From Kiritimatiellia bacterium (GTDB taxonomy: Bacteria > Verrucomicrobiota > Kiritimatiellia > RFP12 > JBMNHG01), in NCBI GenBank assembly GCA_050950285.1, contig JBMNHG010000002.1, forward strand, positions 630,654 to 694,653: a DNA stretch of 64,000 nucleotides. Reading direction: 5' to 3'. A model generated the notes under the pieces. The model made no database searches. It saw nothing but the letters and a program-made list of their open reading frames with translations, and was not told the origin of the DNA. Below, in pieces: positions 1 through 64,000 of the stretch. Made by a program: the position numbers and the translations under genes. How positions within the stretch are numbered: position 1 is the stretch's first letter; the number at the start of each line of letters is the position of its first letter.

Positions 1-823
1 CGATGCGCGCCTGCGCGTCGTCCCACTCCTCGATCGCCTCCACCGAGGGGAAGGCATGGCCCCGGCCCTGGTAATAGGCCTCGAAGCGCCGCACCGCCTC
101 CTGCACCCGGCGGCGTTCGAAGCGCTCGCCGGCGTTCACCCCGATAATCCGGCGCAGCACGTCGTCGGACGGCAGGTCGGGAGCGTCCAGCCGGATATAC
201 CCCACCTGGTAGACCGGCCCCTCGTGGAGGATCGGCCAGGTCAGGCGGAAGCCGTCCAGCCCCTCGACCCACTCCAGCACCGGATCCCCGATCTCCGCGG
301 CGGCATGCCCCTGCCGATGGTAACAGGCGTACAATGCGCTCCGGTCGCCGGCGAGGTCGGCGTCCATCACGGCGTCGGTCCCCAGCCAGCGCGACCAGGG
401 CGCAGGCTTCGGACGCACGCGCAGGCCGCGCCGCAGGTCGGCCGCGCCGATCGCCCGGCAGCCGCTGAAACGCACCTGCTTCAGCCGGCCCTTGCGGCCC
501 AGGGTGCTCCGCAGCAGCAAATTCTGCCTGCCGTCATGCAACGGCTCGCGTTGCCACTCCACGCGCGCCTGCGGGTAGTGGCGGCGGCGGCAGGCGTCCC
601 GGATGCGGCCGGCCGCGGCATCGGCCGCGGCGTCGTCCAGCGGCGTCCCCTCCGGCAGCGCCGCCAGCTCGATGGCCTTGGCGTGCGGGAAGGGCAACGC
701 GCCTTCGAGGCGGATGCCAGCAAGCGGCTCGCCCGCGAACACCGTCGCGGCCGCGAGCAAAAGGGAAAGGGCTGCCCCCCAAAGAGGGGACAACCCTTTC
801 GCTCTGGCGTTTCCGCCTGGCAT
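1..823 (-). CDS. POTRA-domain Omp85/BamA-like outer-membrane protein, 5' part (runs off the window edge; absent from the ORF track)
   Basis: Manual translation from ATG at 823, 3 nt after the adhesin stop: MPGGNARAKGLSPLWGAALSLLLAAATVFAGEPLAGIRLEG..., which has a signal peptide and POTRA-like patterns (KQVRFSGCRAIGAADLRRGL, DRSALYACYHRQGH, HEGPVYQVGYIRL, GERFERRRVQEAVRRFEAYYQGRGHAFPSV). No stop before base 1. Confidence 0.75.
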   Translation of the reverse strand, partial: MPGGNARAKGLSPLWGAALSLLLAAATVFAGEPLAGIRLEGALPFPHAKAIELAALPEGTPLDDAAADAAAGRIRDACRRRHYPQARVEWQREPLHDGRQNLLLRSTLGRKGRLKQVRFSGCRAIGAADLRRGLRVRPKPAPWSRWLGTDAVMDADLAGDRSALYACYHRQGHAAAEIGDPVLEWVEGLDGFRLTWPILHEGPVYQVGYIRLDAPDLPSDDVLRRIIGVNAGERFERRRVQEAVRRFEAYYQGRGHAFPSVEAIEEWDDAQARI

Positions 824-826
824 GGC

Positions 827-3595
827 CTAGAACTCGAACGCCATGATGGCGCGTCCAAGGATCGTCTCCTCGGTCGAGACGGCGACACCGGCGTTCACGA
901 AGACCCGCTTCTCGGCGAGCTTGCCGACGCCGAGGCGGTGCGTGGCATTCACGCCCAGCGCGCCTTCGCTCTCGTAGAAGCCGACGCCGGCGTTCACCAG
1001 GGTGCGACCGGGCTCCGAGGGAGTCGCCAGCGTGGCGAGCGTCGCCGCCGCCGCGATGCCGGCGTAGGCCTTGTCGCGGTAGTCATGCACGCGGGCGTCC
1101 AACTCGCTGATGGCCGCGCGGTTTTCCAGGATCATCGTGCGGTTCTGGGCGATGTTGGCCGAGTTGCGCGAGACCTGCTTCTGGACCTTCTTGAGCTGGT
1201 CCATGTTGGCCGCATCGGTGCCGTTCACGCCCGGTGCCACGTTGGTGATGCGGCGCTCGGAGCCCGGCGCGCCGACGCTGACGGTGTTGTCCTCGGTGGC
1301 GACGCTGCCGCTGCCGAGCGCGACGCTGTTGTCGCCCTGCGCCTCCGCATAGTTGCCGATGGCCACGGAGTGGGCACCGGATGCCCTGGAATGTGTGCCC
1401 ACCACCAAACTGTGGTCGCCATCGGCCACGTTGTCAATGCCGAAGGCCACGCTGTGGTACTGATTGGCACGGTTGTACAGACCAAAGGCCACGCTCTCCT
1501 CGCCATTGGCCTGGTTGAACGAGCCCACCGCGGTTCCCAGGACGGTCGGAGCCTTGTTCCACGCGCCAACCGCCACGCTGTACTCGTCACCGGCCTCGTT
1601 ATACGAGCCCACCGCCACGCCGTAGTCACCGTAGGCCTCGTTATCGGTGCCGAGCGCTACGCTATCGTCGCCATAGGCCTCGTTGTACGTGCCTACCGCC
1701 GCGCTGTATTTGCCGGCGGCAGTGTTGGCCACGCCCACCGACGCGCTGTCCATGGCGTCCTCCCCGGTATAGTTGGCCGAGCCGACTGACGCGCTCCCCT
1801 TGCCCTCGGCCTTGTTGTACAAGCCCACCGCCGCGCTGTAGTCGGCTACGGCGTGGTTGTCCCAGCCCATCGCCGCGCTGAACTCACCTTCGGCAGTGTT
1901 GTACGTGCCAACCGCCGCGCCGGCCTCACCCTTGGCAGTGTTGTACGTGCCGACCGCCGCACTTTCGAGCCCGGAGGCCTTGTTGCCGGTGCCGAAAGCC
2001 GCACTCTCCTTGCCCGAGGCGGTATTGTCCGCGCCCACCGCAGAGCTTTTGTCACCGGTTGCATCGTTGTATGTACCGACCGCCGAGCTCTCCACGCCGG
2101 AAGCCTCGTTCTCGACGCCAAGCGCCACGCTCTCGACGCCGGTGGCATCGTTGTCCGTGCCCATGGCCGCGCTGTAGTCGCCGGATGCCTCGTTGCCGGT
2201 GCCGAAAGCCGCGCTCTCCTTACCCTTGGCGGTGTTGTCCGTGCCCACCGCCGCGCTCTCGTCACCCGAGGCCTTGTTGGCCCGACCCAGCGCCGCGCTC
2301 TCTTCGGCCGAGGCGGAGTTGTACGAGCCCATCGCCGAGCTGTATTTGCCGGACGCACTGTTGCTGTCGCCGACGGCCGAGCTGTTGTCGGCCGAGGCGG
2401 TGTTATCATTGCCCATCGCGGAGCTCGATGCGCCTTCCGCTTTGTTCCCGTAGCCCATCGCCGCGCTCTCGTCGCCCGAGGCGGTGTTGTCATTGCCCAT
2501 CGCGGAGCTCCGGCTTCCGGATGCCGTGTTCTCGGTGCCGACGGCCGCAGCCCTGTATCCGGAGGCGGTGTTCTTGAAGCCCAGCGCCGTTGACTCGCCG
2601 GAACTCGCCGTGTTGTTCGCACCGGCGGCAAAAGAGTTGGCGCCCGAGGCGGCGTTGGCTTTGCCCACTGCCGTGGCGCCACTCGCCGATGCCTCATTCC
2701 CTCTGCCCATTGCCGTGGCATCGGCACTCGTGGCCTTGTTGCCGGCACCCACGGCCGTTGAATAGCTAAACGTGGCCTCGTTATCGTTGCCCAGCGCCGT
2801 GGCTTTATAGTCGGCCTTGTTATTGGCTCCGGCAGCCAGCGCATTATCGCCATCGACGGCGTTGTTATAGCCTAGGGCCGTTGACCCATCCGAACCACCA
2901 AATGTCTCGCCAATCACGTTGCCGGAGCCGACCGCCGTTGCGTTGTCGCTCCAGTTGATGGTGTTGGCCTTGCCGACCGCCGTGCTGTCGGCGCTGTCGG
3001 CCATCATCTGCTCGTTACCGATCTTGTTATCGAGACCAAAAGCGGAGCTTCCCTCGCCCTTGACATAGTTGTCCACGCCGACCGCCGCGCTGTTGTCGCT
3101 CGCGGCCTCGTTGTCCGTGCCCATGGCCGCGCTCGTCTCGCCCGAGGCCTGGTTGCGCACGCCCATCGCCGCGCCATCCTTCTTCGAAGCATGGTTGCGA
3201 GCTCCCGACGCCACGCTGTTTTCGCCGTCGGCATCGTTGTTGAAGCCCACCGCCGTGCTGCCCGCGCCGGTGGCGCTGTTGGCATTGCCCGCCGCTGTCG
3301 AGTTGGCGCCCGATGCTTCGTTTTTCGCGCCAACGGCCAGCGTGTCCGCAGCCGTGGCAGCGTTCGCCGAGCCGACCGCCGTGCTGTTCTCGCCGCCGGC
3401 CTCGTTGATCGGGCCGATGACGACGCTCTTGTCGCCGTCGGCACTGGACTGGTAACCGATCGCGACGGCATAGTCGCCTTCCGCCGTGGTGCCGGTACCC
3501 TGCTCGATCGACTGGTCACCCAGGGCCAGGACATGCCCAGCCATGAACGAAAGGGCCACCATGCCCGCCAGAATCCTCTTGGTTGTCCTGTTCAT
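827..3595 (-). CDS. YadA-family trimeric autotransporter adhesin
   Basis: Signal peptide, dozens of ~14-aa head repeats (S-A-A-V/M-G-x-x-N-x-A), neck motif VSVG...RRITNVAPGVNGTDAANMDQL, coiled stalk, and anchor GIAAAA...MAFEF. AAGGAG upstream favours the ATG at 3595 over 3619. Confidence 0.93.
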   Translation of the reverse strand: MNRTTKRILAGMVALSFMAGHVLALGDQSIEQGTGTTAEGDYAVAIGYQSSADGDKSVVIGPINEAGGENSTAVGSANAATAADTLAVGAKNEASGANSTAAGNANSATGAGSTAVGFNNDADGENSVASGARNHASKKDGAAMGVRNQASGETSAAMGTDNEAASDNSAAVGVDNYVKGEGSSAFGLDNKIGNEQMMADSADSTAVGKANTINWSDNATAVGSGNVIGETFGGSDGSTALGYNNAVDGDNALAAGANNKADYKATALGNDNEATFSYSTAVGAGNKATSADATAMGRGNEASASGATAVGKANAASGANSFAAGANNTASSGESTALGFKNTASGYRAAAVGTENTASGSRSSAMGNDNTASGDESAAMGYGNKAEGASSSAMGNDNTASADNSSAVGDSNSASGKYSSAMGSYNSASAEESAALGRANKASGDESAAVGTDNTAKGKESAAFGTGNEASGDYSAAMGTDNDATGVESVALGVENEASGVESSAVGTYNDATGDKSSAVGADNTASGKESAAFGTGNKASGLESAAVGTYNTAKGEAGAAVGTYNTAEGEFSAAMGWDNHAVADYSAAVGLYNKAEGKGSASVGSANYTGEDAMDSASVGVANTAAGKYSAAVGTYNEAYGDDSVALGTDNEAYGDYGVAVGSYNEAGDEYSVAVGAWNKAPTVLGTAVGSFNQANGEESVAFGLYNRANQYHSVAFGIDNVADGDHSLVVGTHSRASGAHSVAIGNYAEAQGDNSVALGSGSVATEDNTVSVGAPGSERRITNVAPGVNGTDAANMDQLKKVQKQVSRNSANIAQNRTMILENRAAISELDARVHDYRDKAYAGIAAAATLATLATPSEPGRTLVNAGVGFYESEGALGVNATHRLGVGKLAEKRVFVNAGVAVSTEETILGRAIMAFEF

Positions 3596-3816
3596 AACGA
3601 CTCCTTCTTTGCTCTTCATGCTTCACGGAAGCTGCATCCTGGCAACTCCCCGACAAAAAATCATGCCCGGCACATGCACCACCCGGTGCATGCCGACACA
3701 ACCGCTTGCCCTGTTGTTGTCCGTACCATACGAAACATGACGCCGCCAGGCAACACCGATTTTCCCGGTTGCGAAGCGTGGTTTGGACTGGCTTGCGCCT
3801 TAGGTCTCGTGGCGGC

Positions 3817-3846
3817 ATTATGCGGGAGGCGCCGGGGCGTTGTCAA
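3817..3846 (-). promoter_or_regulatory. Candidate sigma70 promoter for the adhesin/Omp85 pair
   Basis: Minus strand reads TTGACA-18 nt-CATAAT, about 220 nt upstream of the adhesin start. Confidence 0.45.
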
Positions 3847-3931
3847 CCTCTTCCTCCCTGCCGGAAAGGGGCAAGTTCAAGGGACATGGGACGAGGGAGG
3901 CGGGAGGCGGCCGCCGGCGGGCTCCCGCCGG

Positions 3932-4435
3932 CTAGACGAGCCATGCAAGCGGCAGGAGGAGGGCGGGTGCGAGCCGCCAGGGCTCGATGGCGCGGGTGGC
4001 GAAGAGTCCCGCGAAGGAGGCGAGGGCCAGCCCGCCGCCCGCCCACGCCGCAGGGGCCGGCGCGTGGAAGGAGAGCAGTCCCAGCGCCAGCGCCGAAAGC
4101 CCCGCCACCAGGCGGTCGCGCGAGGCGTGCGGAAGCGGGGAGGGATGGCCGGGGGTCACCGCGAGGCCGAGGGAAAGCGCGGCAAGGAGTTTCGCGGCGG
4201 GGGAGCCTTCGAGCCTCCCCCACGCTTCGCAAAGGCGTCCGGGCAGGTCGCCGCCGTGCGCGAGAAGGAGCCCCAGAAGGGCCAGGGCCAGCCCGCCGAA
4301 GGCGAAGCGGCGGGCGAAGCGCCACGCCACCGGGCGGAGCACCTCTTCGCCGCAATAGGGGCACGCCGCGGCCTTCCGGGGGGCGGGACGGCCGCACGAG
4401 ACGCAGACGGGACAGGTGTTCTTCGACGGGGTCAT
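3932..4435 (-). CDS. Hypothetical membrane protein with an N-terminal zinc-ribbon-like motif
   Basis: MTPSKNTCPVCVSCGRPAPRKAAACPYCGE followed by several hydrophobic segments. Start is uncertain. Confidence 0.6.
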   Translation of the reverse strand: MTPSKNTCPVCVSCGRPAPRKAAACPYCGEEVLRPVAWRFARRFAFGGLALALLGLLLAHGGDLPGRLCEAWGRLEGSPAAKLLAALSLGLAVTPGHPSPLPHASRDRLVAGLSALALGLLSFHAPAPAAWAGGGLALASFAGLFATRAIEPWRLAPALLLPLAWLV

Positions 4436-4551
4436 GGGCGAAGGGGCCGGGAAAGACGACGCGCGGATGGTGGCATTTCCCGGGACGGCTGTCGAGAAGG
4501 CTTTGACCCTGGCGCGCGCGCCGCATGGCACGGCGGAGCGCGAGGCGGCGG

Positions 4552-4573
4552 AAAAAACGGCGCGCCGTTTTTT
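4552..4573. repeat. Perfect 22-bp palindrome AAAAAACGGCGCGCCGTTTTTT, possibly terminator-like
   Basis: Read directly; lies about 40 nt downstream of the stop at 4614. Confidence 0.55.
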
Positions 4574-4613
4574 TCGCGGCGCGCCGTTCGTCGCGGGGGT
4601 TCCGCGGACGGGG

Positions 4614-7600
4614 CTAGAACTCGAAGGCGCCCCAGAGGGCGGGCTGCATCATGAGTTCGGCCACTTCGTCGGCGACGATGCCGGTGGCCTGGTTGGCCCA
4701 GTAGACGCGGAGGACGGTGTCCTTCCCGGCGGGGTCGCCGAAGGTGGCGCCGATGTCGCCCTTGAGGCGCAGGCCTTCCGCGGGCTCGATGCCGAGGGTG
4801 GCGAGCGGGACGGAGGCTTCGACCACGTAGCCGCCGTCGTAGGTCTCGACCTGGACGGCGACGTCGTCGAGCGGCTTCACGAGGTCCATGGTGTAGCCGT
4901 CGCGCCAGACGCCGGAGAAGAAGGTTTCGGGGGCCTTTTCGTCGGAGACCCTGCGGTAGATCACGGCCACGTTCGCGCCGCCGTGCGAGCCGATCGAGAG
5001 GCGGAAGTCGCCGGCGGCGGCCTCGCCGCGCTTCACGTCGGCGCCGGGATCGGTGCCGAGCTGGAAGTCCACGGTGTCGCCCATCGCGTACATGTTCTTG
5101 ACGCTGGTGGCGCCGTTGATCCACGGGGTGGCGTCGGCGACGCGCCAGGCGAGGTAGAGGCGCCCGGCGCCGCAGGCGATCCAGGTGCGGATGCGGGCGT
5201 TGGGGGGGCCGAACTCGGCGAAGGCGGGGCCGAAGTCGTTGTCGGGGTTGAGGCTGAAGACCACGTCCTTGCGGGGGACGGAGGCGACCCTGGCGGACTC
5301 GGCGACGCTGAGGTACTTGACCTTGAAGGTGTTCGCCAGGGTCTGGTCGTCCTCGTCCATGGAGAGGGTGCCGGAGGCGAGGCGCTTGTAGGTGTCGAGC
5401 CCGGCCAGCTGCATGTTGATGAAGGCGGTCTTGCCGGCCTGGACGAAGACGCGGCCGTCGGTCGTGCGGACGAGCGATCCGCCGAAGTCCTCGGCGCCCA
5501 TGCCGGGCGGGATGTTGTTCATGTTTGCGCCGGGGACGGCTTCGTCGGGCCACTTGATCTTCATGGCGTCGCCTTCGAAGAGCTTGCCGATGTAGTAGCC
5601 GGCATCGTTCACGAGGTGCCATTCGCCCTTGTCGGTTCCGATCACGAAGACGTTGCCGAGCGGTTCGGGCATCTTGATGGTGCCGACGTAGTCGTAGGCG
5701 GCGCGGATCATGCCTTGCTTGGCGGGCGGCGCGCTGTGGCCGCCGTGGACGCCCACGTAGTTGCTCGGGTAGGCGGCGACCTTGCGGCCGGTGGCGATCT
5801 CGAAGCAGGGGATGTCGGACGATTCGAGGCCGTAGTGGGCGTTGTAGATCACGAACCGGCCGTCTTCGGAGACGATGTTCTTCTGCGCGCCCATGCCGCC
5901 GCGGCCTTCCGCCTCCCGGATGGCGGAGTCGGGGAGGCGCCGGAGCCGGCCGACGTCGTACTCGGGGGCGCCGCAGGGCGACCAGCCGGTGACGGCGATC
6001 ACGTAGTTCCCGCCGCAGAAGGTGAGGGCCTGGTTCATGGGCATGTACCAGCCGTCGATCCATCCGCCCATGTCGGGCAGGAAGCGTTCCTGGACTTCGC
6101 CGGGCTGCTCCTGCTGGTCGTCGTTGGCGTCGGCCCACACGCGCAGGCCGCTGGCGCCGCCTTCGTGCACGACGCCGTCCTCGGACGCCATGTGCGGCTC
6201 GCGGGGCAGGCAGGTGAGCCTGGTGCGGAGGCGCCAGTCGCCCGGGCCCAGGCGCTCGTGGATTTCGACGGGGAAGTGGGGCGCCCAGCCGCCGCCGACG
6301 GCGACGAAGACGCGGCCGTCGGGGGCCTGTCCGAAGCGGGCGTTGTGCCAGCGGCCGCGGGAGACGACCGCCACGCACTCCGCGAGGCCGGTCTCGGGAT
6401 CGAGCTTCCACTCGCAGTTCAGGCCGACCATGGTGTAGGGGTCGGTCGGGCAGATGGCGCCGCCGCCGGCGCCGTAGTGGGTGGGGCCGAAGAACTCGCG
6501 GAGGAATCCGCCCGTGGCGGCGTCCCACTGCGAGAAGCGGCGGGGCTTGTCGTCGAACTCGGAGACCCACAGGCGGCCCCGCGCGTCGATCTTCATGCCG
6601 CCGATGGCGAGGAGGCCGTCCTGCTGCCACGGTCCGGTGAGGGCGCGGCCGCCCTCGCGGCCGATCGTGCGGGCGAGCTTGCCGCCGGTGTAGACCCTGA
6701 CCTGGTTGACCGGGGCGTCGAAGCCGACGTAGACGTTGCCGTCGCGGTCTGCGGCGATCGAGCGGGCGCCGGGCCCGAGGCCTTCGACGACCTTGTCGAG
6801 CGCGTAGGTCCCGGTGTCGACGACGTAGGCCGAATCGCCGGCCACGAGGTAGAGCCTGCCGTCCGCGCCCAGGCAGAGCGAGCCGGGGTTCGCGACCGGG
6901 ATTTCGCCGATCTGCCTGCCGCTGGCGGCGTCGATCACCATCACGACGTCGCCGGAGGGCTGGGGCTGGCGCCAGCCGCCGTTGACGGGGCCGAAGGAGA
7001 AGAAGAGCTTGCCGTCCGCGACGGCCATGCCGCTGCCGGCCATGCCGTAGTGCGGGACGTCGGCCCCGTCGGGGATGTAGGGGGCCATGAGGGGCGACAT
7101 CCCGAGGACCGCCGTGTCGGAGCCGTCGAAGTTCGCGTACTCGCCCCTGGCGGCGTCGAGGCGGTAGACCACGTTGCCCTGGCCGAGGTCGTAGACCAGC
7201 AGGTGCGGGCCGTCGACCGCCACGATGGACGCGCCGCCGAAGCCGCCGCGCTTGTGGCGCCACTGGACCCGGCCGTCGTAGTTCACGCACACGACCGCCT
7301 GGCCGGCCTCGGAGCCGGTCCAGCCGAGGTAGATGCGTTCGGCGTCGCAATCGACGGTGTTCGGGTTGCCCTGGTCGCCTCCCCAGTTGCCGCCGGGGCA
7401 GTCGTAGGGGGCGGAACCGGCGTTCGCGGCCCATCCGACGAGCTTGAGGTCGAGCGCCTTGCGGTAGATGGCCTCCCACGTGTACTCGCCCGTCGCGACG
7501 GGGTCGCCGTAGATCTTGGCGTTCTGGTTGGCGAGACCGTCCCAGAGGACTTCGTGCTCGCCCTTGGCGAGGAATTCGGCGTTGAGGAGGTTGCGGACGA

Positions 7601-8579
7601 CGAAGCCGTCGGCGTTGCGGATGACCAGCGAGACGAAGCCGTCCTCGGGCATGTCGAGGGTGATCGGCTTGAAGCCTTCGAGCTTGTTCTCGACGTAGAG
7701 GCCGTTCCAGTTGACTTCGGGGAGGCCTTGCCCGTCGAGCGAGACGGGGAAGGTGCGGCCGTCGGAGAGACGCACGGGCAGGGGCTTGCGGTCGCTTTCG
7801 CCACCCAGCTTCACGGGGCCCCAGAGCGGACTCGCGGAGAAGGCGAAGACGCGGTCCGGGGTCACGCCGGGACGGAAGAGGTCTTTGGTGGTGATGCGGA
7901 GCTTCGAGCTGGTGCCGAAGTTCGGCTCGTAGGTCATGATGAGGGTGTCGCCGGCCTTCGGGGTGTAGCCCTCGGGCGCGAGAAGCGTCCACGGGATGGA
8001 GATTTCCTGCGTGTAGCCGGAGCCGTCCTCGTTCACGCGGAAGGCCTGCCGTGCGCCGAGATCGAGCAGGTTCCTCACGCCGCCTTGGTCGAAGTTGCGC
8101 CCGTAGGTGCAGGAGATGCCGTCGCGGCCGTCGCGGCCGCGCCAGGCGTCGATGTGGGTGCAGCGCTCGGTGGCGGTGCCGTTTCTGGCGGCCTGGCCGG
8201 TGGCGTCGAGGATGATGCGCACTTGCAGGCAGTCGCCGGCGAAGCCCATGTCGGAGCCGAAGAGGCCGGGATTGTTCAGGGGGGTCGTGTCGATCCAGCG
8301 CGAGAGGAGGTAGAGGTTCTCGTCGTCGTACGCGGCGCACTGCCACGAGGCGAACTGGTCGCGGTAGTTCTCGACGTCGGAGCAGATCAGCATCGAGCCG
8401 GTGAGGTCCCAGTCCTCCCAGCTGCCGTCGACCGTGATGGGGGCATCGGCGCGGAAGACCTTGTATCGGGTGTGCTCCGTCTCCGTCGCGAAGGACGGGA
8501 GGGCGGCGAGGAAGGCGGCGGCGGAAAGGCCGAGCACGGCGTTCCGAAGCCGGCCGGATATCGTAGCGGGAAGGCGCAT
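4614..8579 (-). CDS. Large secreted protein: CBM9/DOMON-like sugar-binding domains at both ends, FlgD-like Ig domain, NHL/beta-propeller core
   Basis: Signal peptide; PITVDGSWEDW...AAYDDENLYL; VSLVIRNADGFVVRNLL...GEHEVLWDG; IAADRDGNVYV and IDARGRLWVSE repeats; C-terminal LYLAWRVAD...GYVVEASVPLATLG. AAGGAG precedes the ATG at 8579. Confidence 0.7.
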   Translation of the reverse strand: MRLPATISGRLRNAVLGLSAAAFLAALPSFATETEHTRYKVFRADAPITVDGSWEDWDLTGSMLICSDVENYRDQFASWQCAAYDDENLYLLSRWIDTTPLNNPGLFGSDMGFAGDCLQVRIILDATGQAARNGTATERCTHIDAWRGRDGRDGISCTYGRNFDQGGVRNLLDLGARQAFRVNEDGSGYTQEISIPWTLLAPEGYTPKAGDTLIMTYEPNFGTSSKLRITTKDLFRPGVTPDRVFAFSASPLWGPVKLGGESDRKPLPVRLSDGRTFPVSLDGQGLPEVNWNGLYVENKLEGFKPITLDMPEDGFVSLVIRNADGFVVRNLLNAEFLAKGEHEVLWDGLANQNAKIYGDPVATGEYTWEAIYRKALDLKLVGWAANAGSAPYDCPGGNWGGDQGNPNTVDCDAERIYLGWTGSEAGQAVVCVNYDGRVQWRHKRGGFGGASIVAVDGPHLLVYDLGQGNVVYRLDAARGEYANFDGSDTAVLGMSPLMAPYIPDGADVPHYGMAGSGMAVADGKLFFSFGPVNGGWRQPQPSGDVVMVIDAASGRQIGEIPVANPGSLCLGADGRLYLVAGDSAYVVDTGTYALDKVVEGLGPGARSIAADRDGNVYVGFDAPVNQVRVYTGGKLARTIGREGGRALTGPWQQDGLLAIGGMKIDARGRLWVSEFDDKPRRFSQWDAATGGFLREFFGPTHYGAGGGAICPTDPYTMVGLNCEWKLDPETGLAECVAVVSRGRWHNARFGQAPDGRVFVAVGGGWAPHFPVEIHERLGPGDWRLRTRLTCLPREPHMASEDGVVHEGGASGLRVWADANDDQQEQPGEVQERFLPDMGGWIDGWYMPMNQALTFCGGNYVIAVTGWSPCGAPEYDVGRLRRLPDSAIREAEGRGGMGAQKNIVSEDGRFVIYNAHYGLESSDIPCFEIATGRKVAAYPSNYVGVHGGHSAPPAKQGMIRAAYDYVGTIKMPEPLGNVFVIGTDKGEWHLVNDAGYYIGKLFEGDAMKIKWPDEAVPGANMNNIPPGMGAEDFGGSLVRTTDGRVFVQAGKTAFINMQLAGLDTYKRLASGTLSMDEDDQTLANTFKVKYLSVAESARVASVPRKDVVFSLNPDNDFGPAFAEFGPPNARIRTWIACGAGRLYLAWRVADATPWINGATSVKNMYAMGDTVDFQLGTDPGADVKRGEAAAGDFRLSIGSHGGANVAVIYRRVSDEKAPETFFSGVWRDGYTMDLVKPLDDVAVQVETYDGGYVVEASVPLATLGIEPAEGLRLKGDIGATFGDPAGKDTVLRVYWANQATGIVADEVAELMMQPALWGAFEF

Positions 8580-8847
8580 GGGGTTCTCCTTGGTGGGTGG
8601 CGAAACAGAAACGGACTCGAACAAGCAATGAAAACTAATGGTACGTGAAAACGGGGCGGGAGGTCAAGGAGGCGACGCTTCCGAAAACGCGGACCAAGCG
8701 TAATCGGGGGGATCGGTTGCGACAGGGGGTAGCGGGGCGAGGCGAACGCGTGTCGCGTGCGAGCGCAACCGGGAGCGTGGGCGTCCTCGCCCGCCCCGTG
8801 GAAGCCTCGTGCGATCCGGATGCGCGGCCGGCCCCCCCTATTTAGGG

Positions 8848-8893
8848 GAGGCTCTTGCAAGACCGAGCCGGACGACACGGAGGTCGTCCCTCC
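8848..8893. repeat. REP-like intergenic hairpin element (GGACGAC-ACGGAG-GTCGTCC-CTCC)
   Basis: Imperfect palindrome. 8848-8887 matches the reverse complement of 28406-28445 at 37/40 positions. Confidence 0.65.
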
Positions 8894-9125
8894 ATCCGGC
8901 CGGCCCGCCGGGGACGGCGGTCCCCAGGGGCAAGGGGTTTTGCAAGCGCCTCAGGGGGAATACGCGCATCGGGCTTTTGCACGGCAGTTGTCGCGGCCGG
9001 GACGCCCGCGCTCCCGGAATCTTCTTTTCTTCTTTTCCTTTTCTCGCCCCAAATGGTATGGTGGTTTCAAAGATGGCAGCTGCCTGTTGGCAATGGTTGC
9101 CGGAGGCGGACGCCGGGAGGTTGCC

Positions 9126-12100
9126 ATGAAACGGAAAACGATTGCATCGGTGGTCTTGTCGGTCCTGTGTCTCGCCCATCTCTCAGCCGCCGACATCTGG
9201 CATGTCGACCCGGACGGAGACGACTTCGCCCCGGGCAGCGCCGGCTCCCCCTTCGCAACGATCGGCCACGCGCTTTCCGTCGCCCAGCCCGGCGACACCG
9301 TCTCGCTCGCTACGGGCGTCCACGAACTCGACGCGACCGCCGTGCTCGATTCCGGCATCGCGCTCGTGGGGGAGACTGGCGATCCGGCCGACGTCTTCGT
9401 ACAGCCCGCCGAGGGTGCGGGAATCGTCCTTCTGGACATCACGAACGCCTTGGCGGCCGTTCGCGGCATCACCTTCCGCAACGCGGTCTTCACCAACGGG
9501 ACGGATGGCGCCGCAATCCGCCTGTACGAAGGCGTACTCGAAGGATGCGCCGTCCGCGACGGCTTCCTGAAGGATCCTCCGGACGGCGCCGGCGGCGTGG
9601 CGATCCGCCAATGGGGCGGCATCGTCACGAACTGCGTCGTGAGCGGGAACGCCGTTGTCTCCACCAACGGCGTCAACGGCGGAGCCGTGCGCATCGAGGG
9701 CGGCCTCTTCACGTCGAGCGACGTCCACGGCAACCGCATCGAATCGACCTCCTTCTGCCGGGGCGCGGGCATCGCGATGATGGGCGCAGGCGAAATCGCC
9801 TCGTGCTCGATCACGGGCAACCACCAGAAGAACACCGCCTGGAATCACGTCTACGGCACGGGCGTGTACATGGCGGACGGCACCCTGCGCGACAGTTCGG
9901 TCTGCGCCAACTCCATCCCAGGCTCGAACCGCACCAATGCGGGCATCTGCGGCGGCAATCTCTGCATGGACGGCGGCTTCGCGACCAACTGCCTTCTCAA
10001 CGCCCACGTCGGCGTGGGCCACTACACCTACGGCGGCGGCATCGCCCTGTACAACACCGCCCACGCCGTAGACTGCACCATCGCCACGAACAGCCTTTCG
10101 GCGGGTCACGTCAACCGAGCCGGCGGTGCCTATCTGGGCAGCGGCGCCCCCATCCTCGAACGCTGCCGCATCTTTGCCAACACCATCTCCTCCGGCTCCG
10201 AATGGGGCGCCGCCGGGCTCGCCATCGAAGACAACGGCACGGTGCGCAACTGCCTGATTTACGCCAACCACTCCAACGTGGCCTCGCCCGCCAGCGGCGT
10301 ATTCCTCGCCAAAGGCCTCCTCGAAGGCTGCACCGTCGTCGGGAACTCCTCCGCCGTCTCGCCCGGCGTCTACCTGGGCGGCGGCACGGTCCGCAACTGC
10401 ATCAGCTTCGCCAACTCCGGGAGCGACTCGCAGATCGCGAAGGCGGGCGGCGTCGTCCAGAATTGCTGTGCCTCCCCGCTCGTCGGCGGCGGGTCCGATA
10501 CCGGGAACATCGCGGTGAACCCATCGTTCATGGACGCCCCGGCCGGCGACTACCGCCTCCGCCCCGGCTCCCCCTGCATCGACACCGGCCTCGCCATGGA
10601 TTCGGTCGACCTCGCCGGCGTGCGGCGCCCCGTGGACGGCGATGGCGACGGCGCAGCCGCCAGCGACATGGGGTGTTTCGAGTTCGTGGCCCCGCAGGAT
10701 GGCCCCCCGTGCTTCACCGTCGCCGTCGCCAACGGCATTGGCCTCGAATCCCTCGACGCCGCCTTCTCCGCCACGCCCGCCGGCAATCTGGAAGGCCTCG
10801 TCTGCTACTGGGACTTCGGCGATGGAACCACCGCCAGCGGCGCGTTCCTCACCAACACCACCCACTACTACTCCACCATCGGCGTCTTCGACGTGACCCT
10901 CTGCATGACCAATGCCGCCGACGAAGGCGGAAGCGACGTCCAGCCGGGCCTCGTGAGGGTCATCGCCGACGCCGACGCCTACGTTTCCGCCGATGGGTCG
11001 GATGAATTCCCCTATTCGACGCTCGAAACCGCCGCGCACGATGTGGCCGATGCCGTCGACGCCATCGCCACGATCCTCGCCGTTGGCGGGACGAGCCGTA
11101 CCGTCTGGATCGACGACGGCATCCACCTCCTCGCCCGCGACGTCCGGATGGATTCGCCGATGACCCTCCAGGGGTTGAACCCCGGCGCCGGCGCCATCCT
11201 CGACGGGCAGCGATCCCGCCGATGCGCGGCCTTCGTGCCCGGCGCCGACGGCTCCATCCTCCGCAACCTCACCCTCCGCAACGGCCTCGCCTCCAAGGAG
11301 GCCGGCGGCGCCCTGCACATCACCGCCTCGAATTGCGTGGTGGAGGCCTGCGTCGTTGCCAACAACCAGTCCGGCACCTACGGCGGCGGAATCTACTCGA
11401 CCGGCGCGAACAACCGGATCCGCGACACCCTCATCCACTCCAACCAGTCCGGAGCGGATGGGGGCGGCCTCTACCTCGGCGCCGGAACCGCCGTCGACTG
11501 CGTCGTCAGCAACAACTACTGCCACTCGCACCACGCCCACGGCGGCGGCATCGCCATCGCGGGCGGCGCGGCCGTCTCCCGTTGCGTCATCGTCCGGAAC
11601 CGGATCCGCTGTGGCCACACGGCGGGCGGATCGGGCGCCAACGCCATAAGCGGCACGCTGCGGAACTGCCTGGTGGCCGGCAACAACGAGGAAAACTGCA
11701 ACACGCCGCTCGCGGGGGCCGTCCGCCTGACCGCCGGAGTTGTCGAGTCGTGCACCATCGCCGCCAACCGCTCCTACAACACGTCGGGCCTCGGCCTCAC
11801 CCTCGACGGCAACGGGACCGTCGCGACGGACTGCATCGTCCAGGGCAACATCCCGGCACGTGTAGAGGCCGTCAACGAAGCCGCAATCCGCACTGGAAAC
11901 GGGATCATCCGCTACTCCTGCTACGCCCCGCTCGTCGAAGGCGCGAACAACGTCGGGAACGTCACGAACGCCCCGGGGTTCCGCGATCCGGCAGGCGGCG
12001 ACTACCGCCTCCGGAACGACTCCCCGATCCGCATGAAGGGACTCGTCCTCGACTGGATGGAGGGTGCCACGGACCTGGCCGGCCAACCGCGCCTCGTGGG

Positions 12101-12164
12101 CGGCAGGGTCGACATGGGCTGCTACCAAGGGCTCGACGCCGGCACGCTCCTGCTCGTGCGGTAG
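9126..12164 (+). CDS. Secreted right-handed beta-helix repeat protein with a PKD domain and choice-of-anchor-Q-like motifs
   Basis: GGAGG then MKRKTIAS signal peptide; WHVDPDGDD...PFATIGHAL; GGG-I/A...N repeats; DYRLRPGSPCIDTG...DMGCFE; WDFGDG (PKD); ends GTLLLVR. Confidence 0.8.
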   Translation: MKRKTIASVVLSVLCLAHLSAADIWHVDPDGDDFAPGSAGSPFATIGHALSVAQPGDTVSLATGVHELDATAVLDSGIALVGETGDPADVFVQPAEGAGIVLLDITNALAAVRGITFRNAVFTNGTDGAAIRLYEGVLEGCAVRDGFLKDPPDGAGGVAIRQWGGIVTNCVVSGNAVVSTNGVNGGAVRIEGGLFTSSDVHGNRIESTSFCRGAGIAMMGAGEIASCSITGNHQKNTAWNHVYGTGVYMADGTLRDSSVCANSIPGSNRTNAGICGGNLCMDGGFATNCLLNAHVGVGHYTYGGGIALYNTAHAVDCTIATNSLSAGHVNRAGGAYLGSGAPILERCRIFANTISSGSEWGAAGLAIEDNGTVRNCLIYANHSNVASPASGVFLAKGLLEGCTVVGNSSAVSPGVYLGGGTVRNCISFANSGSDSQIAKAGGVVQNCCASPLVGGGSDTGNIAVNPSFMDAPAGDYRLRPGSPCIDTGLAMDSVDLAGVRRPVDGDGDGAAASDMGCFEFVAPQDGPPCFTVAVANGIGLESLDAAFSATPAGNLEGLVCYWDFGDGTTASGAFLTNTTHYYSTIGVFDVTLCMTNAADEGGSDVQPGLVRVIADADAYVSADGSDEFPYSTLETAAHDVADAVDAIATILAVGGTSRTVWIDDGIHLLARDVRMDSPMTLQGLNPGAGAILDGQRSRRCAAFVPGADGSILRNLTLRNGLASKEAGGALHITASNCVVEACVVANNQSGTYGGGIYSTGANNRIRDTLIHSNQSGADGGGLYLGAGTAVDCVVSNNYCHSHHAHGGGIAIAGGAAVSRCVIVRNRIRCGHTAGGSGANAISGTLRNCLVAGNNEENCNTPLAGAVRLTAGVVESCTIAANRSYNTSGLGLTLDGNGTVATDCIVQGNIPARVEAVNEAAIRTGNGIIRYSCYAPLVEGANNVGNVTNAPGFRDPAGGDYRLRNDSPIRMKGLVLDWMEGATDLAGQPRLVGGRVDMGCYQGLDAGTLLLVR

Positions 12165-12269
12165 GCGAACGGCGTGCCGTTTTCTTCCGCGTTTTGCCTT
12201 GCGCTGCGATCTTCCCATGCCGTAAACTGCAGACACTTTTGTCGGGTTCCTATTGCCAGGAGAATCGTC

Positions 12270-15200
12270 ATGTCGTTCCAATCGTTCTTGCGCCTGTCCA
12301 CCGTGATGGCGTTTTCCGCCGCCTGCGCGTCCGCGTCGCCTGCGTGGACAACCGGCTCCACCACCGGTTCCGGGGGATTCTCCCCGGCTTCCGGCAACCT
12401 CATCCTCGGCGAGCTGCCCTCGGCGGTGTCGAATGGCTCGGCCGGGGCGGAAAACACCGGCGGAACCGACCGCCTCACCGACGGGCTCTACGCCGCGGGC
12501 AACGGCGAGCGCTACGTGATGGGCAGCTGGGGCTCGCTGGTCTACGAGTTCGAATCCGCAAGCCTGGTTTCGGGCATCCACTTCTATTCGCAGTGGAACG
12601 ATACCGGGCGCGACAGGATCACCATCGCGTCGATCCAGGCCAAGGACTCCAACGACGAATGGCAGACCATCCCCAACAGCGCCGTGAACTACGACGATGG
12701 CTCGTTCAACTGCTTCGCGAAATTCGCCGACACCAACGGCGCGCCGCTCGTCGCCGCGACGACGGGGATCAAGATCAACTTCGGCGAGCAGGAAAACGGC
12801 TATGTCGGCTATGTCGAAATCGAAATCATCGGCCGCTTGTCGACGGTGCTGGAGCTTCGCAATCCGATCACGGGCAGCAACGAGGTCACCGGCACGAACG
12901 CCGTCGAGGTCGCGCTGATGCCGGTTGTCGACAATGCGACGCAGTACCAGATCACCGTCGGCGAGGCCGCGCCTTCCGCCGGCGCCTGGCTCGCCTACAC
13001 GCCCGGCATGATCCCGGCCGGGGCGATCGACTTCGCGGCGCCCCCGACGAACGGCAACGTCAGCCTCACCGCCTGGTTCCGCACCGGCCCGGACGACGAC
13101 GACCCGCTCCCGTGCCCCGGATCCATCTACTACACGACGGAGTCCCCGACGCTTGTCCTGCGCGACATCACGCTCATGCTCGGCAAATCCGGCACGCGCG
13201 AACTGACCCCCTTCGCCCTCGACGCCGGATCGAGCGACCCGTACGGGATCGTCTCCCTGTCCGTCTCGCCCGCCTCCGTTTCCTCCGTTGGAACGGTGGA
13301 GGCGACCGTCCGCGCCGTCAACGCCGCCGGCAACGTTTCGACCGCCACGGCGGAGGTCGCCGTGATTCCCTTCGCCGAATCGGGCATCGGCACCGGCGAC
13401 GCCGCCGACCCCCTCCCGCACGGCTACTTCACCCGCCTCCTCCACCTCGGCACGAACTTCAACGACGAGTGGATCGCCTCCAGCGCGACCGGCGGCGTCG
13501 ATGGCGACCAGCTCTCGGCGTTCGGCGGACAGGCGAACCAGCATCCTTTCGACGGCCTCGTCTACGAGGGCGTCTTCGGCGCGAACACCCTGGACGGCAA
13601 CCTGGCCTGGACCCTCATGGACTGCCCGGACCCCGGCGGACGCTGGGAGCCCAGCCCCAACCGCGAGGACTACATCAAATACTGGCACATCTACATCAAC
13701 CTCCCCGGCAAGGACGAACGCACGGTCTACTTCCGCCACTACAACGACGACGGCCTCCGCGTCTGGAACAATGGCGTCCTCATGGTCTCCCATGGCGGCG
13801 CGGGCGGCGAGTACGCCACCGAAGGCACGCTCTTCCCCGGCATGAACTCCCTCACCATCAAGCTCCAGGAAGGCGGCGGCGGCGACTACATGCAGCTGCG
13901 CATCACCGATGCGAACGGCAATTCCTTCAACGACCTCACCTGCCAGTTCACGCCGTACTCCTTCCAGCTCGTGGACCCCGTCACCGGCAGCAGGGACTAC
14001 ACCTCCTCGAACACCCTCCGCGTGAACGGCCTTCCCACGCTCGACGACTTCGCCGAATACCAGATCACGGCTTCGGAGGATGCGTCCTCGCTCGACGACT
14101 CCGGCTGGGGCTTCTACGACTACCTCAATCCGCCCCGGAACGTCACGTTCCCGCTGCCCGCCGCCGCCCCCTGCGAGGTGACGAACGTGCTCTGGCTCCG
14201 CGCGATGGACGCCGGGGTCCTGGCCACCAACAAGCATGTCGACACCATCACCTACTCCACCGAGGCGCCGACCGCCGTCGCGACCAACATCTCCATTCCG
14301 ATCGACACCTGCGAGGGGACCCCGATCACGCCGGCGATGATCGACAACGGCTCGACGGGCGGCGAAAGCGGCATCTACACGATGACCGTCACGCCCCCGA
14401 GGATCACCGCGCCCGGCAACGTCACGCTCACCGTGACGAACAATGCCGGCCTCGCCCACAGCGCCACCGTCGCCGTCAGCGCCTCCCGCTGGTCCGACGT
14501 GTACGTTTCCGCGGACGGCAACGACGCCACCGGGACCGGCCGTCCCGAGTACCCCTGGCGCACGATCACCCGCGCGCTCGCCGAAGTCAACGATCCCGGC
14601 GGCACGGTCTATGTCGACGCCGGCACCTACTCCGCCGCCTGCGGCGAACTCTTCCCGCTCGTCGTGAAGAGCGGCGTCCGCGTCGTCGGCTGGGCGGCCT
14701 CCGGCACGCCCGACCGCGCCGGCCGCGTGGTCGACGGCGGCAACACCGCGTCATCGCTCTTCTGCTTCACCAACGGCGTCGGGAACTGCGTCGTCCGCGG
14801 GCTCCACCTGTGCGACACCACCGCCGGCATCGCCTTCGTCGATGCATCCGAGGCGACATTCGAGGACGTCCTCTTCACGCAGTCCTCCGCCGATTTCGGC
14901 AGCGTCGGCGCAATCCAGATCGCCAACTCCGGCACGGCGAACGCCTCGGGATGCGACTTCCTCGGGATGCAGCGCATCGGCGCCGTCTGGTGCAGCCAGG
15001 ACCATTACGGATACTTCAACGCGACGAACTGCCTCTTCAGCGGCAACGTCAACGCCTACGCCGCCATCGCGGCCCCGTCTGGCGCGAGCTTCCACATCAA
15101 CGTGGACGACTCGACCTTCGCCACGAACAGCGGCTTGAACCAGAAGCTGCACGACGGCCAGGCCGCGGCATGCGTCTACTTCTGGGGCGCCTGGGGCAGG

Positions 15201-17756
15201 AACGGCTCCGCCCGCCTCGACCACTGCCGCTTCCTCGGCAACACCGGCCGCGCCCTGATCAGCGCAAGCAGCGCCGGCATCAACGTCCGCGACTCGCTCT
15301 TCGCCGACAATCCCGTCACCCACCACATCTTCAACGGGTACAGCACCACGTTCCTGGTCGACAACTGCACGTTCGTCCGTTGCGGCGGCGGTTTCAACGG
15401 GTACGTGTCCGACACCTACCTCCGCAACTGCATCCTCTGCCAGGCCGGCGTGCTCACGCGCTCGTCGTCGGACATGAACGACGACCCCACGAGGCTCCGC
15501 CTCCAGCATGTCGTCCTCTGGGAGACGGATACCGGCCTCGGCTACAACGAGCCGGGCAGCCACCATGTGGTCGTGGGCAATCCGTGGCTCGAGAATCCCG
15601 GCGTCGCCTGGGACGACCCGGCCTTCGACGCGGCCCCGCGCCCGTACTCGCCCGCCATCGACGCCGGCGCGAATTCCGTTGCGTTCAACAGGCACGACCT
15701 CGCCGGCAACCCGCGCGTCGCGAGCAACGACGGCGACGACACCGCGACGGTCGATCTCGGCTGCTTCGAGTCGCTGTTCCATGCGTCCCCCACGCCTGTC
15801 TTCCAGATTCCCGCACCCGGCGCCCTCTACATCTTCAAGGGCGGCACCTTCACCACGCCGGTCTCGATCTCGCCGGCGGCGGACGGCCCCGTCACCGCCG
15901 CGATCGCGTATGGCGAAGGCCTCGCGGGTCCCGCCACGCTGTCCTTCCCCGACGGCGCCGGCCCGGTCGATCTCACGGTCGGCGTGGACTCCGACTGCAC
16001 GAACCGGATTTCGCGCCTGGTCCTCTCCGAATCCGGCACGTCCGAAGGCGTCGGATCGTCCGCGGTCGACGTCTTCCCGGCCTCGAACGTCGTCACCCTC
16101 GGCGGCGTCACGAACTTCTTCCTCCGCGACGGCGCGACCCGCAACTTCACGGTCTCGCTCGCGGAACAGGGCCTTGTCGCCTCGGCGCAGCTTCCGATCG
16201 TCGTGAACGGCCCCTTCGGCGCGGGATCGAACCTCGCGGAGTGGAGCGGCGACGCCTTCATCGACGTCGGCGAAGCCGGCTCCTCCGGCCATCTCGCCGT
16301 GACAGGCGGCGGCGGCGCGAACACGATCGAGGTCGCCATCGGCGGCGGCTTCGTCTTCGCCGAGTCCGGCTCCGACACCGTCGTCCTCACCGTGATCGGC
16401 TACCCCGGCCACCTGTACGTCGATCCCGAAACGGGCGTCGACACCGCGACCGGCACGCTCGCCGATCCGCTCCGCACCGTGACCTTCGCGATCGGCGAGC
16501 TCGTCGCGGGCGACGAAGTCCGCCTGCTCCCGGGCGAGTACACGGCCGCGCAGGAAACCTTCCCGTTCATGCTTGCCGGCATCTCGCTCGCCGGCTGCAC
16601 GGCCGCCGGCGAACCCGTCGCGACGGCCGGGGACTGCATCGTCACCGGCGGCGACACTGCCGACATCCTCGCGAAAGTCTCCGGCACCGACCCCGTGACC
16701 ATCGCGAACCTCACCCTCCGCGAATCGAGCGGCGTCGCCCTCTTCGTCGCCTCGACGCCAACCGCCGTCACCAACGTGGTCTTCACGCAGACCGTGCAGA
16801 ACAAGGGCGTCGCCGGCGCCATCCAGCTGCGCGACAATGCGTCCGTGACCGCAACCGGCTGCGTCTTCACGAACATGACCCGCTTCGGAGTCGTCTTCAT
16901 GGAGCATTACGTGCTCAACAACCAACACGTGTTCACGGCGAAGCGCTGCCTCTTCGCCGACAACGACAGCGAGTGCGCGACCATCGCCGGCGGCATGAAC
17001 GTGAACCTCTACGTCACGCTCGAGGACTGCACCTTCCGCAACAACGCGGTCACCCCGTCGGACAGCCAGTACAGCGACTCCTATCGCGGGCAAGTCCTCT
17101 TCGGGCGCAATGGCCCCTCGCTGGTCGCGCGCCGCTGCCGCTTCCTCGGCGGAAGCGAAGGCGCGGTCTTCGGCATCAACTACTTCAACAACAACAACGG
17201 CGCCCCGGCGACGTGCGTCATCGACGACTGCCTCTTCGCGGGCAACGACGCCCCGGCCGGCGTCTTCCATGGCTACGCCTCCTGGCCGCACGTCCGCAAC
17301 TGCACCTTCGTCGGCAACACCGGCGGCTACAACGGGCGCAACATCCATCCGACCTTCTACAACAGCATCATCCGCGACGGCACGCTGTCCTTCGTCCCGC
17401 CGGATGGCCAGATGGACATCCAGCCCGGCACGGAGCTGTTCCTCAACGACACCCTCCTGTGGAACGTCGAGGAAGGCCGCGGCTACGCGACCAACAGCAG
17501 CGCGAACGTGATGCTCGCGGACCCCGCGCTGAAGAACGTGGCGGTCGCGTGGGACGATCCCGCGTTCAACGCCCGTCCCAGCTCGGCCAGCCCGGCGATC
17601 GACGCCGGCAACAACGCCCACGGCTGCTCGGAGCTCGACCTCGACGGCAATCCCCGCCTGTGGATCGGCCGCGCCGGCGCCGGGGAGGCGGTTGTCGACC
17701 TCGGGTGCTACGAAAGCGGAACCATCAGGGTCGGCACGCTCCTGCTCATGCGGTAG
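12270..17756 (+). CDS. Large secreted multidomain protein (galactose-binding-like and PA14-like domains, two beta-helix modules with DUF1565-like starts)
   Basis: AGGAG then MSFQSF signal peptide; DRLTDG...YEF; NDDGLRVWNNG...KLQEGGGG; VYVSADGNDATGTG...PWRTI; SPAIDAG...VDLGC twice; ends GTLLLMR. Confidence 0.75.
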   Translation: MSFQSFLRLSTVMAFSAACASASPAWTTGSTTGSGGFSPASGNLILGELPSAVSNGSAGAENTGGTDRLTDGLYAAGNGERYVMGSWGSLVYEFESASLVSGIHFYSQWNDTGRDRITIASIQAKDSNDEWQTIPNSAVNYDDGSFNCFAKFADTNGAPLVAATTGIKINFGEQENGYVGYVEIEIIGRLSTVLELRNPITGSNEVTGTNAVEVALMPVVDNATQYQITVGEAAPSAGAWLAYTPGMIPAGAIDFAAPPTNGNVSLTAWFRTGPDDDDPLPCPGSIYYTTESPTLVLRDITLMLGKSGTRELTPFALDAGSSDPYGIVSLSVSPASVSSVGTVEATVRAVNAAGNVSTATAEVAVIPFAESGIGTGDAADPLPHGYFTRLLHLGTNFNDEWIASSATGGVDGDQLSAFGGQANQHPFDGLVYEGVFGANTLDGNLAWTLMDCPDPGGRWEPSPNREDYIKYWHIYINLPGKDERTVYFRHYNDDGLRVWNNGVLMVSHGGAGGEYATEGTLFPGMNSLTIKLQEGGGGDYMQLRITDANGNSFNDLTCQFTPYSFQLVDPVTGSRDYTSSNTLRVNGLPTLDDFAEYQITASEDASSLDDSGWGFYDYLNPPRNVTFPLPAAAPCEVTNVLWLRAMDAGVLATNKHVDTITYSTEAPTAVATNISIPIDTCEGTPITPAMIDNGSTGGESGIYTMTVTPPRITAPGNVTLTVTNNAGLAHSATVAVSASRWSDVYVSADGNDATGTGRPEYPWRTITRALAEVNDPGGTVYVDAGTYSAACGELFPLVVKSGVRVVGWAASGTPDRAGRVVDGGNTASSLFCFTNGVGNCVVRGLHLCDTTAGIAFVDASEATFEDVLFTQSSADFGSVGAIQIANSGTANASGCDFLGMQRIGAVWCSQDHYGYFNATNCLFSGNVNAYAAIAAPSGASFHINVDDSTFATNSGLNQKLHDGQAAACVYFWGAWGRNGSARLDHCRFLGNTGRALISASSAGINVRDSLFADNPVTHHIFNGYSTTFLVDNCTFVRCGGGFNGYVSDTYLRNCILCQAGVLTRSSSDMNDDPTRLRLQHVVLWETDTGLGYNEPGSHHVVVGNPWLENPGVAWDDPAFDAAPRPYSPAIDAGANSVAFNRHDLAGNPRVASNDGDDTATVDLGCFESLFHASPTPVFQIPAPGALYIFKGGTFTTPVSISPAADGPVTAAIAYGEGLAGPATLSFPDGAGPVDLTVGVDSDCTNRISRLVLSESGTSEGVGSSAVDVFPASNVVTLGGVTNFFLRDGATRNFTVSLAEQGLVASAQLPIVVNGPFGAGSNLAEWSGDAFIDVGEAGSSGHLAVTGGGGANTIEVAIGGGFVFAESGSDTVVLTVIGYPGHLYVDPETGVDTATGTLADPLRTVTFAIGELVAGDEVRLLPGEYTAAQETFPFMLAGISLAGCTAAGEPVATAGDCIVTGGDTADILAKVSGTDPVTIANLTLRESSGVALFVASTPTAVTNVVFTQTVQNKGVAGAIQLRDNASVTATGCVFTNMTRFGVVFMEHYVLNNQHVFTAKRCLFADNDSECATIAGGMNVNLYVTLEDCTFRNNAVTPSDSQYSDSYRGQVLFGRNGPSLVARRCRFLGGSEGAVFGINYFNNNNGAPATCVIDDCLFAGNDAPAGVFHGYASWPHVRNCTFVGNTGGYNGRNIHPTFYNSIIRDGTLSFVPPDGQMDIQPGTELFLNDTLLWNVEEGRGYATNSSANVMLADPALKNVAVAWDDPAFNARPSSASPAIDAGNNAHGCSELDLDGNPRLWIGRAGAGEAVVDLGCYESGTIRVGTLLLMR

Positions 17757-17773
17757 GCGAACGGCCCGCCTTC

Positions 17774-17802
17774 TTGACGCGCGGGGATGCCTGCCCCACA
17801 AT
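17774..17802 (+). promoter_or_regulatory. Candidate promoter, possibly giving a nearly leaderless symporter mRNA
   Basis: TTGACG-17 nt-CACAAT, ending 9 nt before the ATG at 17812. Confidence 0.35.
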
Positions 17803-17811
17803 GGGGGCGCC

Positions 17812-19413
17812 ATGGGCTGCCCGCTTCTTCCCGCCGCCCTCCTGCAGGCGTCGCCGCTGCGCTGGTGCCAGGGGGGCGTGCTCGTCTACTTCCTCGTCCT
17901 GGCCGCCATCGGCCTGGCGGGGCGCCATCGCGTGCGCTCGGCGGAGGACTACGCGCTCGCCGGGCGCCGTTTTTCCCTTGGAGTCGCGACGCTCGCCCTG
18001 CTGGCCTCGTGGTTCGGCGTGGGGTCGTGCCTGGGCATCGCGGGGCAGGTGTGCGCCGGCGGGCTGCGCGACGTGGCGGCGGACCCCTTCGCCGCCTCGC
18101 TGAGCCTGCTCCTCGCCGGCCTCTTCCTGGCGGGGGCGCTGCGGAAGCAGGAGGGAACGACGGTCACCGACTGCATCGCCGCGCGCTTCGGGCGTGCCGC
18201 GGGCGTCTACGCCGCCATCTGGATGATCCCCGTGTACGCCGGCTGGCTGGGGTCGATGGTGGTTGGCCTGGGGTCGGTCGTCCATCTGCTCACCGGGCTG
18301 GACGCGCGCGCCGCGCAATGGGCCGGCGCGGGCGTCATCCTGCTGTACACGGTCGCCGGCGGGATGTGGGCGGCGTCCATGACCGACGTCGTGCAGATGC
18401 TCTTGATCGTCCTCGGCCTCGCCCTGGTCCTCCCCGGCGCGCTCGCGCAGGCGGGCGGGCTTCGCGAGGTGCTCGCGCGGAACGCGGACAGCCTCTCCCT
18501 GCTCCCCGGCCCGCCTCCCGAGGGCGTCACCGCGATTTCGCATGCGGCCCATACGGCGGGCACCTGGATGATCATGGGCCTGGGATGCATGGTGGGGCAG
18601 GACCTGATGCAGCGCGCCTTCGCCTGCCGCTCCCCGAAGGTCGCGGCGCGCAGCACCGTCGCCGCCGGCTTCCTCTATCTCGCCATCGCCGGTGCGCCCA
18701 TCCTGATTGGACTGGCGGCGAAATCGGTCCTGCCCGCGAACGGCATCACCCCGGACGCGATCGGCCCGGATTTCGAGAACCAGGTCTTCCCGCGCATGGC
18801 GCTCCTGTCGGTGGAACGCCTCCATCCCATCGCGGTGGCGCTGGTCTTCTGCACCATCCTGTCCGCCATCATGAGTTCGGCGGACAGCGCCCTTCTCGCC
18901 GCCTCCAGCCTGGCGATCCACGGCATCGTCCTGCCGCTTTGCCCGCAGCTCCCGCCGCGCCGGGCGCTCGCGTGGGCCCGCGCGACGACGGCGGGCATGC
19001 TGCTCCTGTCGGTCTGGCTCGCCCGGCGATCCGGGAGCGTCTACCACCTGATGGTCAACTCCTGGGCGGCGCAGCTCGTGGTGATCCTGATCCCGGTCCT
19101 GGCGGCGGTGTTCCTGCCCGGCGCGACGCGCCGGAACGCCTGGGCGGCGATGACCGTCGCGCCCGCCGTGTGGATGGCCGTCGTGGGCCGGGCGGTCGCG
19201 AAACAGCTTTCGGGCGGCATGCCGTTTTCCGGGGCCCTTTCCTCCGATGCCGCCGGATTCGCCTTCACCGAGGGCGCCGCCTGGGGATTCCTGGCCGGCC
19301 TTGCGGCCTTTGTCCTGGCCTCCCCCCGCGCGGCGTGCCGCGTTTCCGGCGGGAGCCCCCTCCCCCGCCCGGGCCGGGATCCCGCGAAGTCAGGGCCGCT
19401 CCAGCCACCGTAG
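17812..19413 (+). CDS. Sodium:solute symporter (SSS/SLC5) family protein
   Basis: EDYALAGR, LLASWFG, YTVAGGMWAASMTDVVQ, QDLMQRAFA, LSAIMSSADSALLA; many TM helices. Start is uncertain. Confidence 0.9.
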   Translation: MGCPLLPAALLQASPLRWCQGGVLVYFLVLAAIGLAGRHRVRSAEDYALAGRRFSLGVATLALLASWFGVGSCLGIAGQVCAGGLRDVAADPFAASLSLLLAGLFLAGALRKQEGTTVTDCIAARFGRAAGVYAAIWMIPVYAGWLGSMVVGLGSVVHLLTGLDARAAQWAGAGVILLYTVAGGMWAASMTDVVQMLLIVLGLALVLPGALAQAGGLREVLARNADSLSLLPGPPPEGVTAISHAAHTAGTWMIMGLGCMVGQDLMQRAFACRSPKVAARSTVAAGFLYLAIAGAPILIGLAAKSVLPANGITPDAIGPDFENQVFPRMALLSVERLHPIAVALVFCTILSAIMSSADSALLAASSLAIHGIVLPLCPQLPPRRALAWARATTAGMLLLSVWLARRSGSVYHLMVNSWAAQLVVILIPVLAAVFLPGATRRNAWAAMTVAPAVWMAVVGRAVAKQLSGGMPFSGALSSDAAGFAFTEGAAWGFLAGLAAFVLASPRAACRVSGGSPLPRPGRDPAKSGPLQPP

Positions 19414-22400
19414 CACGCGCAAGGCTTCGGAGACGCCCCAGGCCTGGGCGTCGCAGCCCCGCGGGGCGTGCGGGGAATCGCCGTCGAGGATTTCGGGGGT
19501 CTGGCCCAGGCACTTCCGCCGCAGCATCCCCTCCACCGACCCCAGCAGGGAGAGCGCCGCCTCGCGCCCGCGGACGGCGTGCCGCGCGAGGGCCTCGCAG
19601 TAGGCGGGGAAGACCCACGTCCAGGCCGTCCCGTTGTGGTAGGCCGGCTTGCGGCGCGTGTCCTCGTCGCCCTCGTAGCGCCCCCAGTAGGGGTTCGCCG
19701 GATCGTTCAGCGGCACGCCGTCGCGCCAGACGGGCTGCGGAACGCGCACGGGGCGGTCGTCCAGCGTGCGGATGGCGCCGGGGACGAGGAGTCCGGCGCA
19801 GGCGCGGAGAACCGAGGTGCAGAGCGGGTCGCCGGGCGGAAGCGCGCCGAGGGTCAGCGCGTACAGCTGGTTCGGGCGCAGCGCGTCCTCCGGCGTGGCG
19901 CGCGCGGCGGGGGTGCCGGGCCCGGCGCGGAGGCAATCGGCGAGCCACCCGCCGGGGCACGGGAAATAGCGCCGGAGCGATTCGCGGGCGGTGCGGGCGA
20001 TGTGCCCCCAGGACGGATCGAGCCGGTCGGCGAGGAGGTCGAGGGCCGCAATCCACAGCGCCTGGATCTCCACGGGATAGCCGGCGCGCGGCGTGGCGGC
20101 GGGGTAGTTCGTGTCCATCCACGTGAAATGCGCCGGGGAATAGACCAGGCCGCTTCCGGGATCCATGCGGATGCCGTTGGGCGTTCCGTCGCGGTAGTGC
20201 GTGGCGATGGAGACGAGCACGTCGCGCAAGGGGCGCCCTCCGCAATCGAGCGAAAGGGCCTCCTCCCCTCCGCCGGCGCGGAGGAGGTCGCCCGTCGCGA
20301 CGGCGAACCACAGCGGCGCGTCGGAGGTGTCGCGGTTTCCGGCGTCGCGGCCGCGGATCATGTTGGGCAGGGTGCCGTTCTCCTCGAAGCGGCCGAACTC
20401 GCGCAGGATGTCGGCGGCGAGATCGAGGCGGCCGTCGGCGATGATGCCTCGCAGCACGATCAGCGTGTCGCGCCCCCAGTCGAGGAACCAGGGGTAGCCC
20501 GCGATGACCGTTCGGTGCTCGTCGCGGCGGACGATGTAGGCGTCCAGCGCGCGGGAGAGCGCGGCGGAAAGCGGCGCGCCGCCTTCCTGCGGACGGGAAG
20601 GCGCCGGGGCCGGTTCGTCCGGTCCGGCGAAGGCGTCCGGGGTGCCGGCGTGGATCGAAACCTCCTCGCCGCCCAAGAGGGAGACGCCGAACCAGCCGGG
20701 GGAGAAGAGGTCCGAGGAGGCGCCGAGGCCGCGCGACGCATCCACCGGATGGGGCACCTGGTAGCGCCATTCGCTCCCGAGGTGGAAGGTCGCGCCGGGG
20801 GCGCGGAAGGCGTAGTCCTCGCCGGGGGCGGGATGGAAGTCGAAGCCGTGGGGAAGCGCGTGGACGGCGCGCGGCCAGGCGGATTCGGGACCGGCGTAGG
20901 CCCGCGTCTTCTCGTGGAACGAGCGGGCCTCGAGGTCGGGGCGGAACACCAGCGTCACGGGCGTGGCGTCGTCCAGCGCATCCGGAAGGCCGGGGGAGGC
21001 GCGCAGGCGGGTCGCGGCGAGCGTGGCGCGATTGCGGCCCGGCGCCAGGGAGAGGGTGCACTCGATGGGCACGAGGCGGCCCATGCCGCAGGGGACGTCG
21101 AAGCGCCACGTCGCCCGATTCCCGCCGGGGACGGTGGAGAAGGAGACGGCGCACCCCGCGTCGATCGCCTGGGAGTAGCCGCGGAGGACGAGCCAGATGC
21201 GGCACGCCGTCCAGAAGACGCGGCGGTCGCACGGCACGGCGGGGTCGGGATTGGTGGCGAGAAGCGCGTCGTACTGGCTTTGGATGGCCCCCCATGCGAC
21301 GGGCACATGGGCCATTGCGCCCGTCCCGTTCGTGAGCAGGGCGGTGAAGTCCCCCGCGCGGATCCGCTCCCCGGCGAGGGTGCATTCCGGCGGCGGCGCG
21401 GCGGCCCCCGCGGCGGGGAGGCGGACGAGCGCCGCCGTTTCGCGGCGGTTTCGCGGCGCGCCGCGATGTCCGCCGTCCGTCCCGTAGGCGTGGATTTCGA
21501 GGGAGAGTTCCCCGCAGGCGTCCTCGGGGAGCGCCAGGAACGCGAAGGCGCCTTCGCCCTGCGCCAAGAGCGGGATGGACTCTTCGCCGGCGAGGCAGCG
21601 GTCCTCCCGGAAGATGCGGGCGCGGAAGGCGCAGGGGGCGCGCACCAGCAGCAGGTGGCCCGCCGGAAGGGGGACGGTGCGCCGGAGGTCGCGGGGCCAC
21701 TGCCATTCGACCACGGGGGGGAGCGCCCGCGTATCGAGCATCGCGGAACAGAAGGCGAAGGGGTCCTCGCGGAGGAGGCCGCCGAGGGCGTCGCCCTGCG
21801 CCAGGGCCGTGGCCAGGGCCTTGCCGGACGCATCGAGCGCGGCGGCGGCGCGCAAGGCCATGAGCCGCGCGCGCTGCGGGAGCAGGGCGTCGGATGCGTT
21901 GCAGCCATCCGGATCGAGGGCGCCGGAGGAGGCGCCGGGCGAAAGGCAGAGCACTTCGGCGGGATCGAGGCGCGCCACGCAGCGATGGCCTTCGCGCCGG
22001 ACGGAAATGCGCCGGGCGTCGCGGGAAGCGGCGAGGAGGTCCCGCCATTCCGTCGCGCCCATCCAGCCGTGCGCAGGCCATTCCACCTCCTGGGGCGAAG
22101 CCGCGTCGAGGTTCGCCAGCGCGAGCAGGTTCCCGCCCTTCGCCTCCCGCGCGACGGCGAGCACGTTGCCTCCGCCCGTTTGCACCAGGCGCGGAAGCAC
22201 GCCGGGCCCGAAGGCGGGATGCGAGGCGAGCAGGCGGTTCAGCGTGGCGATGGCGTCGATCTGGTGGGAGGCCGCGCCCCAGCGGAGCGGCGGGGCGCCA
22301 TGGACGTCCACGCGCTCGTCGGCGAACCATTCCACGCCGGCCGTGATCCCGAAGGCCCCCTGGTGGGAACACAGCGCGGCGAGGGCCGTGCGCATCCGGG

Positions 22401-23679
22401 CGTAGGCGGGGGAGACCGCGGCCAGGCGGGTGTTGTCGTGCGTCTCGGCGAAATGGACGAGCGGCCCGACGCGGGCGGAAAGGTCCATCGCGCCGGGCAG
22501 GTAGCGCTCGAAGGCGGAACGGTCGGGAGTCTGGAAGATCTCGGAATAGGCCCAGTCGAGCCCGTCGCGCAACAGCCATTCCGTAGTCTCGATGCTGCCG
22601 CCGAGCCCTTCCAGGAGGAAGAGGGTGTCGGGGTATTCGGAACGGACGCGCGCCACGATGTAGCGCCATGTCTCGGCGGGGATCATGTAGCCGGCGTCGC
22701 ACCGGAAGCCGTCCACGCCCTGCCGGCACCAGAAGAGGAAGACCTCCGCCATGGCGCCGCGAAGCGCGGGATGGCGGTAGTCGAGGGCCACGAGATCCTC
22801 CCAGACCACGCCCCAGGCGCCCGGCGATTCGAAGGATCCGTCGGGGTTGCGGAGGAACCATTCGGGATGGTGCGTCTGAAGGGTCGAGGCCCAGCCCGTG
22901 TGGTTCGCGGGAAGGTCCAGGAAAAGCGAGGCGCCCCGGGCGTGCACGGCATCGGCCAGCTCGCGGAATTGGTCGAGCGGCGTGGCCGACCGGTCGAACT
23001 CCGCGAGGGCGGGATCGACCGAAAGGAAGTCGAGCGCGGCGAAGGCGCTTCCGAAGAGGCCCATGCGGCCGTAGGTGGTGGGCGTCGGGAAGATGGGGAG
23101 CAGTTGCAGGATGCGGAAGCCGAGGCGGCCGTGGATGTGGCCGAGGCGGCGGATCACGTCGCGGAAGGTGCCGGAGGGCGGGAGCACCGCGTAGCCGGCT
23201 TCGGCGAGGGCGGCCTCGGCGCGGCGGCGCTCCGCGGTCCGCGCGTCCTTTTGGATCGAGGGTCCGAACTGGCGCACGAACGCGGTGTACATCGAATTCG
23301 CGCGGGCGGCGTGGGCGGATTGCACCTTCACGCGCAGGTTCGGGCCGTCGGGCCATTCGGGGTCGGCCCCGCCGTCGGGCAGGAAGCAGGCCTTCGCCTC
23401 GAAGACCCCCACTTCGAGCAGGGGGATGCGCAGCGCGAAGCAGCCCGGCGCCACGCAGTCCATCGGCAGGTCATGCCAGTCGCGCGCCAGCGGCGGCCGG
23501 CCGTAGTCGGTGAGCGCCACGACCTCCTCGCGCTGCACGGCGGCGTGGCCGATGTTCGTGCGAAGCAGGGCGCGGCCGGCGCGAGGCCTGGACAGCGACA
23601 GCGTCACCTCCAGGCAGTCGCCGGCACACAGGAGAAGCATTCCGCCGGGGGCGGGACGCTGCGAAAGATCCGACATCAT
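19390..23679 (-). CDS. Glycogen debranching enzyme: GH13 alpha-amylase-type domain fused to amylo-alpha-1,6-glucosidase
   Basis: LDLPANHTG, GVDGFRCDAGYM, FAETHDN; VIAGYPWFLDWGRDT, DAPLWF, FTWMDT, LRPNQL, AYHNGTAWTW, GCDAQAWGVSE. Confidence 0.92.
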   Translation of the reverse strand: MMSDLSQRPAPGGMLLLCAGDCLEVTLSLSRPRAGRALLRTNIGHAAVQREEVVALTDYGRPPLARDWHDLPMDCVAPGCFALRIPLLEVGVFEAKACFLPDGGADPEWPDGPNLRVKVQSAHAARANSMYTAFVRQFGPSIQKDARTAERRRAEAALAEAGYAVLPPSGTFRDVIRRLGHIHGRLGFRILQLLPIFPTPTTYGRMGLFGSAFAALDFLSVDPALAEFDRSATPLDQFRELADAVHARGASLFLDLPANHTGWASTLQTHHPEWFLRNPDGSFESPGAWGVVWEDLVALDYRHPALRGAMAEVFLFWCRQGVDGFRCDAGYMIPAETWRYIVARVRSEYPDTLFLLEGLGGSIETTEWLLRDGLDWAYSEIFQTPDRSAFERYLPGAMDLSARVGPLVHFAETHDNTRLAAVSPAYARMRTALAALCSHQGAFGITAGVEWFADERVDVHGAPPLRWGAASHQIDAIATLNRLLASHPAFGPGVLPRLVQTGGGNVLAVAREAKGGNLLALANLDAASPQEVEWPAHGWMGATEWRDLLAASRDARRISVRREGHRCVARLDPAEVLCLSPGASSGALDPDGCNASDALLPQRARLMALRAAAALDASGKALATALAQGDALGGLLREDPFAFCSAMLDTRALPPVVEWQWPRDLRRTVPLPAGHLLLVRAPCAFRARIFREDRCLAGEESIPLLAQGEGAFAFLALPEDACGELSLEIHAYGTDGGHRGAPRNRRETAALVRLPAAGAAAPPPECTLAGERIRAGDFTALLTNGTGAMAHVPVAWGAIQSQYDALLATNPDPAVPCDRRVFWTACRIWLVLRGYSQAIDAGCAVSFSTVPGGNRATWRFDVPCGMGRLVPIECTLSLAPGRNRATLAATRLRASPGLPDALDDATPVTLVFRPDLEARSFHEKTRAYAGPESAWPRAVHALPHGFDFHPAPGEDYAFRAPGATFHLGSEWRYQVPHPVDASRGLGASSDLFSPGWFGVSLLGGEEVSIHAGTPDAFAGPDEPAPAPSRPQEGGAPLSAALSRALDAYIVRRDEHRTVIAGYPWFLDWGRDTLIVLRGIIADGRLDLAADILREFGRFEENGTLPNMIRGRDAGNRDTSDAPLWFAVATGDLLRAGGGEEALSLDCGGRPLRDVLVSIATHYRDGTPNGIRMDPGSGLVYSPAHFTWMDTNYPAATPRAGYPVEIQALWIAALDLLADRLDPSWGHIARTARESLRRYFPCPGGWLADCLRAGPGTPAARATPEDALRPNQLYALTLGALPPGDPLCTSVLRACAGLLVPGAIRTLDDRPVRVPQPVWRDGVPLNDPANPYWGRYEGDEDTRRKPAYHNGTAWTWVFPAYCEALARHAVRGREAALSLLGSVEGMLRRKCLGQTPEILDGDSPHAPRGCDAQAWGVSEALRVLRWLERP

Positions 23680-24872
23680 CGATCCTCCAGGAGTTCACGA
23701 TAAAGCGCAAGGGTGCTCCGGGCGGAGGCGTCCCAGGTGAAGCGCTTCGCCCGTTCCAGCCCCCGGGCACGGAGAAGGCGCTGCCGCCCGGGCGAGCCCA
23801 GCACGTCCGCGGCCGCCTCCGCGAGGGCCTGGACGTCGTTGGCCGGCACAACCACCGCGGCGTCGCCGGCCACCTCGGGCTGGGAGCCGCCGTCCGTGCA
23901 CACCACCGGCGTCCCGGCGCTCATCGCCTCCACCAGTTCGAGGCCGAAGCCCTCGTAGCGGGAGGGATGGACCAGCAAATCGGCCGAGCGGTAGGCGGCC
24001 TCCAGTTCCGCGGCGGGGACGAATCCCTCGAAGTCCACGGACGCCTCGAGCCCGAGTTCCCTCGCGCGCTGTTCCGGTTCCGGATAGCGGGCGTCCTTCT
24101 TGCCGATCACGCGCAGGCGCACCGGGAAGGCGCACCGCTTCCGGATTTCGCCGAAGGCCTCGACAAGCAGCGGGACGTTCTTGTAGGGGTCGCGACGGCC
24201 GACATAGAGGAGGGTGCGCGTCGTGGCGAGGTCGCCGGCGTCCCGGACCGGCGAACGGGGGACGCCGGAGGGGATGGGGTCGGCCCCGTCGTAGATCACG
24301 CGCACGCGGCCTTCCATGCCGGCCTTGGGACAGGCCACGCGGAGGATGTCGCCGCGGGCGCTTTCGCTCCCGGTGACGATGGCGGAGGCGCGCGCCACCG
24401 TCTCTTTCACCAGCAGGCGGTAGAGGGCGCGGAGGCGGCTTGTGCGCGAGCTCGGCGCGTACCCCTCCAGCACGAGCGGGATGAGGTCGTGGATGTTCGC
24501 GACGGCACGGCAGCGGGCGCGGCCGCCGCGCGGGAAGGCCGGATAGGGCAGGATGTAGTGCGGGGAGTGGAAGAGGCGGGCCCCCTCCCGGCGCAGGAGG
24601 CGCGGCAGCAGCAGTTGCGACTTCGGCGAGAAGGGGCCGTACGGGACGATGCGGGAGGAGACGTTCGGAAGCCCCGCGGCGCTCGCGCGGGACAGCGCGA
24701 AATCACGCCGCCGTTCCGACTGGAAAAGCGCGAGGAAGCGCAACTCCGGCGCCAGGGCGGGAATGCGCGAAAGCATCCGGAGCGAATACACGCCGATGCC
24801 GTCCGAGGCTTCGCCGATGAAACGGCCGTCGAACACGACGAGCGGGCGCGAGTCCATGAGCGGTCCGTCCAT
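23676..24872 (-). CDS. Glycosyltransferase family 4
   Basis: IHDLIP, LLYVGRRDPYKNV, PSRYEGFGLELVEAMSAGTPVV, FTWD. Start at 24872 or 24857. Confidence 0.9.
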   Translation of the reverse strand: MDGPLMDSRPLVVFDGRFIGEASDGIGVYSLRMLSRIPALAPELRFLALFQSERRRDFALSRASAAGLPNVSSRIVPYGPFSPKSQLLLPRLLRREGARLFHSPHYILPYPAFPRGGRARCRAVANIHDLIPLVLEGYAPSSRTSRLRALYRLLVKETVARASAIVTGSESARGDILRVACPKAGMEGRVRVIYDGADPIPSGVPRSPVRDAGDLATTRTLLYVGRRDPYKNVPLLVEAFGEIRKRCAFPVRLRVIGKKDARYPEPEQRARELGLEASVDFEGFVPAAELEAAYRSADLLVHPSRYEGFGLELVEAMSAGTPVVCTDGGSQPEVAGDAAVVVPANDVQALAEAAADVLGSPGRQRLLRARGLERAKRFTWDASARSTLALYRELLEDR

Positions 24873-24880
24873 GCGTCGGG

Positions 24881-26014
24881 TCAAGCCTCCGGAACGGCTT
24901 CGCCGCGGTAGACGGCAAGCGTCTTCCGGGCGGTGGTTTCCCAGCGGAATTGCGCGGCCCGCGCAAAACCGGCGTCGACGAGCCTCCCGCGCGCCGGAGC
25001 ATCCGTGCGGACGCCGGCGACGGCCCGCACCCAGTCGTCCGCATCGAAGGAGGGGACCATCACCGCGGCGGCGCCGAGCACCTCGGCGAGCGAGCCGCCC
25101 GGGGAAGAAACCACGGGGGCGCCACAGGCCATCGCCTCGAGCGGCGGGAACCCGAAGCCTTCGTAGCGGGAAGGGAAGACGAACGCCTCGGCCCCGGTGT
25201 AGGCCGCCCCGAGCAGGCGGTCGGGCACGCGGTCGAGGTGGTGGATGCGGGCGGCGCGCCGCGATTCGCGGAAGCGCGCGAGGATGCCGTCGCAGTTCCA
25301 GCCCGGCTTCCCCACAATCACAAGGTCGAGATCCGACAAGGCGGAATCGTGCTCCATCCGCTCGAAGACCTCCACGAGGAAGGCGAGGTTCTTGCGCGGC
25401 TCGATCGTGCCGACGGTGAGGAGATAGGGGGCGGCGATGCCGGTCTTCTCCCGGAACGCCCGCACGCGGTCGGGGGAGTCGGGACGGAAGTCGGGCGAAA
25501 TGCCCAGGAGCACCGGGAAGATCTTCCCGCGGGCCGCCGGAAGAAGCTCGGCAATCTCGCGGGCGCTGAAGCGGGAGTCGGTGACAATCGCGTCCGCACG
25601 GGCCGCCGTGGCGTGGATGGCGGCGCGGAGGTTGCGGAGGTTCTTCGCTTCGGCGAACTCCGGGAAGCGCTCGAAGCTCATGTCGTGGATCGTCACCACG
25701 CCGCGCCCGCCGCGCAGGGGCGGGAGGAAGAAATTCGGGAAGTGGAAGACGTCCGCCCCGCCCGAAAGAAGGTCGAAGGGCGGGAAGCCCAGCGTGCGCC
25801 ACAGGCGGTTGACCACCCGCCCCGGAAGCGGCGAGCGCACGACGCGCGCGCCCTCGACCGGGACGCCCCCCTTCCGCTTGAAATCGAAGTAGAAGAGCGA
25901 CAGCGAATCGTCCGGCCCGAGAAGGCGGGCCACTTCGGAGGCCAGGACCTGCGTGTACCGGCCGATGCCGGCACTCTGCTGGACGGCAGGTTGATAATCG
26001 AGGCAGATGCGCAT
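24881..26014 (-). CDS. Glycosyltransferase family 4
   Basis: MRICLD...GIGRYT, TIHDMSF, VGTIEPRKNL, FPSRYEGFGFPPLEAMACGAPVV. Confidence 0.92.
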   Translation of the reverse strand: MRICLDYQPAVQQSAGIGRYTQVLASEVARLLGPDDSLSLFYFDFKRKGGVPVEGARVVRSPLPGRVVNRLWRTLGFPPFDLLSGGADVFHFPNFFLPPLRGGRGVVTIHDMSFERFPEFAEAKNLRNLRAAIHATAARADAIVTDSRFSAREIAELLPAARGKIFPVLLGISPDFRPDSPDRVRAFREKTGIAAPYLLTVGTIEPRKNLAFLVEVFERMEHDSALSDLDLVIVGKPGWNCDGILARFRESRRAARIHHLDRVPDRLLGAAYTGAEAFVFPSRYEGFGFPPLEAMACGAPVVSSPGGSLAEVLGAAAVMVPSFDADDWVRAVAGVRTDAPARGRLVDAGFARAAQFRWETTARKTLAVYRGEAVPEA

Positions 26015-26274
26015 GGAGGGAGAAGGCGGGCAAAGAGAGCGGGATTCGCCGATGGGGAACGTTTGACGGGGGAGTATAGCATACCGGCATGGCAAGGAAA
26101 GGATTGGATTCCAGGCCGGGGCGGCGCGCCGCCCGGCGCCGCGCCGCGAACGACCTTCGCCAAGAAGGGTTGTACCAAACGCAAAATTCCGATACCGTAT
26201 CCCAACGACGCCGGCATCCCTCCGATCCGGCGCTCCCCGCCCCACCCCGCTCCACCCCGCTTCGAAGGTACGAC

Positions 26275-27108
26275 ATGAACAATGACATCGGCGTGCTCGC
26301 CGGCCTGCGCAAGGACGGACGCTGCTTCGACAAACTGACCGCGTTCGGGCTGCATTGCTGCCAGCTCGTCAGCTGGGATGTCTCCCTCGCCACGCCCGAA
26401 ATCGCGGACGCCGCCCGGGAGGAAGCGGCGCGCGCCGGCGTCCGCGTCACCGCGATGTGGGCCGGCGTGCCCGGCCCCGCCGAATGGAACTTCACGCGCG
26501 GCCCCGTCACCCTCGGCCTCGTCCCGCCCGAATACCGCGCCATCCGCCTTGAGGCGCTGAAACGCTGGGCGGACTTCGCGAAGCGCCTCGGGGCCCCCGC
26601 CATCATCACGCACTTCGGCTTCCTCCCCGAGAACATCACCGACCCCCTCTACGGCGGCACGCTCGACGCGCTCGTGGACATCGCCACGTACTGCCGCGGC
26701 CTGGGCCTGGGCTTCTGGCTGGAGACCGGGCAGGAAACGCCCGTGACCCTGCTGCGTTTCATCGAGGCGGCGGGCACCGGGAATCTCGGCATCAACCTCG
26801 ACCCCGCGAACTTGATTCTCTACGGGAAGGGGAATCCCATCGACGCGCTGGATGTCTTCGGCCCCTATGTGCGCAACATCCACGCCAAGGACGGCCTCTA
26901 TCCCACCAACCCCCTCGAACTCGGCCGCGAGGTACCCGTGGGCGAAGGCCGCGTGCGCTATCCGCTGTTCCTGGAACGCCTGGCGGAAATCGGCTTCGCC
27001 GGCGAACTGATCATCGAACGCGAAATCACCGGCGCACAGCAGGATCGCGACATTCGCGCCACCATCGGCCGCCTCCGGGCTTGGATGGATGCCATCGCGG
27101 CGCCCTGA
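26275..27108 (+). CDS. Sugar phosphate isomerase/epimerase (xylose isomerase-like TIM barrel)
   Basis: LETGQE, INLDPANL, IHAKDG, VGEGRV, IIERE motifs. Confidence 0.88.
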   Translation: MNNDIGVLAGLRKDGRCFDKLTAFGLHCCQLVSWDVSLATPEIADAAREEAARAGVRVTAMWAGVPGPAEWNFTRGPVTLGLVPPEYRAIRLEALKRWADFAKRLGAPAIITHFGFLPENITDPLYGGTLDALVDIATYCRGLGLGFWLETGQETPVTLLRFIEAAGTGNLGINLDPANLILYGKGNPIDALDVFGPYVRNIHAKDGLYPTNPLELGREVPVGEGRVRYPLFLERLAEIGFAGELIIEREITGAQQDRDIRATIGRLRAWMDAIAAP

Positions 27109-27147
27109 TACCCCCTCCCCTTTGAAGGAATCGGCCGGTCCAGCCCC

Positions 27148-27819
27148 ATGCACTCCCCCACCCCGCGTGTCGTCCTCCCCGCCCTCGCGCTGCTTTGCGC
27201 CACGGCCCCCGTCCCGCCCGCCATGCCCGCCGACCCGACCTCCTCCGTCCCCTCCCGCCCGACCGCCCCGACGCACGGGCAGGCGACAGCCTGGTTCGCG
27301 AAGGCGGCGGGGCGCGGATTGCCCGAAAGCGGCAGGCTGCTGGTCGTGTCCGTGAAAGACCAGCGGCTCTACGAGATCGCGCCGGCCGGCCTCCTGCGCA
27401 CCTACGTGATTTCCACCGCCGCGGCGGGGGTGGACAACCGCGCGAACTCGAACGGCACGCCGTCCGGCTGGCATCGCGTCGTGGCCCGCCATGGCGCGGA
27501 CGCCGTCCCAGGCCAAGCCTTCGTCTCCCGCCGCCCCACGAAGGAGATCCTCCCCCCCGGCCAGTGGCGCACCGCCGGAGGGGGCGACTACGTGCTCACG
27601 CGCATCCTCCACCTGGGCGGGCTCGAACCCGGCGTGAACCAGGGCGGGAACGTGGACAGCTTCGACCGCTGCATCTACCTCCACGGCACCAACCAGGAAC
27701 ACCTCCTCGGCACCCCCGCCTCGCACGGCTGCATCCGCCTCTCCAACCGCGACGTGATGGAACTCTTCGACGACGTCGACGGGCGCGAGACCTACTGCTG
27801 GATCACCGACCTCCCCTGA
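27148..27819 (+). CDS. L,D-transpeptidase (YkuD family)
   Basis: VSVKDQRL, YVISTA, TPSG, IYLHGT...SHGCIRL catalytic motif; N-terminal signal-like segment. Confidence 0.92.
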   Translation: MHSPTPRVVLPALALLCATAPVPPAMPADPTSSVPSRPTAPTHGQATAWFAKAAGRGLPESGRLLVVSVKDQRLYEIAPAGLLRTYVISTAAAGVDNRANSNGTPSGWHRVVARHGADAVPGQAFVSRRPTKEILPPGQWRTAGGGDYVLTRILHLGGLEPGVNQGGNVDSFDRCIYLHGTNQEHLLGTPASHGCIRLSNRDVMELFDDVDGRETYCWITDLP

Positions 27820-28029
27820 CGCCCGCCACGCCCGCCCCAAAACGGCGCGCCGCCAAGGCGAACGGAGGCCTCTCCTTTTGGTTGTGCGACATCGGAGAAA
27901 CCGCCCGTGCTCGTCAAATCGCAAAGCAGCAAGTACAACGTGAACTTGAACGAGTCACCAAAGCAATTGCCGTAATCGAGTCGAATTACTTGCATGATGC
28001 TATGAGCACATTCACAAACAGCCAAGCAC

Positions 28030-28413
28030 CAACCTATGCCACCAATACGTTCTGCACGGTTACCAACGAAACGGTGACGGTTGGCGGCAACATCGTTACT
28101 CTGCCCCATGACAATGCTCTGTGACATGGACCACCGCCACCGCCTGGCGGAACTGCGCAGCGGCAATGCCGCTCCCGTCCATTACGGCTACGATGCAGAG
28201 AACAGGTATGCTACAGTCTCCAACACCGCCTTCCGCGCCACCTACGCCTACACCTCCGACGGCTGGGATGCGGGATATTCGGTGAACTTGACGAATGGCG
28301 TCGTACTGGATCGCGTTGTCTCCCGCGACCCCTACCGTCGCAGTTTGGTAAAAGCCATCACCAACAGCGTCAACGGCGTGCCGTACAACCCGCTGGCCTA
28401 CACCTACGACCTC
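28030..28413 (+). pseudogene. Internal RHS/YD-repeat fragment upstream of the main RHS gene
   Basis: TNETVTVGG...DHRHRLAELRSGNAAPVHYGYD...PLAYTYDL. 28129-28193 is nearly identical to the main gene near 34370-34435. Frame is broken near 28110-28125; no start and no toxin tip. Confidence 0.85.
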
Positions 28414-28445
28414 CGTGTCGTCCGGCTCGGTTTCGCAAGGGCCTC
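28406..28445. repeat. Second, truncated copy of the REP-like element, inverted relative to 8848
   Basis: 37/40 identical to the reverse complement of 8848-8887; lacks the terminal GGAGGG. Confidence 0.65.
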
Positions 28446-28461
28446 GGGAAATGAAATAGGC

Positions 28462-28490
28462 TTGCCGCCGCCGTTGCCCCGTGCTACGCT
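28462..28490 (+). promoter_or_regulatory. Candidate promoter for the main RHS gene
   Basis: TTGCCG-17 nt-TACGCT with an extended TG motif, about 120 nt upstream of the ATG at 28609. Confidence 0.35.
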
Positions 28491-28608
28491 CCCCATCATG
28501 GATACAAGTTGCATTTCCCTTGGGCCGCAGTTCCGGCGGCGCGCCGTTTTTCTCCGGGCCGTCGCCGCCTGTGCCGCCGCGGCGCCGTGATCCTTCTGCG
28601 GTAGAGCC

Positions 28609-31600
28609 ATGGGACTCCTGCAGTCGATACGCCATTGGATGTTCGCGGGCGCCTGCCTGCTGGCCGGCGTGCCGCTGCTCTTCTGCCTCGGCGCCTGGGC
28701 CGGGACGTCGCCCGGCCTGCGCCGCCTCTTCCGCGCTCTCGGCGACCGGTTCCGCTCGCTTGCGCCCTCCGTCAGGGCGGCGCTCTCCGCCCTCCTGGCG
28801 GTCGCCACCCTGCACGGCGTCCCGAAGGTGCCGCCCGGAAGCAACGCCCCGTCTTCCGGCCCTCCCCCGGCGGGCATGCTCTCCGGCGGCCTCCCGGCGC
28901 GGCCCGCGCGCGGCCCCTCCTCCGGCCCCCGCCTGACCGCCGACCAGTACCGGGCCGGCTTCGCGCTCGCGCGCGTCGCCACCAATCCGTCGCCCGCCCT
29001 GGCCTCCGTTCCGTCGAACGCCGTCGTCCACGCCCCCTGGACCCGCTACGGGGTGGCCGAGGACACCTTCTGGCTCCCCGCCACCAACTGGTCCTTCACC
29101 CTCGGCACCAACCGCGTCGGGGGGCTGCACGTCTCCAGCAGCGGAACGCTCTCCTTCGGTTGGCCCAAGGGCTCGCCCCGCGCCCGCCGGATGCCCGACG
29201 GCTCGGGCCTCGACTTCCTCGCCCCCCTGCAGACCTCCCTCGGCATCGTCCCGCCGGCCGGACGCTTCTGGCACGCCCCGACCGCCTCCAACAGCCTGCT
29301 CCTCGCCTGGCAGGACGTCTTCGCCGGCCGCGACGCCGGTCTCCCCGTCACCTTCCAGGCCGAACTCTTCCCCTCCGGCGACTTCGTCTACCGCTACGAC
29401 CTGTCCCGGCTGTCCGCCACCAACGCGTTGCCCGCCACCAACTGGGTCGTCGGCGCCCAGCACGGCGGCGGCGGCGAGACCTTCGCCTTCGGCGGCACGG
29501 GCGTCCTCGTCCACGGCCTCGAGCTCCACTGGCGCGCCTTCGGCATGCTCGATCCGGACATCGCCGACCACGACGGCGACGGGCTCTCCACCTACGACGA
29601 GGTGATGGTCCACGGCACCGACCCCCGCCTGCCCGACACCGACCTCGACGGCGTTTTGGACGGCGCCGAAGTCGCCGCCGGAACGAGTCCGCTGCTCCGC
29701 GACACCGACGGCGACGGGCTCGTCGACGGCTCCGACCCCGACCCGCTGTCCCCGACGCCGCCCGACGACCTCGACGGCGACGGCATCCCCGACGCCTACG
29801 AAACGGCGAAGTTCGGCGGCACCAACGCGGTGGACAGCCTCGCCTACGATCCCTACGACACCGGCTTCCCGCTCTCGACGAAGATCGCCGCGGGCATGGA
29901 CCCCTTCGCGGAGGCTTCCGCTCCGACGAACCTCGCCTGGAACCTCGCCTCCCTCAAGCTCTTCGACGCCTTCCGGTGCGACCTCCCCGCCGGCGGCACG
30001 AACCGGGTGTACGAGCGCACCTTCACGATCGACCGCAAAGGCGGCTGGCAGCAGTACTTCCTCTCCGCCTCCTCGAATGCGCCCGCAGGCTGGTCGCTCG
30101 ACGGCATGGCGCTCGAGTGGGCCGACTCCGAAGGCGGCTCCGGCACCGCGACCGCCTCGCCGCCCGACGACAGCCTCTGGCTCCCCGTGTCGACGAACGC
30201 GCTGCAACTGACCCTCGCGCTCCGCGCCACCTCGACGAATTCGACCTGCCCACAGCCGCTGTACCTGCTGGCCTGGGCGCCGGGCGTCCTCGTGGACGGC
30301 GCCGGGGCGGCGGCGGAAATCAACGGCGCGCGCTGCCAGGCCGTCGAATGGACGGGCGGCGGGACGTCGGTCGGCGTCCGCTACGACTTCTCCAACCGCC
30401 CCTGCCGCGCCGCGCCCTCCGAGATGGAGCAGGCCGCGCTCCTCGACCCGTTCCCCGGCGAAGCCCGCCTCGTCTTCACGCCGGACGGCGGCTTCACGGG
30501 CGGCTCGCTCGCGGCGAAGGCGCCCGGCATCTACGACGTGCCCGGATGCACGATCGCCCCCGCGCCGCCCCCGGCGCAGCGGGGCGGCCGGGGCGCAGGC
30601 GGCAGGGGCGACCCCGGGGAAGGCCCGGTCGAACGCCTCCTCTTCTTCGATCCCCGCATCGCCTACGGCGACGGCCGCCACGGCGGATGCGGGACCACGC
30701 TCTTCTTCGACGCCGCGACGGGCGACTACGAGCCCGCTTCCGACTACCCCCTCGACAGCCGGTGCCTCCGGGAGGGCTGGCGGCAGGATGCCACGGGCGG
30801 CCACCCGTGCGACTGCAGGGCCGAAATCGGCTACGGCGACCCGGCGCTGGCCGCGTACTTCGACGAAACCGTCGAAGACGACGGCCTTCGCGCCACCGGC
30901 ACCATCTTCTTCGACGGCAGGCCGGTCTGGAGCGGGGAGGCCATCCACCGCGTCGGCGAAAGATGCCACGACCCCTTCTACGACGAATGCGGCGACTGCG
31001 CGTCCGGCTGCGCCGACGGCGACTGCGACGGCCTCGAAGGCGACGGCCTCGGCTCGCTCGCCTTCCGCATCCCCCTCGGGATCCCCCGCGACGGCCAGGT
31101 CTCCGGCTTCCTCTGGTTCCGGGCGACGGAGCCGCTGCTCGTCGCGCCCTCCACCTTCAACCTGCTCGCCCGCGACGACGCCGCCGTCGCCGAAAGCGCC
31201 GCCGGCGGAACCCGCACCATCGCCTGCTCCGACGCCCGAGGCCGCACCGTCGTCGTCGAACCGATCGCCCATGGCGTCCGGATCGCCGTCCGCAAGACCG
31301 CCGGCGACGAACTGGAGCACGTCTGGGAGATCGCCAACGTCGGCGGGAGCCCGCGCCAAGTCGCGTTCAAGAAGATCAGCCGCCGGGACAACGTCATGCG
31401 CGACGTCGTCTACTCATATCGTGGGGATGGGGAGTGGGCGTGCTTCGACAACATCGCGCAGACCTCAGAGCAAGTGCTCCGCACCGACACGCTCGACGAC
31501 GGCCCCCACGGCGTCCTCCGCGAGGAACGCATCGTGCGCGACGCCGCCGGCGCGATCCTCTCGCGGGACGTCGCCGAGTCCCGGCGCTTCGGCTGCGGGC

Positions 31601-34600
31601 AGGACGCGACGCTCCGCCAGACCTACCACGCCACGCTCGGCCTCGAGCCCGACGGCGAACCCGGCCTGGTCGAAGACCACGCCACCTACTGGGAGGACGA
31701 CGCCCATCCCCGCCGCAACGGACGCCCCCGCCTCGTTTGGGGCGAGTCGCGACCCGTGGAGCTACCAGGCCTGGGACGACGAAGGCCGCGAGATATCCTG
31801 CGCCTCGACCAATTCGACGGCTCGGAGGCTCCCCTGGCTGCTTGTCGAACTGGGCCGCCCCGTCCGATCTCTCCGATCTGTCCGATCACCCCGGCCTGGC
31901 CGCCATCGCCACCGTCTCCGACTACGCGCCGCTGGCGGGCGATTCCAATCCGCCCGCCGCCCTCGATTCCGTCCGCACCGAGTCGCGCCACCTCGTCCGC
32001 GACGGCGCGGCGACGTGCATCGGGCGCACGTGGCACGTCCACACCGTCGGCACGGACACGGTGGGCCGCGCCTTCGCGACCGTGAAGACGGTCCGCGCCT
32101 GTTCCCCGAGCGCCGCCTTCGACGACCCCGGCAACGCCGTCTCCACCGCCACCCGCTTCGACGCCGACGCCCCCGGCATCCCGCTGCTCCTGCGCGGCCG
32201 TCCGCTCGAATCCACCGACGAAGACGGCGTGACCACCGCCTGCGACTACGCCCTCGGCGACTACGATCCCGCCACCCGCACCTTCGCCCCCGGCGGCGCC
32301 GGAACCGCGCTCCGCACCGTCGCCCGGCGTTCCTATCGGTCCAATCCGTCCGATACGTCCGATCTGACCATCCAAGATTCCGCGCACGGCACGACGCTCT
32401 ACTCCGCCACCCTCCTTCACGCCACCGGTGAGACGCTCGACTGGCAGGCGCACCTCTACGACGACAAGAACCGCCTCCGCTCCACGCTTTACTCCGACGG
32501 CTCCACCTCCACCAACGCCTACTCCTGCTGCCGCCTGCTCTGGACGCAGGATCGCGACGGCTTCAAGACCCTCCGCTCCGCCGAGACCGGCAAAGACCAC
32601 CTCTATTACGCCATGGAAGAGGTGTCGCTTGCCCAGTTGCCCGGATACGGCTACGGCCATCGCACGACGATGCATTTCATGGACGCCCTCGGCAGGGAGA
32701 CCAACACCGTCGTGACGGCAATCGCCACACCCGGAAGCGCCGCCACCCCCGATTGCGGGACGCTCGGCTTCACGGCTTCCGAAACGACGGCATACCCCGA
32801 CGGCACCGGCGACCACGCCGTCCATGTCGATCGGCGCGGGGTGCGCACGGTCTCGACGAGCCGGTCGTTCGCCGACCGCGAGGAGAGCGTCACCCTGACG
32901 TTCTCGCCGGCGAACCCCGACGTTTGCGTCGTGGCGAGCACGAACATCGCCTACCGGAACGGGCGTTCCATCGCCATCCGAAGCTGGGACGGCGGCTGGA
33001 CGCGCGAAACCTCGTGGAGCGATTACGCCGCCGACGGAACACGGCGATCCTTCTCCGTCACCGAGGCGTCCGATTCACCGAACGCGGTCACGAATCAAAT
33101 TTCGCACAGCGATTTCCTCGGGCGCACGGTCGCGACGCTGAGGCCCGGCACTGCGGGCGCCTGGCTCGTCACCTCGAACGCCTACGACGGCGCGACCTCG
33201 CGCCTGGTTCGCTCGGAAACGACCGGACAGCCCGCCACGACCTACCTCTACGACGAACGCGGCGAGATGGCGGCGACCGTCCAAAGCGGCGTCAAGACCG
33301 CTTCCGAAACCCGCTACGAGAACATCGCCGGGGCATGGTGGCGGGTGGACGTCCGCAGCACGTCGCTCGGGGGCGTCACCAACGCCGTCGCGACGACCCG
33401 CCGCCAGTTGACGGGGCTGTCCAACGCCCTGCGGAGCCGCACGGTGAACACCGGCCCGAACGGCTCGACGACGACGGAATCGGGCAGCTACAACCCGCAG
33501 ACCTGCGAGGTGACGACGGTTCGCGCCACCGATGCGGCGACGCCGCTTGTCACCGTCTCGAAGTTCGGGCGTTCAATTCGCCGCGAGACGTTGCGCGAAA
33601 CCGTTTACAACTATTTCGATCCGCTCGGGCGCGTTGCATACTCGGAAATGCGCGACCCTGAAACGGGCGTCTATTCCCATTTCCGCTGGTCGGGACTCGA
33701 CGAGTCCGACAACGAGACCCACTACGGCATTTATTATTACGACGACGATCTGCACGTCACAGGATCGAGAACCTTCGACGCCTTCGGCCGCGAAACGTCC
33801 CGCACCGACGCCCTCGGCAACACCGTCACCAACACCTACGACGCCCTCGGGCGTCCGGTTGCCGCCACCGGCGCGACCTACCCCGTGGCCTACGGATACG
33901 ACGCCGCCGGCCGCATGGCCGCCCTCGCCACCGCCCGAGGCAACGCCGCCGGCTTCGCCGCCCTCGCCGTCCAGCTTGCCGGAGGCGCGTCCCTCGCATC
34001 CCTTGCGTCCCCTGCGTCCCTCGATCTCACCGCCTGGAACTACGACCACGCCACGGGGCTTGCCACCAACAAGGTCTACGCCGACGGATCAGCAGTGTCC
34101 TATACGCACAACCCCGACGGCAGGCTTGCCGCCCGCACCTGGGCGCGTGGACTCGCCACAACCTACGCCTACAACCCCGACGGGCTGTTGACAGGCGTCT
34201 CGTACTCCGACGCCACATCTGCCGCCTCGCTCGGGTACGATGCCTTCCAGCGCCCTGCTTCCGCCTCCAACGCCGTCGCGCGATACGCCTACCAGAACAG
34301 CCACCTCGGCACCGCCACCAACGAGACGGCCACGGTCGGCGGCGACACCGCGACCCTGGCCCGCACCCTGGACCACCGCCACCGCCTGGCGGAACTGCGC
34401 AGCGGCAATGCCGCCCCCGTCCATTACGGCTACGACTCCGAAAGCCGTCTTTCCACCGTCTCGAATGATGCCTTTTCGGCAAGCTACGCATATACTGATG
34501 ACGCCTGGGACGCCGGATACACCATCACGCAGACCAACGGGATAGTTCTCTCCCGTACCGTCATCCGCGACCGGTACCGCCGCCACCTTGTCACGGTCAT

Positions 34601-36221
34601 CACCAACAGCGCCAGCGGCGTGCCGCACAGCCCGCTGGCCTACACCTACGACCTGCTTAACCGCGTCACGTCACGAAACGCCGACACCTTTGATTACAAC
34701 GCCAGAAGCGAAGTCACATCCGCCATCATCCAGCCCGCCCACACCAACCGCTACGCCTTCGACAACATAGGCAACGCGCTGTGGGCCTCGCTTAACTCCG
34801 TCACGAACATCTACACCGCCAACGAACTGAACCAGTATTTCCTGATTTCCAATCATGTCAATCATGTCAATCCTGTCCAAATTTCTCCCGTATACGATTT
34901 AGACGGAAATATGACGTGGGACGGGCGTTTCAACTACACGTATGATGCCGAGAACCGCCTTGTCGCCGCCTATTCCAACGGCCTGTGCGTAGTCTTCAAC
35001 GCCTACGATCATCTTAGCCGCCGCGTGTTGAAAATCTCACGCGGAGGCGCGGAGACACGGGGATTTGTCTACGACGGCTGGCTGCCGGTTCTCGAAATCG
35101 TCGCCACCGCCTCGGGCGTGACCACCAACCACTACGTTTGGGGTAAGGATATTTCCGGCACGCTTCAAGGCGCAGGTGGTGTAGGCGGTTTGCTGGCCGT
35201 CTCACTTAACGGTGCGTGGTACTTCCCCTTCTATGACAACAACGGCAACATCATGGCCTACGCCGACGAACAGGGTACCATCGTCGCCGAGTACGCCTAC
35301 GACGCCTTCGGGCGCACCATTGAGGCTACCGGCTCCATGGCCGACGCCTTCCGCCACCGCTTCAGCACGAAATATTACGATGCCGAAACCGGCCTCTACT
35401 ACTACGGCTACCGGTTCTATGATCCCGAGTTGATGAGATGGTTCAACAGGGATCCGACTAGGGAGAATGGGGGTTGGAACCTATATGCCTTTGTCGTAAA
35501 CGATCCATGCAACAAGATTGACGCCCTTGGTCTTGAATGGACAGTTAATCGGAACGGCTTTTCACAAGCTGATGCCGACTGCAAGTGCGATAACGTCGAG
35601 GAACTCGCAAAAAGGATAGGCCTTGAGGTTGCCGATTATCAGAAGTGGCTCTCTCAGGCAGACGGCCACCCTCTCCCATCTTCCGCGACTGAGGTCATGA
35701 AAAAACGTAAATTCCGGATACCCAATATCGTTTATGCCTACTGGGCGGGCGATGTCGGTTGGACGGGAAAAACGTGGGTCAACTGGAATTCCAGTATCAT
35801 CCACCTCAAGAACTTGGGGTTTGCCACCATCGCGCACAATCATACAGCAGGCAGCAGTTACGTGCTTCAAAACATACTGCAAGTTGCCGCCAGCAGTCGA
35901 GCATTGCACGGCCTGTATTACTGGGGGCACGGCTGGGCTCCATATCCGTCCTATGGCCTCACGACGTCAGGTGGCGATGACGTAGTCTACTATCGCAATG
36001 TCACGTTTGCAGATGGCACGGCTAAGTCAGGAGTCAGTTTGCCATACAAGATGGCGCTCGGACTCATCTATGCTTGCGATAGCAACAGCGGCAAGCCAGC
36101 ACTTTTTTCTGGAGCACCTGGCGGTATATGGCATGGGTATTCGGGAGCTCTCTATCCGATCATTCCGTTTCGCTATCATGTCAATTCACACATCCATCAT
36201 GGGGATCAGGAGACGAAGTGA
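28609..36221 (+). CDS. Full-length RHS/YD-repeat polymorphic toxin (~2500 aa), with an apparent frameshift cluster at ~31750-31845
   Basis: ORF 28609-32085 gives the N-terminal half (hydrophobic segments, DxDGDG repeats). ORF 28635-36221 gives the YD repeats, the core (FSTKYYDAETGLYYYGYRFYDP...NRDP), the cleavage motif NDPCNKIDALGL and a lower-GC tip. Could be a pseudogene or an assembly error. Confidence 0.85.
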
Positions 36222-36225
36222 GCGT

Positions 36226-36672
36226 ATGAAGAACCGTGTCTTCTTTGTGCTTCTTGGAATTCTGTCCTTTGTTTGTATGGCAGGTTGTTCAGTCACGACA
36301 CAGTTACGTATCAAGAACGAAACTGGTCAGGATGTTGCCATTATGAGCGCTCACACTGGACAAACAGTCAGTATTCGCAACGGTGCGACCAAACTTATAC
36401 CGCACACCGCTGGCAACATAACCGTCATGCAAGCAGACGGAGAGTCATGGCTCTACGAGAACCTCTCGCCCCTGCAATTCAAAGGCACTCCTTACGCTAT
36501 TTTTACGCGAAATCTTTACGGCTCATCAATCATCGTCGACCTTTTTCTTGCCAACGACGGACGCATGTACGCCGTGTCCGCCAACAGCAAGGATTTTGCT
36601 CTCCAGAAGGCTAGGCAACCGGCTGGCTTTCCACTTATTCCAGCCAATAAGGGTCTCAGGCTCAACGAATAG
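36226..36672 (+). CDS. Putative immunity lipoprotein for the main RHS tip
   Basis: Starts 4 nt after the toxin stop; lipobox-like MKNRVFFVLLGILSFVCMAGC; lower GC. Confidence 0.7.
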   Translation: MKNRVFFVLLGILSFVCMAGCSVTTQLRIKNETGQDVAIMSAHTGQTVSIRNGATKLIPHTAGNITVMQADGESWLYENLSPLQFKGTPYAIFTRNLYGSSIIVDLFLANDGRMYAVSANSKDFALQKARQPAGFPLIPANKGLRLNE

Positions 36673-36680
36673 CGACTGCT

Positions 36681-39600
36681 ATGGAACAGCTACGCGATAG
36701 TGCCTACAACCACCTGAGCCGCCGTGTTCTGAAGATCACCGCAACCGCGACGCACACCTACGACTACGACGCCACCGGATGCCGGATCGACATCCGGGTG
36801 TCCGAATCCAGCGACCATCCCGCCGTCACGAACAGCGTGACCCGCCACGACTTCCTCGGGCACGTCGCCGAAGCGGCCACGCCGCTCTCCCGCACGGAAT
36901 ACGCCTACCACGGCAGTTCGCGCCGCATCGCGTCGGAAACGGAAATCCGCTCCGGTCGCGTCACGACGCCCCTCTACGACGAACTCGGCGACGTCATCGG
37001 CAGCGTGGCCGACGGCGTGGCGTCGATGTCGCTCGCCACCTACGAACTGCGCTCCAACGCCTGGTGGCGCGTCGCGACCTCCTTCCTGACGGCCGACGGC
37101 CGGACCAACGGGCTTTCCGTGTCCCGCACGCGCCTGACGGGGCTTTCCAACGCCCTGCGCGCCTGCGTCGAAACCGAGGCCGACGGCGCGACCACGCGCG
37201 TCGCCACGTCGTTCGACCCGGTCGCCAAGGTGTCCACCGACACCCTCGAACGTACCGGCATGGCGACCACGACGCGCAAGCGCATGTTCGGGCGGGAGAT
37301 CGAGGCGACGGACGCCGACGGCGTCACCCGCTACAACTACTTCGACCCCTACGGTCGCGTCTACCTCACGCGGGAGTTCACGGGCGAACGCTTCCACTGG
37401 CGCACCCTCGCCATGCGCAACGATGTCGGCGACGTCTACGCCTCGGCGCGTTTCATCGGCGGCACCCCGCACTGGAACAACGTCGCCCGGTTCAACGGCT
37501 TCGACTCGCGCGGCAACCTCGTCGCCTCCACCAATGAAATGGGGTACGTCACGCATTCGCTCTTCGACTCCGCCGGACGCCTCGCCGTGCGCTTCGGCGC
37601 CGTCCATCCGGTGGGCTACGGCTACGACGCGACGGGGCGCCTGAAGTCCCTCTTCACCACGCGCAACGGCGCAACGTGGGACGTCACGCAGTGGAACTAC
37701 GACCCCGCCACGGGGCTGGTCACCAACAAGGTCTATGCCGACGGCTCCGTTCTTGCGCATGGCTGGACGCCCGACGGCCTGCCGGAGCGCACCACCTGGG
37801 CGCGGGGCGCATGGCGTCATGTCGCGTACAACGACCGGCGGCTTCCCGCCGCCGTCTCGTACTCCGACCCCGGCACGCCGGGCCATGAATTGTCCTACGA
37901 CGCCTTCGGGCGGCTCGTCGCCGTGGCCGACGCCGCCGGACGCCGCCACGGCTACGCCTACGGCGTTCCCGCCGCCTCGCCGACGAACGAGACCGCCGCC
38001 GCGGACTCCGCCACGAACGCCATCGCCCGAATCCTCGACGCCAACAGCCGCCCGGTCTCCACGACCTTGCGCATCAACGACGCACCGCGAGGCGGGGTGT
38101 GGCATGCCTATGCGGACTCGGGCAGGCTGGCGCAGGTCGCCGCCACCAACGCCCAGGGGCGAGGGCTTGTGGCCGCCTACACCAACTTTGCCGGGTGGCC
38201 TGTCGGCCATTCGGTCGAACTGCCCTCCGGCGCGGTCTTCACGCGGACGCTCGCGCGCGACGCCTACCGCCCGAACCGCGTCACGTCCATTGTCCATGCG
38301 TTCGACGGCGTGGAGATCAGCCGATACACGCACACCTTCGATGCGCTCGACCGTCTTTCCGCCCGCAACGCCGACACTTTCGGCTACAACGTCCGTTCGG
38401 AAGTGGTGTCCGCCACCGTCGCATCCAACGAATACGCCTACGCCTACGACCACATAGGCAACCACACGACCGCCTCAGTCAACTCTGCCACGACGACCTT
38501 TGAAGCCAACGCCCTGAACCAATACACATCCTTCTCAAATCTTGTTCAATCTTGTAATCCTGTCTATGATGCTGACGGCAACATGCTGACCAATGGCGTG
38601 TGGTCTTACACGTGGGACTGCGAGAATCGGCTTGTCACGGCATGCTCAAACAACGTCTGCGTTGTATCCAACGCCCACGACTACCTTTCCCGCCGCGTCC
38701 TGAAGGCCACGCCCGAGGCGGTTCACGCCTTCGTCTACGACGGCTGGAACTTGATTCACGAAACCGTGACGGCGGGCAACGGCGACGTGTCTGAAATCCA
38801 GTACTTCTGGGGGCCTGGCCTCTCCGGCACACTGCAAGGCGCGGGCGGCGTCGGCGGTCTTCTGGCCGTTTCCATCAACGGGCAGTTCTACCTGCCCTGC
38901 GTTGACAACAACGGCAACATCGCCGCCTATGTTGGTGAATCTGGTTCTATCGTAGCGGAGTATGTCTATGACGCCTATGGCGGCACCATAGCTGCTTCCG
39001 GCTCGATGAGCGACACCTTCCGCCACCGCTTCAGCACGAAGTACTATGATGCTGAAACCGGGCTTTACTACTATGGCTGTCGTTTTTACGATCCCGTTCT
39101 CCACCGCTGGCTCAACCGTGATCCGATCCAAGAAAAAGGCGGGGCGAATCTGTATGCGTTTTGCGGCAACAATGGAATAAACATCATTGATTTACTGGGG
39201 AAGCAGGGTGTAACGGTTTATAGAATCCATGCCATTGGGGACTCGATGACCTATGGTGTGCGCACAAAAACGGATCCGCTGATGGCACCCAAAGACCCTT
39301 GGGATCTTGCCCACAGGAAACGTCTGGAAAACATACAGAACCAAGGTTGGCGCGGATACCTGAAGCAAAAGCTTGATCGCGCAAGTTCGGGGAAGGCATA
39401 TCGGTTTGAGTTCTCGGGGAATTATCCAGCTTCCGATGATCCCGGGAACATCCGCCACGACGGCTATCCGGGAGACAAAGCGGGGAAGATCTATGAAAGA
39501 ATTCAACAAGGCCAGATTGTCTGTAAGGAAGACGACATCTATATCTTGTTGATTGGGATGAACGATGCGCTCAATCTTGGTGTCGAACTCGCAAATGGGG

Positions 39601-39959
39601 CAAAGAAAGTGGATGTCAACCCCGCTTTAAGCGCCATGACTGGCATTGCCACGTCTATTCGACAGGACGATCCCGCGCTGTTTCTCTGGGGGAAAATTCC
39701 CTACATTACCGATTTGGCAAGAGGCAGAAACCCGAAATTCATCCCTACGAATGTCAATCTTCCCATCAAATACATCAACCAGCATGTCGGCAACGAGGCG
39801 TCGTTTTTTGGGGCGACCGTCTTCGACTTGCAAAACCTGTTCATTGACAATCCTTCGTTTACCGACGACGGCTTTCATTTCAGCGATGCAGGAAATCGAC
39901 ACGTGGCATCCCTTCTCGCTGAAATCATACAAAACAAGATTGGTCAATTGCACCGTTGA
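36681..39959 (+). CDS. Orphan RHS cassette 2 with an SGNH/GDSL hydrolase tip
   Basis: YD repeats, RHS core, IDLLGK, then IHAIGDSMTYG, HDGYPG, LLIGMND, DGFHFSDAGN (SGNH blocks I, II, III, V). Lacks the N-terminal domains. Confidence 0.85.
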   Translation: MEQLRDSAYNHLSRRVLKITATATHTYDYDATGCRIDIRVSESSDHPAVTNSVTRHDFLGHVAEAATPLSRTEYAYHGSSRRIASETEIRSGRVTTPLYDELGDVIGSVADGVASMSLATYELRSNAWWRVATSFLTADGRTNGLSVSRTRLTGLSNALRACVETEADGATTRVATSFDPVAKVSTDTLERTGMATTTRKRMFGREIEATDADGVTRYNYFDPYGRVYLTREFTGERFHWRTLAMRNDVGDVYASARFIGGTPHWNNVARFNGFDSRGNLVASTNEMGYVTHSLFDSAGRLAVRFGAVHPVGYGYDATGRLKSLFTTRNGATWDVTQWNYDPATGLVTNKVYADGSVLAHGWTPDGLPERTTWARGAWRHVAYNDRRLPAAVSYSDPGTPGHELSYDAFGRLVAVADAAGRRHGYAYGVPAASPTNETAAADSATNAIARILDANSRPVSTTLRINDAPRGGVWHAYADSGRLAQVAATNAQGRGLVAAYTNFAGWPVGHSVELPSGAVFTRTLARDAYRPNRVTSIVHAFDGVEISRYTHTFDALDRLSARNADTFGYNVRSEVVSATVASNEYAYAYDHIGNHTTASVNSATTTFEANALNQYTSFSNLVQSCNPVYDADGNMLTNGVWSYTWDCENRLVTACSNNVCVVSNAHDYLSRRVLKATPEAVHAFVYDGWNLIHETVTAGNGDVSEIQYFWGPGLSGTLQGAGGVGGLLAVSINGQFYLPCVDNNGNIAAYVGESGSIVAEYVYDAYGGTIAASGSMSDTFRHRFSTKYYDAETGLYYYGCRFYDPVLHRWLNRDPIQEKGGANLYAFCGNNGINIIDLLGKQGVTVYRIHAIGDSMTYGVRTKTDPLMAPKDPWDLAHRKRLENIQNQGWRGYLKQKLDRASSGKAYRFEFSGNYPASDDPGNIRHDGYPGDKAGKIYERIQQGQIVCKEDDIYILLIGMNDALNLGVELANGAKKVDVNPALSAMTGIATSIRQDDPALFLWGKIPYITDLARGRNPKFIPTNVNLPIKYINQHVGNEASFFGATVFDLQNLFIDNPSFTDDGFHFSDAGNRHVASLLAEIIQNKIGQLHR

Positions 39960-39973
39960 AAATGGAGGTTGAA

Positions 39974-40825
39974 ATGACAAAGTTCTCTATAGCTTCAACT
40001 TTATCAGTCTGCATCATTTTTTCCTTTTCGGCAGGATGCTCACGGGAAAACGAAGGTGTCGGCACACATGAAAGTAGAATTGTCAGATTTGGGGACTGGG
40101 ATTTAGAAAGCCTCGGGGCGTCAACAAATGGTTTGATCCGTTTTTATGACGAAACACTGCAACGATGCGGCTACGCCGACATTTCGGGCAGAGTTGTGTT
40201 GGAACCTCAATATTCCGTATGTAGCGTGACATTCTCCGAAGGATATGCCTGGGTGGAGTTTCCTTACGAATCAGATGCTCACGAAACAAATTATTATGAT
40301 ATTTGTTTTGGTGATTTCATCGACACGAACGGCGTCAGGCTGGTCGGGAAAAAACTGTATACCACCGTTCCGGAGCCTTGGATGTGGGGTTACGATTTTG
40401 AGCCGCAGTTTGTCAATGGGCTTGCGTTCGTGTCGGCCGATCCATCCGACTTTCCAGAAGTTGCCATGCCGACAAACGTGCATCCCAAAATCAGAGAGGC
40501 CCTTGAAAGCAAAAGCGCTAGATATGTCTATTGCATTGACACCAATGGGATCCCCATTGCCGCCCACCACGTTCATGGTCCGTTTTACACAGCCGCCATG
40601 AGCTCTGATGGCCCAAGTTTCCGTGGTGGATGTCGGCGGACATGGATTGATTTGTTGAACGGGGACAGGGGACTTCTACTTTGGGATGGAAGCATGCCAT
40701 TAACGACTTCGGTTAAAGACCCAGAAAAATTTCAGGAGATCGAACGCCGATTCGTCGAAGAGAACTATGGAACTAACGGCGTCGTGAAATTCACAGGCCA
40801 GGCATGGATGTTCTTCTATCATTGA
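39974..40825 (+). CDS. WG-repeat lipoprotein, putative immunity protein (copy 1)
   Basis: GGAGG RBS; lipobox FSAGC; GYADISGRVVLEPQY...FSEGYAWV, FIDTNG, FVNGLAFV. Confidence 0.75.
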   Translation: MTKFSIASTLSVCIIFSFSAGCSRENEGVGTHESRIVRFGDWDLESLGASTNGLIRFYDETLQRCGYADISGRVVLEPQYSVCSVTFSEGYAWVEFPYESDAHETNYYDICFGDFIDTNGVRLVGKKLYTTVPEPWMWGYDFEPQFVNGLAFVSADPSDFPEVAMPTNVHPKIREALESKSARYVYCIDTNGIPIAAHHVHGPFYTAAMSSDGPSFRGGCRRTWIDLLNGDRGLLLWDGSMPLTTSVKDPEKFQEIERRFVEENYGTNGVVKFTGQAWMFFYH

Positions 40826-40893
40826 CCATACGCTGGCTACTGGCTGACGGGGAGTGAAATATTATTTAATAAAATCACAAGAGGAATAAGTAA

Positions 40894-41577
40894 ATGAGAA
40901 TCAACAGATCGTTTAGTTTTCTTGTGTTCCTGGGAATGAGCGGGTTGCTTTTCACATGGCTACTGCATGGACAGGAAAAGAACGAAGAGCTTATCCCGTT
41001 TGTTTCAAATGAAACCAATCGGCGGGGGTACAATTTGTGGGGATACACAAACCCAAAAGGGCAAGTCGTCATCGAGCCACGGTTTTTCCACGCTTCTGAA
41101 ACGTGGTCGGACGGGTTTGCCTGGGTCGATGTCGAGGAATGCACGAATTTCAATACGTGCTTGGAGTGTGATGGATTGGGGTATGCCGGTGATTTCATTG
41201 ACAAAAGCGGCAAACGTCTGGTTAACAAGCACATCCATGCTCTCGTCGGCGAGCCTTGGGGCATCGGATGGGAGCCCCGTTTCGAACAAGGATTGGCGTT
41301 TGTGAAATTTCCTGATGGAACCATTTTTTGCATAACTACAAACGGCATTCCCTTGGACGTCCACAAGGAACATGGCCCTTTTGTTGATTATTGTTATGGT
41401 GTTTTACGTTACGCTTTCAACCATCAAGGTGTTGCGGTGTTTCGGGTCAAAAGTGGAGGGTATGGGTTGTTGTCTACAAACGGGACGGTTGTAGTGGCAC
41501 CGACAAATACAAGAAGTAAAATCTCCCAACTTTTGAATGAATTAACGGTCGACACGGCGAACGAATCGAAAGACTGA
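40894..41577 (+). CDS. WG-repeat secreted protein, putative immunity protein (divergent paralogue)
   Basis: Signal peptide; WGYTNPKGQVVIEPRF, WSDGFAWV, GDFIDKSGKRLV, FEQGLAFV. Confidence 0.72.
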   Translation: MRINRSFSFLVFLGMSGLLFTWLLHGQEKNEELIPFVSNETNRRGYNLWGYTNPKGQVVIEPRFFHASETWSDGFAWVDVEECTNFNTCLECDGLGYAGDFIDKSGKRLVNKHIHALVGEPWGIGWEPRFEQGLAFVKFPDGTIFCITTNGIPLDVHKEHGPFVDYCYGVLRYAFNHQGVAVFRVKSGGYGLLSTNGTVVVAPTNTRSKISQLLNELTVDTANESKD

Positions 41578-41623
41578 CGTGGACAAAATTTTGTTTGGAG
41601 AAAGAAGTGGATAAAAAACTGCC

Positions 41624-42484
41624 ATGAAAACAATGACAAAGCTTTATATGGTTTCTAGTCTATTGGTTTGCATGCTCCTTTCCCTTTCTGCAGGCTGTTC
41701 ACGGGAAAAAGAGGGCAACGATATGCGCAAGAGTCGAGTTGTCAAATTTGGAGCCTCGGATTTGGAAAGCCTCGGAGCGTCAACAAATGGTTTGATCCGT
41801 TTTGCTGACGAGACTTTGCGCCGATACGGCTACGCCGATATTTCGGGCAGAGTTGTGTTGGAACCTCAATATTCGGCGTGCAGCGTGACATTCTCCGAGG
41901 GTTATGCCTGGGTAGGACTTCCTGATGAATCAGACTCTTATAAGACAAATTACTATGATTATTATTTCGGTGATTTCATCGACACGAACGGCGTCAGACT
42001 GGTCGGGAAAAAACTGTATACCACCGTTCCGGAGCCTTGGATGTGGGGTTACAATTTTGAGCCGCAGTTTGTCAATGGGCTTGCGTTCGTGTCGGCCGAT
42101 CCCTCCGATTTTCCAGAAGTTGCCATGCCGACGAATGTGAATCAAGAAGTAAAGAAGGAGCTTGAAAGCAAAAGCGCCAGATATGTCTATTGCATCGATA
42201 CGAATGGAAATCCAGTCAGCGCCCACCATGTCCACGGGCCTTTTTATACAACTGCTACATGGTGCAACGGCCCCAAGTTCCGTTGGGGAAGTCGGCTGAC
42301 ATGGGTCGATCTGTTGAACGGGGACAGGGGAATACTGCTTTGGGACGGAACCGTGCCCCTGACGACTTCGGTCAAGGGCTATGAGGAGCTTTTGGAGATC
42401 GAACGCCGATTCGTCGAAGAGAACTATGGAACTAACGGCGTCGTGAAATTCACAGGCCAGGCATGGGTGTACTTCTATTATTGA
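41624..42484 (+). CDS. WG-repeat lipoprotein, putative immunity protein (close paralogue of 39974-40825)
   Basis: Lipobox LSAGC; long identical stretches with copy 1. Confidence 0.75.
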   Translation: MKTMTKLYMVSSLLVCMLLSLSAGCSREKEGNDMRKSRVVKFGASDLESLGASTNGLIRFADETLRRYGYADISGRVVLEPQYSACSVTFSEGYAWVGLPDESDSYKTNYYDYYFGDFIDTNGVRLVGKKLYTTVPEPWMWGYNFEPQFVNGLAFVSADPSDFPEVAMPTNVNQEVKKELESKSARYVYCIDTNGNPVSAHHVHGPFYTTATWCNGPKFRWGSRLTWVDLLNGDRGILLWDGTVPLTTSVKGYEELLEIERRFVEENYGTNGVVKFTGQAWVYFYY

Positions 42485-42506
42485 CCGTTGAAAGTGGGAG
42501 GTTGAA

Positions 42507-44672
42507 ATGACGCAGTTGTCCATCGTTTTAGTTGTTCATGAATTTGGTGTGCAACGCAACCGGATGGCCACCCCGCATTTCATGGACGCCCTCGGCAGGG
42601 AGACCAACACCGTCGTGACGGCGGTCGGCGAGCCCGGAAGCGCCGCCACCCCCGGTTGCGGGACGCTTGGCTTCGCGGCGTCCGAGACGACGACGTACCC
42701 CGACGGCACCGGCGACCACGTCGTCCATGTCGATCGGCGCGGGGTTCGCACGGTCACGACGCGCACGTCGCACGCCGACCGCGAGGAGAGCGTCACCCTG
42801 ACGTTCTCGCCGGCGAACCCCGACGTTTGCGTCGTGGCGAGCACGAACATCGCCTACCGGAACGGGCGTTCCATCGCCATCCGAAGCTGGGACGGCGGCT
42901 GGACGCGCGAAACCTCGTGGAGCGACTACGCCGCCGACGGGACGCGGCGCACCTTCTCCGTCGCCGAGGCGTCCGATTCGGTTGGTGCCATCACCAACCA
43001 AATCACCCACAGCGACTTCCTCGGGCGGACGGTGGCGACGCTGAGGCCCGGCGCCGCAGGCGCCTGGCTCGTCACCTCGAACGCCTACGACGGCGCGACC
43101 TCGCGCCTGGTTCGCTCCGAGACGACCGGACAGCCCGCCACGACCTACCTCTACGACGAACGCGGCGAGATGGCGGCGACCGTCCAAAGCGGCGTCGAGA
43201 CCGCGTCGGAAACCCGCTACGAGAACATTGCCGGGGCATGGTGGCGGGTGGACGTCCGCAGCACGTCGCGCGAGGGCGTCACCAACGCCGTCGCGACGAC
43301 CCGCCGCCAGTTGACGGGGCTGTCCAACGCCCTGCGGAGCCGCACGGTGAGCATAGCCCCGAACGGCTCGACGACGACAGTGCAGAGCAGCTACAACCCG
43401 CAGACTTGCGAACTGACGACGGTTCGCGCAACCGATTCGGCAACGCCATCCGCCACCGTCTCGAAGTTCGGTCGCACGATTGAACGCGAATCGCTGCGGG
43501 AAACCGTTTACAACTACTTCGACCCGCTCGGGCGTGTAGAATATTCGGAAGTGCGAGACCCTGAAACGGGCGGCTATTTCTATTTCCGCTGGTCGGGACT
43601 CGACGAGTCCGACAACGAAGTCAATTATGGAATCGAGTATTACGATTACTATCCCTACGTATCCATTACCGGATCGAGAACCTTCGACGCCTTCAACCGC
43701 GAAACGTCCCACACCGACACGTTCGGCAACACCGTGACAACGACCTACGACGCCCTCGGGCGTCCGGTCGGCACCTCCGGCGCGACCTATCCCGTCCGAA
43801 ACGAGTACGACACCGCCAACCGCACGACCGCCTTGTCCACCACCCGCGACGGCATAATATGGGATGTGACTTCGTGGGGTTACGACCCTGCCACGGGGCT
43901 TGTCACCAACAAGGTCTATGCCGATGGCTCCGCCGTGTCCTACGCCCACACCCCGGACGGCAAGCTCGCCTCCCGCACTTGGGCGCGCGGCCTCGCCACC
44001 GCCTACGCCTACAACCCCGACGGCCTGTTGACGGGCGTGTCGTACTCCGACGGTCTTTCCCCTCTCCCGCTGGGAGAGGGTCAGGGTGAGGGTGCGGCAC
44101 CGTATTCGGTGACGCTTAGATACGACGCCTTCCAGCGTCTTGCTTCCGCCTCCAATGGCGTTGTTCAATACAACTTCGCCAATGACAACCTCGGCACTGC
44201 CACAAACGAGACGGTGACGCTTGGCGGCACGGTCTCGACCCTGACCCGAGGCATGGACAACCGTCACCGTCTGGCGGCGTTGCGTGTCGGAAATGCGCCA
44301 CCCGTTCAATACGGCTACGATGTCGAGAACCGACTTTCCACGGTCTCGACTCCCGCCTTTGTGACAGGGTACAACTACACTTCCGACGGCTGGGATGCAG
44401 GCTATGGCATCACGCTGACCAATGGAGTCGTGCTTGCCCGTGAACTGACTCGCGACCCTTATCGCCGCAGTTTGATAACGGCGATCACCAACAGCGTTGA
44501 CGGCACGGCGATAAACCCGCTGGCCTACGGCTACGATAGGCTCAATCGCGTCACCAGTCGCAATGACGACACCTTCGGCTACAACGCCAGAAGCGAAATC
44601 ACGGCGGCGTCTGTTCAGTCAAATGCCTTCACCTACGCTTACGACCACATCGGCAATCATACTACTTCATCC
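42507..44672 (+). pseudogene. Orphan RHS cassette 3, 5' part (interrupted by the IS4-family element)
   Basis: From 42575 it is highly similar to the main gene from 32672 (HFMDALGRETNT...). The frame continues at 46256 once the IS and one TSD copy are removed (HTTSS-VNSDTTTYTAN). Confidence 0.88.
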
Positions 44673-46246
44673 CACTAGCATCCCATAGGCTTGCCGAAAT
44701 CACTCCTGCCTTCCCCCATTGGAAGTCAGCGCACGCGCTCAAGACGGGAGCGTCGGGCCGGATTGAAAAAAAGGGCTGACCTCCCGGCCGTCTGCCTGTA
44801 GCCTACAGGCATTATGAAAAAAAAAGCGACCAAGGCGCGTAAACGCGCAACCAAGAGGCCAGCGAGAACATCGTACACCACCCTGCGCCAGATCGTCCAG
44901 TGGATTCCCGCGGGATTGCCGGACAAGATCGCGCGCGACATCGGGGCGGACATCCGCGGATTCTCCTGCGCCAGCCATGTGCTGGCGCTGCTCTACGGCC
45001 ATATCGCCCGCGCGGGCAGCCTGAACGAGATCTGCGACGCGGCCCGGCTGCACGAGCCGGAGCTGAACCGCATCCGGGGCGCGACGGCCCCGAAGCGCAA
45101 CACCTTCTCCAACGCCAACCGGAGGCGCGACCCGGAGATCGCGGAGCGGCTCTACTGGGAGGTGTTCGAGCACCTCCGGACCATCTGCCCGTCCTTCACG
45201 CAGTACAAGAAGCACAAAGGCTTCATCTTCCGCCTGAAGCGCGGGATATTCGCCATCGACTCGACCACGCTGAAGCTCACGCTCGACTCGATCGACTGGG
45301 CCAGGCACCGCCGGAAGAAGGCCGCCGCCAAAACCCACATGGCCCTCGACGTCGGCAGCAGGCTGCCGACGTTCGCGGTCGTGGAGGACGCCGCGCACCA
45401 CGACTCGACGCGGGCGGACGCGCTGTGCGCGGGGCTGAAGGACGGCGACGTGCTGCTGGCGGACCGCGCCTACGTCGACTTCCTCTTCCTGCACGGACTC
45501 GCCGCGCGCGGCATCTTCTTCGTCCTGCGGGAGAAGGAGAACATGGACTTCGAGGTGCTGGAGGAGAGAGGGCATCCGGACCGGCGCATACTCAAGGACC
45601 AGACCATACGCCTGCGGGGCAGGCTGACGGCGGGAAAGTACCCCGGGCCCCTGCGCCGCGTCGCCGCCGTCGTCGAGGTGGACGGGCAGGATCGGGAAAT
45701 GACGTTCATCACCAACCATTTCGCGTGGAGCCCCCGCACCGTCTCCGAGCTCTACCGCGCCCGGTGGGTCATCGAGTCGTTCTTCAAGGAACTCAAGCAG
45801 ACGCTCCAGCTCAAGGATTTCGTCGGGTACAACGAGAACGCGGTCAAGTGGCAGGTCTGGGTCGGGCTGCTGGCGCATCTGCTGCTGCGCTTCCTCAAGC
45901 ACGTCTCGGAATGGGGACTGAGCTTTTCCCGGCTCGCCGGGGTCGTCAGGTCCGCCGTCTGGATGAAGATCGACCTGCTCGACGCCCTGCGGAAGTATGG
46001 GACAGCAGGCGGCCCAAAGCGCCCTGTAATTTCCGGGAAACAGCTCTATTTCCAAGGATTCGAGCCATTCGCGAGCCGGCCCGTGGGATAGCACATGCCC
46101 CAAAACCCCTGTTTTCGGGCATCCGGGCCGATCGCGCAGGCAAACACGTTTTCCGGGAACGCCTTTGAAATCGCGATAAATCCCTGCAAATCAATGGGGG
46201 AAAGGGGGCAATATGCCCGTTTTCAGCCGCCTATGGGATGCTAGTG
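44673..46246 (+). mobile_element. IS4-family insertion sequence, 1574 bp
   Basis: Perfect 18-bp terminal IRs CACTAGCATCCCATAGGC (44673-44690 and 46229-46246); 9-bp TSD ACTTCATCC (44664-44672 and 46247-46255). Confidence 0.95.
44814..46091 (+). CDS. IS4-family DDE transposase
   Basis: FAIDSTTL, KTHM, LADRAYVD, LYRARWVIESFFKELKQ (YREK-type motif). Confidence 0.93.
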   Translation: MKKKATKARKRATKRPARTSYTTLRQIVQWIPAGLPDKIARDIGADIRGFSCASHVLALLYGHIARAGSLNEICDAARLHEPELNRIRGATAPKRNTFSNANRRRDPEIAERLYWEVFEHLRTICPSFTQYKKHKGFIFRLKRGIFAIDSTTLKLTLDSIDWARHRRKKAAAKTHMALDVGSRLPTFAVVEDAAHHDSTRADALCAGLKDGDVLLADRAYVDFLFLHGLAARGIFFVLREKENMDFEVLEERGHPDRRILKDQTIRLRGRLTAGKYPGPLRRVAAVVEVDGQDREMTFITNHFAWSPRTVSELYRARWVIESFFKELKQTLQLKDFVGYNENAVKWQVWVGLLAHLLLRFLKHVSEWGLSFSRLAGVVRSAVWMKIDLLDALRKYGTAGGPKRPVISGKQLYFQGFEPFASRPVG

Positions 46247-47500
46247 ACTTCATCCGTTAATTCCGATACAACAACCTACACGGCAAATGCCCTGAACCAG
46301 TATTCTCAGATTTCTGTGCTTTCTGTGCCTTCTGTGGACAATCTCGTCTACGACTTGGATGGCAATCTGCTGACCAATGGCGTGTGGTCGTATGCCTATG
46401 ATGCCGAGAACCGCCTGATTGCAGCATACTCAAACAACGTCTGCATCGTTTCCAATGCCTATGACCACATGAGCAGGCGCGTGGTGAAGTGGACACCGTG
46501 CCACACAACCACCTTCGTCTATGACGGTTGGAATCTCGTTCAGGAAACGATTTCAACCGCATCCGGCACGACAACCAACCATTACGTTTGGGGCAAAGAC
46601 CTCTCCGGCACGATGCAAGACTCGGGCGGAGTGGGCGGTCTTTTGGCGGTTCAGTTGAGCGGCTCTTGGTATTTTCCATTCTATGACAACAAGGGAAATG
46701 TCATGGCCTATGTGGATGAGGGTGGTGCCGTTGTGGCTGAATACGTTTATGACGCTTTTGGCGCGACTGTAGCAAAGTCGGGTAGCATGGCGGATGTCTT
46801 CACTTACCGCTTCAGCACGAAGCACTTTGATTCTGAAACATGCTTTTACTATTACGGCTATCGCTTCTATGATCCCATCATGCATCGCTGGCTTAACCGT
46901 GATTCCATCGAGGAAGAAGGTGGACTGAATTTGTATGCTTTTTGTGGGAACGATGGAAATCAGGTGGATCTCCTAGGTCTGCAAAAATGTCCATGCACAG
47001 TCGAATCCTTTGAGCTTACTGTTAAGGGATGGACTGGGGCATGGCCTAATTTTCTCGGGGTGTATTCAAAACAACTCGTTGTCAAGTTCAAGCTTAAACT
47101 CAAAGCACCAGCGACCAAAGCAGATTGCGTAATCGAACAATACATGTTGGGAGAAACAAAAACTAAAGGATCACCACATGATAAATTTGAGGAGTGGGAG
47201 GCGGATCGACCATCATGGCCAACTGCTCCGTTCTGGCATCCAACCACAGGATGGGGGATTAGTGGTGGTAAATGGAACCGAGAAGGGAGGGTGGCTACTT
47301 GGGAAGATGGACCAGGTTTTCTAGGGTTGAGAGAAAAGGATTTTCCGGTCTACTACGGAGGCGTGGGTGGCTTTGGTAGATTTCAATTCAAAACACAAGT
47401 CCGCGATTGGGCGCCGGCACATGTTGTGTCGGAACTCACCTGGGGCTTGTTGATCGACTTTTCAACACCCAAATCGGGGCGGTTTTATTTTTACCTCTGA
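46247..47500 (+). pseudogene. Orphan RHS cassette 3, 3' part: RHS core plus an unassigned toxin tip (~170 aa)
   Basis: FSTKHFDSETCFYYYGYRFYDP...QVDLLGL followed by a lower-GC, Trp/Gly-rich tip. Confidence 0.85.
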
Positions 47501-47533
47501 TAATACAGACAGAGCTTCGGGAGGGATTCCACA

Positions 47534-47830
47534 ATGAATACTCATAACAACAAACGACTGATTCTCGGCAAGACAACCATCCTTGCGTCGAGCATGACAG
47601 CATTGTTGCTTGCCGTTCTGTTCCCTCCGTGGTTGCGCCCGGTTGTCCTTTCTGGCAAACCATCATACGTGCGGTGTTGGATCGGATCATCCCCGAACTA
47701 TTATGGTGCCCCCGGGTTTGTGCTGGCATGGGACAGGTTGCTTGTTGAATGCATGTTCATTTTTTCCATCATGTTGGTATTGTTAATCGGCATTCATTTT
47801 TTGGACAAGCGCGTCAATTCACCCAGATAA
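47534..47830 (+). CDS. Small membrane protein, putative immunity protein
   Basis: Two hydrophobic segments (LFPPW...; DRLLVECMFIF...); directly after the tip; GGAGG upstream. Confidence 0.55.
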   Translation: MNTHNNKRLILGKTTILASSMTALLLAVLFPPWLRPVVLSGKPSYVRCWIGSSPNYYGAPGFVLAWDRLLVECMFIFSIMLVLLIGIHFLDKRVNSPR

Positions 47831-47871
47831 GTAATGTCATGATAGGATGCCCGTTTAGGGAGGAAGGCTTT

Positions 47872-48402
47872 ATGAAGTGGTTAGAGAAAATTCTTGCTGT
47901 TGTTTCATATGGTTTTGTCCTTGTGATTCATGGAGGTTGCGGAATGACAATGGAAAACGGTCAAGAACCTCAAAGCGCGGTTGCTTCCAATCCTGTTTTA
48001 ATTGGCCTTGGCGACATCAATTTAGCAGTCGGCGGCGCTCGCACCAAGAATCTGAATGAAGACCAGAGGTATCGCCCTGTCAAAATTGTTTTTGTCGATG
48101 GCATGATGGAGCCTAGTCCAATTTCGCATCGCGATCTGTGTTATGACGAGTTTATGGTGGGAATTGAATCCTATGCAGGGCAGCAGGTCGTGGCATTGGT
48201 TCAAAAAGAAAGGCCGTGGGAATGGGTGGGGCTTGAGGCTATTCCTTTTTCCAATCATCTTATGTTTTCTGGAAACATAAGAGAAATGCAATGGCAATAT
48301 TCGTCAGTTTTCCCAGATGAACGGCTGGCTTCATTCATGCAAGAATTGCGTGTAACGTTGTCAAGCAGTTCAAAAAGCGCTAGCATTGGGCGAGAACGAT
48401 AA
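47872..48402 (+). CDS. Hypothetical secreted protein or lipoprotein, putative orphan immunity protein
   Basis: GGAGG RBS; MKWLEKILAVVSYGFVLVIHGGC; low GC. Confidence 0.55.
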   Translation: MKWLEKILAVVSYGFVLVIHGGCGMTMENGQEPQSAVASNPVLIGLGDINLAVGGARTKNLNEDQRYRPVKIVFVDGMMEPSPISHRDLCYDEFMVGIESYAGQQVVALVQKERPWEWVGLEAIPFSNHLMFSGNIREMQWQYSSVFPDERLASFMQELRVTLSSSSKSASIGRER

Positions 48403-48437
48403 AGTCTAACAACGGTCTACGGAATACAGGTGATCAA

Positions 48438-48761
48438 TTGAAGGCTGAACACCGACGGCTAATGATCGAACACGAGGTCAATACTTGGGTTCAGGAGGAG
48501 CAGGTTCGAATCAAGTGCAAGTTGCCAGAGAAGCGCGCGGGTTTTCGAACAACAACTTCTGGTGGCGGGTGTTCAGGCCCTCGCGTTGTTCCAAACTCTA
48601 CGGAAATAGGAAATGTCGTCAGAGATATTTACCAAAATATGTACGGAACACCGCCGGGCATCGTAGTTGAAGAGGTCGATGTTGTTCCCGCAGGTCCAGA
48701 GGTCGAAGTTTCTGGGTGGAAATGCCGAGGTGGCCGAGGCGTTCGATCTTGGTTTCAGTAA
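48438..48761 (+). pseudogene. Possible orphan toxin-tip remnant without an RHS core
   Basis: ORF with a TTG start and no clear RBS, lying between immunity-like genes and directly before another signal-peptide gene. Confidence 0.35.
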
Positions 48762-48798
48762 CTTCTGTCATCATTTTTTCGTTATGGAGTGATAACAA

Positions 48799-49242
48799 AT
48801 GAAAAGACATTTTGTTTACGCAGTTGTAGTAGTGGCTTTGGCTTACGCTTTTTTTTGGAGTTGCCACAGGGGTGCGCAAGTGGAGAAATCGGGGAAGTCC
48901 ATGGAAGTGCAACATGAGCAAGACAGCATTAGCCGAGAGGAGTGTAAAATGCTTTATGCGGAAGATGGTGTCAAGGTTCTGGCAGCGACCGCTCAGTTCA
49001 CCTATAAAATTGTTGAAGTGAATGGGTGCGACACCCACGTCATTGAGGGTCGTTTCATTGACACCGTTACGGGGGCTGTGCTGAGTTTTAAGTTTGATGC
49101 CATGGGAAGAGTTGGTCTTCTTCTTGAGAATGGATGCCAATACATCGTTGTCGTCAGAGAGTCTAAAGGCGAAGAGATTCGCGAGGGGCACATTATCGCT
49201 TTGCTAAAGCCCAAGGACTCGCACCAACGATCTAAATACTAG
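48799..49242 (+). CDS. Hypothetical secreted protein or lipoprotein, putative immunity protein
   Basis: GGAG RBS; MKRHFVYAVVVVALAYAFFWSC. Confidence 0.55.
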   Translation: MKRHFVYAVVVVALAYAFFWSCHRGAQVEKSGKSMEVQHEQDSISREECKMLYAEDGVKVLAATAQFTYKIVEVNGCDTHVIEGRFIDTVTGAVLSFKFDAMGRVGLLLENGCQYIVVVRESKGEEIREGHIIALLKPKDSHQRSKY

Positions 49243-49519
49243 CAATGCTTGGCATAGGTTCTGGCTATAGTTTGGAGAAAATGAGTCATGTCTTTAAATG
49301 AAATCATGCGGCTTCTACGGGCAACCCTGCTACGATGGCTTACAATGGATGCGGTCGCAATGAAAAGCAAAAACAAATATGTGCCTAACTGCCGCTAGCG
49401 GGTTATCTTAAGGTCTTTTCACCGTGACTTGTAAAGTTTGCCTCAAAATCTTGTGCAACAGCGCCGCGATGAGCATCATTCTCTGGACTTGCAATCCTGC
49501 CGCCGGATTTGTTGCCAAC

Positions 49520-52048
49520 ATGGTCTACGTCGACCGCCTCGCCGTTCGCAACGCCGACGCCTTCGGCTACAACTCCCAAAACGAAGTCGCGGCGGCAACC
49601 CAGCATTTCTTCGACGCGCTGGGGCGCGAGACCAACACGGTGGAGCGGTGCGCCAGAATTGAAGGCGCGCTGACCAATTCCGCCGCCGTCCACAACCGCG
49701 GCTGGGTGTCTTCCGAGACAACGGCCTATCCCTTCGGCATTTCCGACTACTCCGTCCACACCGACAAGCGCGGATTGCAAACCGTGGCGTTCTCCATCCC
49801 CTCGTCCGAGGCCGTGACCTCGGCCCGGTACGTCTTCGTTTCGCCGGAGGAGGAGAACCCCGCCATCATCGAAACCAGCACCTTCTTCCGAAACGGGCGC
49901 AGCGTTTCCACGCGGTACTGGGCAGGAGGGTGGTCGCGCGAGACGCGCTTCTCCCAATATGCGGAAGACGGCACGCGAAGCGACTTCGCCGTGTCCGAGG
50001 GCTCCGACTTCGACGGAGCGGTTACAAACTCGGTCGTGCAATTCGACTTCCTCCAGCGTGGCATCGTCCAGACCACGCCGCTTGAATCCGTCACGAACCT
50101 CTACGACGGGGCGAGTTCGCGCATCGTCCGCGTCCTGTCGTCGGCGTCGCCTGCCGTCACGCCCCTTTACAACGACCTCGGCGAACGCATCGGCGCGACG
50201 AGCGCCGGAGTCACCACGCTCTCGCAGGAAACCTACGAGACGGTTTCAAACGAAACGTGGCGCGTTTTCAGCAGCCTTCAAATCGCGGATGGCACCACCA
50301 ACCGCCTCGGCGTTTCGCGCTCCCGGCGCACGGGGCTTTCCAACGCCCTGCGCCGCCATGAAATCGTCACGGACGCCTCGGGCGCGACGACCGCCTCGAC
50401 CGCGTCGTTCGATCCGGAAAGCGGCATCCTCACCGTTGTTTCGACGACCGACGAACAAACGCCGGTCATCCGAAAGAGGCGATACGGACGGGACGTTGAA
50501 ATCAGCGACGCCACGGGAACCTGCTACCTGAAGCACGACCCGTTCGGTCGCGAATACATGCGCCGCCGGGACAACAAAACCTTGCACGGCCTACCCGCTG
50601 GACGGGAGGGTTTTCGACGACTGCGGCGATCTCGCCATCTCCCTTGTCTGCGAGCACGACAGCGCGACCTTCCTCGTCAAGTCCTTTGCATACGATTCCT
50701 TCGGCAATCTCGCCGAGATGCAAAACGAGATGGGTGAAACCGTCCTCAACGACCACGACGCCCTTGGAAATCTTTTGTGCCAATACGGCTCGGCGGCCCA
50801 TCCCGTCGGCTTCGACTATGATACCAGGGGGCGCATGAATGCGCTCGGCACCACTCGCGAAGGCGACGCCTGGGACGTCACGTCCTGGATTTACGACCGC
50901 GCCACCGGCCTTGTCGGCAGCAAGGTCCATGCCGACGATTCGGTCGTGTCCTACGCCTACACCCCGGACGGCAAGCCGCTTCGCACCACCTGGGCGCGGG
51001 GGGCTTGGAGGGAAAACGCCTACAATGCCAACGGCCTTTTGGCAGGCGTGTCGTACTCCGACGCCACACCCGCCGTTTCGCTCGATTACGACGCCTTCCA
51101 GCGTCTTGCTTCCGCCTCGAATGGCGTCGCCGCCTACACCTATGGAAACAGCGCCCTCGGCGTTGCCACGAACGAGACGGCGACGCTCGGCGGCGACGTC
51201 TGGACGTTGACACGCCGACTCGACGGCCGCCACCGCTTGGCTGGCATGTCCCTTTCGCCTGCGTCGCAGGGCGGGGGCGCGGCACCGTACTCGGTGGCGT
51301 ATGGCTACGACACCGAAGGACGCCTCGCCGCCGTCTCGAACGAGGTGTTTGCCGTTTCCTATGCATTCTCCTATCGGGGTTTGGATGCGGGCTATTCGCT
51401 TGCGTTGACCAACGGGGTTTCGTTGAACCGGGCATTGGCTCGCAACGGTTGGCGGCACGAACTGGTTCGCCGAGTGACCAACGCGACCTCCACGGGCTGG
51501 ACGAACACGCTCAACTACGCCTACGACGACGCGGGGCGCGTCACCGCCCGCAACGCCGACACCTTCGGCTACAACGCCCGAAGCGAGGTCACCAACGCAA
51601 CCCTGGGAGCCATAAACTACGCCTACGCCTACGACCACATAGGAAATCATACGGCTTCATCCGTTGATTCCGCGACCACGATTTACGAAGCCAACAGCCT
51701 GAACCAGTACACAACTATTGACACCATCACACCAAGCTATGATGCCGACGGGAACATGACATGGGACGGGCGTTTCAGCTATGCGTATGATGCCGAGAAT
51801 CGCCTGATTGCGGCGTATTCCAACACTGTCTGTATCGTTTCCAACGCCTATGACCATGCCAGCCGCCGTGTGTTGAAGTGGACACCGTGCCACACAACCA
51901 CCTTCGTTTATGACGGTTGGTTGCCAATCCTTGAGATTATTGCCACCGCCTCGGAAGTTGCCACAAATGCCTATGTATGGGGCAAAGACCTCTCCGGCAC
52001 CCTGCAAGGCGCGGGCGGCGTCGGTGGACTGCTTGCTGTTTCACTAAA
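49520..52048 (+). pseudogene. Orphan RHS cassette 4, 5' part (frameshift near 50580; interrupted by IS1380, then intron 1)
   Basis: HFFDALGRETNT...YD repeats...GAGGVGGLLAVSL. Continues at 53769-53806 (NDSWHFPLYDNNG) and at 55741. Confidence 0.85.
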
Positions 52049-53763
52049 CCTAAAAAGAGCAGTTGAACTTTCAAGTTATCATCCGGAGCATCATTTGGTC
52101 GCCTTCTGAGACTGGGTAGAGCACCCTTCCGCGCAGCCATTTGACGAACGCCGCCGACAAAATGATCGCCCAGACCTGCCCGGCGCTCAACTGCTCCGCA
52201 ATTGCCGCGAGGTTGTTCATGAACCTGCCGATCCTGTCCAGGACGAGGCGGACCTGTCCGCCCAGGGCGTGCGTCGAGGTCAGGCGCACGATCTTCCGGC
52301 GGCCGGTGGTGACCAGCCGGCCGACCGCGTGGAGCAGCAGGGGCCGGGATGTGACCGCCTCCATGTGGGTGTCCGGCCGGGCGAGGCGCGTGAAGATGTT
52401 CCACCAGTTGTAGACCAGGGCGACGATGCGGGCGATGATGCGGCAGCGCCGCAGGTCGCGGGTCACGAAGCCGCCCCAGCCCCACTGGTTCTTGATCTCG
52501 TCGAACACGTTCTCGCAGTCCGCCCGGTCCCTGTACAACTGGGACAGGGCCATGGCGTCCAGGGTTCCGTCGTTGGTCACCAGCACGGCATAGTCCCATG
52601 TCCGCGCGTCCGTGACCTCCGGGGCGAAGGCGAACTCCGGCCCGGAGGGGCGGGGCGGCTCCGCGCGCGCGGGGCGGCGCAGGAACACGCACCGGTCGCT
52701 CGGCTGTCCAGCCGGCCAGCTTCAGGCGGCTCTCGGACGCCCGCCAGCCCTCGCCGGCGTCGGTCCACGCCCGGCCGGGCGCCGCCAGCTCCCGGAGCCG
52801 CGACTTGATCTTCGGCGAGCGCCTCAGCTTGAACAGGTAGGGCTGCCCGCGCGCCTCGGCCTGCGCCATGACCTTCTCGCTGCCGTAGCCCACGTCCCCG
52901 CGTATCAGCCGCGGGCGGCACCCGGGCGGAAGCGAGTCGATGAGCTTCCACAGGCCGGGCATGCCGCAACCCCCCGAGTGCTGCTTCCCGGGCTGCACGT
53001 CGACGCCCAGCACGAGGCGCAGCGCGCCGATGAAGTACGTGTGGCAGTTGTGGCTGGGCCGCCCCGGCTTCTTGGGGTTGTAACCCAGCTCCGCGCCCTC
53101 CTGATGGCCGTAGAGCGGCTTGACCGTGCTGTCGATGTCCAGGACGTACGCCTCGGCGAGCAGCGGCTCGACGACCGTCCGCTCCAGCCCCGCCAGCCAC
53201 GTGTCCCAGGCCTCTTCCGTCCCGCGGCCCAGCGCCCTGCGGACGCTGTCTTCGGACACCACCTTGCCAAGCCCCAGGACCTCGGCCCCGACGCGGTCGG
53301 AACGCAGCGCGTTGATGTGGGCGTAACGCGTCTGCCCGTTGAGGACGGAAAGCAGCAGCGTCCCCATCACGTCGCGCGCGGCGGGGGCATTGTTGCTCTT
53401 GTACTCCAGCGGCGAGGAGTCGCAGAAACGATCCGGCAGGCCGCCGGTCTTAAGGTACTGGGCGAAGAACACGACGGAGCCCGTCGGCGTCACTTTCGCG
53501 TCGGCGTCCCACTCCACTTCGAAGCATCCGCCGCCCCCGCGGACCAGCAGCCTGCGGATCTCCGCTTGATCCAGAAGCGCCCCTGTGCCATCATTCCCAT
53601 ACGCAACGGTGTCGTTCATCCTATACTCCTTTTTTTAGGTTCAATCAGAAGTATAGGGCGCACCGTTGCGTTTTGCACCAAATAGGTGCGGCGCGAATCT
53701 CAACGAAAGCCAGTGTTTACAGGCCTTTGCTCAAAATCCGCACACCCAACTGCTCTTTTTAGG
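52049..53763 (-). mobile_element. IS1380-family insertion sequence, 1715 bp
   Basis: Perfect 17-bp IRs CCTAAAAAGAGCAGTTG (52049-52065 and 53747-53763); 5-bp TSD CTAAA (52044-52048 and 53764-53768). Confidence 0.92.
52071..53619 (-). pseudogene. IS1380-family transposase with one frameshift near 52690
   Basis: LDIDSTVKPLYGHQEGAELGYNP and IRGDVGYG in one frame; LYRDRADCENVFDEIKNQWGW in the next frame. Confidence 0.85.
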
Positions 53764-53806
53764 CTAAATGATTCGTGGCATTTCCCGCTTTACGACAACA
53801 ATGGAA

Positions 53807-55740
53807 GTGCGCCAAGCGAAGCTCGGCGCTTCTTGCGGGGTGCGAGTCCCCGCCGAGTAAGGACCAGCCACCCACTCGTACCGAGTGTTGGCACTATGGA
53901 AGAGGAGTCGAATCCGAATGAAGTAGTGTAAGCGTACACAGGGAACTCCGCAGGCCGCAGGGGGGATGCACCCTCCCGAAGCGGTTCAGCCTCGTTAAGC
54001 GATCATGCGCAGGGCGACATGCTTGCCGTCATGGAAGCCAGCAACAAGGACGCGCAAGGGCTTGCGTCCGGTGACTGCGCCGGGGTCTACGGCGCGCGGC
54101 ATGCGGGGAGAGAAGCGAACGGGAACTTGGGAGACCCGCCGCCGTCCGCGCCCTGCGAGGGGCGTGGTAGCGTCCGCCGAGCCGAAAGGGAAGGCGGCGC
54201 GACGCGGCGGCGGGAGTCAGACCGCCCCATAGTACTCCGAGACGGGCGAGCCGGTCACACGGGGAAGGGGGCGGCGGGGCTGCGAAGCCCGCAAAGGGAA
54301 CAGGCAAGGACGGATATGAGAGGCTGTCAAACACTGCAAACCTCACTGCGGGGAATAGCGGATCGGGCGCGACGCGACCCGAAGGCGCGATTCCGCGACG
54401 TGTACAGGCTGCTCGACGAGGCGAACCTGCGCGAGTGCTTCCGAGCGCTGCGCAGGGACGCCGCGCCGGGGGTTGACCGGGTGACGTTCGATGATTACGA
54501 GCGCGACCTGGAGGCCAATCTCTCGGCACTGGTCGAGCGGCTCAAGCACAAGCGGTACCGCGCCCGACTGGTGCGCAGGGTGTACATCCCGAAGGGAGGC
54601 GGGAAACTGCGTCCCCTCGGAATCCCTGTGCTGGAGGACAAACTGCTGCAAATGGCCGTGGCGAAGGTGCTCACGGCGATCTACGAAGAGGACTTCCTGC
54701 CGGCGAGCCGGGGCTACCGTCCCGGCGGCGACGCCCGCGAGACGAGCCGCGAATGGGCGGCGAGGCTCGGCGGGGGGAGCTACGCGTGGGTGGTCGATGC
54801 GGACATCAAGGGCTTCTTCGAGCATGTCGATCACGACTGGATGCTCAGGATGCTGGAGCTTCGCATCGACGACAAGCCGTTTCTGCGGCTGGTGCGCAAA
54901 TGGCTCAAGGCGGGAGTGCTCGAAACGGACGGACGGGTGCTGCATCCGACGGAAGGGACGCCCCAAGGCGGGGTGGTCTCGCCGGTGCTGGCGAACGTCT
55001 ACCTGCACTACGCGCTGGATCTCTGGTTCGACCGCGTGGTCAGGAGGACGACGCCGGGCCGATGCGTGATGCTGCGCTACGCCGACGACTTCGTGGTCGC
55101 CTTCGAGCGGCGCGAGGACGCGGAACGCTTCCTTGGGGAACTGCCCGGGCGACTGGGCAAGTTCGGCCTGGAGCTGTCGGGGGAGAAGACGCGGCTGGTG
55201 CGCTTCGAGCGGGGCAACCCGTCGGGCGACAACGGCGGCTTCGACTTCCTGGGGTTCCAGTACCACTGGGAGCGTACGCGAAACGGACGCTGGAAGGTGC
55301 AGCGCCGGACGGCTCCGAGCCGTCTCCGGCGGTCGGTGGAACGCTTCGCCGAGTGGATCAAGGCCAACCGGGGCGGACGCCTGCCCGTTCTCATGGAACG
55401 GCTGGGGCGCAAGCTCGCGGGGTACTGGCAGTACTACGGCGTGACGGGCAACGGGCGCAGCCTGTGCAAGTTCTGGAGGCAGGTGGTGGCTGGGCTCTAC
55501 AAGTGGCTCAACCGCAGAAGCCAGAAGCGGGGCTTGACCTGGGTCCGTCTCAATGCGATCCTCAAGCGCCACGGGGTGCCGGGACCGCGGATCACCGAGA
55601 GCGGGCAGATGCTGTTTTCCTTCATGGGGGCGCGTTGAAGACCGAGTGCAAAGCGAGCAGTCCCGAAGAGCCCGGTGCGGGAATTCCGCACGCCGGGATC
55701 CGTGCGGGGGGCGCCCGGCAACGGGCGTCCCTACCGCGAT
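53807..55740 (+). mobile_element. Group II intron 1 (1934 nt, En-minus)
   Basis: 5' GTGCG; domain V GAGCCCGGTGCGGGAATTCCGCACGCCGGGATC at 55668-55700; domain VI hairpin with a bulged A; 3' end ...CGAT. Removal gives GAC AAC AAT GGA A|AC ATC ACG GCC = DNNGNITA. Confidence 0.95.
54316..55638 (+). CDS. ltrA: Group II intron reverse transcriptase/maturase
   Basis: APGVD, IPKGGGKLRPLGIP, VVDADIKGFF, GTPQGGVVSPVLANVYLH, RYADD, FDFLGF, domain X; no HNH domain. Confidence 0.95.
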   Translation: MRGCQTLQTSLRGIADRARRDPKARFRDVYRLLDEANLRECFRALRRDAAPGVDRVTFDDYERDLEANLSALVERLKHKRYRARLVRRVYIPKGGGKLRPLGIPVLEDKLLQMAVAKVLTAIYEEDFLPASRGYRPGGDARETSREWAARLGGGSYAWVVDADIKGFFEHVDHDWMLRMLELRIDDKPFLRLVRKWLKAGVLETDGRVLHPTEGTPQGGVVSPVLANVYLHYALDLWFDRVVRRTTPGRCVMLRYADDFVVAFERREDAERFLGELPGRLGKFGLELSGEKTRLVRFERGNPSGDNGGFDFLGFQYHWERTRNGRWKVQRRTAPSRLRRSVERFAEWIKANRGGRLPVLMERLGRKLAGYWQYYGVTGNGRSLCKFWRQVVAGLYKWLNRRSQKRGLTWVRLNAILKRHGVPGPRITESGQMLFSFMGAR

Positions 55741-56684
55741 ACATCACGGCCTATGTTGACGAGAACGGCACCATCGTGGCGGAATATACCTACGATGCCT
55801 TCGGCCGCACCATCGCGGCAACCGGATCTCTAGCCGACGCCTTCCGCCACCGTTTCAGCACGAAATATTACGATGCCGAAACCGGTCTCTACTACTACGG
55901 CTACCGGTTCTACGCCCCCGAGTTGATGCGGTGGCTGAACCGGGATCCGATTGGAGAGGCCGGGGGTGACAGCCTATACATATACTGTGGAAACAATCCT
56001 TCGGATAATTTTGATTCACATGGTCATGTCTGGGTTGTAAATAGAAAAGCAGAACTACCATATGCAATTGCAATAGCAAATCATGATAATGACAATTTTG
56101 ACGATCTGGCGGAATTGCTGGGATTAGATAGTAAGGACTACACTGACTGGGCTCATACCTCCGACTCCTCTGCAATAAAATGCAAGGAATACAAAATACC
56201 TAACACCATATATTACCAACATGGGCAGCTTAAGCTGCACGATCATGTTTTCTCCAATATAATTAACATATGGCGCAATCAGAATCTTCAGCAAGCCGAT
56301 CTTGATCGTGAAAGCAAATTCCATGTTATATGGCAGGAGAATGTCGCGGATAACGCTATTTCAGAAGCATTAGGCAATCCATATTTATATCAATATATTT
56401 TCACCGGGCATGGAGCGCTGGATGGTATAATTAACTCATACAAGAGTGAAGGTATAATGCCGGGGAGATATACCAAATATGGCATAAATTTGTTGCGATT
56501 AAATGCGTGTGGAAGTGCAGACAAAGGACTTGTTGCTTCAAAGGGGATATTTTATAAGTATAACGAGTGGGAATGGAACGTTGCTGTTCGGGGTAAATTT
56601 GTTGGATATGCCGGAGAGATAAACACTTTCACTGAAGTTCTTGGTTGGCGCATAACTTTGGGCAAGAACAGGAAAGGATATTGA
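55741..56684 (+). pseudogene. Orphan RHS cassette 4, 3' exon: core end plus a tip homologous to the main-gene tip
   Basis: ITAYVDENG...FSTKYYDAETGLYYYG...NNPSDNFDSHGH, then an AT-rich tip with YIFTGHG and LNACGS. Confidence 0.85.
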
Positions 56685-57205
56685 TGACAACACGCATGTT
56701 TAAAGGTTTTTTTGGGGGTGATTTCGTTTTTCGTGGCTGCAGGCTATGTGCCGTTGTTAGCCTTGTATTGCTTCTGGTCGGAATTTTCATATCCCCCTTA
56801 ACGCGCTCAAAAGAAACAGAAACTAAAAACATTATTAGGCAAGTATACGCACTTGTCGAATACGTCGCATTTGCCAATGGACTCAGTTCGGAAGATCTTC
56901 TATCAGCACAATCGGAAACCAATACCCCTGCATTATTCTTGGAAAGCATTACTAGGCAAGCTCTTTCTGAAGGTCTCGCTCCGCCTTCCTTAAAGAACGG
57001 GACAATAACTGACCGGTGGGGAAGGCAGCTTAATGTCGCATGGCGTTACAGTCTAGCCGAGAATGGTGATGCCAAGAGATTGTCACAGTATCCCTCGATA
57101 TTTGTTGTCTGGTCTTCAGGAAATAACGGGATAAACGAGTTCGGGGATGGAGATGATGTGAGTTTGCCGCCTCACATGTTTAGCTGTAACCATGTTGCAG
57201 ATTGA
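56684..57205 (+). CDS. Putative immunity protein; membrane anchor plus a GspG-like C-terminal motif
   Basis: TGATG overlap with the toxin stop; one TM helix; DRWGRQL...FVVWSSGNNGINEFGDGDDV. Confidence 0.6.
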   Translation: MTTRMFKGFFGGDFVFRGCRLCAVVSLVLLLVGIFISPLTRSKETETKNIIRQVYALVEYVAFANGLSSEDLLSAQSETNTPALFLESITRQALSEGLAPPSLKNGTITDRWGRQLNVAWRYSLAENGDAKRLSQYPSIFVVWSSGNNGINEFGDGDDVSLPPHMFSCNHVAD

Positions 57206-57249
57206 AGTAACATCACAAGCACACCAATCTAATACATTGGAGCGCGAAG

Positions 57250-57619
57250 ATGCACTTTATAATCACTGATCGCCAACATAAAGACACCGCCATCACCTAT
57301 GGCGGCGACACACCCGCCATCGCGCTTACCTACGCCTACACGTCCGACAACCGTGATGAGGGCTACACCATCACACTGCCCAACGGCATGCTCCTCTCCC
57401 GTACCGTCATCCACGACCCCTACCGACGCAGTCTGGTAAAAGCCATCACCAACAGCGCCAGCGGTGTGCCGCACAAACCGCTGGCCTACACCTACGACCT
57501 CCTCAACCGCGTCACGTCACGAAACGCCGACACCTTTGATTACAACGCCCGCTCCGAGGTCACTTCCGCCATCATCCAGCCCGCCCACACCAACCGCTAC
57601 GCCTTCGACAACATAGGCA
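57250..57619 (+). pseudogene. Orphan RHS cassette 5, 5' exon (short internal RHS fragment)
   Basis: 57450-57619 is close to the main gene at ~34600-34773 (PLAYTYDLLNRVTSRNADTFDYNARSEVTSAIIQPAHTNRYAFDNIG). Left boundary is approximate. Confidence 0.82.
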
Positions 57620-59551
57620 GTGCGCCAAGCGAAGCTCGGCGCTTCTTGCGGGGTGGAAGTCCCCGCCGAGTAAGGACCAGCCATCCACTCGTACCGAGTG
57701 TTGGCACTATGGAAGAGGAGTCGAATCCGAATGAAGTAGTGTAAGCGTACACAGGGAACTTCGCAGGCCGCAGGGAGGATGCACCCTCCCGAAGCGGTTC
57801 AGCCCCGTTAATTGATCATGCGCAGGGCGACATGTTTGCCTACATGGAAGCCAGCAACAAGAACGCGCAACTGGCTTGCGTCCGGTGACTGCGCCGGGGT
57901 CTACGGCGCGCGGCATGTGGAGAGAGAAGCGAACGGGAACTTGGGAGACCCGTCGCCGTCCGCGTCCGCGAGGGCGCGGTAGCGACCGCCGAGCCGAAGG
58001 GGAAGGCGGCGCGACGCGGCGGCGGGAGTCAGACCGCCCCATAGTACTCCGAGACGGGCGAGCCGATCACACGGGGAAGGGGGCGGCGGGGCTGCGAAGC
58101 CCGCAAAGGAAACAGGAAAGATGGACACGACAGGCTGTCAAACACTGCAAACCTCACTGCGGGGAATAGCGGATCGGGCGCGACGCGACCCGAAGGCGCG
58201 ATTCCGCGACGTGTACAGGCTGCTCAACGAGGCGAACCTGCGCGAATGCTTTCGGGCGTTGCGAAGGGACGCCGCGCCGGGGATTGACCGGGTGACGTTC
58301 GACGACTACGAACGCGACCTCGACGCCAACCTCGCGGCGTTGGTCGAGCGGCTCAAGCACAAGCGGTACCACGCCCGACTGGTGCGCAGGGTGAACATTC
58401 CAAAGGGGGGCGGGAAACTGCGTCCCCTCGGAATCCCTGTGCTGGAGGACAAACTTCTGCAAATGGCCGTGGCGAAGGTGCTAACGGCGATCTACGAAGA
58501 GGACTTCCTGCCGGCGAGCCGGGGCTACCGTCCCGGCGGCGACGCCCGCGAGGCCAGCCGCGAATGGGCGGCGAGGCTCGGCGGGGGGAGCTATGCGTGG
58601 GTGGTCGATGCGGACATCAAGGGCTTCTTCGAGCACGTCGATCACGACTGGATGCTCAGGATGCTGGAGCTTCGCATCGACGACAAGCCGTTTCTGCGGC
58701 TGGTGCGCAAATGGCTCAAGGCGGGGGTGCTCGAAACGGACGGACGGGTGCTGCATCCGACGGAGGGGACGCCCCAAGGCGGGGTGGTCTCGCCGGTGCT
58801 GGCGAACGTCTACCTGCACTACGCGCTGGATCTCTGGTTCGACCGCGTGGTCAGGAGGACGACGCCGGGCCGATGCGTGATGCTGCGCTACGCCGACGAC
58901 TTCGTGGTCGCCTTCGAGCGGCGCGAGGACGCGGAACGCTTCCTTGGGGAACTGCCCGGGCGACTGGGCAAGTTCGGCCTGGAGCTGTCGGGGGAGAAGA
59001 CGCGGCTGGTGCGCTTCGAGCGGGGCAACCCGTCGGGCGACAACGGCGGCTTCGACTTCCTGGGGTTCCAGTACCACTGGGAGCGTACGCGAAACGGACG
59101 CTGGAAGGTGCAGCGCCGGACGGCTCCGAGCCGTCTCCGGCGGTCGGTGGAACGCTTCGCCGAGTGGATCAAGGCCAACCGGGGCGAACGCCTGCCCGTT
59201 CTCATGGAACGGCTGGGGCGCAAGCTCGCGGGGTACTGGCAGTACTACGGCGTGACGGGCAACGGGCGCAGCCTGTGCAAGTTCTGGAGGCAGGTGGTGG
59301 CTGGGCTCTACAAGTGGCTCAACCGCAGAAGCCAGAAGCGGGGCTTGACCTGGGTCCGTCTCAATGCGATCCTCAAGCGCCACGGGGTGCCGGGACCGCG
59401 GATCACCGAGAGCGGGCAGATGCTGTTTTCCTTCATGGGGGCGCGTTGAAGACCGAGTGCAAAGCGAGCAGTCCCGAAGAGCCCGGTGCGGGAATTCCGC
59501 ACGCCGGGATCCGTGCGGGGGGCGCCCGGCAACGGGCGTCCCTACCGCGAT
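57620..59551 (+). mobile_element. Group II intron 2 (1932 nt), variant of intron 1
   Basis: Same 5' GTGCGCCAAGCGAAG and 3' CCCTACCGCGAT ends. Removal gives GAC AAC ATA GGC A|AC TTG CTG ACC = DNIGNLLT. Confidence 0.95.
58121..59449 (+). CDS. ltrA: Group II intron reverse transcriptase/maturase
   Basis: Nearly identical to 54316-55638; intact YADD. Confidence 0.95.
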   Translation: MDTTGCQTLQTSLRGIADRARRDPKARFRDVYRLLNEANLRECFRALRRDAAPGIDRVTFDDYERDLDANLAALVERLKHKRYHARLVRRVNIPKGGGKLRPLGIPVLEDKLLQMAVAKVLTAIYEEDFLPASRGYRPGGDAREASREWAARLGGGSYAWVVDADIKGFFEHVDHDWMLRMLELRIDDKPFLRLVRKWLKAGVLETDGRVLHPTEGTPQGGVVSPVLANVYLHYALDLWFDRVVRRTTPGRCVMLRYADDFVVAFERREDAERFLGELPGRLGKFGLELSGEKTRLVRFERGNPSGDNGGFDFLGFQYHWERTRNGRWKVQRRTAPSRLRRSVERFAEWIKANRGERLPVLMERLGRKLAGYWQYYGVTGNGRSLCKFWRQVVAGLYKWLNRRSQKRGLTWVRLNAILKRHGVPGPRITESGQMLFSFMGAR

Positions 59552-60948
59552 ACTTGCTGACCAACGGCGTTTGGTCTTACACGTGGGACTGCGAGAATCG
59601 GCTTGCCACGGCGTCCTCAAACAACGTTTGCGTTGTTTCCAACGCCTACGACTACCTTTCCCGCCGCGTCCTGAAGGCCACGCCCGAGGCGGTTCACGCC
59701 TTCGTCTACGACGGCTGGAACTTGATCCACGAAACCGTGACGGCAGTCAACGGCGACGTTTCGGAAATCCAGTACTTCTGGGGGCCCGACCTCTCCGGCA
59801 CGCTCCAAGGCGCGGGCGGCGTCGGCGGCTTGCTGGCCGTTTCCATCAACGGGCAGTTCTACCTGCCTTGCGTTGACAACAACGGCAACATCACCGCCTA
59901 TGTTGGAGAAACTGGCTCTGTCGTGGCAGAGTATGTCTATGACGCCTATGGAGGCGCCATTGCCCAAACCGGAAGCATGGCAGATGCCTTCCGCCATCGT
60001 TTCAGCACAAAATACTACGACGTAGAAACGGGGCTTTACTACTACGGACGCCGGTTCTACTCGCCAACGCTCCACCGCTGGCTCAACCGTGATCCGATCC
60101 AAGAACAAGGAGGGGCGAATCTGTATGCGTTTTGCAGAAATGATGGAGTGAACGCCGTGGATTTGCTGGGGCTTGCCTTGTATGCCTTTGATGGAACCTG
60201 GAATGACAAGGACAAAATGAAGCGTCCGACCAATGTCGCCAAGCTATATGAAGCTTACCAGAATCCAAGCAAAGTATACATGAAAGGAATTGGAACAGCC
60301 TCCTTGACAAGGGTGATCGGCGGCATAACGGGCGCTGGTGGTAAAAGCCGAGTTCATGCTATGTATCGTAGGCTTGTGAAATTTTACAATACACCTGATT
60401 CAACTGGCGAAAATCAAAAAATTGATGTCATCGGCTTCAGTCGTGGCGCAGCGCTTGCGCGCGATTTCGTGAACTACATCAACGAGCAAGGCGGCGTGCC
60501 CAGAACGACGAAAAACGGCAAGGAAATTGTTTGCCCCGTGACGATTCGCTTCCTGGGCCTTTTTGACACGGTGGCCTCCTTTGGGATACCCGGAAATGGC
60601 GTAAACCTCGGATACGATCTCTCCATCCCCGGCAACGTGGAACAGGTTCGCCATGCGATTGCCCAAGATGAATATCGCGGCATGTTCCCCCTCTCGCCCG
60701 TTTTGGATCCGGACGGGACCGGTGTCGATCCAAGAATCGTTGAACGTCCCTTCCGGGGCTCGCATTCTGATATCGGCGGAGGATATGACGTTGGAGACCG
60801 ATCGAATTTCGCCTTGAACTGGATGTATCACGAGGCCATCCGAGTGGGCGTGCCCTTTGGGCCGCTCAATCCCGAAGACATCGGCGCAAGCGATCCGGTC
60901 ATGCACGACACCGGAGGCACGGGGCCCCGGGACATCGATTACCCATAA
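59552..60948 (+). pseudogene. Orphan RHS cassette 5, 3' exon: RHS core plus a Tle1/DUF2235 phospholipase-like tip
   Basis: Core is close to cassette 2 from 38581; AVDLLGL then FDGTWND, TNVAKLY, IGFSRGAALAR, FLGLFDTV, HAIAQDEYR, FRGSHSDIGGGY. Confidence 0.9.
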
Positions 60949-60972
60949 GGACCAGCAAACGAGGAGATTGCC

Positions 60973-61359
60973 ATGAAGAGAAAGCCAATCCGTATTTTTC
61001 CATCAGCAACGGTTTCGATTATGATGTCGGCGCTTGGGGGATGCATGACACGGGACTATGCGGTCGGAATAAGAAACAGAACCGAAAAGATGATACATGA
61101 AGCCAGTGTGTCATACGATGGGTTCCAGTCGGTTGGAGGTACAATTGGGGCAGGTCGCGCTTCCGTACACCATTCTCCAGAAGTCCCCATACCCAAGGTT
61201 GCACAAGTCGAATGGCAAACAGAAGACGGTGTTTTTCATCGGCGGAATGTCGAGGTTAAAAAACATATGCCAAGAGGTTTTGGCGTGTATTGGTATTTGA
61301 TGTTTGAAATCACGGACGGGGAGGTTGTTCTTCGCTTTTTGGAAGACAGGGGGCAATAA
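60973..61359 (+). CDS. Putative immunity lipoprotein for the Tle1-like tip
   Basis: GAGGAG RBS; lipobox-like ALGGC; directly after the toxin. Confidence 0.68.
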   Translation: MKRKPIRIFPSATVSIMMSALGGCMTRDYAVGIRNRTEKMIHEASVSYDGFQSVGGTIGAGRASVHHSPEVPIPKVAQVEWQTEDGVFHRRNVEVKKHMPRGFGVYWYLMFEITDGEVVLRFLEDRGQ

Positions 61360-61480
61360 AGATGTGAAGTACGGAGCCTCGGGACACCCATTGTCCATAA
61401 GGATCAGCAAATGAGGAGTTGTGGGAACTCGTTCAGTTGAAAACAAGCAGGAAAGCCGTAGCAAAGGAGATGTTGTGACT

Positions 61481-62068
61481 ATGCGTTGGATCAGTTTGAT
61501 CGGAATGGTTTTTTGTTCTTTGGGATGTGCCCAGACTTCGTCAAAACCTGAAATGCAGACAGGGTTTGTACGTTATGCCATTGACTTTCATGTTGAAGAT
61601 TTAGAATCGGATAAGTTCCCCGAAGTGATTACGTTGTCGGAGGAGGTGTACACAATGGCACTGCAATGTAAAAGCGAAGATCCTGGGTTGTTCGGGTTGG
61701 CTGTTGCGCTCATCCTGTCAAAATACCATCATTTCTACCTCGCTACTTTTAGGCAGGGATATGGATTGATTGACCCTTCGGATTTTGAATCTGGAGAATA
61801 TCTGAAGGAAGGGAACACCCGATATTTTCTTGTACGAGAATTTTTAGACACGACGGGATGTCACCCTGTTATTGACGACGCGTCTTCTGCATCGGCAAAT
61901 GCGTGGTTTCTGAGCCACTGCGACATGGGGAAAAGCGAACATCTGGCATTAAGAAATGCTTGGTTGAAGAGTCGAAACGAACGTAAAGCGGTTCTGGATA
62001 AATGGCTTGATGCCCACCCGGATTATCCCAAGAATGCCTTTGAAGTCGATTTTCATTCTCCTTGGTGA
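61481..62068 (+). CDS. Hypothetical lipoprotein, putative orphan immunity protein
   Basis: AAGGAG RBS; MRWISLIGMVFCSLGC. Confidence 0.62.
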   Translation: MRWISLIGMVFCSLGCAQTSSKPEMQTGFVRYAIDFHVEDLESDKFPEVITLSEEVYTMALQCKSEDPGLFGLAVALILSKYHHFYLATFRQGYGLIDPSDFESGEYLKEGNTRYFLVREFLDTTGCHPVIDDASSASANAWFLSHCDMGKSEHLALRNAWLKSRNERKAVLDKWLDAHPDYPKNAFEVDFHSPW

Positions 62069-62089
62069 ATTTCTGGACAATCATACTGA

Positions 62090-62420
62090 TAGGAATGCGC
62101 ATCCCCGACTTGCGCACGGTCGTGTCGTCGACGCCGAAGACCAGCGGACGCTCCGGGGGCACGGCGGCGCCGACCTCCTCCAGCGCCTTGTCGAGCAACG
62201 CTCCCGCATCGACCCGGTCACGGCTGTAGAGGCGGTATTCCGCCGTCCAGTCCGAGTCGGCCCGCCCGCCGAGGCAGACGAGGTTCGAGAGCGTCGCCCG
62301 GTCCGGCAGGAGCAGCGCCGAGATCAGGTGCGACCGGAGCCTTCCGGCGGCGGCCGGCCGTGAAGTGGCGCCGCAATCCCCGAGCAGCGCCTCGAACGCG
62401 CTCTTCAGCGGCGTCCCGTT
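62090..62420 (-). pseudogene. Truncated DDE transposase, IS701-like, N-terminal part only
   Basis: RATLSNL...YRLYSR...LVFGVDDTTVRKSGMRIP, then an abrupt switch to AT-rich sequence near 62090. Confidence 0.6.
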
Positions 62421-62614
62421 TTTTTTTCCACGTCCACGGGGTTGGGCGGCGCATCGGGGCGCGAGAGGATGATGTTGGCCTTGTCGGCCACGATCCACTC
62501 GACATGCTCCCCTTTCCGTATCTCCAGCGCATGCGCCAGAGCCGAGGGTATCGTCGCGTAGAACTGCTCGCTGCCCTTGCGGGCGATGTGCTGAACCTTG
62601 GTCTTGTATCCCAT
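62405..62614 (-). CDS. Small AbrB-like protein overlapping the transposase frame
   Basis: AGGAG RBS; FYATIPSALAHALEIRKGEHVEW pattern; A9 run near its 3' end. Confidence 0.6.
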   Translation of the reverse strand: MGYKTKVQHIARKGSEQFYATIPSALAHALEIRKGEHVEWIVADKANIILSRPDAPPNPVDVEKKTGRR

Positions 62615-62861
62615 GTCGCTCTCCTGATTGGGGGTGATGCCCGTATCATAGTTGATCCACTATGATAAAAGCAACAGGAAAAGCGAGCGTTTCAACACGT
62701 TGATGGCTTCGCCGCATCAAAACCCATGGAAAATCATAGTAGAAGGCCAAACTCCAGTCACGGGTTGGAAAACTCGTGCCCCTGTTTTGCAGCATGAATT
62801 GTGGCCGGGTTAGTATCCAAACGCCAGCCTTGATGCGCCGGGGAATCGACAACAGGCAGGT

Positions 62862-63425
62862 TCAACCGTTCAGCCGCCGGCGAAGCGCCGTCCATCCCGG
62901 CAGCCGCCGGTCCATCAACGCCCGGAAATCGGGCCCGTGCCCGTGGATTTCGAGGTGCGTCAATTCGTGGACGACGACGTACTCGATCCGCTCGCGATCC
63001 ATCCGGGCGAGTTCCGTGTTGAAGGTGATCCGCCGGCGCCGGGAATTGCACGACCCCCACCGGGTCTTCATGTTGCGGAACGTCCAGGTCACATCCGGCT
63101 CGCCCAGGCGGGCGGTCCACTCCGCCATCAGCTCGCCGACAAGCCCGGCCAGCGCGGCCAGGCCATCCGCGTCCAACGGCGGCCGGGGCGCTGCGGCCGC
63201 AGCCAGGATCCGCTCCCTCGTGCGGACGACCCACCCCCATTGGGGAACGAGGAACGCCTCGGCCTCCGCGAGCGTCCCCCGCCGCTTCGGCAGGGAAAGA
63301 CGGACATCCCCGTCGCGCTTGATGCGGATGCCGATCCATCGGACCGGCCGCCGCTCGACCGCGACGGGGATGCCGCCCACGATGTTCTGCCCGTATCGAA
63401 GCACGACGGCTTCCGGACAATCCAT
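62862..63425 (-). CDS. YgjP/DUF45-like zinc metallopeptidase family protein
   Basis: MKTRWGSCN, YVVVHELTHL...HGPDF. Confidence 0.88.
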   Translation of the reverse strand: MDCPEAVVLRYGQNIVGGIPVAVERRPVRWIGIRIKRDGDVRLSLPKRRGTLAEAEAFLVPQWGWVVRTRERILAAAAAPRPPLDADGLAALAGLVGELMAEWTARLGEPDVTWTFRNMKTRWGSCNSRRRRITFNTELARMDRERIEYVVVHELTHLEIHGHGPDFRALMDRRLPGWTALRRRLNG

Positions 63426-63794
63426 CTACGCCTCGACGATCTTGGCGCCGGGGGCGTTCTTCCTGACGGAGGCGATGCCGGCGAGGGCGGAACGCTTCGT
63501 CGCGTAGGCCTCGCTCGCGGCGATGACCTGGCCATTCTTCGCCTTCAGGCGGAAGCGGGTCTTCCCGGCCTTGTCCGTGTACAGCTCGAACTTCGGATTC
63601 GCGATCTTCGCGGCGCCCGCGACGGTCTGGTCCTCGATCTCCGCGACGGGCGCGTTCGCCTGAACGCTCGCGATGCCGCCCTTCAATGACTTCGGCGAAG
63701 CGTAGACCTGGGAGGTGGCGATCACCTGTCCATTGGTCGACAGCAGGTTGAATTGCTGGCCTTTCCCGGCCTTTTTCACTTGGAACTTACCCAT
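63426..63794 (-). CDS. yegP: YegP family protein (tandem DUF1508)
   Basis: FNLLSTNGQVIATSQVY...GIASV and RFRLKAKNGQVIAASEAY...GIASV. Confidence 0.88.
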   Translation of the reverse strand: MGKFQVKKAGKGQQFNLLSTNGQVIATSQVYASPKSLKGGIASVQANAPVAEIEDQTVAGAAKIANPKFELYTDKAGKTRFRLKAKNGQVIAASEAYATKRSALAGIASVRKNAPGAKIVEA

Positions 63795-63871
63795 CTTGGA
63801 TGTCCTTTGTTTTGGAGTTGCCTTGTGGTGGTTGCCCTGACAAGGGGGCGATCCCCTTGTTTCACCGTTGC

Positions 63872-63900
63872 ATTCTACTCCGTCGCACGATATTCCGCAA
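63872..63900 (-). promoter_or_regulatory. Candidate promoter for the yegP operon
   Basis: Minus strand TTGCGG-17 nt-TAGAAT, followed by a leader hairpin ACAAGGGG-ATCGC-CCCCTTGT at 63840-63860. Confidence 0.4.
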
Positions 63901-64000
63901 GTCCGAATTGTCCCTGCAACATGCAGGGGGAAAGCAACATGCAGGGGGGGTGCCCCGGACGGGCGGTCCGGGAGGAGGTGGTGGCGGCGGGAAGAGGGCC

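What the first reader, a model, noticed from the sequence alone, without database searches (positions are those of the whole stretch)
53790..59570. Group II introns inserted in frame at the D-N-x-G-N motif of RHS repeats
Seen: intron 1 junction TAC GAC AAC AAT GGA A|AC ATC and intron 2 junction TTC GAC AAC ATA GGC A|AC TTG. These are different RHS positions sharing CGACAACAnnGGnA|AC, both phase 1 inside an Asn codon, and both give an open RHS frame after splicing. Both RTs are intact. Established: group II introns choose targets by EBS-IBS pairing, and many bacterial ones lie in mobile DNA or between genes. Inference: an intron lineage adapted to the repeated YD-x-x-G-N motif of polymorphic toxins, making toxin expression splicing-dependent if the cassette is recombined onto the lead gene.
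Basis: partly seen in the sequence, partly recalled or inferred. Interest (0 to 1): 0.88.

Follow-up and report, generated by a model that had tools for sequence, protein, structure and literature searches.

The report
Mobile introns targeting RHS toxin repeats
Two copies of a self-splicing mobile intron sit inside toxin-gene repeats at the same short protein motif, part of a family of about ten copies in this bacterium that seeks out that motif and has apparently reshuffled the toxin gene pieces it lies in.

Summary
Window 53807-55740 and 57620-59551 are two complete group II introns. Each has GUGCG...AU ends, an Rfam D1-D4 match above 100 bits, D5, D6 with a bulged A, and an intact 440/442-aa RT/maturase without an endonuclease domain. 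Each splits an Asn codon in phase 1, right after (Y/F)-D-N-x-G of an RHS repeat.

The 4.05-Mb genome (earlier notes: an uncultured Kiritimatiellia) holds 8 full-length copies plus fragments. Of 9 visible 5' junctions, 8 lie at D-x-x-G|N in RHS DNA, which is 3.7% of the genome. A 6-nt loop (EBS1) pairs with the last six exon bases and changes with the target across 20 introns (0 of 10,000 shuffles as good).

Outside this genome, 6-9 of 18 close-relative sites are RHS. A sister lineage sits at another RHS motif (GYRYY|xPxxGRW).

New here: all copies lie in distal orphan cassettes. Three sites exist (A, B, C). Several copies join non-cognate exons (window intron 2 is B/C), which points to intron-intron recombination. 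Such joins stay in frame because every site has the same phase; assembly chimeras are not excluded.

Splicing, mobility and any toxin-gating role are untested. I rate it a new variant of a known kind.

The parts
53774..53806 (+). Remnant 5' exon of orphan cassette 1 (..WHFPLYDNNG + first base of Asn), RHS site A
   Evidence: 33 nt match the site-A 5' exon at G000:C6:16122-16154. The sequence was read.
53807..55740 (+). Group II intron 1 (copy C2a), GTGCG...CGCGAT
   Evidence: Ends. Rfam RF02005 at 53843-54095, 101.8 bits.
53907..53912 (+). GUCGAA hexaloop, candidate EBS2 (tentative)
   Evidence: It is complementary to TTCGAC at exon -16..-11 of site B. It is not conserved in relatives: a GNRA tetraloop stands there in L087 and L091.
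54024..54029 (+). EBS1 of intron 1 (UGCCGU)
   Evidence: Forms 5 of 6 pairs with AUGGAA. The loop co-varies with IBS1 across 20 introns.
54316..55638 (+). RT/maturase ORF of intron 1, 440 aa
   Evidence: The twin protein P0001 matches TIGR04416 at 343 bits.
55668..55740 (+). Domain 5 (55668-55700) and domain 6 (55701-55740, bulged A at 55733)
   Evidence: Alignment of 23 relatives and a fold. RF00029 gave no match at E up to 1.
55741..56684 (+). 3' exon of cassette 1: end of the RHS core (site A downstream side), then an AT-rich C-terminal tip of unknown family
   Evidence: TIGR03696 E 2.2e-23 on window:55743-56684. No Pfam family for the tip.
57250..57619 (+). 5' exon of orphan cassette 2, ending FDNIG + first base of Asn (RHS site B)
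   Evidence: tblastn against lead residues 1946-2048, 82% identity..
57620..59551 (+). Group II intron 2 (copy C2b)
   Evidence: Ends. RF02005 at 57656-57909, 103.3 bits.
57837..57842 (+). EBS1 of intron 2 (UGCCUA)
   Evidence: Forms 6 of 6 pairs with UAGGCA.
58121..59449 (+). RT/maturase ORF of intron 2, 442 aa (P0001)
59552..60948 (+). 3' exon of cassette 2: RHS from the site C downstream side (N|LLTNGVWSYTWDCENRL..), RHS core end, then a Tle1-like phospholipase tip
   Evidence: TIGR03696 E 3e-22. PF09994 E 4.4e-37. Seven intron-less homologues have a site-C 5' side, and homology starts at +1.
28635..36221 (+). Lead RHS gene of the array (2528 aa), with unoccupied sites B (34761-34775), C (34896-34910) and A (35235-35249)

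Best explanation
These are two members of a young, probably still mobile family of endonuclease-less group II introns.

The intron RNA finds DNA targets by base pairing. A 6-nt loop in domain 1 (EBS1) pairs with the last six bases of the 5' exon, which have the form nnGGnA. The first 3' exon base is almost always A. A further contact probably reaches the (T/A)(T/A)CGAY codons for Y/F-D, 11-16 nt upstream. Together these spell (Y/F)-D-x-x-G|N of RHS YD repeats.

RHS paralogues supply dozens of near-identical copies of that target, so the RHS family works as a multi-copy home. This is the role insertion sequences play for RmInt1 or E.c.I9.

In this genome the introns sit at three such sites near the end of the RHS core (B, C and A, at lead residues 2048, 2093 and 2206). 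They are always in the sense orientation and only in the last one or two orphan toxin cassettes of an array.

Once there, the 1.9-kb copies, which are 95-99% identical, recombine with each other. This yields non-cognate exon pairs, a tandem pair, and RHS/non-RHS hybrids. Because every site splits an Asn codon in phase 1, each such join keeps the reading frame.

Shown: anatomy, copy distribution, EBS1-IBS1 covariation, exon cognacy. Inferred: present mobility, the upstream contact, recombination as the cause of the non-cognate pairs, and splicing.
For: Anatomy is given.

Copies and junctions: 13 matches in the genome, 8 of them full length, all with open RT frames of at least 442 aa. Eight of 9 5' junctions lie at D-x-x-G|N in RHS DNA.

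EBS1-IBS1: 10 of 20 introns form 6 of 6 pairs and 9 form 5 of 6. Retargeted loops match unrelated exons (L015, L087, L091). Zero of 10,000 shuffles reach the observed total.

EBS1 alone cannot explain the bias. Perfect IBS1+A heptamers number 198 in RHS DNA and 2,849 outside it. With the upstream (T/A)(T/A)CGAY added, the counts are 78 in RHS and 27 outside. TTCGAC-N4-TAGGCA|A occurs 22 times in RHS and 0 times outside.

Introns are more alike than their exons. C3a and C6 differ at 18 intron positions, while their 5' flanks are 87% identical.

The same sites are occupied in other assemblies. L079 is cognate at site C. L036/L114 and L077 are at the site A 3' side and L086 at the site C 3' side.

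Exon cognacy in this genome: A/A for C2a and C3a, B/B for C7, B/C for C2b, A/B for C6, B/A for C8a, and B/intron-intron/non-RHS for C8b-C8c. The variable sites of the 8 copies form a mosaic. In all 4 arrays with full context, introns occupy the last one or two cassettes.
Against: Half of the close relatives' sites outside this genome are non-RHS or unknown (9 of 18).

Twenty-four exact site-B targets and about 30 site-A targets stay empty, including those in the lead gene 23 kb upstream. Mobility is therefore rare, lost, or selected against.

No splicing evidence was obtained.

The candidate EBS2 hexaloop is present only in this genome's copies, L053 and L144. It stands 4 nt away from IBS1, which is unusual, and other relatives have other loops.

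RF00029 (D5-D6) gave no match.

RHS flanks are paralogous, so the number of independent insertions is uncertain; at least 3-4 sites are involved.

Non-cognate junctions could be assembly chimeras across a 1.9-kb repeat. Two contigs (C7, C12) end at or in intron/RHS repeats, and the metagenome contigs are likely short-read assemblies.
Confidence: 0.72

Rival explanations
1. There is no adaptation to RHS. One or a few chance insertions into RHS orphan cassettes were then multiplied by duplication and gene conversion of the cassettes. RHS DNA is simply tolerant, silent, repeated DNA where insertions survive.
For: All copies are in orphan cassettes, none in a lead gene. Some flanks are near duplicates: the C7 and C8a 5' flanks are 96% identical over 300 nt. 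Many perfect targets are empty. Half of the relatives' sites are non-RHS.
Against: Three different RHS sites are used, and the same sites are occupied in other assemblies with different exon sequences. EBS1 differs between copies in step with the site: UGCCUA at B, UUCCGU or UGCCGU at A-type exons. Introns are more alike than their flanks. A sister lineage at 61-62% RT identity sits in RHS at a different motif (L019, L101).
Confidence: 0.15
2. The non-cognate exon pairs, the tandem intron and the hybrid flanks are assembly artefacts. Contigs were joined wrongly across a 1.9-kb multi-copy repeat, and in reality every intron sits between cognate exons.
For: Contigs C7 and C12 end at or in the repeat. 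Hybrid flanks in relatives come from metagenome contigs (L082, L084, L078). A wrong join inside the intron would leave exactly this signature.
Against: The genome is in 12 contigs with 150 kb of RHS repeats resolved, which suggests long reads. The tandem pair C8b-C8c differs at 66 positions, which an assembler would not invent. The reciprocal types A/B and B/A and the mosaic SNP pattern fit real exchange.
Confidence: 0.25
3. The introns have a host function. They gate toxin production by splicing, or they join the lead RHS transcript to orphan toxin tips at the RNA level by reverse splicing and trans-splicing.
For: All sites share phase 1 in an Asn codon, so any 5' exon can be joined in frame to any 3' exon. 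The lead mRNA would carry perfect IBS sites. Intergenic trans-splicing and chimeric genes with junctions at the intron site are reported for Ll.LtrB and Ef.PcfG in relaxase genes (PMC7947834, abstract read).
Against: There is no RNA evidence. The shared phase follows trivially from a single target motif. Introns are absent from lead genes. Bacterial group II introns are usually selfish.
Confidence: 0.07

Closest known systems
E.c.I9 / E.c.I2, group II introns in the H-rpt (ISAs1) insertion sequences of E. coli Rhs elements (class D per earlier scan notes, which name Leclercq & Cordaux 2012, PMC3522654; that paper was not read here)
   Same: It is an endonuclease-less group II intron living in Rhs regions and using a multi-copy target. 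In the reference copy I fetched, an ISAs1 transposase and an RHS core pseudogene flank it.
   Different: It sits in the insertion sequence, not in the YD-repeat coding sequence. It has a different ribozyme type: RF01999 plus RF00029, against RF02005 and no RF00029 hit here. The RT is only 36% identical over 287 aa.
RmInt1 of Sinorhizobium meliloti homing into ISRm2011-2 (recalled; PMC5894124 and PMC4615759 seen only in a search listing)
   Same: An En-less intron that colonises a genome by using a repeated element as its home site, through EBS/IBS pairing.
   Different: Its target is an insertion sequence. Here the target is a conserved codon motif of a protein-coding repeat family, at three positions per gene. 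Class membership was not established here.
Ll.LtrB / Ef.PcfG in conjugative relaxase genes: exon shuffling by trans-splicing and by DNA recombination (LaRoche-Johnston et al., PMC7947834, abstract read)
   Same: An intron inside a conserved ORF family, with chimeric genes whose junctions lie exactly at the intron site.
   Different: There it is one site per gene and an En-plus intron. Here there are several same-phase sites per gene, many paralogues per genome, and chimeras that still hold the intron. Nothing here has been shown experimentally.
C-terminal displacement of rhs genes by recombination with orphan cassettes (Jackson et al. 2009, seen only as a reference in PMC4487195; otherwise recalled)
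   Same: Arrays consist of a lead RHS gene followed by 5'-truncated orphan cassettes with alternative toxin tips. Rearrangement occurs by homologous recombination in the conserved core.
   Different: Here the homology available for exchange includes a 1.9-kb intron that is more alike between cassettes than the RHS core itself is.
rhs-like ORF in the Bryopsis hypnoides chloroplast 'interrupted by a 267 bp intron' (PMC4487195, passages read)
   Same: It is the only printed case of an intron inside an rhs-family ORF that my searches turned up.
   Different: That case is organellar and ORF-less, and neither the intron type nor its site is given in the passages seen.

Membership tests
Group II intron (ORF-bearing, bacterial) | Domains 1-4 of the ribozyme | tested here: met
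   RF02005 at 101.8 and 103.3 bits, gathering score 49, full model 1-225.
Group II intron (ORF-bearing, bacterial) | 5' GUGYG and 3' AY ends | tested here: met
   GTGCG...CGCGAT in all 8 full-length copies.
Group II intron (ORF-bearing, bacterial) | Domain 5 hairpin with the catalytic AGC and a 2-nt bulge; domain 6 with a bulged A 7-8 nt from the 3' end | tested here: inconclusive
   A 33-nt D5-like hairpin GAGCCCGG..CCGGGAUC is conserved in 23 of 23 aligned relatives, and D6 has a bulged A and compensatory changes. The Rfam D5-D6 model RF00029 gave no match at E up to 1.
Group II intron (ORF-bearing, bacterial) | RT/maturase encoded in domain 4 | tested here: met
   TIGR04416 at 343.3 bits (cutoff 300). 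RVT_1 E 4e-33. GIIM at 21.2 bits, below its cutoff of 23.
Group II intron (ORF-bearing, bacterial) | EBS1-IBS1 pairing with the 5' exon | tested here: met
   Mean 5.45 of 6 pairs in 20 introns; 0 of 10,000 shuffles as good.
Group II intron (ORF-bearing, bacterial) | Self-splicing and retrohoming | not testable with these tools
   This needs RT-PCR and mobility assays.
Bacterial class D introns (E.c.I9 / RmInt1 type) | Class-specific ribozyme and RT close to class D members | tested here: not met
   E.c.I9 matches RF01999 and RF00029, not RF02005. RT identity is 36%. The class label of E.c.I9 comes from earlier notes, not from a call. Only one class D member was compared.
Class C (IIC) introns | Insertion just downstream of a terminator or attC-type hairpin (recalled definition) | tested here: not met
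   Eight of 9 5' junctions in this genome lie inside coding repeats. Only relative L015 sits after a hairpin plus T-run.
RHS / YD-repeat polymorphic toxin (host genes) | YD repeats and an RHS-associated core domain followed by a variable C-terminal tip | tested here: met
   PF05593 in the lead gene. TIGR03696 in both 3' exons. A Tle1-like phospholipase tip, PF09994, in cassette 2.
RHS / YD-repeat polymorphic toxin (host genes) | Cognate immunity gene downstream of each tip | not tested
   ORFs 56645-57205 and 60973-61359 have no Pfam family.

The most novel reading that the evidence does not exclude
Because every home site splits the same Asn codon in the same phase, the intron copies may act as portable, frame-preserving joints for RHS toxin genes. 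Exchange would happen by DNA recombination between copies, or by reverse splicing and trans-splicing onto the intron-less lead transcript at the RNA level. Either way, a cell could attach different orphan toxin tips, or core segments of different length, to one RHS shell. That would be a bacterial counterpart of exon shuffling through same-phase introns.
Probability: 0.13. Interest if true: 0.85.

Novelty: new variant of a known kind. Interest (0 to 1): 0.62.

Why it matters
Bacterial group II introns are mostly found in mobile or non-coding DNA. A lineage whose home is a conserved codon motif repeated inside a large toxin gene family shows another way for a retroelement to find many safe targets.

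It also places long, nearly identical, same-phase spacers inside genes that evolve by swapping their ends. If the non-cognate exon pairs are real, they are a natural record of intron-mediated, in-frame rearrangement of protein-coding repeats in a bacterium.

The 20 natural EBS1/IBS1 pairs, and the possible upstream contact, also give a ready test set for how endonuclease-less introns choose targets.

Tried and rejected
Public reads. I laid three metatranscriptome runs (X15-X17) and one DNA run (X1), all held as contigs, on window 53000-61000. No contig joins 53806 to 55741 or 57619 to 59552. This says nothing about splicing either way, because these are contigs of low depth. RNA contigs do cover intron relatives. 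One shows a 5' exon ending FDLNG|, and one shows the tcctcg site. A DNA contig shows an empty site B, which this genome's own paralogues also explain.

EBS2. The GUCGAA hexaloop fits TTCGAC, but I could not confirm it by covariation. A search by eye for EBS3 in the variable stretch after GUUA gave nothing clear.

Intron class. The best plasmid-borne RTs are only 42-43% identical. Passages of PMC3552965 gave no way to place this RT.

RT tree. Only the quick tree finished, and the RHS label is not significantly clustered on it. Rows left out: RTs under 47% identity except five outgroups, and all loci with partial or interrupted RT frames, including L036, L053 and L144.

A 1.6-kb gap in RHS homology at window 44674-46243 looked like a third element at site B. 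It is an ordinary DDE insertion sequence five codons downstream.

Literature. No paper in the held library combines 'group II intron' with 'YD repeat' (0 papers). For 'Rhs' (39 papers, 25 listed), 'RHS repeat' (3) and 'polymorphic toxin' (4), none is about this, judging by title or abstract start. Subscription papers and the Zimmerly intron database could not be searched. No supplements were opened.
Full report
**What is there.** Window 53807-55740 and 57620-59551 are two complete group II introns on the + strand.
- Both begin GTGCG and end CGCGAT.
- Both match Rfam RF02005 (group-II-D1D4-6) over the whole model, at 101.8 and 103.3 bits against a gathering score of 49.
- Both end in a conserved 33-nt domain-5 hairpin and a domain 6 with a bulged A eight bases from the end. 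The Rfam D5-D6 model RF00029 does not match.
- Each encodes an uninterrupted RT/maturase of 440 or 442 aa. It matches TIGR04416 at 343 bits (cutoff 300), plus RVT_1 and a weak GIIM, and carries YADD. It has no endonuclease domain.
- The two introns differ at 61 of 1,942 aligned columns.

**Exon context.**
- One base of an Asn codon lies upstream and two lie downstream.
- Read from +2, both 3' exons contain the RHS-associated core domain (TIGR03696, E 2e-23 and 3e-22).
- Cassette 2 ends in a Tle1-like phospholipase domain (PF09994, E 4e-37).

**The family in this genome.** The window is G000:C2:630654-694653 of a 4.05-Mb, 12-contig genome. Earlier notes of this scan call it an uncultured Kiritimatiellia.
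- The intron has 13 matches: 8 full-length copies that differ from one another at 11-93 of 1,942 aligned columns (95-99% identity), one copy cut by a contig end, one internally deleted copy, and small fragments.
- All 8 full-length copies keep an open RT frame.
- Nine 5' junctions are visible. Eight follow (Y/F)-D-(N)-x-G plus the first base of Asn in RHS DNA, always in the sense orientation. The ninth follows the last base of another intron copy, forming a head-to-tail tandem at C8:821093-824963.
- RHS-homologous DNA is 3.7% of the genome.

**Three home sites.** The lead RHS protein of the window (28635-36221, 2528 aa) has five D-x-x-G-N motifs. The introns use three of them:

| Site | Motif | Lead residue |
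|---|---|---|
| B | FDNIGN\|ALW | 2048 |
| C | YDLDGN\|MTW | 2093 |
| A | YDNNGN\|IMAY | 2206 |

Site A lies 16 residues before the core domain. Most equivalent sites are empty:
- 24 exact copies of GACAACATAGGCAAC (site B).
- 32 matches of the site-A pattern, 30 of them in RHS context.

**How the target is chosen.** A loop in domain 1 holds a hexamer complementary to the last six exon bases (54024-54029 in intron 1, 57837-57842 in intron 2).
- It changes with the target. UGCCUA pairs with UAGGCA at site B. UUCCGU pairs with ACGGAA and UGCCGU with ACGGCA at A- and C-type exons.
- In relatives at unrelated sites, UGGGGU pairs with GCCCCA (L015), CGAGGA with UCCUCG (L087), and AAAAUC with GAUUUU (L091).
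- Over 20 introns the mean is 5.45 of 6 pairs, against 3.84 for all wrong partners. Zero of 10,000 shuffles reach the observed total. This loop is therefore EBS1.
- The first 3' exon base is A in nearly all cases.

EBS1 plus that A cannot by itself explain the RHS bias. Perfect heptamers for this genome's EBS1 variants occur 198 times in RHS DNA and 2,849 times outside it. When (T/A)(T/A)CGAY is added at -16..-11, the counts become 78 in RHS and 27 outside. TTCGAC-N4-TAGGCA|A occurs 22 times in RHS and never outside.

A GUCGAA hexaloop (53907-53912) is exactly complementary to TTCGAC and might be an EBS2. I treat it as tentative:
- It is separated from IBS1 by 4 nt.
- It is found only in this genome's copies, L053 and L144.
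- A GNRA tetraloop or another sequence stands there in other relatives.
- Purifying selection against insertions elsewhere is an alternative explanation for the RHS bias.

**Relatives elsewhere.** I scanned genome contigs (33 loci), 201 genomes of the same order and metagenome contigs (79 loci). Among elements with RT at least 83% identical (or intron DNA at least 85%), I could read at least one junction at 18 distinct sites outside this genome.
- Six have a Pfam or NCBIfam RHS hit in a flank: L036/L114, L077, L078, L079, L082 and L086. L079 is a cognate site-C insertion.
- Three show the YD motif only: L053, L084 and L144.
- Nine are non-RHS or unknown:
  - L015, an intergenic site after a hairpin and T-run.
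  - A tcctcg|tcctcg repeat site seen in L016, L087, L088 and L089.
  - L081, in a DUF4838-family gene, at ..YVALG|N VFEWCWD.
  - L080, L083, L085 and L014.
  - L038 and L052, which are fragments.
- A sister lineage at 61-62% RT identity (L019 from a Chitinophagales MAG, and L101) sits in RHS genes at a different conserved motif, GYRYY|xPxxGRW, again in phase 1.
- On a quick RT tree these RHS-borne groups fall within one supported clade (SH-aLRT 98) together with the non-RHS L091 and L092. The RHS label is not significantly clustered.
- Relatives at 40-59% identity showed no RHS flanks in the junctions I read.

**Where the copies sit, and what happened next.** tblastn of the lead protein maps more than a dozen RHS arrays. 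In the four arrays with full context (this window, C3:564-580 kb, C6:2-19 kb, C8:808-821 kb), the introns are in the last one or two orphan cassettes and never in a lead gene.

Exon cognacy is mixed:

| Copy | 5' / 3' exon sites | Cognate? |
|---|---|---|
| C2a (window intron 1) | A/A | yes |
| C3a | A/A | yes |
| C7 | B/B | yes |
| C2b (window intron 2) | B/C | no |
| C6 | A/B | no |
| C8a | B/A | no |
| C8b-C8c | B, two introns, then the non-RHS tcctcg flank | no |
| C3b | internally deleted, non-RHS 3' flank | no |

- For window intron 2, seven intron-less homologues of its 3' exon (92-96% identical) all carry a site-C 5' side. Their homology to the window starts exactly at the first exon base.
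- The variable positions of the eight copies form a mosaic.
- Introns are more alike than the exons around them.
- The simplest reading is retrohoming into pre-existing paralogous sites, followed by homologous exchange between intron copies. Because all sites share phase 1 in an Asn codon, every product remains in frame.
- A misassembly across the repeat would leave the same signature, and two contigs end in the repeat. This part therefore needs long-read confirmation. How the exact head-to-tail tandem arose is unexplained.

**Window details.**
- Cassette 1 keeps only about 33 nt of RHS sequence before its intron. Upstream lies a 169-nt repeat end (53600-53768, four copies in the genome) next to a DDE transposase gene on the minus strand (51937-53619).
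- Cassette 2 starts with an ATG at 57250.

**Comparison with what is known.**
- The nearest described case of a group II intron in Rhs regions is E.c.I9/E.c.I2 of E. coli (earlier notes). I fetched a reference copy. It lies beside an ISAs1 transposase gene, matches other Rfam models (RF01999 and RF00029), and its RT is 36% identical. It is a different class in a different kind of target.
- RmInt1 is the textbook example (recalled) of an En-less intron using a repeated element as its home.
- Intron-site chimeras and trans-splicing are reported for relaxase genes (PMC7947834, abstract).
- My four literature searches found no description of group II introns in RHS YD repeats. Subscription journals and the intron database were out of reach.

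**Verdict.** Splicing-dependent toxin expression remains an untested inference. I rate the finding a new variant of a known kind, with interest 0.62.

Noticed in passing
G000:C8:821093-824963 (loci L006, L008): Two full-length intron copies lie head to tail with no base between them (..CGCGAT|GTGCG..) and differ at 66 positions. The first follows an RHS site-B exon, and the second is followed by non-RHS tcctcg repeat DNA. EBS1 of the second copy does not pair with the end of the first, so ordinary retrohoming does not explain the tandem.
   Followed up: partly
L087:1488-3417 (also L016, L088, L089; 3' flank of L082 and of G000:C8:824964): A sub-lineage with 83-85% RT identity sits in a GTCCTCGTCCTCG|TCCTCG simple repeat in non-coding DNA. 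Its EBS1 has changed to CGAGGA, a perfect 6-bp match. A 65-nt conserved element lies downstream in both genomes.
   Followed up: partly
L019:1068-2991 and L101:2-2241: A sister intron lineage (61-62% RT identity; one copy is in a Chitinophagales MAG) interrupts RHS genes at another conserved motif, GYRYY|xPxxGRW, inside the RHS-associated core domain. It is also in phase 1, here within a Tyr codon.
   Followed up: partly
window 44674-46243: An insertion sequence with a DDE_Tnp_1 transposase (44814-46091) and inverted ends (catcccataggc..gcctatgggatg) is inserted in another RHS orphan, five codons after its site B.
   Followed up: yes
window 51937-53768: An IS4-like DDE transposase gene lies on the minus strand, with a 169-nt end (53600-53768) present four times in the genome at 97-99% identity. 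It truncates the 5' exon of cassette 1. The DNA run X1 shows very high contig depth over 53534-53800.
   Followed up: partly
whole genome G000: RHS-homologous DNA totals about 150 kb (3.7% of a 4.05-Mb genome), spread over more than a dozen arrays of lead genes and orphan cassettes.
   Followed up: partly
L081:559-2487: A close relative (90% RT identity) interrupts a non-RHS gene. The 5' side has DUF4838, and the 3' side reads VFEWCWDRYGSTYY, which I recall as sulfatase-modifying-factor-like. The junction is ..YVALG|N.., a look-alike of the RHS target (TACGTC-N4-TTGGCA|A).
   Followed up: partly
L084:1497-3425: The 5' flank is an IS66-family transposase frame ending ..RLDANG| (PF03050, E 4e-21), and the 3' flank is an RHS site-A exon. 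This is either a hybrid formed by intron-intron exchange or a chimeric metagenome contig.
   Followed up: no
window 55980-57200: The toxin tip of cassette 1 and the following ORF (56645-57205) are much more AT-rich than the surrounding GC-rich DNA and have no Pfam family. This is typical of a foreign toxin/immunity module, but it is unnamed.
   Followed up: no

What the first reader, a model, noticed from the sequence alone, without database searches (positions are those of the whole stretch)
54018..57846. The EBS1 loop differs between the two introns and fits two different RHS target sites
Seen: the CATG-loop-CATG hairpin holds TGCCGT in intron 1 (54024-54029) and TGCCTA in intron 2 (57837-57842). 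UGCCUA pairs perfectly with the last six nt of the intron 2 5' exon, TAGGCA. UGCCGU pairs perfectly with ACGGCA, found at the equivalent empty sites in three other cores (35242, 38911, 59882), and with its own ATGGAA through one wobble and one mismatch. Inference: natural retargeting by a 2-nt guide change within one locus. The EBS1 assignment is by position and complementarity. ACGGCAAC also occurs outside RHS, so other determinants must contribute.
Basis: partly seen in the sequence, partly recalled or inferred. Interest (0 to 1): 0.82.

Follow-up and report, generated by a model that had tools for sequence, protein, structure and literature searches.

The report
Intron guide loop tracks RHS sites
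Two copies of a mobile self-splicing intron sit inside bacterial RHS toxin genes, and the six-letter guide loop each uses to recognise its insertion site differs as expected for two different sites; this is normal behaviour for such introns, seen here in an unusual home.

Summary
Both elements are full group II introns: 53807-55740 and 57620-59551. They match Rfam RF02005 at 102 and 103 bits, and each has an intact reverse transcriptase/maturase gene with no endonuclease domain.

The last six bases of the CATG-loop-CATG hairpin are EBS1, the intron's guide for its 5' exon. Across 21 distinct copies from this genome, related genomes and metagenomes, all six EBS1-IBS1 pairs show changes on both sides. 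112 of 126 cells pair, and no shuffle or slid register comes close.

The lineage sits in sense orientation inside the D-N-x-G|N codons of YD repeats in RHS genes.

The "2-nt retargeting within one locus" reading is only partly right:
- The genome carries four guide variants. One of them, UGCCGA, is a one-step intermediate between the two window guides.
- The two window introns differ at 65 positions.
- A second short pairing, a tentative EBS2 with exon -9..-11, also differs between them.
- 65 of 73 RHS-type sites in the assembly are empty.
- In three of eight intron loci both flanks are RHS sequence from different site types, and the copies are mosaics. This points to recombination between copies, or to misassembly.

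Guide divergence is already known from Thermosynechococcus and rhizobial introns. The RHS niche appears unreported.

The parts
53807..55740 (+). Group II intron 1 (1934 nt): 5' GTGCG, 3' ...CGCGAT
   Evidence: RF02005 at 53843-54095 scores 101.8 bits against a gathering score of 49. BLAST finds 8 full copies in the genome at 95-100% identity.
53801..53806 (+). IBS1 of intron 1 (ATGGAA), the last six bases of a 5' exon remnant
   Evidence: RHS-like sequence reaches only about 38 nt upstream. Window 53650-53768 is a repeat found at 99-100% identity at three other places in the genome and lies next to a DDE transposase gene.
53999..54001 (+). Candidate EBS2 core triplet of intron 1 (GCG), in the internal loop 5' of the EBS1 arm
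   Evidence: It pairs with its own exon -9..-11 (CAA) at 1 of 3 positions. It would pair 3 of 3 with the empty site at 38563-38580. Tentative, chosen after looking at the data.
54013..54039 (+). EBS1 hairpin of intron 1. EBS1 is TGCCGT at 54024-54029.
   Evidence: The hairpin is in the RF02005 model alignment. Covariation is shown.
54316..55638 (+). Intron-encoded protein of intron 1 (440 aa)
   Evidence: Pfam RVT_1 E=6.1e-33. GIIM scores 20.8 bits, below the cut-off of 23. No other family was reported at E<=0.001.
55666..55740 (+). Domains V and VI of intron 1, with a bulged A 8 nt from the 3' end
   Evidence: RF00029 scores 36.2 bits, under its gathering score of 40; E=4e-6 in a 131-nt search. 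Fold energy is -54.1 kcal/mol, z=-2.99.
55741..56684 (+). 3' exon of intron 1: end of an RHS core, then a C-terminal tip
   Evidence: It starts ACATCACGG, like the empty sites. 33 paralogous stretches start at this junction.
57314..57619 (+). 5' exon of intron 2: an RHS core fragment of the type here called 2A. IBS1 is TAGGCA at 57614-57619.
   Evidence: 30 paralogues reach the junction at up to 96.5% identity.
57620..59551 (+). Group II intron 2 (1932 nt)
   Evidence: RF02005 at 57656-57909 scores 103.3 bits.
57812..57814 (+). Candidate EBS2 core triplet of intron 2 (TTG)
   Evidence: It pairs 3 of 3 with exon -9..-11 (CAA). Tentative.
57826..57852 (+). EBS1 hairpin of intron 2. EBS1 is TGCCTA at 57837-57842.
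58121..59449 (+). Intron-encoded protein of intron 2 (442 aa)
   Evidence: Pfam RVT_1 E=4e-33; GIIM 21.2 bits.
59552..60948 (+). 3' exon of intron 2: an RHS core end of a different paralogue family (2B), then a tip. It contains the empty site at 59882-59887.
   Evidence: 11 paralogues start at the junction at up to 95.5% identity, and none is adjacent to a homologue of the 5' exon.
34768..34773 (+). Empty site 2A (TAGGCA|ACGCGCTGTGG) in the 2528-aa RHS gene; a perfect match to intron 2's EBS1
35242..35247 (+). Empty site 1 (ACGGCA|ACATCA)
38575..38580 (+). Empty site 2B (GATGCTG-ACGGCA|ACATGCTG). It matches intron 1's EBS1 6 of 6 and its candidate EBS2 triplet 3 of 3.
38911..38916 (+). Empty site 1 (ACGGCA|ACATCG)
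59882..59887 (+). Empty site 1 (ACGGCA|ACATCA), 331 nt downstream of intron 2 in the same module

Best explanation
The CATG-loop-CATG hairpin is the EBS1 stem-loop of domain I of a group II intron of Rfam type RF02005. Its protein has reverse transcriptase and maturase regions but no endonuclease domain.

The last six loop bases pair with the last six bases of the 5' exon (IBS1). This pairing fixes the 5' splice site and, by reverse splicing, the DNA insertion site.

The lineage lives in sense orientation in the conserved GAY-AAY-NNN-GGN-A|AY (D-N-x-G|N) codons of YD repeats in RHS toxin genes. It always lies between codon positions 1 and 2 of the Asn codon. The variable exon positions -6, -5 and -2 are tracked by guide variants UGCCGU, UGCCGA, UGCCUA and UUCCGU.

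Intron 2's guide is a perfect fit to its own site. Intron 1's guide is a perfect fit to ACGGCA sites, although it sits at AUGGAA. A short second pairing adds specificity: a triplet in the internal loop 5' of the hairpin pairs with exon -9..-11.

Shown here: the structure-model match, the covariation and the site census. Inferred: that the guide differences arose by selection for new sites, and that the copies still splice and move. Recombination between the near-identical copies has since re-sorted guides, exons and flanks.
For: Structure model:
- RF02005 hits score 101.8 and 103.3 bits against a gathering score of 49, and the hairpin is inside the model.
- 5' GUGCG, and a domain V/VI match that ends exactly at ...GAU.
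- RVT_1 E about 1e-33.

Covariation:
- 26 copies had both a 5' flank and the hairpin, giving 22 distinct exon/loop combinations. The two tandem combinations, whose 5' flank is another intron, were dropped.
- In the remaining 20, 107 of 120 cells pair. Ten rows pair 6/6, eight 5/6, one 4/6 and one 3/6.
- Dealing the loops out among the exons gave a mean of 80.8 and a maximum of 99; 0 of 20,000 permutations reached 107.
- Sliding the exon window by 1-4 nt gave 30-55. Other loop registers gave 35 and 58.
- On alignment A1 (21 rows), all six IBS1-EBS1 pairs change on both sides and 88.9% of cells pair. The hairpin stem has 4 of 4 compensatory pairs. The whole structure pairs at 94.9% against a shuffle mean of 80.9% (0/500) and 19-48% when slid.
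- An unbiased scan of every 5-nt window in the first 330 nt against every exon offset ranked this loop at exon -1 first.
- A contig from an RNA library carries exon ...ACGGAA with loop UUUUCCGU, a 6/6 fit.

Site census: 28 sites of type 2A (4 occupied), 38 of type 1 (4 occupied) and 7 of type 2B (0 occupied).

Related copies elsewhere also lie after Y-D-x-x-G codons (L044, L063/L070, L068).

Candidate EBS2: 49 of 63 cells pair against a shuffle mean of 50.5% (0/500), and 22-46% when slid.
Against: - Ten of the 20 distinct combinations have at least one mismatch. L060 pairs at only 3 of 6.
- Intron 1 itself has a mismatch at -2, the second base pair from the splice site.
- Most cognate sites are empty: 65 of 73. 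These include perfect matches within 25 kb of both window introns. The copies may therefore move rarely or not at all.
- No spliced or empty-site joint for intron 2 was seen in the four runs laid, so activity is unshown.
- RF00029 (36.2 bits against 40) and GIIM (about 21 bits against 23) both fall under their curated thresholds.
- The EBS2 triplet was chosen after looking at the data. Two of its five measures are not above the shuffles (172/500 and 102/500). It fails for intron 1, C8:821093 and L015.
- The sequences are close kin: all share a 24-nt exact 5' end. Cell counts therefore overstate the number of independent events.
Confidence: 0.85

Rival explanations
1. The guide differences are neutral drift in copies that no longer move. 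The fit of intron 2 to its exon and of intron 1 to ACGGCA sites is coincidence within a GC-rich, repetitive locus.
For: 65 of 73 RHS-type sites are empty. No splicing or empty-allele joint was seen. ACGGCA is common, with 85 copies in the window.
Against: - Covariation on both sides at all six pairs, with unrelated exons (GCCCCA, UCCUCG, CCGUUG, UCGGUA) each matched by their own loop.
- All 8 full copies keep an open reverse transcriptase frame, and six of them differ from one another by only 11-32 positions in about 1,930.
Confidence: 0.07
2. Intron 1 did not home into AUGGAA with a mismatched guide. Its guide region (EBS1 UGCCGU and triplet GCG) was brought there by recombination or gene conversion from a copy that lived at an ACGGCA site of the Y-D-A-D-G-N kind (type 2B). 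The guide-to-site pairings in this locus therefore reflect shuffling among copies as much as retargeting.
For: - Intron 1's guide and triplet are the same as those of L070 and L072, which sit at GACGCTGACGGCA sites with 6/6 pairing.
- Both fit the empty 2B site at 38575 and not intron 1's own exon.
- Intron 2's 3' exon is of type 2B, although no intron in the assembly has a 2B 5' exon: 0 of 9 5' junctions.
- Intron copies are mosaics: 294 of 666 informative site pairs fail the four-gamete test.
Against: - Both flanks of intron 1 are of site type 1. A simple ectopic insertion with 4 Watson-Crick pairs and 1 G-U also explains it.
- An uninterrupted paralogue with AATGGAA exists at C8:744058.
- The mosaic pattern could come from assembly of near-identical repeats.
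Confidence: 0.4
3. The chimeric flanks and mosaic intron sequences are assembly artefacts caused by a 1.9-kb repeat at 95-99% identity and by dozens of RHS paralogues. In the real genome every intron has matching flanks.
For: - Two copies lie at contig ends (C7, C12).
- C12's flank duplicates C3:239767-240168 at 100%.
- C6:16155 (1A 5' flank, 2A 3' flank) and C8:817490 (2A 5' flank, 1A 3' flank) are reciprocal and would both resolve by one swap.
- No contig in the four runs laid spans a whole intron.
Against: - Intron 2's 2B 3' junction has no assembled 2B 5' junction to swap with.
- The reciprocal pair is also what one inversion between inverted copies would give.
- This rival does not touch the EBS1 result, because EBS1 lies 218 nt from the 5' junction.
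Confidence: 0.3

Closest known systems
Thermosynechococcus elongatus TeI3/TeI4 group II introns (Mohr, Ghanem and Lambowitz 2010, PMC2882425; passages read)
   Same: - One intron proliferated within a genome and split into families defined by their EBS sequences.
- Most copies sit at sites with one or no mismatch, and some at poorer sites.
- One pair of copies was read as an exon-shuffling homologous recombination between two introns.
   Different: - Those introns belong to an endonuclease-bearing lineage related to EcI5. They sit mostly in intergenic DNA, insertion sequences and other introns, and they differ in EBS1, 2 and 3.
- Here the protein lacks an endonuclease domain, and the targets are paralogous codons of one protein-repeat family in sense orientation.
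- Mobility was measured there and not here.
RmInt1, RmInt2 and Sr.md.I1 of Sinorhizobium (Martinez-Rodriguez et al. 2014, PMC4615759; abstract and section 9 read)
   Same: [quoted passage not shown]
- Related introns in one genus have different target sites.
[quoted passage not shown] The candidate pairing here has a similar linker at -7 and -8.
   Different: - Their natural homes are insertion sequences, stated from recall and from no call. Here the homes are protein-coding repeats.
- Their EBS2 is a 5-nt stem-loop sequence defined by selection experiments. Here only a 3-nt core is inferred from covariation.
- The best plasmid-borne relatives of this protein are only about 42% identical, and class membership was not established.
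Ll.LtrB and Ef.PcfG introns in relaxase genes (LaRoche-Johnston, Bosan and Cousineau 2020, PMC7947834; abstract read)
   Same: - A group II intron sits at a conserved site inside paralogous or orthologous protein genes.
[quoted passage not shown]
   Different: - Those are endonuclease-bearing introns at a single site per gene, with functional chimeras shown by experiment.
- Here there are at least three site types per RHS gene family in one codon phase, eight loci in one genome, and no functional test.
Group IIE and IIF introns (Nagy et al. 2013, PMC3753933; passages read)
   Same: Small bacterial IIB-like ribozymes in which EBS1-IBS1 is essential. An apparent, covarying EBS2-IBS2 is dispensable for self-splicing and was proposed to serve homing.
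   Different: Membership of this intron in IIE or IIF was not tested. Their EBS2 is a pairing of at least 5 bp directly upstream of IBS1.

Membership tests
Group II intron (ribozyme) | Domain I-IV fold matching a curated covariance model | tested here: met
   RF02005 group-II-D1D4-6 scores 101.8 and 103.3 bits against a gathering score of 49, over the full model 1-225.
Group II intron (ribozyme) | 5' GUGYG and 3' AY boundaries | tested here: met
   GTGCG at 53807 and 57620...CGCGAT at 55740 and 59551. The boundaries agree with uninterrupted paralogues.
Group II intron (ribozyme) | Domain V hairpin and domain VI with a bulged branch-point A | tested here: inconclusive
   RF00029 scores 36.2 bits, under its gathering score of 40. 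It was found only in a 131-nt search (E=4e-6) and not in the 11-kb or window searches. The fold shows a 2-nt-bulged hairpin, then a hairpin with a UA bulge 8 nt from the end.
Group II intron (ribozyme) | EBS1 in a domain I hairpin loop pairing with the 3' end of the 5' exon | tested here: met
   6 of 6 pairs show changes on both sides, and 112 of 126 cells pair.
Group II intron (ribozyme) | EBS2-IBS2 pairing (IIA and IIB types) | tested here: inconclusive
   The tip loop of the long stem is a GNRA tetraloop in some members and does not covary. A 3-nt core in the internal loop pairs with exon -9..-11 in 49 of 63 cells. It was chosen after the fact, and 2 of 5 measures are not above the shuffles.
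Group II intron (ribozyme) | 3' exon recognition (delta-delta' or EBS3-IBS3) | not tested
   The base 5' of EBS1 is U in all 21 rows of alignment A1. The first 3' exon base is A at the RHS sites. With this little variation there is nothing to test.
Group II intron (retroelement) | Intron-encoded reverse transcriptase with a maturase (X) domain in domain IV | tested here: met
   RVT_1 E=6.1e-33 and 4e-33. GIIM scores 20.8 and 21.2 bits, just under the cut-off of 23. tblastn hits are annotated as group II intron reverse transcriptase/maturase, at about 42% identity.
Group II intron (retroelement) | Splicing and retromobility in vivo | not testable with these tools
   Only contigs of public runs were available, and no intron-skipping joint was listed. 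This says nothing either way.
Endonuclease-less intron protein classes (A, C, D, E, F or unclassified; Toro and Martinez-Abarca 2013, PMC3552965, abstract read) | No D/En region after the maturase domain; class-specific C-terminal extension | tested here: inconclusive
   The 440-442 aa protein ends about 30 residues after the GIIM match, and no HNH or other family was reported. No labelled class references were at hand, so the class is undetermined.
RHS / YD-repeat protein genes (the host genes) | RHS_repeat (PF05593) matches in the interrupted gene family | tested here: met
   PF05593 hits occur in the window ORFs at 28635-36221, 36681-39959, 42507-44678 and 46238-47500. The intron flanks are paralogous to these cores.

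The most novel reading that the evidence does not exclude
The introns act as portable, phase-matched recombination cassettes for a polymorphic toxin family. Every copy sits between the first and second base of the Asn codon of a D-N-x-G-N repeat. Homologous recombination between any two copies (1.9 kb at 95-99% identity, against about 70% between the RHS families) therefore joins the 5' part of one RHS gene to the 3' part and toxin tip of another. Splicing would then restore one open frame. This would be exon shuffling by introns, in a bacterium, acting on toxin diversity. Intron 2 (2A 5' exon with 2B 3' exon) and the reciprocal pair C8:817490 / C6:16155 would be its products.
Probability: 0.3. 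Interest if true: 0.75.

Novelty: new member of a known kind. Interest (0 to 1): 0.5.

Why it matters
For group II intron biology this is a clean natural series of guide variants, including a one-step intermediate. They act on paralogous sites that differ at only two or three bases. That makes it a ready test bed for how much pairing an endonuclease-less intron needs at each position.

For RHS biology it shows a mobile intron family that has specialised on the most conserved codons of the YD repeat, in several PVC-group bacteria.

If the chimeric flanks are real, the introns supply long tracts of near-identity at phase-matched points in otherwise diverged toxin genes. This would give RHS loci a second route to rearrangement besides the known recombination at core ends.

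Three searches of the held paper library found no report of group II introns inside RHS repeat cores. Only listings were seen, and subscription journals are not covered.

Tried and rejected
- **Splicing or empty-allele evidence.** Two RNA-library and two DNA runs, all kept as contigs, were laid on 57200-60000. No joint across 57619/59552 was listed and no contig spans the intron. This gives no verdict.
- **EBS2 at the tip of the long stem.** GUCGAA is complementary to (U)UCGAC at -16..-11. I rejected it as general. C8:821093 and L070/L072 lack the complementarity, and L060/L066 and L058 have GNRA tetraloops there.
- **Unbiased scans for EBS2.** A 5-nt window scan returned only G/U-rich stem segments besides EBS1. 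A single-column scan gave the lead to the internal-loop triplet.
- **Intron class.**
  - No paper held maps RF02005 to a class.
  - The review PMC4424553 gave only general definitions.
  - tblastn against plasmids gave about 42% identity to many proteobacterial introns with no class labels.
- **3' exon rule.** The first 3' exon base is A at L015 and L037 and G at L028, while the neighbouring loop base never varies. This is not informative.
- **L017 (G086).** Its loop CGGAGA does not fit its 5' flank ATAGCG. It is a short ORF-less copy followed directly by another GTGCG start. It was not in the counted sets because its 5' end differs from the search pattern.
- **Earlier notes of this scan.** Nothing was found near the finding, in the genome or by words.

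Full report
**What is there**

The window holds two full copies of one group II intron on the + strand, at 53807-55740 and 57620-59551.
- Both start GTGCG and end CGCGAT.
- Both match Rfam RF02005 (group-II-D1D4-6) over the whole model, at 101.8 and 103.3 bits against a gathering score of 49.
- The domain V/VI family RF00029 did not appear in the window or 11-kb searches. In a 131-nt search it scores 36.2 bits, under its gathering score of 40, and ends exactly at the last intron base.
- The fold shows a bulged hairpin, then a hairpin with a bulged A 8 nt from the end.
- Each intron encodes a 440-442 aa protein with RVT_1 (E about 1e-33) and a sub-threshold maturase match. No other family was reported.

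**Checking the observation**

- The hairpin is GGCGA-CATG-(8-nt loop)-CATG-GAAGCC. The loops are CUUGCCGU in intron 1 and UUUGCCUA in intron 2.
- Intron 2's last six loop bases pair 6/6 with its exon end UAGGCA.
- Intron 1's pair with AUGGAA through four Watson-Crick pairs, one G-U and one mismatch. They pair 6/6 with ACGGCA at 35242, 38911 and 59882.
- Those three places read GACAACA-ACGGCA|ACATC. Intron 1's flanks read GACAACA-AUGGAA|intron|ACATC. They are therefore uninterrupted equivalents of its site.

**Is the loop EBS1?**

The intron has 8 full and several partial copies in its own genome. It has relatives in three other genomes of the same order. An exact 24-base pattern from its 5' end found 13 genome-contig and 18 metagenome-contig loci.
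- 26 copies had both a 5' flank and the hairpin, giving 22 distinct exon/loop combinations. I dropped the two tandem combinations, whose 5' flank is another intron.
- In the remaining 20, 107 of 120 cells pair. Ten rows pair 6/6, eight 5/6, one 4/6 and one 3/6.
- Dealing the loops among the exons gave a mean of 80.8 and a maximum of 99 in 20,000 trials. Sliding the exon window gave 30-55. Other loop registers gave 35 and 58.
- Unrelated exons each have their own matching loop: GCCCCA with UGGGGU, UCCUCG with CGAGGA, CCGUUG with UAACGG, and UCGGUA with UACCGA.
- Alignment A1 has 21 rows. It was built from 27 distinct segments after leaving out 2 tandem and 4 truncated ones.
- In A1, all six IBS1-EBS1 pairs and all four inner stem pairs change on both sides. 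94.9% of cells pair against a shuffle mean of 80.9% (0/500) and 19-48% when slid.
- A scan with no prior assumption ranked this loop against exon -1 first.
- The rows are close kin, so the cells are not independent events. Even so, at least eight different guide hexamers are involved.

**What the targets are**

All RHS-borne copies lie in sense orientation after the first base of the Asn codon in GAY-AAY-NNN-GGN-A|AY, the D-N-x-G-N motif of YD repeats. The genome has three site types:
- Type 1: ...TTCTAC GAYAAY AACGGNA|ACATC, near the core end.
- Type 2A: ...GCCTTC GACAAC ATAGGCA|ACGCGCTGTGG, about 470 nt upstream of type 1.
- Type 2B: in a second RHS family, GAYSYY GAYGGMA|ACMTGCTG.

The assembly census is 38 type 1 sites (4 occupied), 28 type 2A (4 occupied) and 7 type 2B (none occupied). 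In all, 65 of 73 are empty.

The window itself holds an empty perfect site for intron 2 at 34768-34773. It also holds a fourth empty ACGGCA site, of type 2B, at 38575-38580.

Relatives in other organisms also follow Y-D-x-x-G codons (L044, L063/L070, L068). One follows ...YYGFRY in an RHS core end (L048).

**How the guides relate**

Own-genome guides are as follows:
- UGCCGU in intron 1.
- UGCCUA in intron 2, C7:32293(-) and C8:823032.
- UGCCGA in C8:817490, C3:573935, C6:16155 and C8:821093.
- UUCCGU in the ORF-less copy at C3:579713, a perfect fit to ACGGAA.

Intron 1 differs from the others at 53-93 positions. Six copies, including intron 2, form a tight cluster with 11-32 differences.

Within that cluster the guides differ by one base. 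UGCCGA pairs 5/6 with both ACGGCA and UAGGCA. It is therefore a one-step bridge between the guide that is perfect for type 1 and 2B sites and the guide that is perfect for type 2A.

**A second determinant**

The internal loop just 5' of the EBS1 arm varies between lineages (GUUAA-GCG-A, -UUG-A, -AAG-C...). Its core triplet pairs with exon -9..-11 in 49 of 63 cells. The shuffle mean is 50.5% (0/500), and slid registers give 22-46%. Two of the five measures are not above the shuffles.

I chose this pairing after seeing the data, so it is tentative. A two-base linker has a precedent in RmInt2.

If the pairing is real:
- Intron 2's triplet (UUG) fits its exon (CAA).
- Intron 1's triplet does fit the 2B site at 38575. 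It is the same triplet as in L070 and L072, which sit at GACGCTGACGGCA with 6/6 guides.

**Recombination between copies**

Only C7:32293(-) and C3:573935 have 5' and 3' flanks that lie adjacent in uninterrupted paralogues, 23 each.
- Intron 2, C8:817490 and C6:16155 have none, although each flank has 11-30 paralogues that reach the junction.
- Intron 2 joins a 2A 5' exon to a 2B 3' exon.
- C8:817490 (2A then 1) and C6:16155 (1 then 2A) are reciprocal.
- The 3' flanks of two further loci, the tandem pair on C8 and the ORF-less copy on C3, are not RHS sequence.
- Intron 1's 5' exon is cut to about 38 nt by a repeat that adjoins a DDE transposase gene.
- The intron copies are mosaics: 294 of 666 informative site pairs fail the four-gamete test, and 107 of 253 within the tight cluster.

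This explains why several guides mismatch their exons. It is also what a 1.9-kb repeat at 95-99% identity would do to an assembly. Two copies sit at contig ends, and one contig duplicates part of another. I therefore give the artefact reading 0.3.

**Comparison with what is known**

- Divergence of EBS sequences into families with different targets inside one genome was shown for T. elongatus, together with one inferred exon-shuffling recombination between introns (PMC2882425, passages).
- Related endonuclease-less introns with different targets are known in Sinorhizobium (PMC4615759, abstract and one section).
- Chimeric relaxase genes with junctions at an intron site are described for Ll.LtrB (PMC7947834, abstract).
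- EBS2 is dispensable for splicing in IIE and IIF introns (PMC3753933, passages).

The mechanism is therefore known. What looks new is the niche (the conserved YD-repeat codons of RHS genes, at several phase-matched sites per gene) and the stepwise guide series. Three searches of the held library found no paper on group II introns inside RHS cores (listings only).

**Verdict**

- The EBS1 assignment is supported.
- "Natural retargeting" is supported in kind. It is not a two-base switch between these two copies, and recombination has confounded it.
- Activity is unshown.
- The intron class is undetermined.

Noticed in passing
G000 C8:821093-824963 (loci L008, L006); also L059 and L062: Two full introns lie head to tail with no exon base between them. 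The guides of both fit the shared 5' exon UUGGUA: the upstream copy 6/6 with two G-U pairs, the downstream copy 5/6. The same tandem form occurs in two metagenome contigs. This is consistent with a second insertion at an occupied site, which still offers IBS1.
   Followed up: partly
G000 C3:579713-580409 (loci L010, L012): A 697-nt ORF-less derivative of the intron has guide UUCCGU and exon ACGGAA, a 6/6 fit. Its 3' flank is not RHS-like. It may be mobilised in trans.
   Followed up: no
G000 C12:16576-18291 versus C3:239600-240168: C12 ends in an intron copy whose 3' flank is 100% identical over 402 nt to C3:239767-240168. There the site is empty and reads TATGACAAGAAGGGCA|ATTTG (Y-D-K-K-G-N). 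This is either an occupied/empty pair of alleles or paralogues, or assembly redundancy.
   Followed up: partly
window 51937-53768: A DDE transposase gene (PF13701, PF01609) lies on the - strand. The adjoining 119 nt (53650-53768) recur at 99-100% identity at C12:6678, C3:242392 and C8:542539. This repeat truncates the RHS module that carries intron 1.
   Followed up: partly
window 36681-39959: An RHS-repeat ORF has a C-terminal GDSL-like lipase/acylhydrolase domain (PF00657, E=4.3e-9) as its tip.
   Followed up: no
L015/L052, L037/L046, L041/L055 (relatives): Copies in a related genome sit after short G+C hairpin-like sequences (GGGGACAGGCCCCA, GGGGTCTGTCCCTA), with guides to match (UGGGGU). 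L055's flank is a truncated RHS core end. Other relatives sit in TCCTCG repeats.
   Followed up: no
L048, L050: A relative with guide AGUAAC is inserted after ...HYYGFRY, a different conserved motif near the RHS core end. It pairs 5/6 with GCUAUU.
   Followed up: no
L060 versus L064 and L066: L060 carries the guide of the UCGGUA-site lineage (UACCGA) but sits at the UCCUCG site, where it pairs 3/6. This may be another case of a guide region moved between copies.
   Followed up: no
runs X15 and X16: Contigs from RNA libraries of digester and biofilm metagenomes hold a 5' exon plus intron of related copies, which is the unspliced form or carried-over DNA. The intron family is widespread in bioreactor and digester metagenomes: 14 DNA runs hold half or more of the sampled words.
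   Followed up: partly

What the first reader, a model, noticed from the sequence alone, without database searches (positions are those of the whole stretch)
57450..60170. Intron 2 looks chimeric and joins non-contiguous RHS exons: intron-mediated toxin shuffling
Seen: its 5' exon matches the main gene up to 34773 (DNIG|N), while its 3' exon matches cassette 2 from 38581 (DADG|N-MLTNGVW). These two G|N sites are 135 nt apart in the main gene and 120 nt apart in cassette 2, and that segment is absent here with the frame kept. The hexamer before 38581 is ACGGCA, the ideal target of the intron 1 loop. By eye, intron 2 differs from intron 1 at many positions up to ~58765 but at only about one position (~59187) afterwards. 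Inference: recombination between two intron variants at different RHS sites fused a main-type scaffold to the Tle1 cassette, so introns act as portable, spliceable homology for reshuffling toxins.
Basis: partly seen in the sequence, partly recalled or inferred. Interest (0 to 1): 0.9.

Follow-up and report, generated by a model that had tools for sequence, protein, structure and literature searches.

The report
Mobile introns joining mismatched RHS toxin exons
A self-splicing mobile intron lies between two pieces of a bacterial toxin gene that are not neighbours in any intron-free gene, most likely because copies of the intron recombined with each other; if the assembly is right, this is a bacterial form of exon shuffling.

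Summary
Intron 2 (57620-59551) is a genuine group II intron. Its 5' exon stops at the main-gene site DNIG|N (34773). Its 3' exon starts at the cassette-2 site D.DG|N (38581). The 45-aa segment between these sites is missing and the frame is kept.

The genome holds 8 full-length copies of this intron, all in orphan RHS cassettes at G|N codon boundaries. Three join contiguous exons (A|A, C|C, C|C). Three join non-contiguous RHS exons (A|B, A|C, C|A). No intron-free RHS examined has the A|B junction: 0 of 9 own paralogues, 0 of 6 relatives' loci, 0 of 120 database proteins. The copies are mosaics of one another.

Intron 1 has 35 private variants before it and none after. Intron 2's own mosaic boundary lies near 58066-58252.

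Best reading (0.55): homologous recombination between dispersed intron copies fused unrelated cassette halves. This is probably a neutral by-product in silent orphans, because the hybrid lacks a core motif that every intron-free RHS examined here keeps.

Main caveat: the genome looks like a metagenome-assembled one, and no read spanning the junctions could be obtained.

The parts
57250..57619 (+). 5' exon of intron 2. An orphan RHS core stub ending ...RYAFDNIG + first base of the N codon (site A type).
   Evidence: ORF 57250-57744. 136 aa are open upstream of the junction. 88% nt identity to main gene 34515-34773. 81.6% aa identity to main aa 1946-2048.
57620..59551 (+). Intron 2: a group II intron of 1932 nt, GTGCG...CGCGAT.
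   Evidence: RF02005 at 103.3 bits against a gathering score of 49. RF00029 D5-D6 at 59477-59551, 36.2 bits, E 6.6e-5. 96.6% identical to intron 1. 96.3-99.4% identical to the six other full-length copies in the genome; 100% to the partial C12 copy over 1313 nt.
57720..57725 (+). Candidate EBS2 (GTCGAA), pairing with TTCGAC at exon positions -16 to -11.
   Evidence: Complementarity scan. This is a candidate only. The 4-nt spacer to IBS1 is unusual.
57837..57842 (+). EBS1 loop TGCCTA, the exact complement of the last six bases of the 5' exon (TAGGCA).
   Evidence: It lies in the terminal loop of the D1 stem in the Rfam alignment. It varies between copies at 57841 and 57842.
58121..59449 (+). 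Intron-encoded protein, 442 aa, reverse transcriptase/maturase. No endonuclease domain was detected.
   Evidence: Pfam RVT_1 4e-33 and GIIM. TIGR04416 at 343 bits against a cutoff of 300. The ORF is intact. Against intron 1 there are 21 synonymous and 8 non-synonymous codon differences.
59477..59551 (+). Domains V and VI, with the bulged A in ...CCCUACCGCGAU.
   Evidence: Full-length alignment to RF00029, model positions 1-77.
59552..60948 (+). 3' exon. It starts at site B (..|N LLTNGVWSYTWDCENRL) and carries the RHS-associated core and then a Tle1-like phospholipase domain.
   Evidence: 87.3% to cassette 2 from 38581. 94% to C8:811852-813636 from its first base. TIGR03696 3e-22. PF09994 4.4e-37.
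60973..62068 (+). Two downstream ORFs (60973-61359 and 61421-62068), candidate immunity genes.
   Evidence: Position only. No Pfam or NCBIfam match. Inference.
53807..55740 (+). Intron 1 (1934 nt), at a site-C junction (YDNNG|N ITAYVDE). This is the copy that is mosaic at 58765-59187.
   Evidence: EBS1 is TGCCGT at 54024-54029.
34761..34779 (+). Empty site A in the main RHS gene (GACAACATAGGCA|AC, boundary 34773|34774).
34896..34914 (+). Empty site B in the main RHS gene (YDLDG|N, boundary 34908|34909).
35235..35253 (+). Empty site C in the main RHS gene (YDNNG|N, boundary 35247|35248).
38568..38586 (+). Empty site B in cassette 2 (GATGCTGACGGCA|AC, boundary 38580|38581).

Best explanation
Intron 2 belongs to a multi-copy, endonuclease-less group II intron family. 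The family homes to the G|N codon boundary of the YD-repeat signature (Y/F)-D-x-x-G|N in RHS toxin genes. It recognises this site by EBS1/EBS2 pairing with the 5' exon and by a +1 A.

Several such boundaries (sites A, B, C, D) exist in each RHS core, all in the same codon phase. Copies therefore sit at different sites of different orphan cassettes.

Homologous recombination between two 1.9-kb copies joined the 5' exon of a site-A cassette to the 3' exon of a site-B Tle1 cassette. The simplest form is a deletion between direct-repeat introns of neighbouring orphans in one array. One hybrid intron was left behind.

The hybrid should still splice and keep the frame. EBS1 and EBS2 (intron positions about 101-223) stay linked to their 5' exon, and every 3' exon starts with A in phase 1.

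The near-identity of introns 1 and 2 beyond 58765 is a separate, non-crossover event. The 3' 790 nt of the divergent intron 1 was converted to the sequence of the main subfamily.

Shown: the anatomy, the family, the mosaicism, and the lack of intron-free counterparts. Inferred: the recombination event itself, its direction, and that it is a neutral by-product in silent orphans.
For: 1. It is a genuine intron: RF02005 at 103 bits, a D5-D6 match ending at 59551, and an IEP matching TIGR04416 at 343 bits.

2. EBS1 co-varies with the 5' exon. TGCCTA pairs with TAGGCA in intron 2 and the C7 copy. TTCCGT pairs with ACGGAA in the C3 mini-intron. TGCCGA pairs with TTGGTA in C8:821093.

3. Among the copies with both flanks assembled, 3 are contiguous: i1 C|C, C3:573935 C|C, C7 A|A. 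Three join non-contiguous RHS exons: i2 A|B, C8:817490 A|C, C6:16155 C|A. All six are open in frame across the junction.

4. Exons are far more diverged than introns. Exons are 78-93% identical and introns 96-100%, so the joins post-date the intron's spread.

5. The copies are mosaics:
- Intron 2 equals C7 over positions 1-450 (0 differences, against 9 to C3).
- Intron 2 equals C3 (2 differences) and C12 (0 differences) afterwards, against 14 to C7.
- 294 of 666 site pairs fail the four-gamete test; the PHI-like value is reached in 84 of 5000 permutations.
- Intron 1 has 35 private variants before position 1146 and 0 after. The uniformly divergent copy C8:821093 has 38 and 9.

6. Homology of the 3' exon to seven intron-free paralogues begins within 7 bases of the junction, at the first base in five of them.

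7. The A-B segment with N.LNQY is present in every intron-free RHS examined: 9 of 9 own B sites, 6 of 6 relatives' loci, 120 of 120 database proteins. The shortest is about 17-22 aa.

8. Flank types are unbalanced. 5' flanks are A x4, C x4, B x0. 3' flanks are A x2, B x1, C x3, D x1, non-RHS x2. Re-pairing assembled flanks cannot restore contiguous genes. No contig end lies at a B 5' exon or in an intron 5' part.

9. A filled/empty pair shows real mobility. C12 carries the intron at YDKKG|NLLT, where the 99.8%-identical C3 region is empty.

10. Deletion by recombination between bacterial or archaeal intron copies is an accepted process (passages seen in PMC4424553 and PMC5894124).
Against: - No read or contig bridging either junction was obtained. 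The runs are held only as short contigs that break at the repeats.
- The exact 3' junction was not found in metagenome contigs (0 matches).
- The genome has 12 contigs. Several end in RHS or IS repeats, and C12 looks like a strain variant of part of C3. Strain mixing or repeat mis-resolution is therefore possible.
- Intron 2 has no private variant. It equals C7 plus C12 piecewise, which a chimeric consensus would also give.
- No intron occupies a B site in this genome (9 of 9 are empty) or in the relatives searched. No parental allele was found.
- The A|C copy C8:817490 carries EBS1 TGCCGA, one mismatch to its TAGGCA exon. This fits only if the crossover was in the first ~220 nt or the parent was already mismatched.
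- The hybrid lacks a motif kept in all intron-free RHS examined. The C6 hybrid's 3' exon is frameshifted. The products are probably non-functional.
Confidence: 0.55

Rival explanations
1. Assembly artefact. The 1.9-kb intron copies (97-100% identical) made the assembler join the wrong flanks, or collapse two introns and drop what lay between them. The A|B, A|C and C|A pairs would then not exist in any cell.
For: - The genome looks like a metagenome-assembled one. It has 12 contigs, ends in RHS/IS repeats, and C12 ends inside an intron.
- C12 duplicates part of C3 at 98-99.8% with structural differences, which suggests more than one strain.
- A|C and C|A are the reciprocal pattern that a mis-join would give.
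- Intron 2 has no private variants.
- No bridging record was obtained.
Against: - Flank types are unbalanced: no B-type 5' flank next to any of the nine assembled intron 5' ends, four A 5' flanks against two A 3' flanks. No re-pairing restores contiguous genes without unassembled sequence.
- Intron 2 lies in the middle of a 1.08-Mb contig.
- The two A-C segments flanking C6:16155 are only 87.8% identical, so this is not a duplicated consensus.
- Unique-flank contigs from four other samples match the window with 0 differences. Depth doubles exactly where the genome has two exact copies.
- A related intron in an independent short-read contig (L106) also has unrelated exons, IS66 transposase | RHS site C. 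The same caveat applies there.
Confidence: 0.15
2. Retrohoming-coupled recombination. An intron RNP attacked an ectopic B site in the Tle1 cassette. The cDNA, made from the intron's 3' end, was completed by invading a resident site-A intron copy and copying into its 5' exon. This produces the A|B join and 3'-biased sequence homogenisation without a classical crossover between two resident copies.
For: - Variation is lowest in the 3' 790 nt in most copies, and intron 1 was converted only in its 3' part. This is the polarity expected of cDNA primed at the 3' end.
- The IEP lacks a detectable endonuclease domain, so integration depends on host replication or repair. This last point rests on recalled knowledge of RmInt1-type introns.
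- B sites (ACGGCA|A) match the EBS1 of intron-1-type copies perfectly.
Against: - No B site is occupied anywhere.
- The polarity can also come from stronger constraint on the RT C-terminus and D5/D6. The uniformly divergent copy C8:821093 also has fewer changes there, 38 private before and 9 after.
- Bacterial retrohoming is reported to be recombination-independent (reference title seen in PMC4424553).
Confidence: 0.12
3. Two unrelated events. An RHS cassette first lost one repeat unit by slippage or unequal exchange at the 6-nt GGCAAC shared by sites A and B. The intron later homed into the new junction, which still offers the site-A IBS1/IBS2 and a +1 A.
For: - The junction keeps a perfect site-A target (TTCGAC-AACA-TAGGCA|A) for the EBS1 of intron 2.
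- The A-B segment varies in length among RHS proteins, from about 17 to 65 aa. Repeat-length change does happen.
Against: - 0 of 135 intron-free RHS examined lack the segment.
- It needs a precise deletion on 6 nt of homology and then an insertion at the same phosphodiester bond.
- It would have to happen independently three times (A|B, A|C, C|A) and cannot produce C|A.
- The 5' and 3' exons belong to different RHS clades. The 3' exon is 58.7% aa identical to the main gene and 87% nt identical to cassette 2.
Confidence: 0.07

Closest known systems
Bacterial mobile group II introns with endonuclease-less IEPs that colonise other mobile or dispensable DNA, e.g. RmInt1 of Sinorhizobium meliloti
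   Same: - A ribozyme plus RT/maturase.
- Homing by EBS/IBS pairing.
- Many copies, ectopic sites with similar IBS, and ORF-less and decayed derivatives.
- Location outside essential genes.
- Recombination between copies is discussed as a source of deletions (passages in PMC5894124 and PMC4424553).
   Different: - The target here is a protein-coding repeat signature (YDxxG|N) that recurs several times per gene and in dozens of paralogues. There are 62 empty and 8 occupied sites.
- Copies at different sites are therefore phase-compatible, and recombinants remain in frame.
- Four searches with these terms listed no paper describing introns in Rhs/YD genes.
Ectopic transposition of mitochondrial group II introns followed by recombination between the two copies (Podospora cox1-i1; yeast aI1). 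Recalled, not read here.
   Same: The intron inserts at a second site with a similar IBS. Homologous recombination between the copies then deletes or rearranges the DNA between them.
   Different: - Those events destroy genes and are linked to senescence or petite genomes.
- Here the joined exons are homologous modules of one protein family, and the reading frame survives.
Nested and tandem introns of Methanosarcina acetivorans
   Same: Repeated homing balanced by deletion of copies through homologous recombination (passage in PMC4424553). The head-to-tail intron pair at C8:821093-824963 is comparable.
   Different: The Methanosarcina introns home into other introns and have no coding exons. 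Here the flanks are coding RHS modules.
Rhs main/orphan recombination (Salmonella Typhimurium LT2, PMC3967940, abstract read)
   Same: Silent orphan toxin tips lie downstream of a main rhs gene. They are brought into play by homologous recombination.
   Different: - There, the homology is the rhs core itself.
- Here an extra 1.9-kb, 97-100% identical, spliceable stretch of homology sits inside the orphans.
- No main gene carries the intron, so the Salmonella-type activation is not shown.
C.te.I1 of Clostridium tetani (PMC3919590, abstract read)
   Same: A bacterial group II intron that fuses one upstream ORF to alternative partners and so diversifies a surface protein.
   Different: That happens at RNA level, by alternative 5' splice sites of one intron. 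Here the evidence is for DNA-level joins, and no RNA data exist.
Exon shuffling by recombination within phase-compatible introns (eukaryotic concept). Recalled.
   Same: Modules are bounded by introns of one phase. Recombination inside introns gives in-frame new combinations.
   Different: - The organism is a bacterium and the introns are self-splicing retroelements.
- Function of the products is not shown, and they lack conserved core segments.

Membership tests
Group II intron (bacterial retroelement) | 5' GUGYG and 3' AY boundaries | tested here: met
   GTGCG at 57620 and ...CGCGAT ending at 59551. The same boundaries occur in all 8 full copies.
Group II intron (bacterial retroelement) | Ribozyme domains I-IV matching a curated covariance model | tested here: met
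   RF02005 at 57656-57909, 103.3 bits against a gathering score of 49.
Group II intron (bacterial retroelement) | Domain V (AGC triad helix) and domain VI with a bulged A near the 3' end | tested here: inconclusive
   RF00029 aligns over its full length (1-77) at 59477-59551, E 6.6e-5. The score of 36.2 bits is 3.8 below the curated cutoff of 40. The alignment shows GAGCC...GGAUC and CCCUACCGCGAU.
Group II intron (bacterial retroelement) | Intron-encoded RT/maturase in domain IV | tested here: met
   442-aa ORF. TIGR04416 at 343 bits against a cutoff of 300. Pfam RVT_1 and GIIM.
Group II intron (bacterial retroelement) | EBS1-IBS1 pairing with the 5' exon | tested here: met
   TGCCTA (57837-57842) pairs with TAGGCA, 6 of 6 Watson-Crick. 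It co-varies in other copies.
Group II intron (bacterial retroelement) | Splicing and mobility demonstrated | not testable with these tools
   Indirect evidence only: a filled/empty site pair C12 versus C3, and 21 synonymous against 8 non-synonymous IEP differences.
Orphan RHS toxin cassette | RHS-associated core followed by a variable C-terminal toxin domain | tested here: met
   TIGR03696 at aa 129-207 of the 3' exon, 3e-22. Tle1-like PF09994, 4.4e-37.
Orphan RHS toxin cassette | Lacks the N-terminal delivery part and lies downstream of a full-length rhs gene | tested here: met
   Only 136 aa are open upstream, covering main aa 1946-2048. The main gene is 28635-36221, 2528 aa.
Orphan RHS toxin cassette | Cognate immunity gene immediately downstream | tested here: inconclusive
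   ORFs 60973-61359 and 61421-62068 have no family match.
Recombinant (mosaic) intron copy | Different segments group with different copies, beyond chance | tested here: met
   - Intron 2: 0 differences to C7 in positions 1-450, then 14; 9 differences to C3, then 2.
- 294 of 666 four-gamete failures.
- PHI-like value reached in 84 of 5000 permutations.
   The asymmetry is in intron 1, with 35 private variants before and 0 after. Intron 2 has none in either part.
Exon shuffling through intron recombination | Introns at module boundaries in one codon phase | tested here: met
   All sites split GGN A|AY, phase 1, with A at +1.
Exon shuffling through intron recombination | Non-contiguous exons joined at an intron, with no intron-free counterpart | tested here: met
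   A|B, A|C and C|A. Intron-free counterparts: 0 of 9, 0 of 6 and 0 of 120. Valid for the assembly only.
Exon shuffling through intron recombination | The DNA junction confirmed independently of the assembly | tested here: inconclusive
   The contigs laid are too short to bridge. The exact junction has 0 matches in metagenome contigs.
Exon shuffling through intron recombination | Spliced product made and functional | not testable with these tools
   No RNA data. The hybrid lacks the N.LNQY segment present in 135 of 135 intron-free RHS examined.

The most novel reading that the evidence does not exclude
The introns are more than parasites of dead cassettes. Because they sit in one codon phase at the repeat boundaries of RHS cores, they would act as a bacterial exon-shuffling device. 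Any 5' RHS module could be joined to any 3' toxin tip. This could happen at DNA level by recombination within 1.9 kb of near-identical intron. It could also happen at RNA level, by splicing from the 5' splice site of one copy to the 3' splice site of a downstream copy in the same array (for example intron 1 to intron 2), or in trans. A lineage could then switch or test toxins without losing the frame.
Probability: 0.1. Interest if true: 0.9.

Novelty: new variant of a known kind. Interest (0 to 1): 0.6.

Why it matters
Group II introns are the presumed ancestors of spliceosomal introns. Exon shuffling through recombination inside introns is a classical idea that lacks a bacterial example.

Here a bacterial intron family targets the codon boundary of a protein repeat. 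Its copies are phase-compatible, and recombinant joins stay in frame. Three of six RHS-flanked copies in one genome show such joins.

If long reads confirm them, this is a natural system in which intron-mediated module exchange can be watched in a rapidly evolving polymorphic-toxin family. It would also add a new source of rearrangement to rhs loci.

If the joins are assembly errors, the case is a useful warning about repeats of this kind in metagenome-assembled genomes.

Tried and rejected
- **Read-level test.** 20 of the 24 runs listed hold at least half of the stretch's words, but all are kept as short contigs. Four runs were laid. No joint and no listed record bridged 57619|57620 or 59551|59552. 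322 records and 23 loose ends were not shown. This gives no verdict on the junctions. The loose ends listed at 57619 and 59555 are the intron-free A and B sites of paralogues.
- **Exact 3' junction.** 29 nt from 59540-59568 scanned in metagenome contigs: 0 matches.
- **Intron 3'-end scan in metagenome contigs.** 120 stretches matched and 80 were fetched. Most are distant introns that share only D5-D6. Three have a full intron with both flanks (L049, L084, L106).
  - L106 joins an IS66 transposase, cut at profile position about 215 of 284, to an RHS site-C exon.
  - L049 joins the end of a DUF4838 domain to a GNVFEWCWD-type exon. It was not decided whether that pairing is natural.
- **Relatives.** 60 relatives and 400 genomes of the class were searched.
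  - Close copies of the intron (85-92% identity) turned up in 4 of the 60 relatives; in the class search 11 of 400 matched at E <= 1e-30, mostly distant.
  - The four relatives' copies whose flanks were read (L015-L018) had no recognisable RHS site A, B or C flank.
  - No B-site copy and no parental allele were found.
- **Parental alleles in the own genome.** C7 (A|A) and C3:573935 (C|C) are only 88-92% identical in their exons to the hybrids. They are paralogues, not parents.
- **IS at 44679-46246.** I first suspected it marked site A as a hotspot. It is an ordinary insertion 15 nt downstream, with 18-bp inverted ends and a 9-bp duplication.
- **3' or 5' transduction of exon sequence with the intron.** Rejected, because exons next to 99%-identical introns are only 78-93% identical.
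- **Depth ratios in the laid contigs.** The twofold depth of 59877-60092 is explained by two exact genomic copies. It says nothing about the junction.
- **Not attempted.** A structure prediction of the spliced hybrid, because it needs a joined sequence.

Full report
**Setting**

The window holds a 2528-aa RHS gene (28635-36221). Downstream lies an array of orphan RHS tips with different toxin domains, candidate immunity genes and two DDE insertion sequences. Cassette 2 carries a GDSL lipase. Other tips carry a Tle1-like phospholipase and others.

Two group II introns lie in the array. Rfam RF02005 matches at 53843-54095 (101.8 bits) and 57656-57909 (103.3 bits), against a gathering score of 49.

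The window is part of a 1.08-Mb contig of a 4.05-Mb, 12-contig, roughly 70% G+C genome. Source names on related RHS proteins point to Kiritimatiellia. The stretch is found in digester and bioreactor metagenomes. I infer that the genome is metagenome-assembled.

**The observation**

Intron 2 runs from GTGCG at 57620 to ...CCGCGAT at 59551. The domain V-VI match (RF00029, 36.2 bits, E 6.6e-5, just under the cutoff of 40) ends at 59551.

It encodes an intact 442-aa RT/maturase. TIGR04416 scores 343 bits against a cutoff of 300, and no endonuclease domain was found.

- The 5' exon matches the main gene up to 34773 at 88%.
- The 3' exon matches cassette 2 from 38581 at 87%.
- The two G|N boundaries are 135 nt apart in the main gene (34773 and 34908).
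- They are 120 nt apart in cassette 2 (38460 and 38580).
- The ligated frame reads ...RYAFDNIG|NLLTNGVWSYTWDCENRL... and is open on both sides.
- Of the 65 columns that differ between introns 1 and 2, 64 lie before 58766 and one is at 59187. No random placement out of 2000 reached the observed maximum chi-square.
- The hexamer before 38581 is ACGGCA. The EBS1 of intron 1 is its complement, TGCCGT.

**What the intron recognises**

The EBS1 of intron 2 (TGCCTA, 57837-57842) is the exact complement of the last six exon bases, TAGGCA. A candidate EBS2 (GTCGAA, 57720) pairs with TTCGAC at positions -16 to -11.

The target is thus the coding sequence of the YD-repeat signature (Y/F)-D-x-x-G|N, cut after the first base of the Asn codon. 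The genome has 8 occupied and 62 empty sites of the form GAYAAYANNGGNA|AY.

**The family**

The genome holds 8 full-length copies, 96.3-100% identical to intron 2. It also holds a copy cut by a contig end (C12), an ORF-less derivative and fragments.

I mapped the flanks onto the main protein.

| Copy | 5' flank | 3' flank |
|---|---|---|
| C7:30361 | A | A |
| intron 1 | C | C |
| C3:573935 | C | C |
| intron 2 | A | B |
| C8:817490 | A | C (main aa 2049-2205 missing) |
| C6:16155 | C | A (that segment present twice) |
| C8:821093 + C8:823032 | A | head-to-tail pair, then a non-RHS 3' flank |
| C3:579713 (ORF-less) | C | no RHS match |

- All RHS-flanked copies are open in frame across the junction.
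- All copies are in orphan cassettes. No full-length gene carries one.
- The two A-C segments around C6:16155 are 87.8% identical, so they come from different cassettes. The 3' exon there is frameshifted.

**Mosaic copies**

I compared each copy with the 8-copy consensus.

| Copy | Differences, positions 1-1146 | Differences, positions 1147-1932 |
|---|---|---|
| Intron 1 | 53 (35 private) | 1 (0 private) |
| C8:821093 (divergent throughout) | 49 (38 private) | 11 (9 private) |
| Intron 2 | 15 (0 private) | 0 |

The 58765-59187 boundary is therefore a feature of intron 1. Its 3' 790 nt has been replaced by main-subfamily sequence.

The divergent part of intron 1 is not decay. In the IEP, 21 of 29 differing codons are synonymous.

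Intron 2 is itself a mosaic, but elsewhere.
- It is identical to the A|A copy on C7 over positions 1-450. This stretch includes the site-A EBS1. Nine differences separate it from C3 there.
- From position 451 it is nearly identical to C3 (2 differences) and identical to C12 (0 over 1313 nt). It differs from C7 at 14 sites.
- Twelve of those 14 sites show the intron-1 state in C7.

Over all copies, 294 of 666 pairs of informative sites fail the four-gamete test. Neighbouring sites are more compatible than shuffled ones in all but 84 of 5000 shuffles. The copies do exchange sequence.

**Is the missing segment peculiar to the intron-bearing gene?**

- Homology of the 3' exon to seven intron-free paralogues starts within 7 bases of the junction, at the first base in five of them.
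- All 9 own D..GN(L/M)L(T/A)NG sites have the normal upstream context ...N.LNQY....
- So do 6 of 6 RHS loci of relatives.
- In 120 of 120 database RHS proteins a segment of at least about 17-22 aa separates the two motifs.

The same result shows that the hybrid lacks a segment kept in every intron-free RHS examined here. That argues against a functional product.

**Real or artefact?**

Reads could not settle it. The runs are stored as short contigs that break at the repeats, and no bridging record or joint was listed. The exact junction is absent from the metagenome contig collection.

Internal evidence leans towards real.
- The nine assembled intron 5' ends are flanked by A (4), C (4) or another intron (1), and never by B.
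- The 3' ends are flanked by A (2), B (1), C (3), D (1) and non-RHS (2).
- Exchanging assembled flanks therefore cannot give contiguous genes. No contig end lies at a B 5' exon or in an intron 5' part.
- Exons beside 99%-identical introns are only 78-93% identical.
- Contig C12, 98-99.8% identical to part of C3, carries the intron at YDKKG|NLLT where C3 is empty. This is a filled/empty pair of the kind real mobility leaves.

Against this, the genome shows signs of strain mixture and breaks at RHS repeats. Intron 2 has no private variant.

**Mechanism**

I commit to homologous recombination between dispersed intron copies (0.55). The simplest form is a deletion between direct-repeat introns of neighbouring orphans. 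Introns 1 and 2, 3.8 kb apart in the same orientation, are poised to undergo exactly this. That form accounts for A|B, A|C and C|A alike.

Recombinants stay spliceable for two reasons. The exon-binding loops lie in the first ~225 nt and travel with their 5' exon. Every 3' exon begins with A in phase 1.

A cDNA-primed variant (0.12) would add an explanation for the 3'-biased homogenisation. Assembly error gets 0.15. Independent deletion plus later homing gets 0.07.

**Comparison with what is known**

- Deletion by recombination between intron copies is accepted for bacteria and archaea (passages in PMC4424553 and PMC5894124).
- From memory, it also follows ectopic transposition in fungal mitochondria.
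- Recombination between main and orphan rhs genes activates silent toxins in Salmonella (abstract of PMC3967940).
- A Clostridium tetani intron diversifies a surface protein by alternative splicing (abstract of PMC3919590).
- Five searches did not list any paper placing group II introns in Rhs or YD-repeat genes, or linking them to toxin shuffling. The term sets were:
  - 'group II intron' with 'Rhs';
  - 'group II intron' with 'polymorphic toxin';
  - 'group II intron' with 'YD repeat';
  - 'group II introns' with 'homologous recombination between', 'genome rearrangements' and 'bacterial';
  - 'group II intron' with 'ectopic', 'recombination between', 'deletion' and 'intron copies'.
- The library covers only open-licence PubMed Central papers and bioRxiv. 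From memory, an E. coli intron was reported in an Rhs-associated H-repeat.

New here are a repeat-codon homing site that makes copies phase-compatible, and in-frame non-contiguous joins in half of the RHS-flanked copies.

**Verdict**

Exon joining by intron recombination is likely. The 'chimeric intron 2' was attributed to the wrong copy. Adaptive reshuffling is not shown.
- This is a new variant of known kinds.
- Interest is 0.6, conditional on long-read confirmation.

Noticed in passing
G000:C8:821093-824963 (loci L004, L008): Two different intron variants (96% and 99% identical to intron 2) lie head to tail with no base between them (...CGCGAT|GTGCG...). A site-A-like 5' exon (YDNIG) precedes them and a non-RHS flank starting TCCTCGTCCTCGAG follows. 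One explanation is homing of the first copy into an already occupied site, whose 5' exon still offers IBS1/IBS2. A similar TCCTCGAG flank follows the intron in relative G034 (L017).
   Followed up: partly
G000:C12:16979-18291 versus G000:C3:239765|239766: This is a filled/empty site pair. C12 is 99.8% identical to C3 over 2.5 kb and carries the intron at IYDKKG|NLLTLYPAAG, inside an orphan's toxin region. C3 is uninterrupted there. C12 looks like a strain variant of the C3 RHS array.
   Followed up: partly
G000:C3:579713-580409 (L010, L012): An ORF-less derivative of the intron (positions 1-558 plus 1832-1932). Its EBS1 is changed to TTCCGT, a perfect match to its own exon ACGGAA. The branch-site A is mutated (CCCTGCCGCGAT). 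Relative G040 holds two intron pieces (positions 286-558 and 1830-1932) with the same inner boundaries 558|1830 (G040:C96).
   Followed up: partly
window 44679-46246: An IS with a DDE transposase interrupts cassette 3, 15 nt downstream of its site A. It has 18-bp inverted ends (CACTAGCATCCCATAGGC) and a 9-bp target duplication (ACTTCATCC). It is an ordinary insertion, unrelated to the intron.
   Followed up: yes
window 51937-53770: A second DDE-transposase element on the minus strand separates cassette 4 (49424-52109) from the last ~36 nt of RHS coding sequence before intron 1. The 5' exon of intron 1 is therefore cut off from its gene.
   Followed up: partly
window 28056-28413: An RHS core fragment, 70% identical to main aa 1893-2007, lies just upstream of the start of the main RHS gene.
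   Followed up: no
metagenome loci L062, L065, L101, L106; L086, L104: Close relatives of the intron (91-97% identical) sit at RHS site C (G|NVTEY..) in contigs from other samples. More distant introns with the same D5-D6 end sit in the RHS cleavage motif region (..|NPIGENGG, ..|NPVGEGG). RHS genes may be a recurrent home for this intron lineage.
   Followed up: partly
metagenome locus L106: A full-length relative (90.9% identical) has an IS66 transposase as its 5' exon, truncated at about profile position 215 of 284. Its 3' exon is an RHS site-C exon. This is another mismatched pair, from an independent short-read contig.
   Followed up: partly
window 58564-60948 and 54753-56684: In both introns a frame other than the RT frame stays open for about 990 nt. 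It runs in phase into the 3' exon, giving ORFs of 794 and 643 aa. This is probably an effect of high G+C, but it would allow read-through translation of the toxin tip from unspliced RNA.
   Followed up: no
window 39956-42484: Three tandem paralogous ORFs with WG-containing beta repeats (PF14903) follow the GDSL-lipase tip of cassette 2. They are candidate immunity proteins.
   Followed up: no
whole genome G000: There are many RHS loci. The N-terminus of the main protein has matches at about eight places, several of them partial or frameshifted, and there are tens of orphan tips. Several contigs end in RHS or IS repeats (C2 end, C4 end, C7 end, C8 start, both ends of C12).
   Followed up: partly
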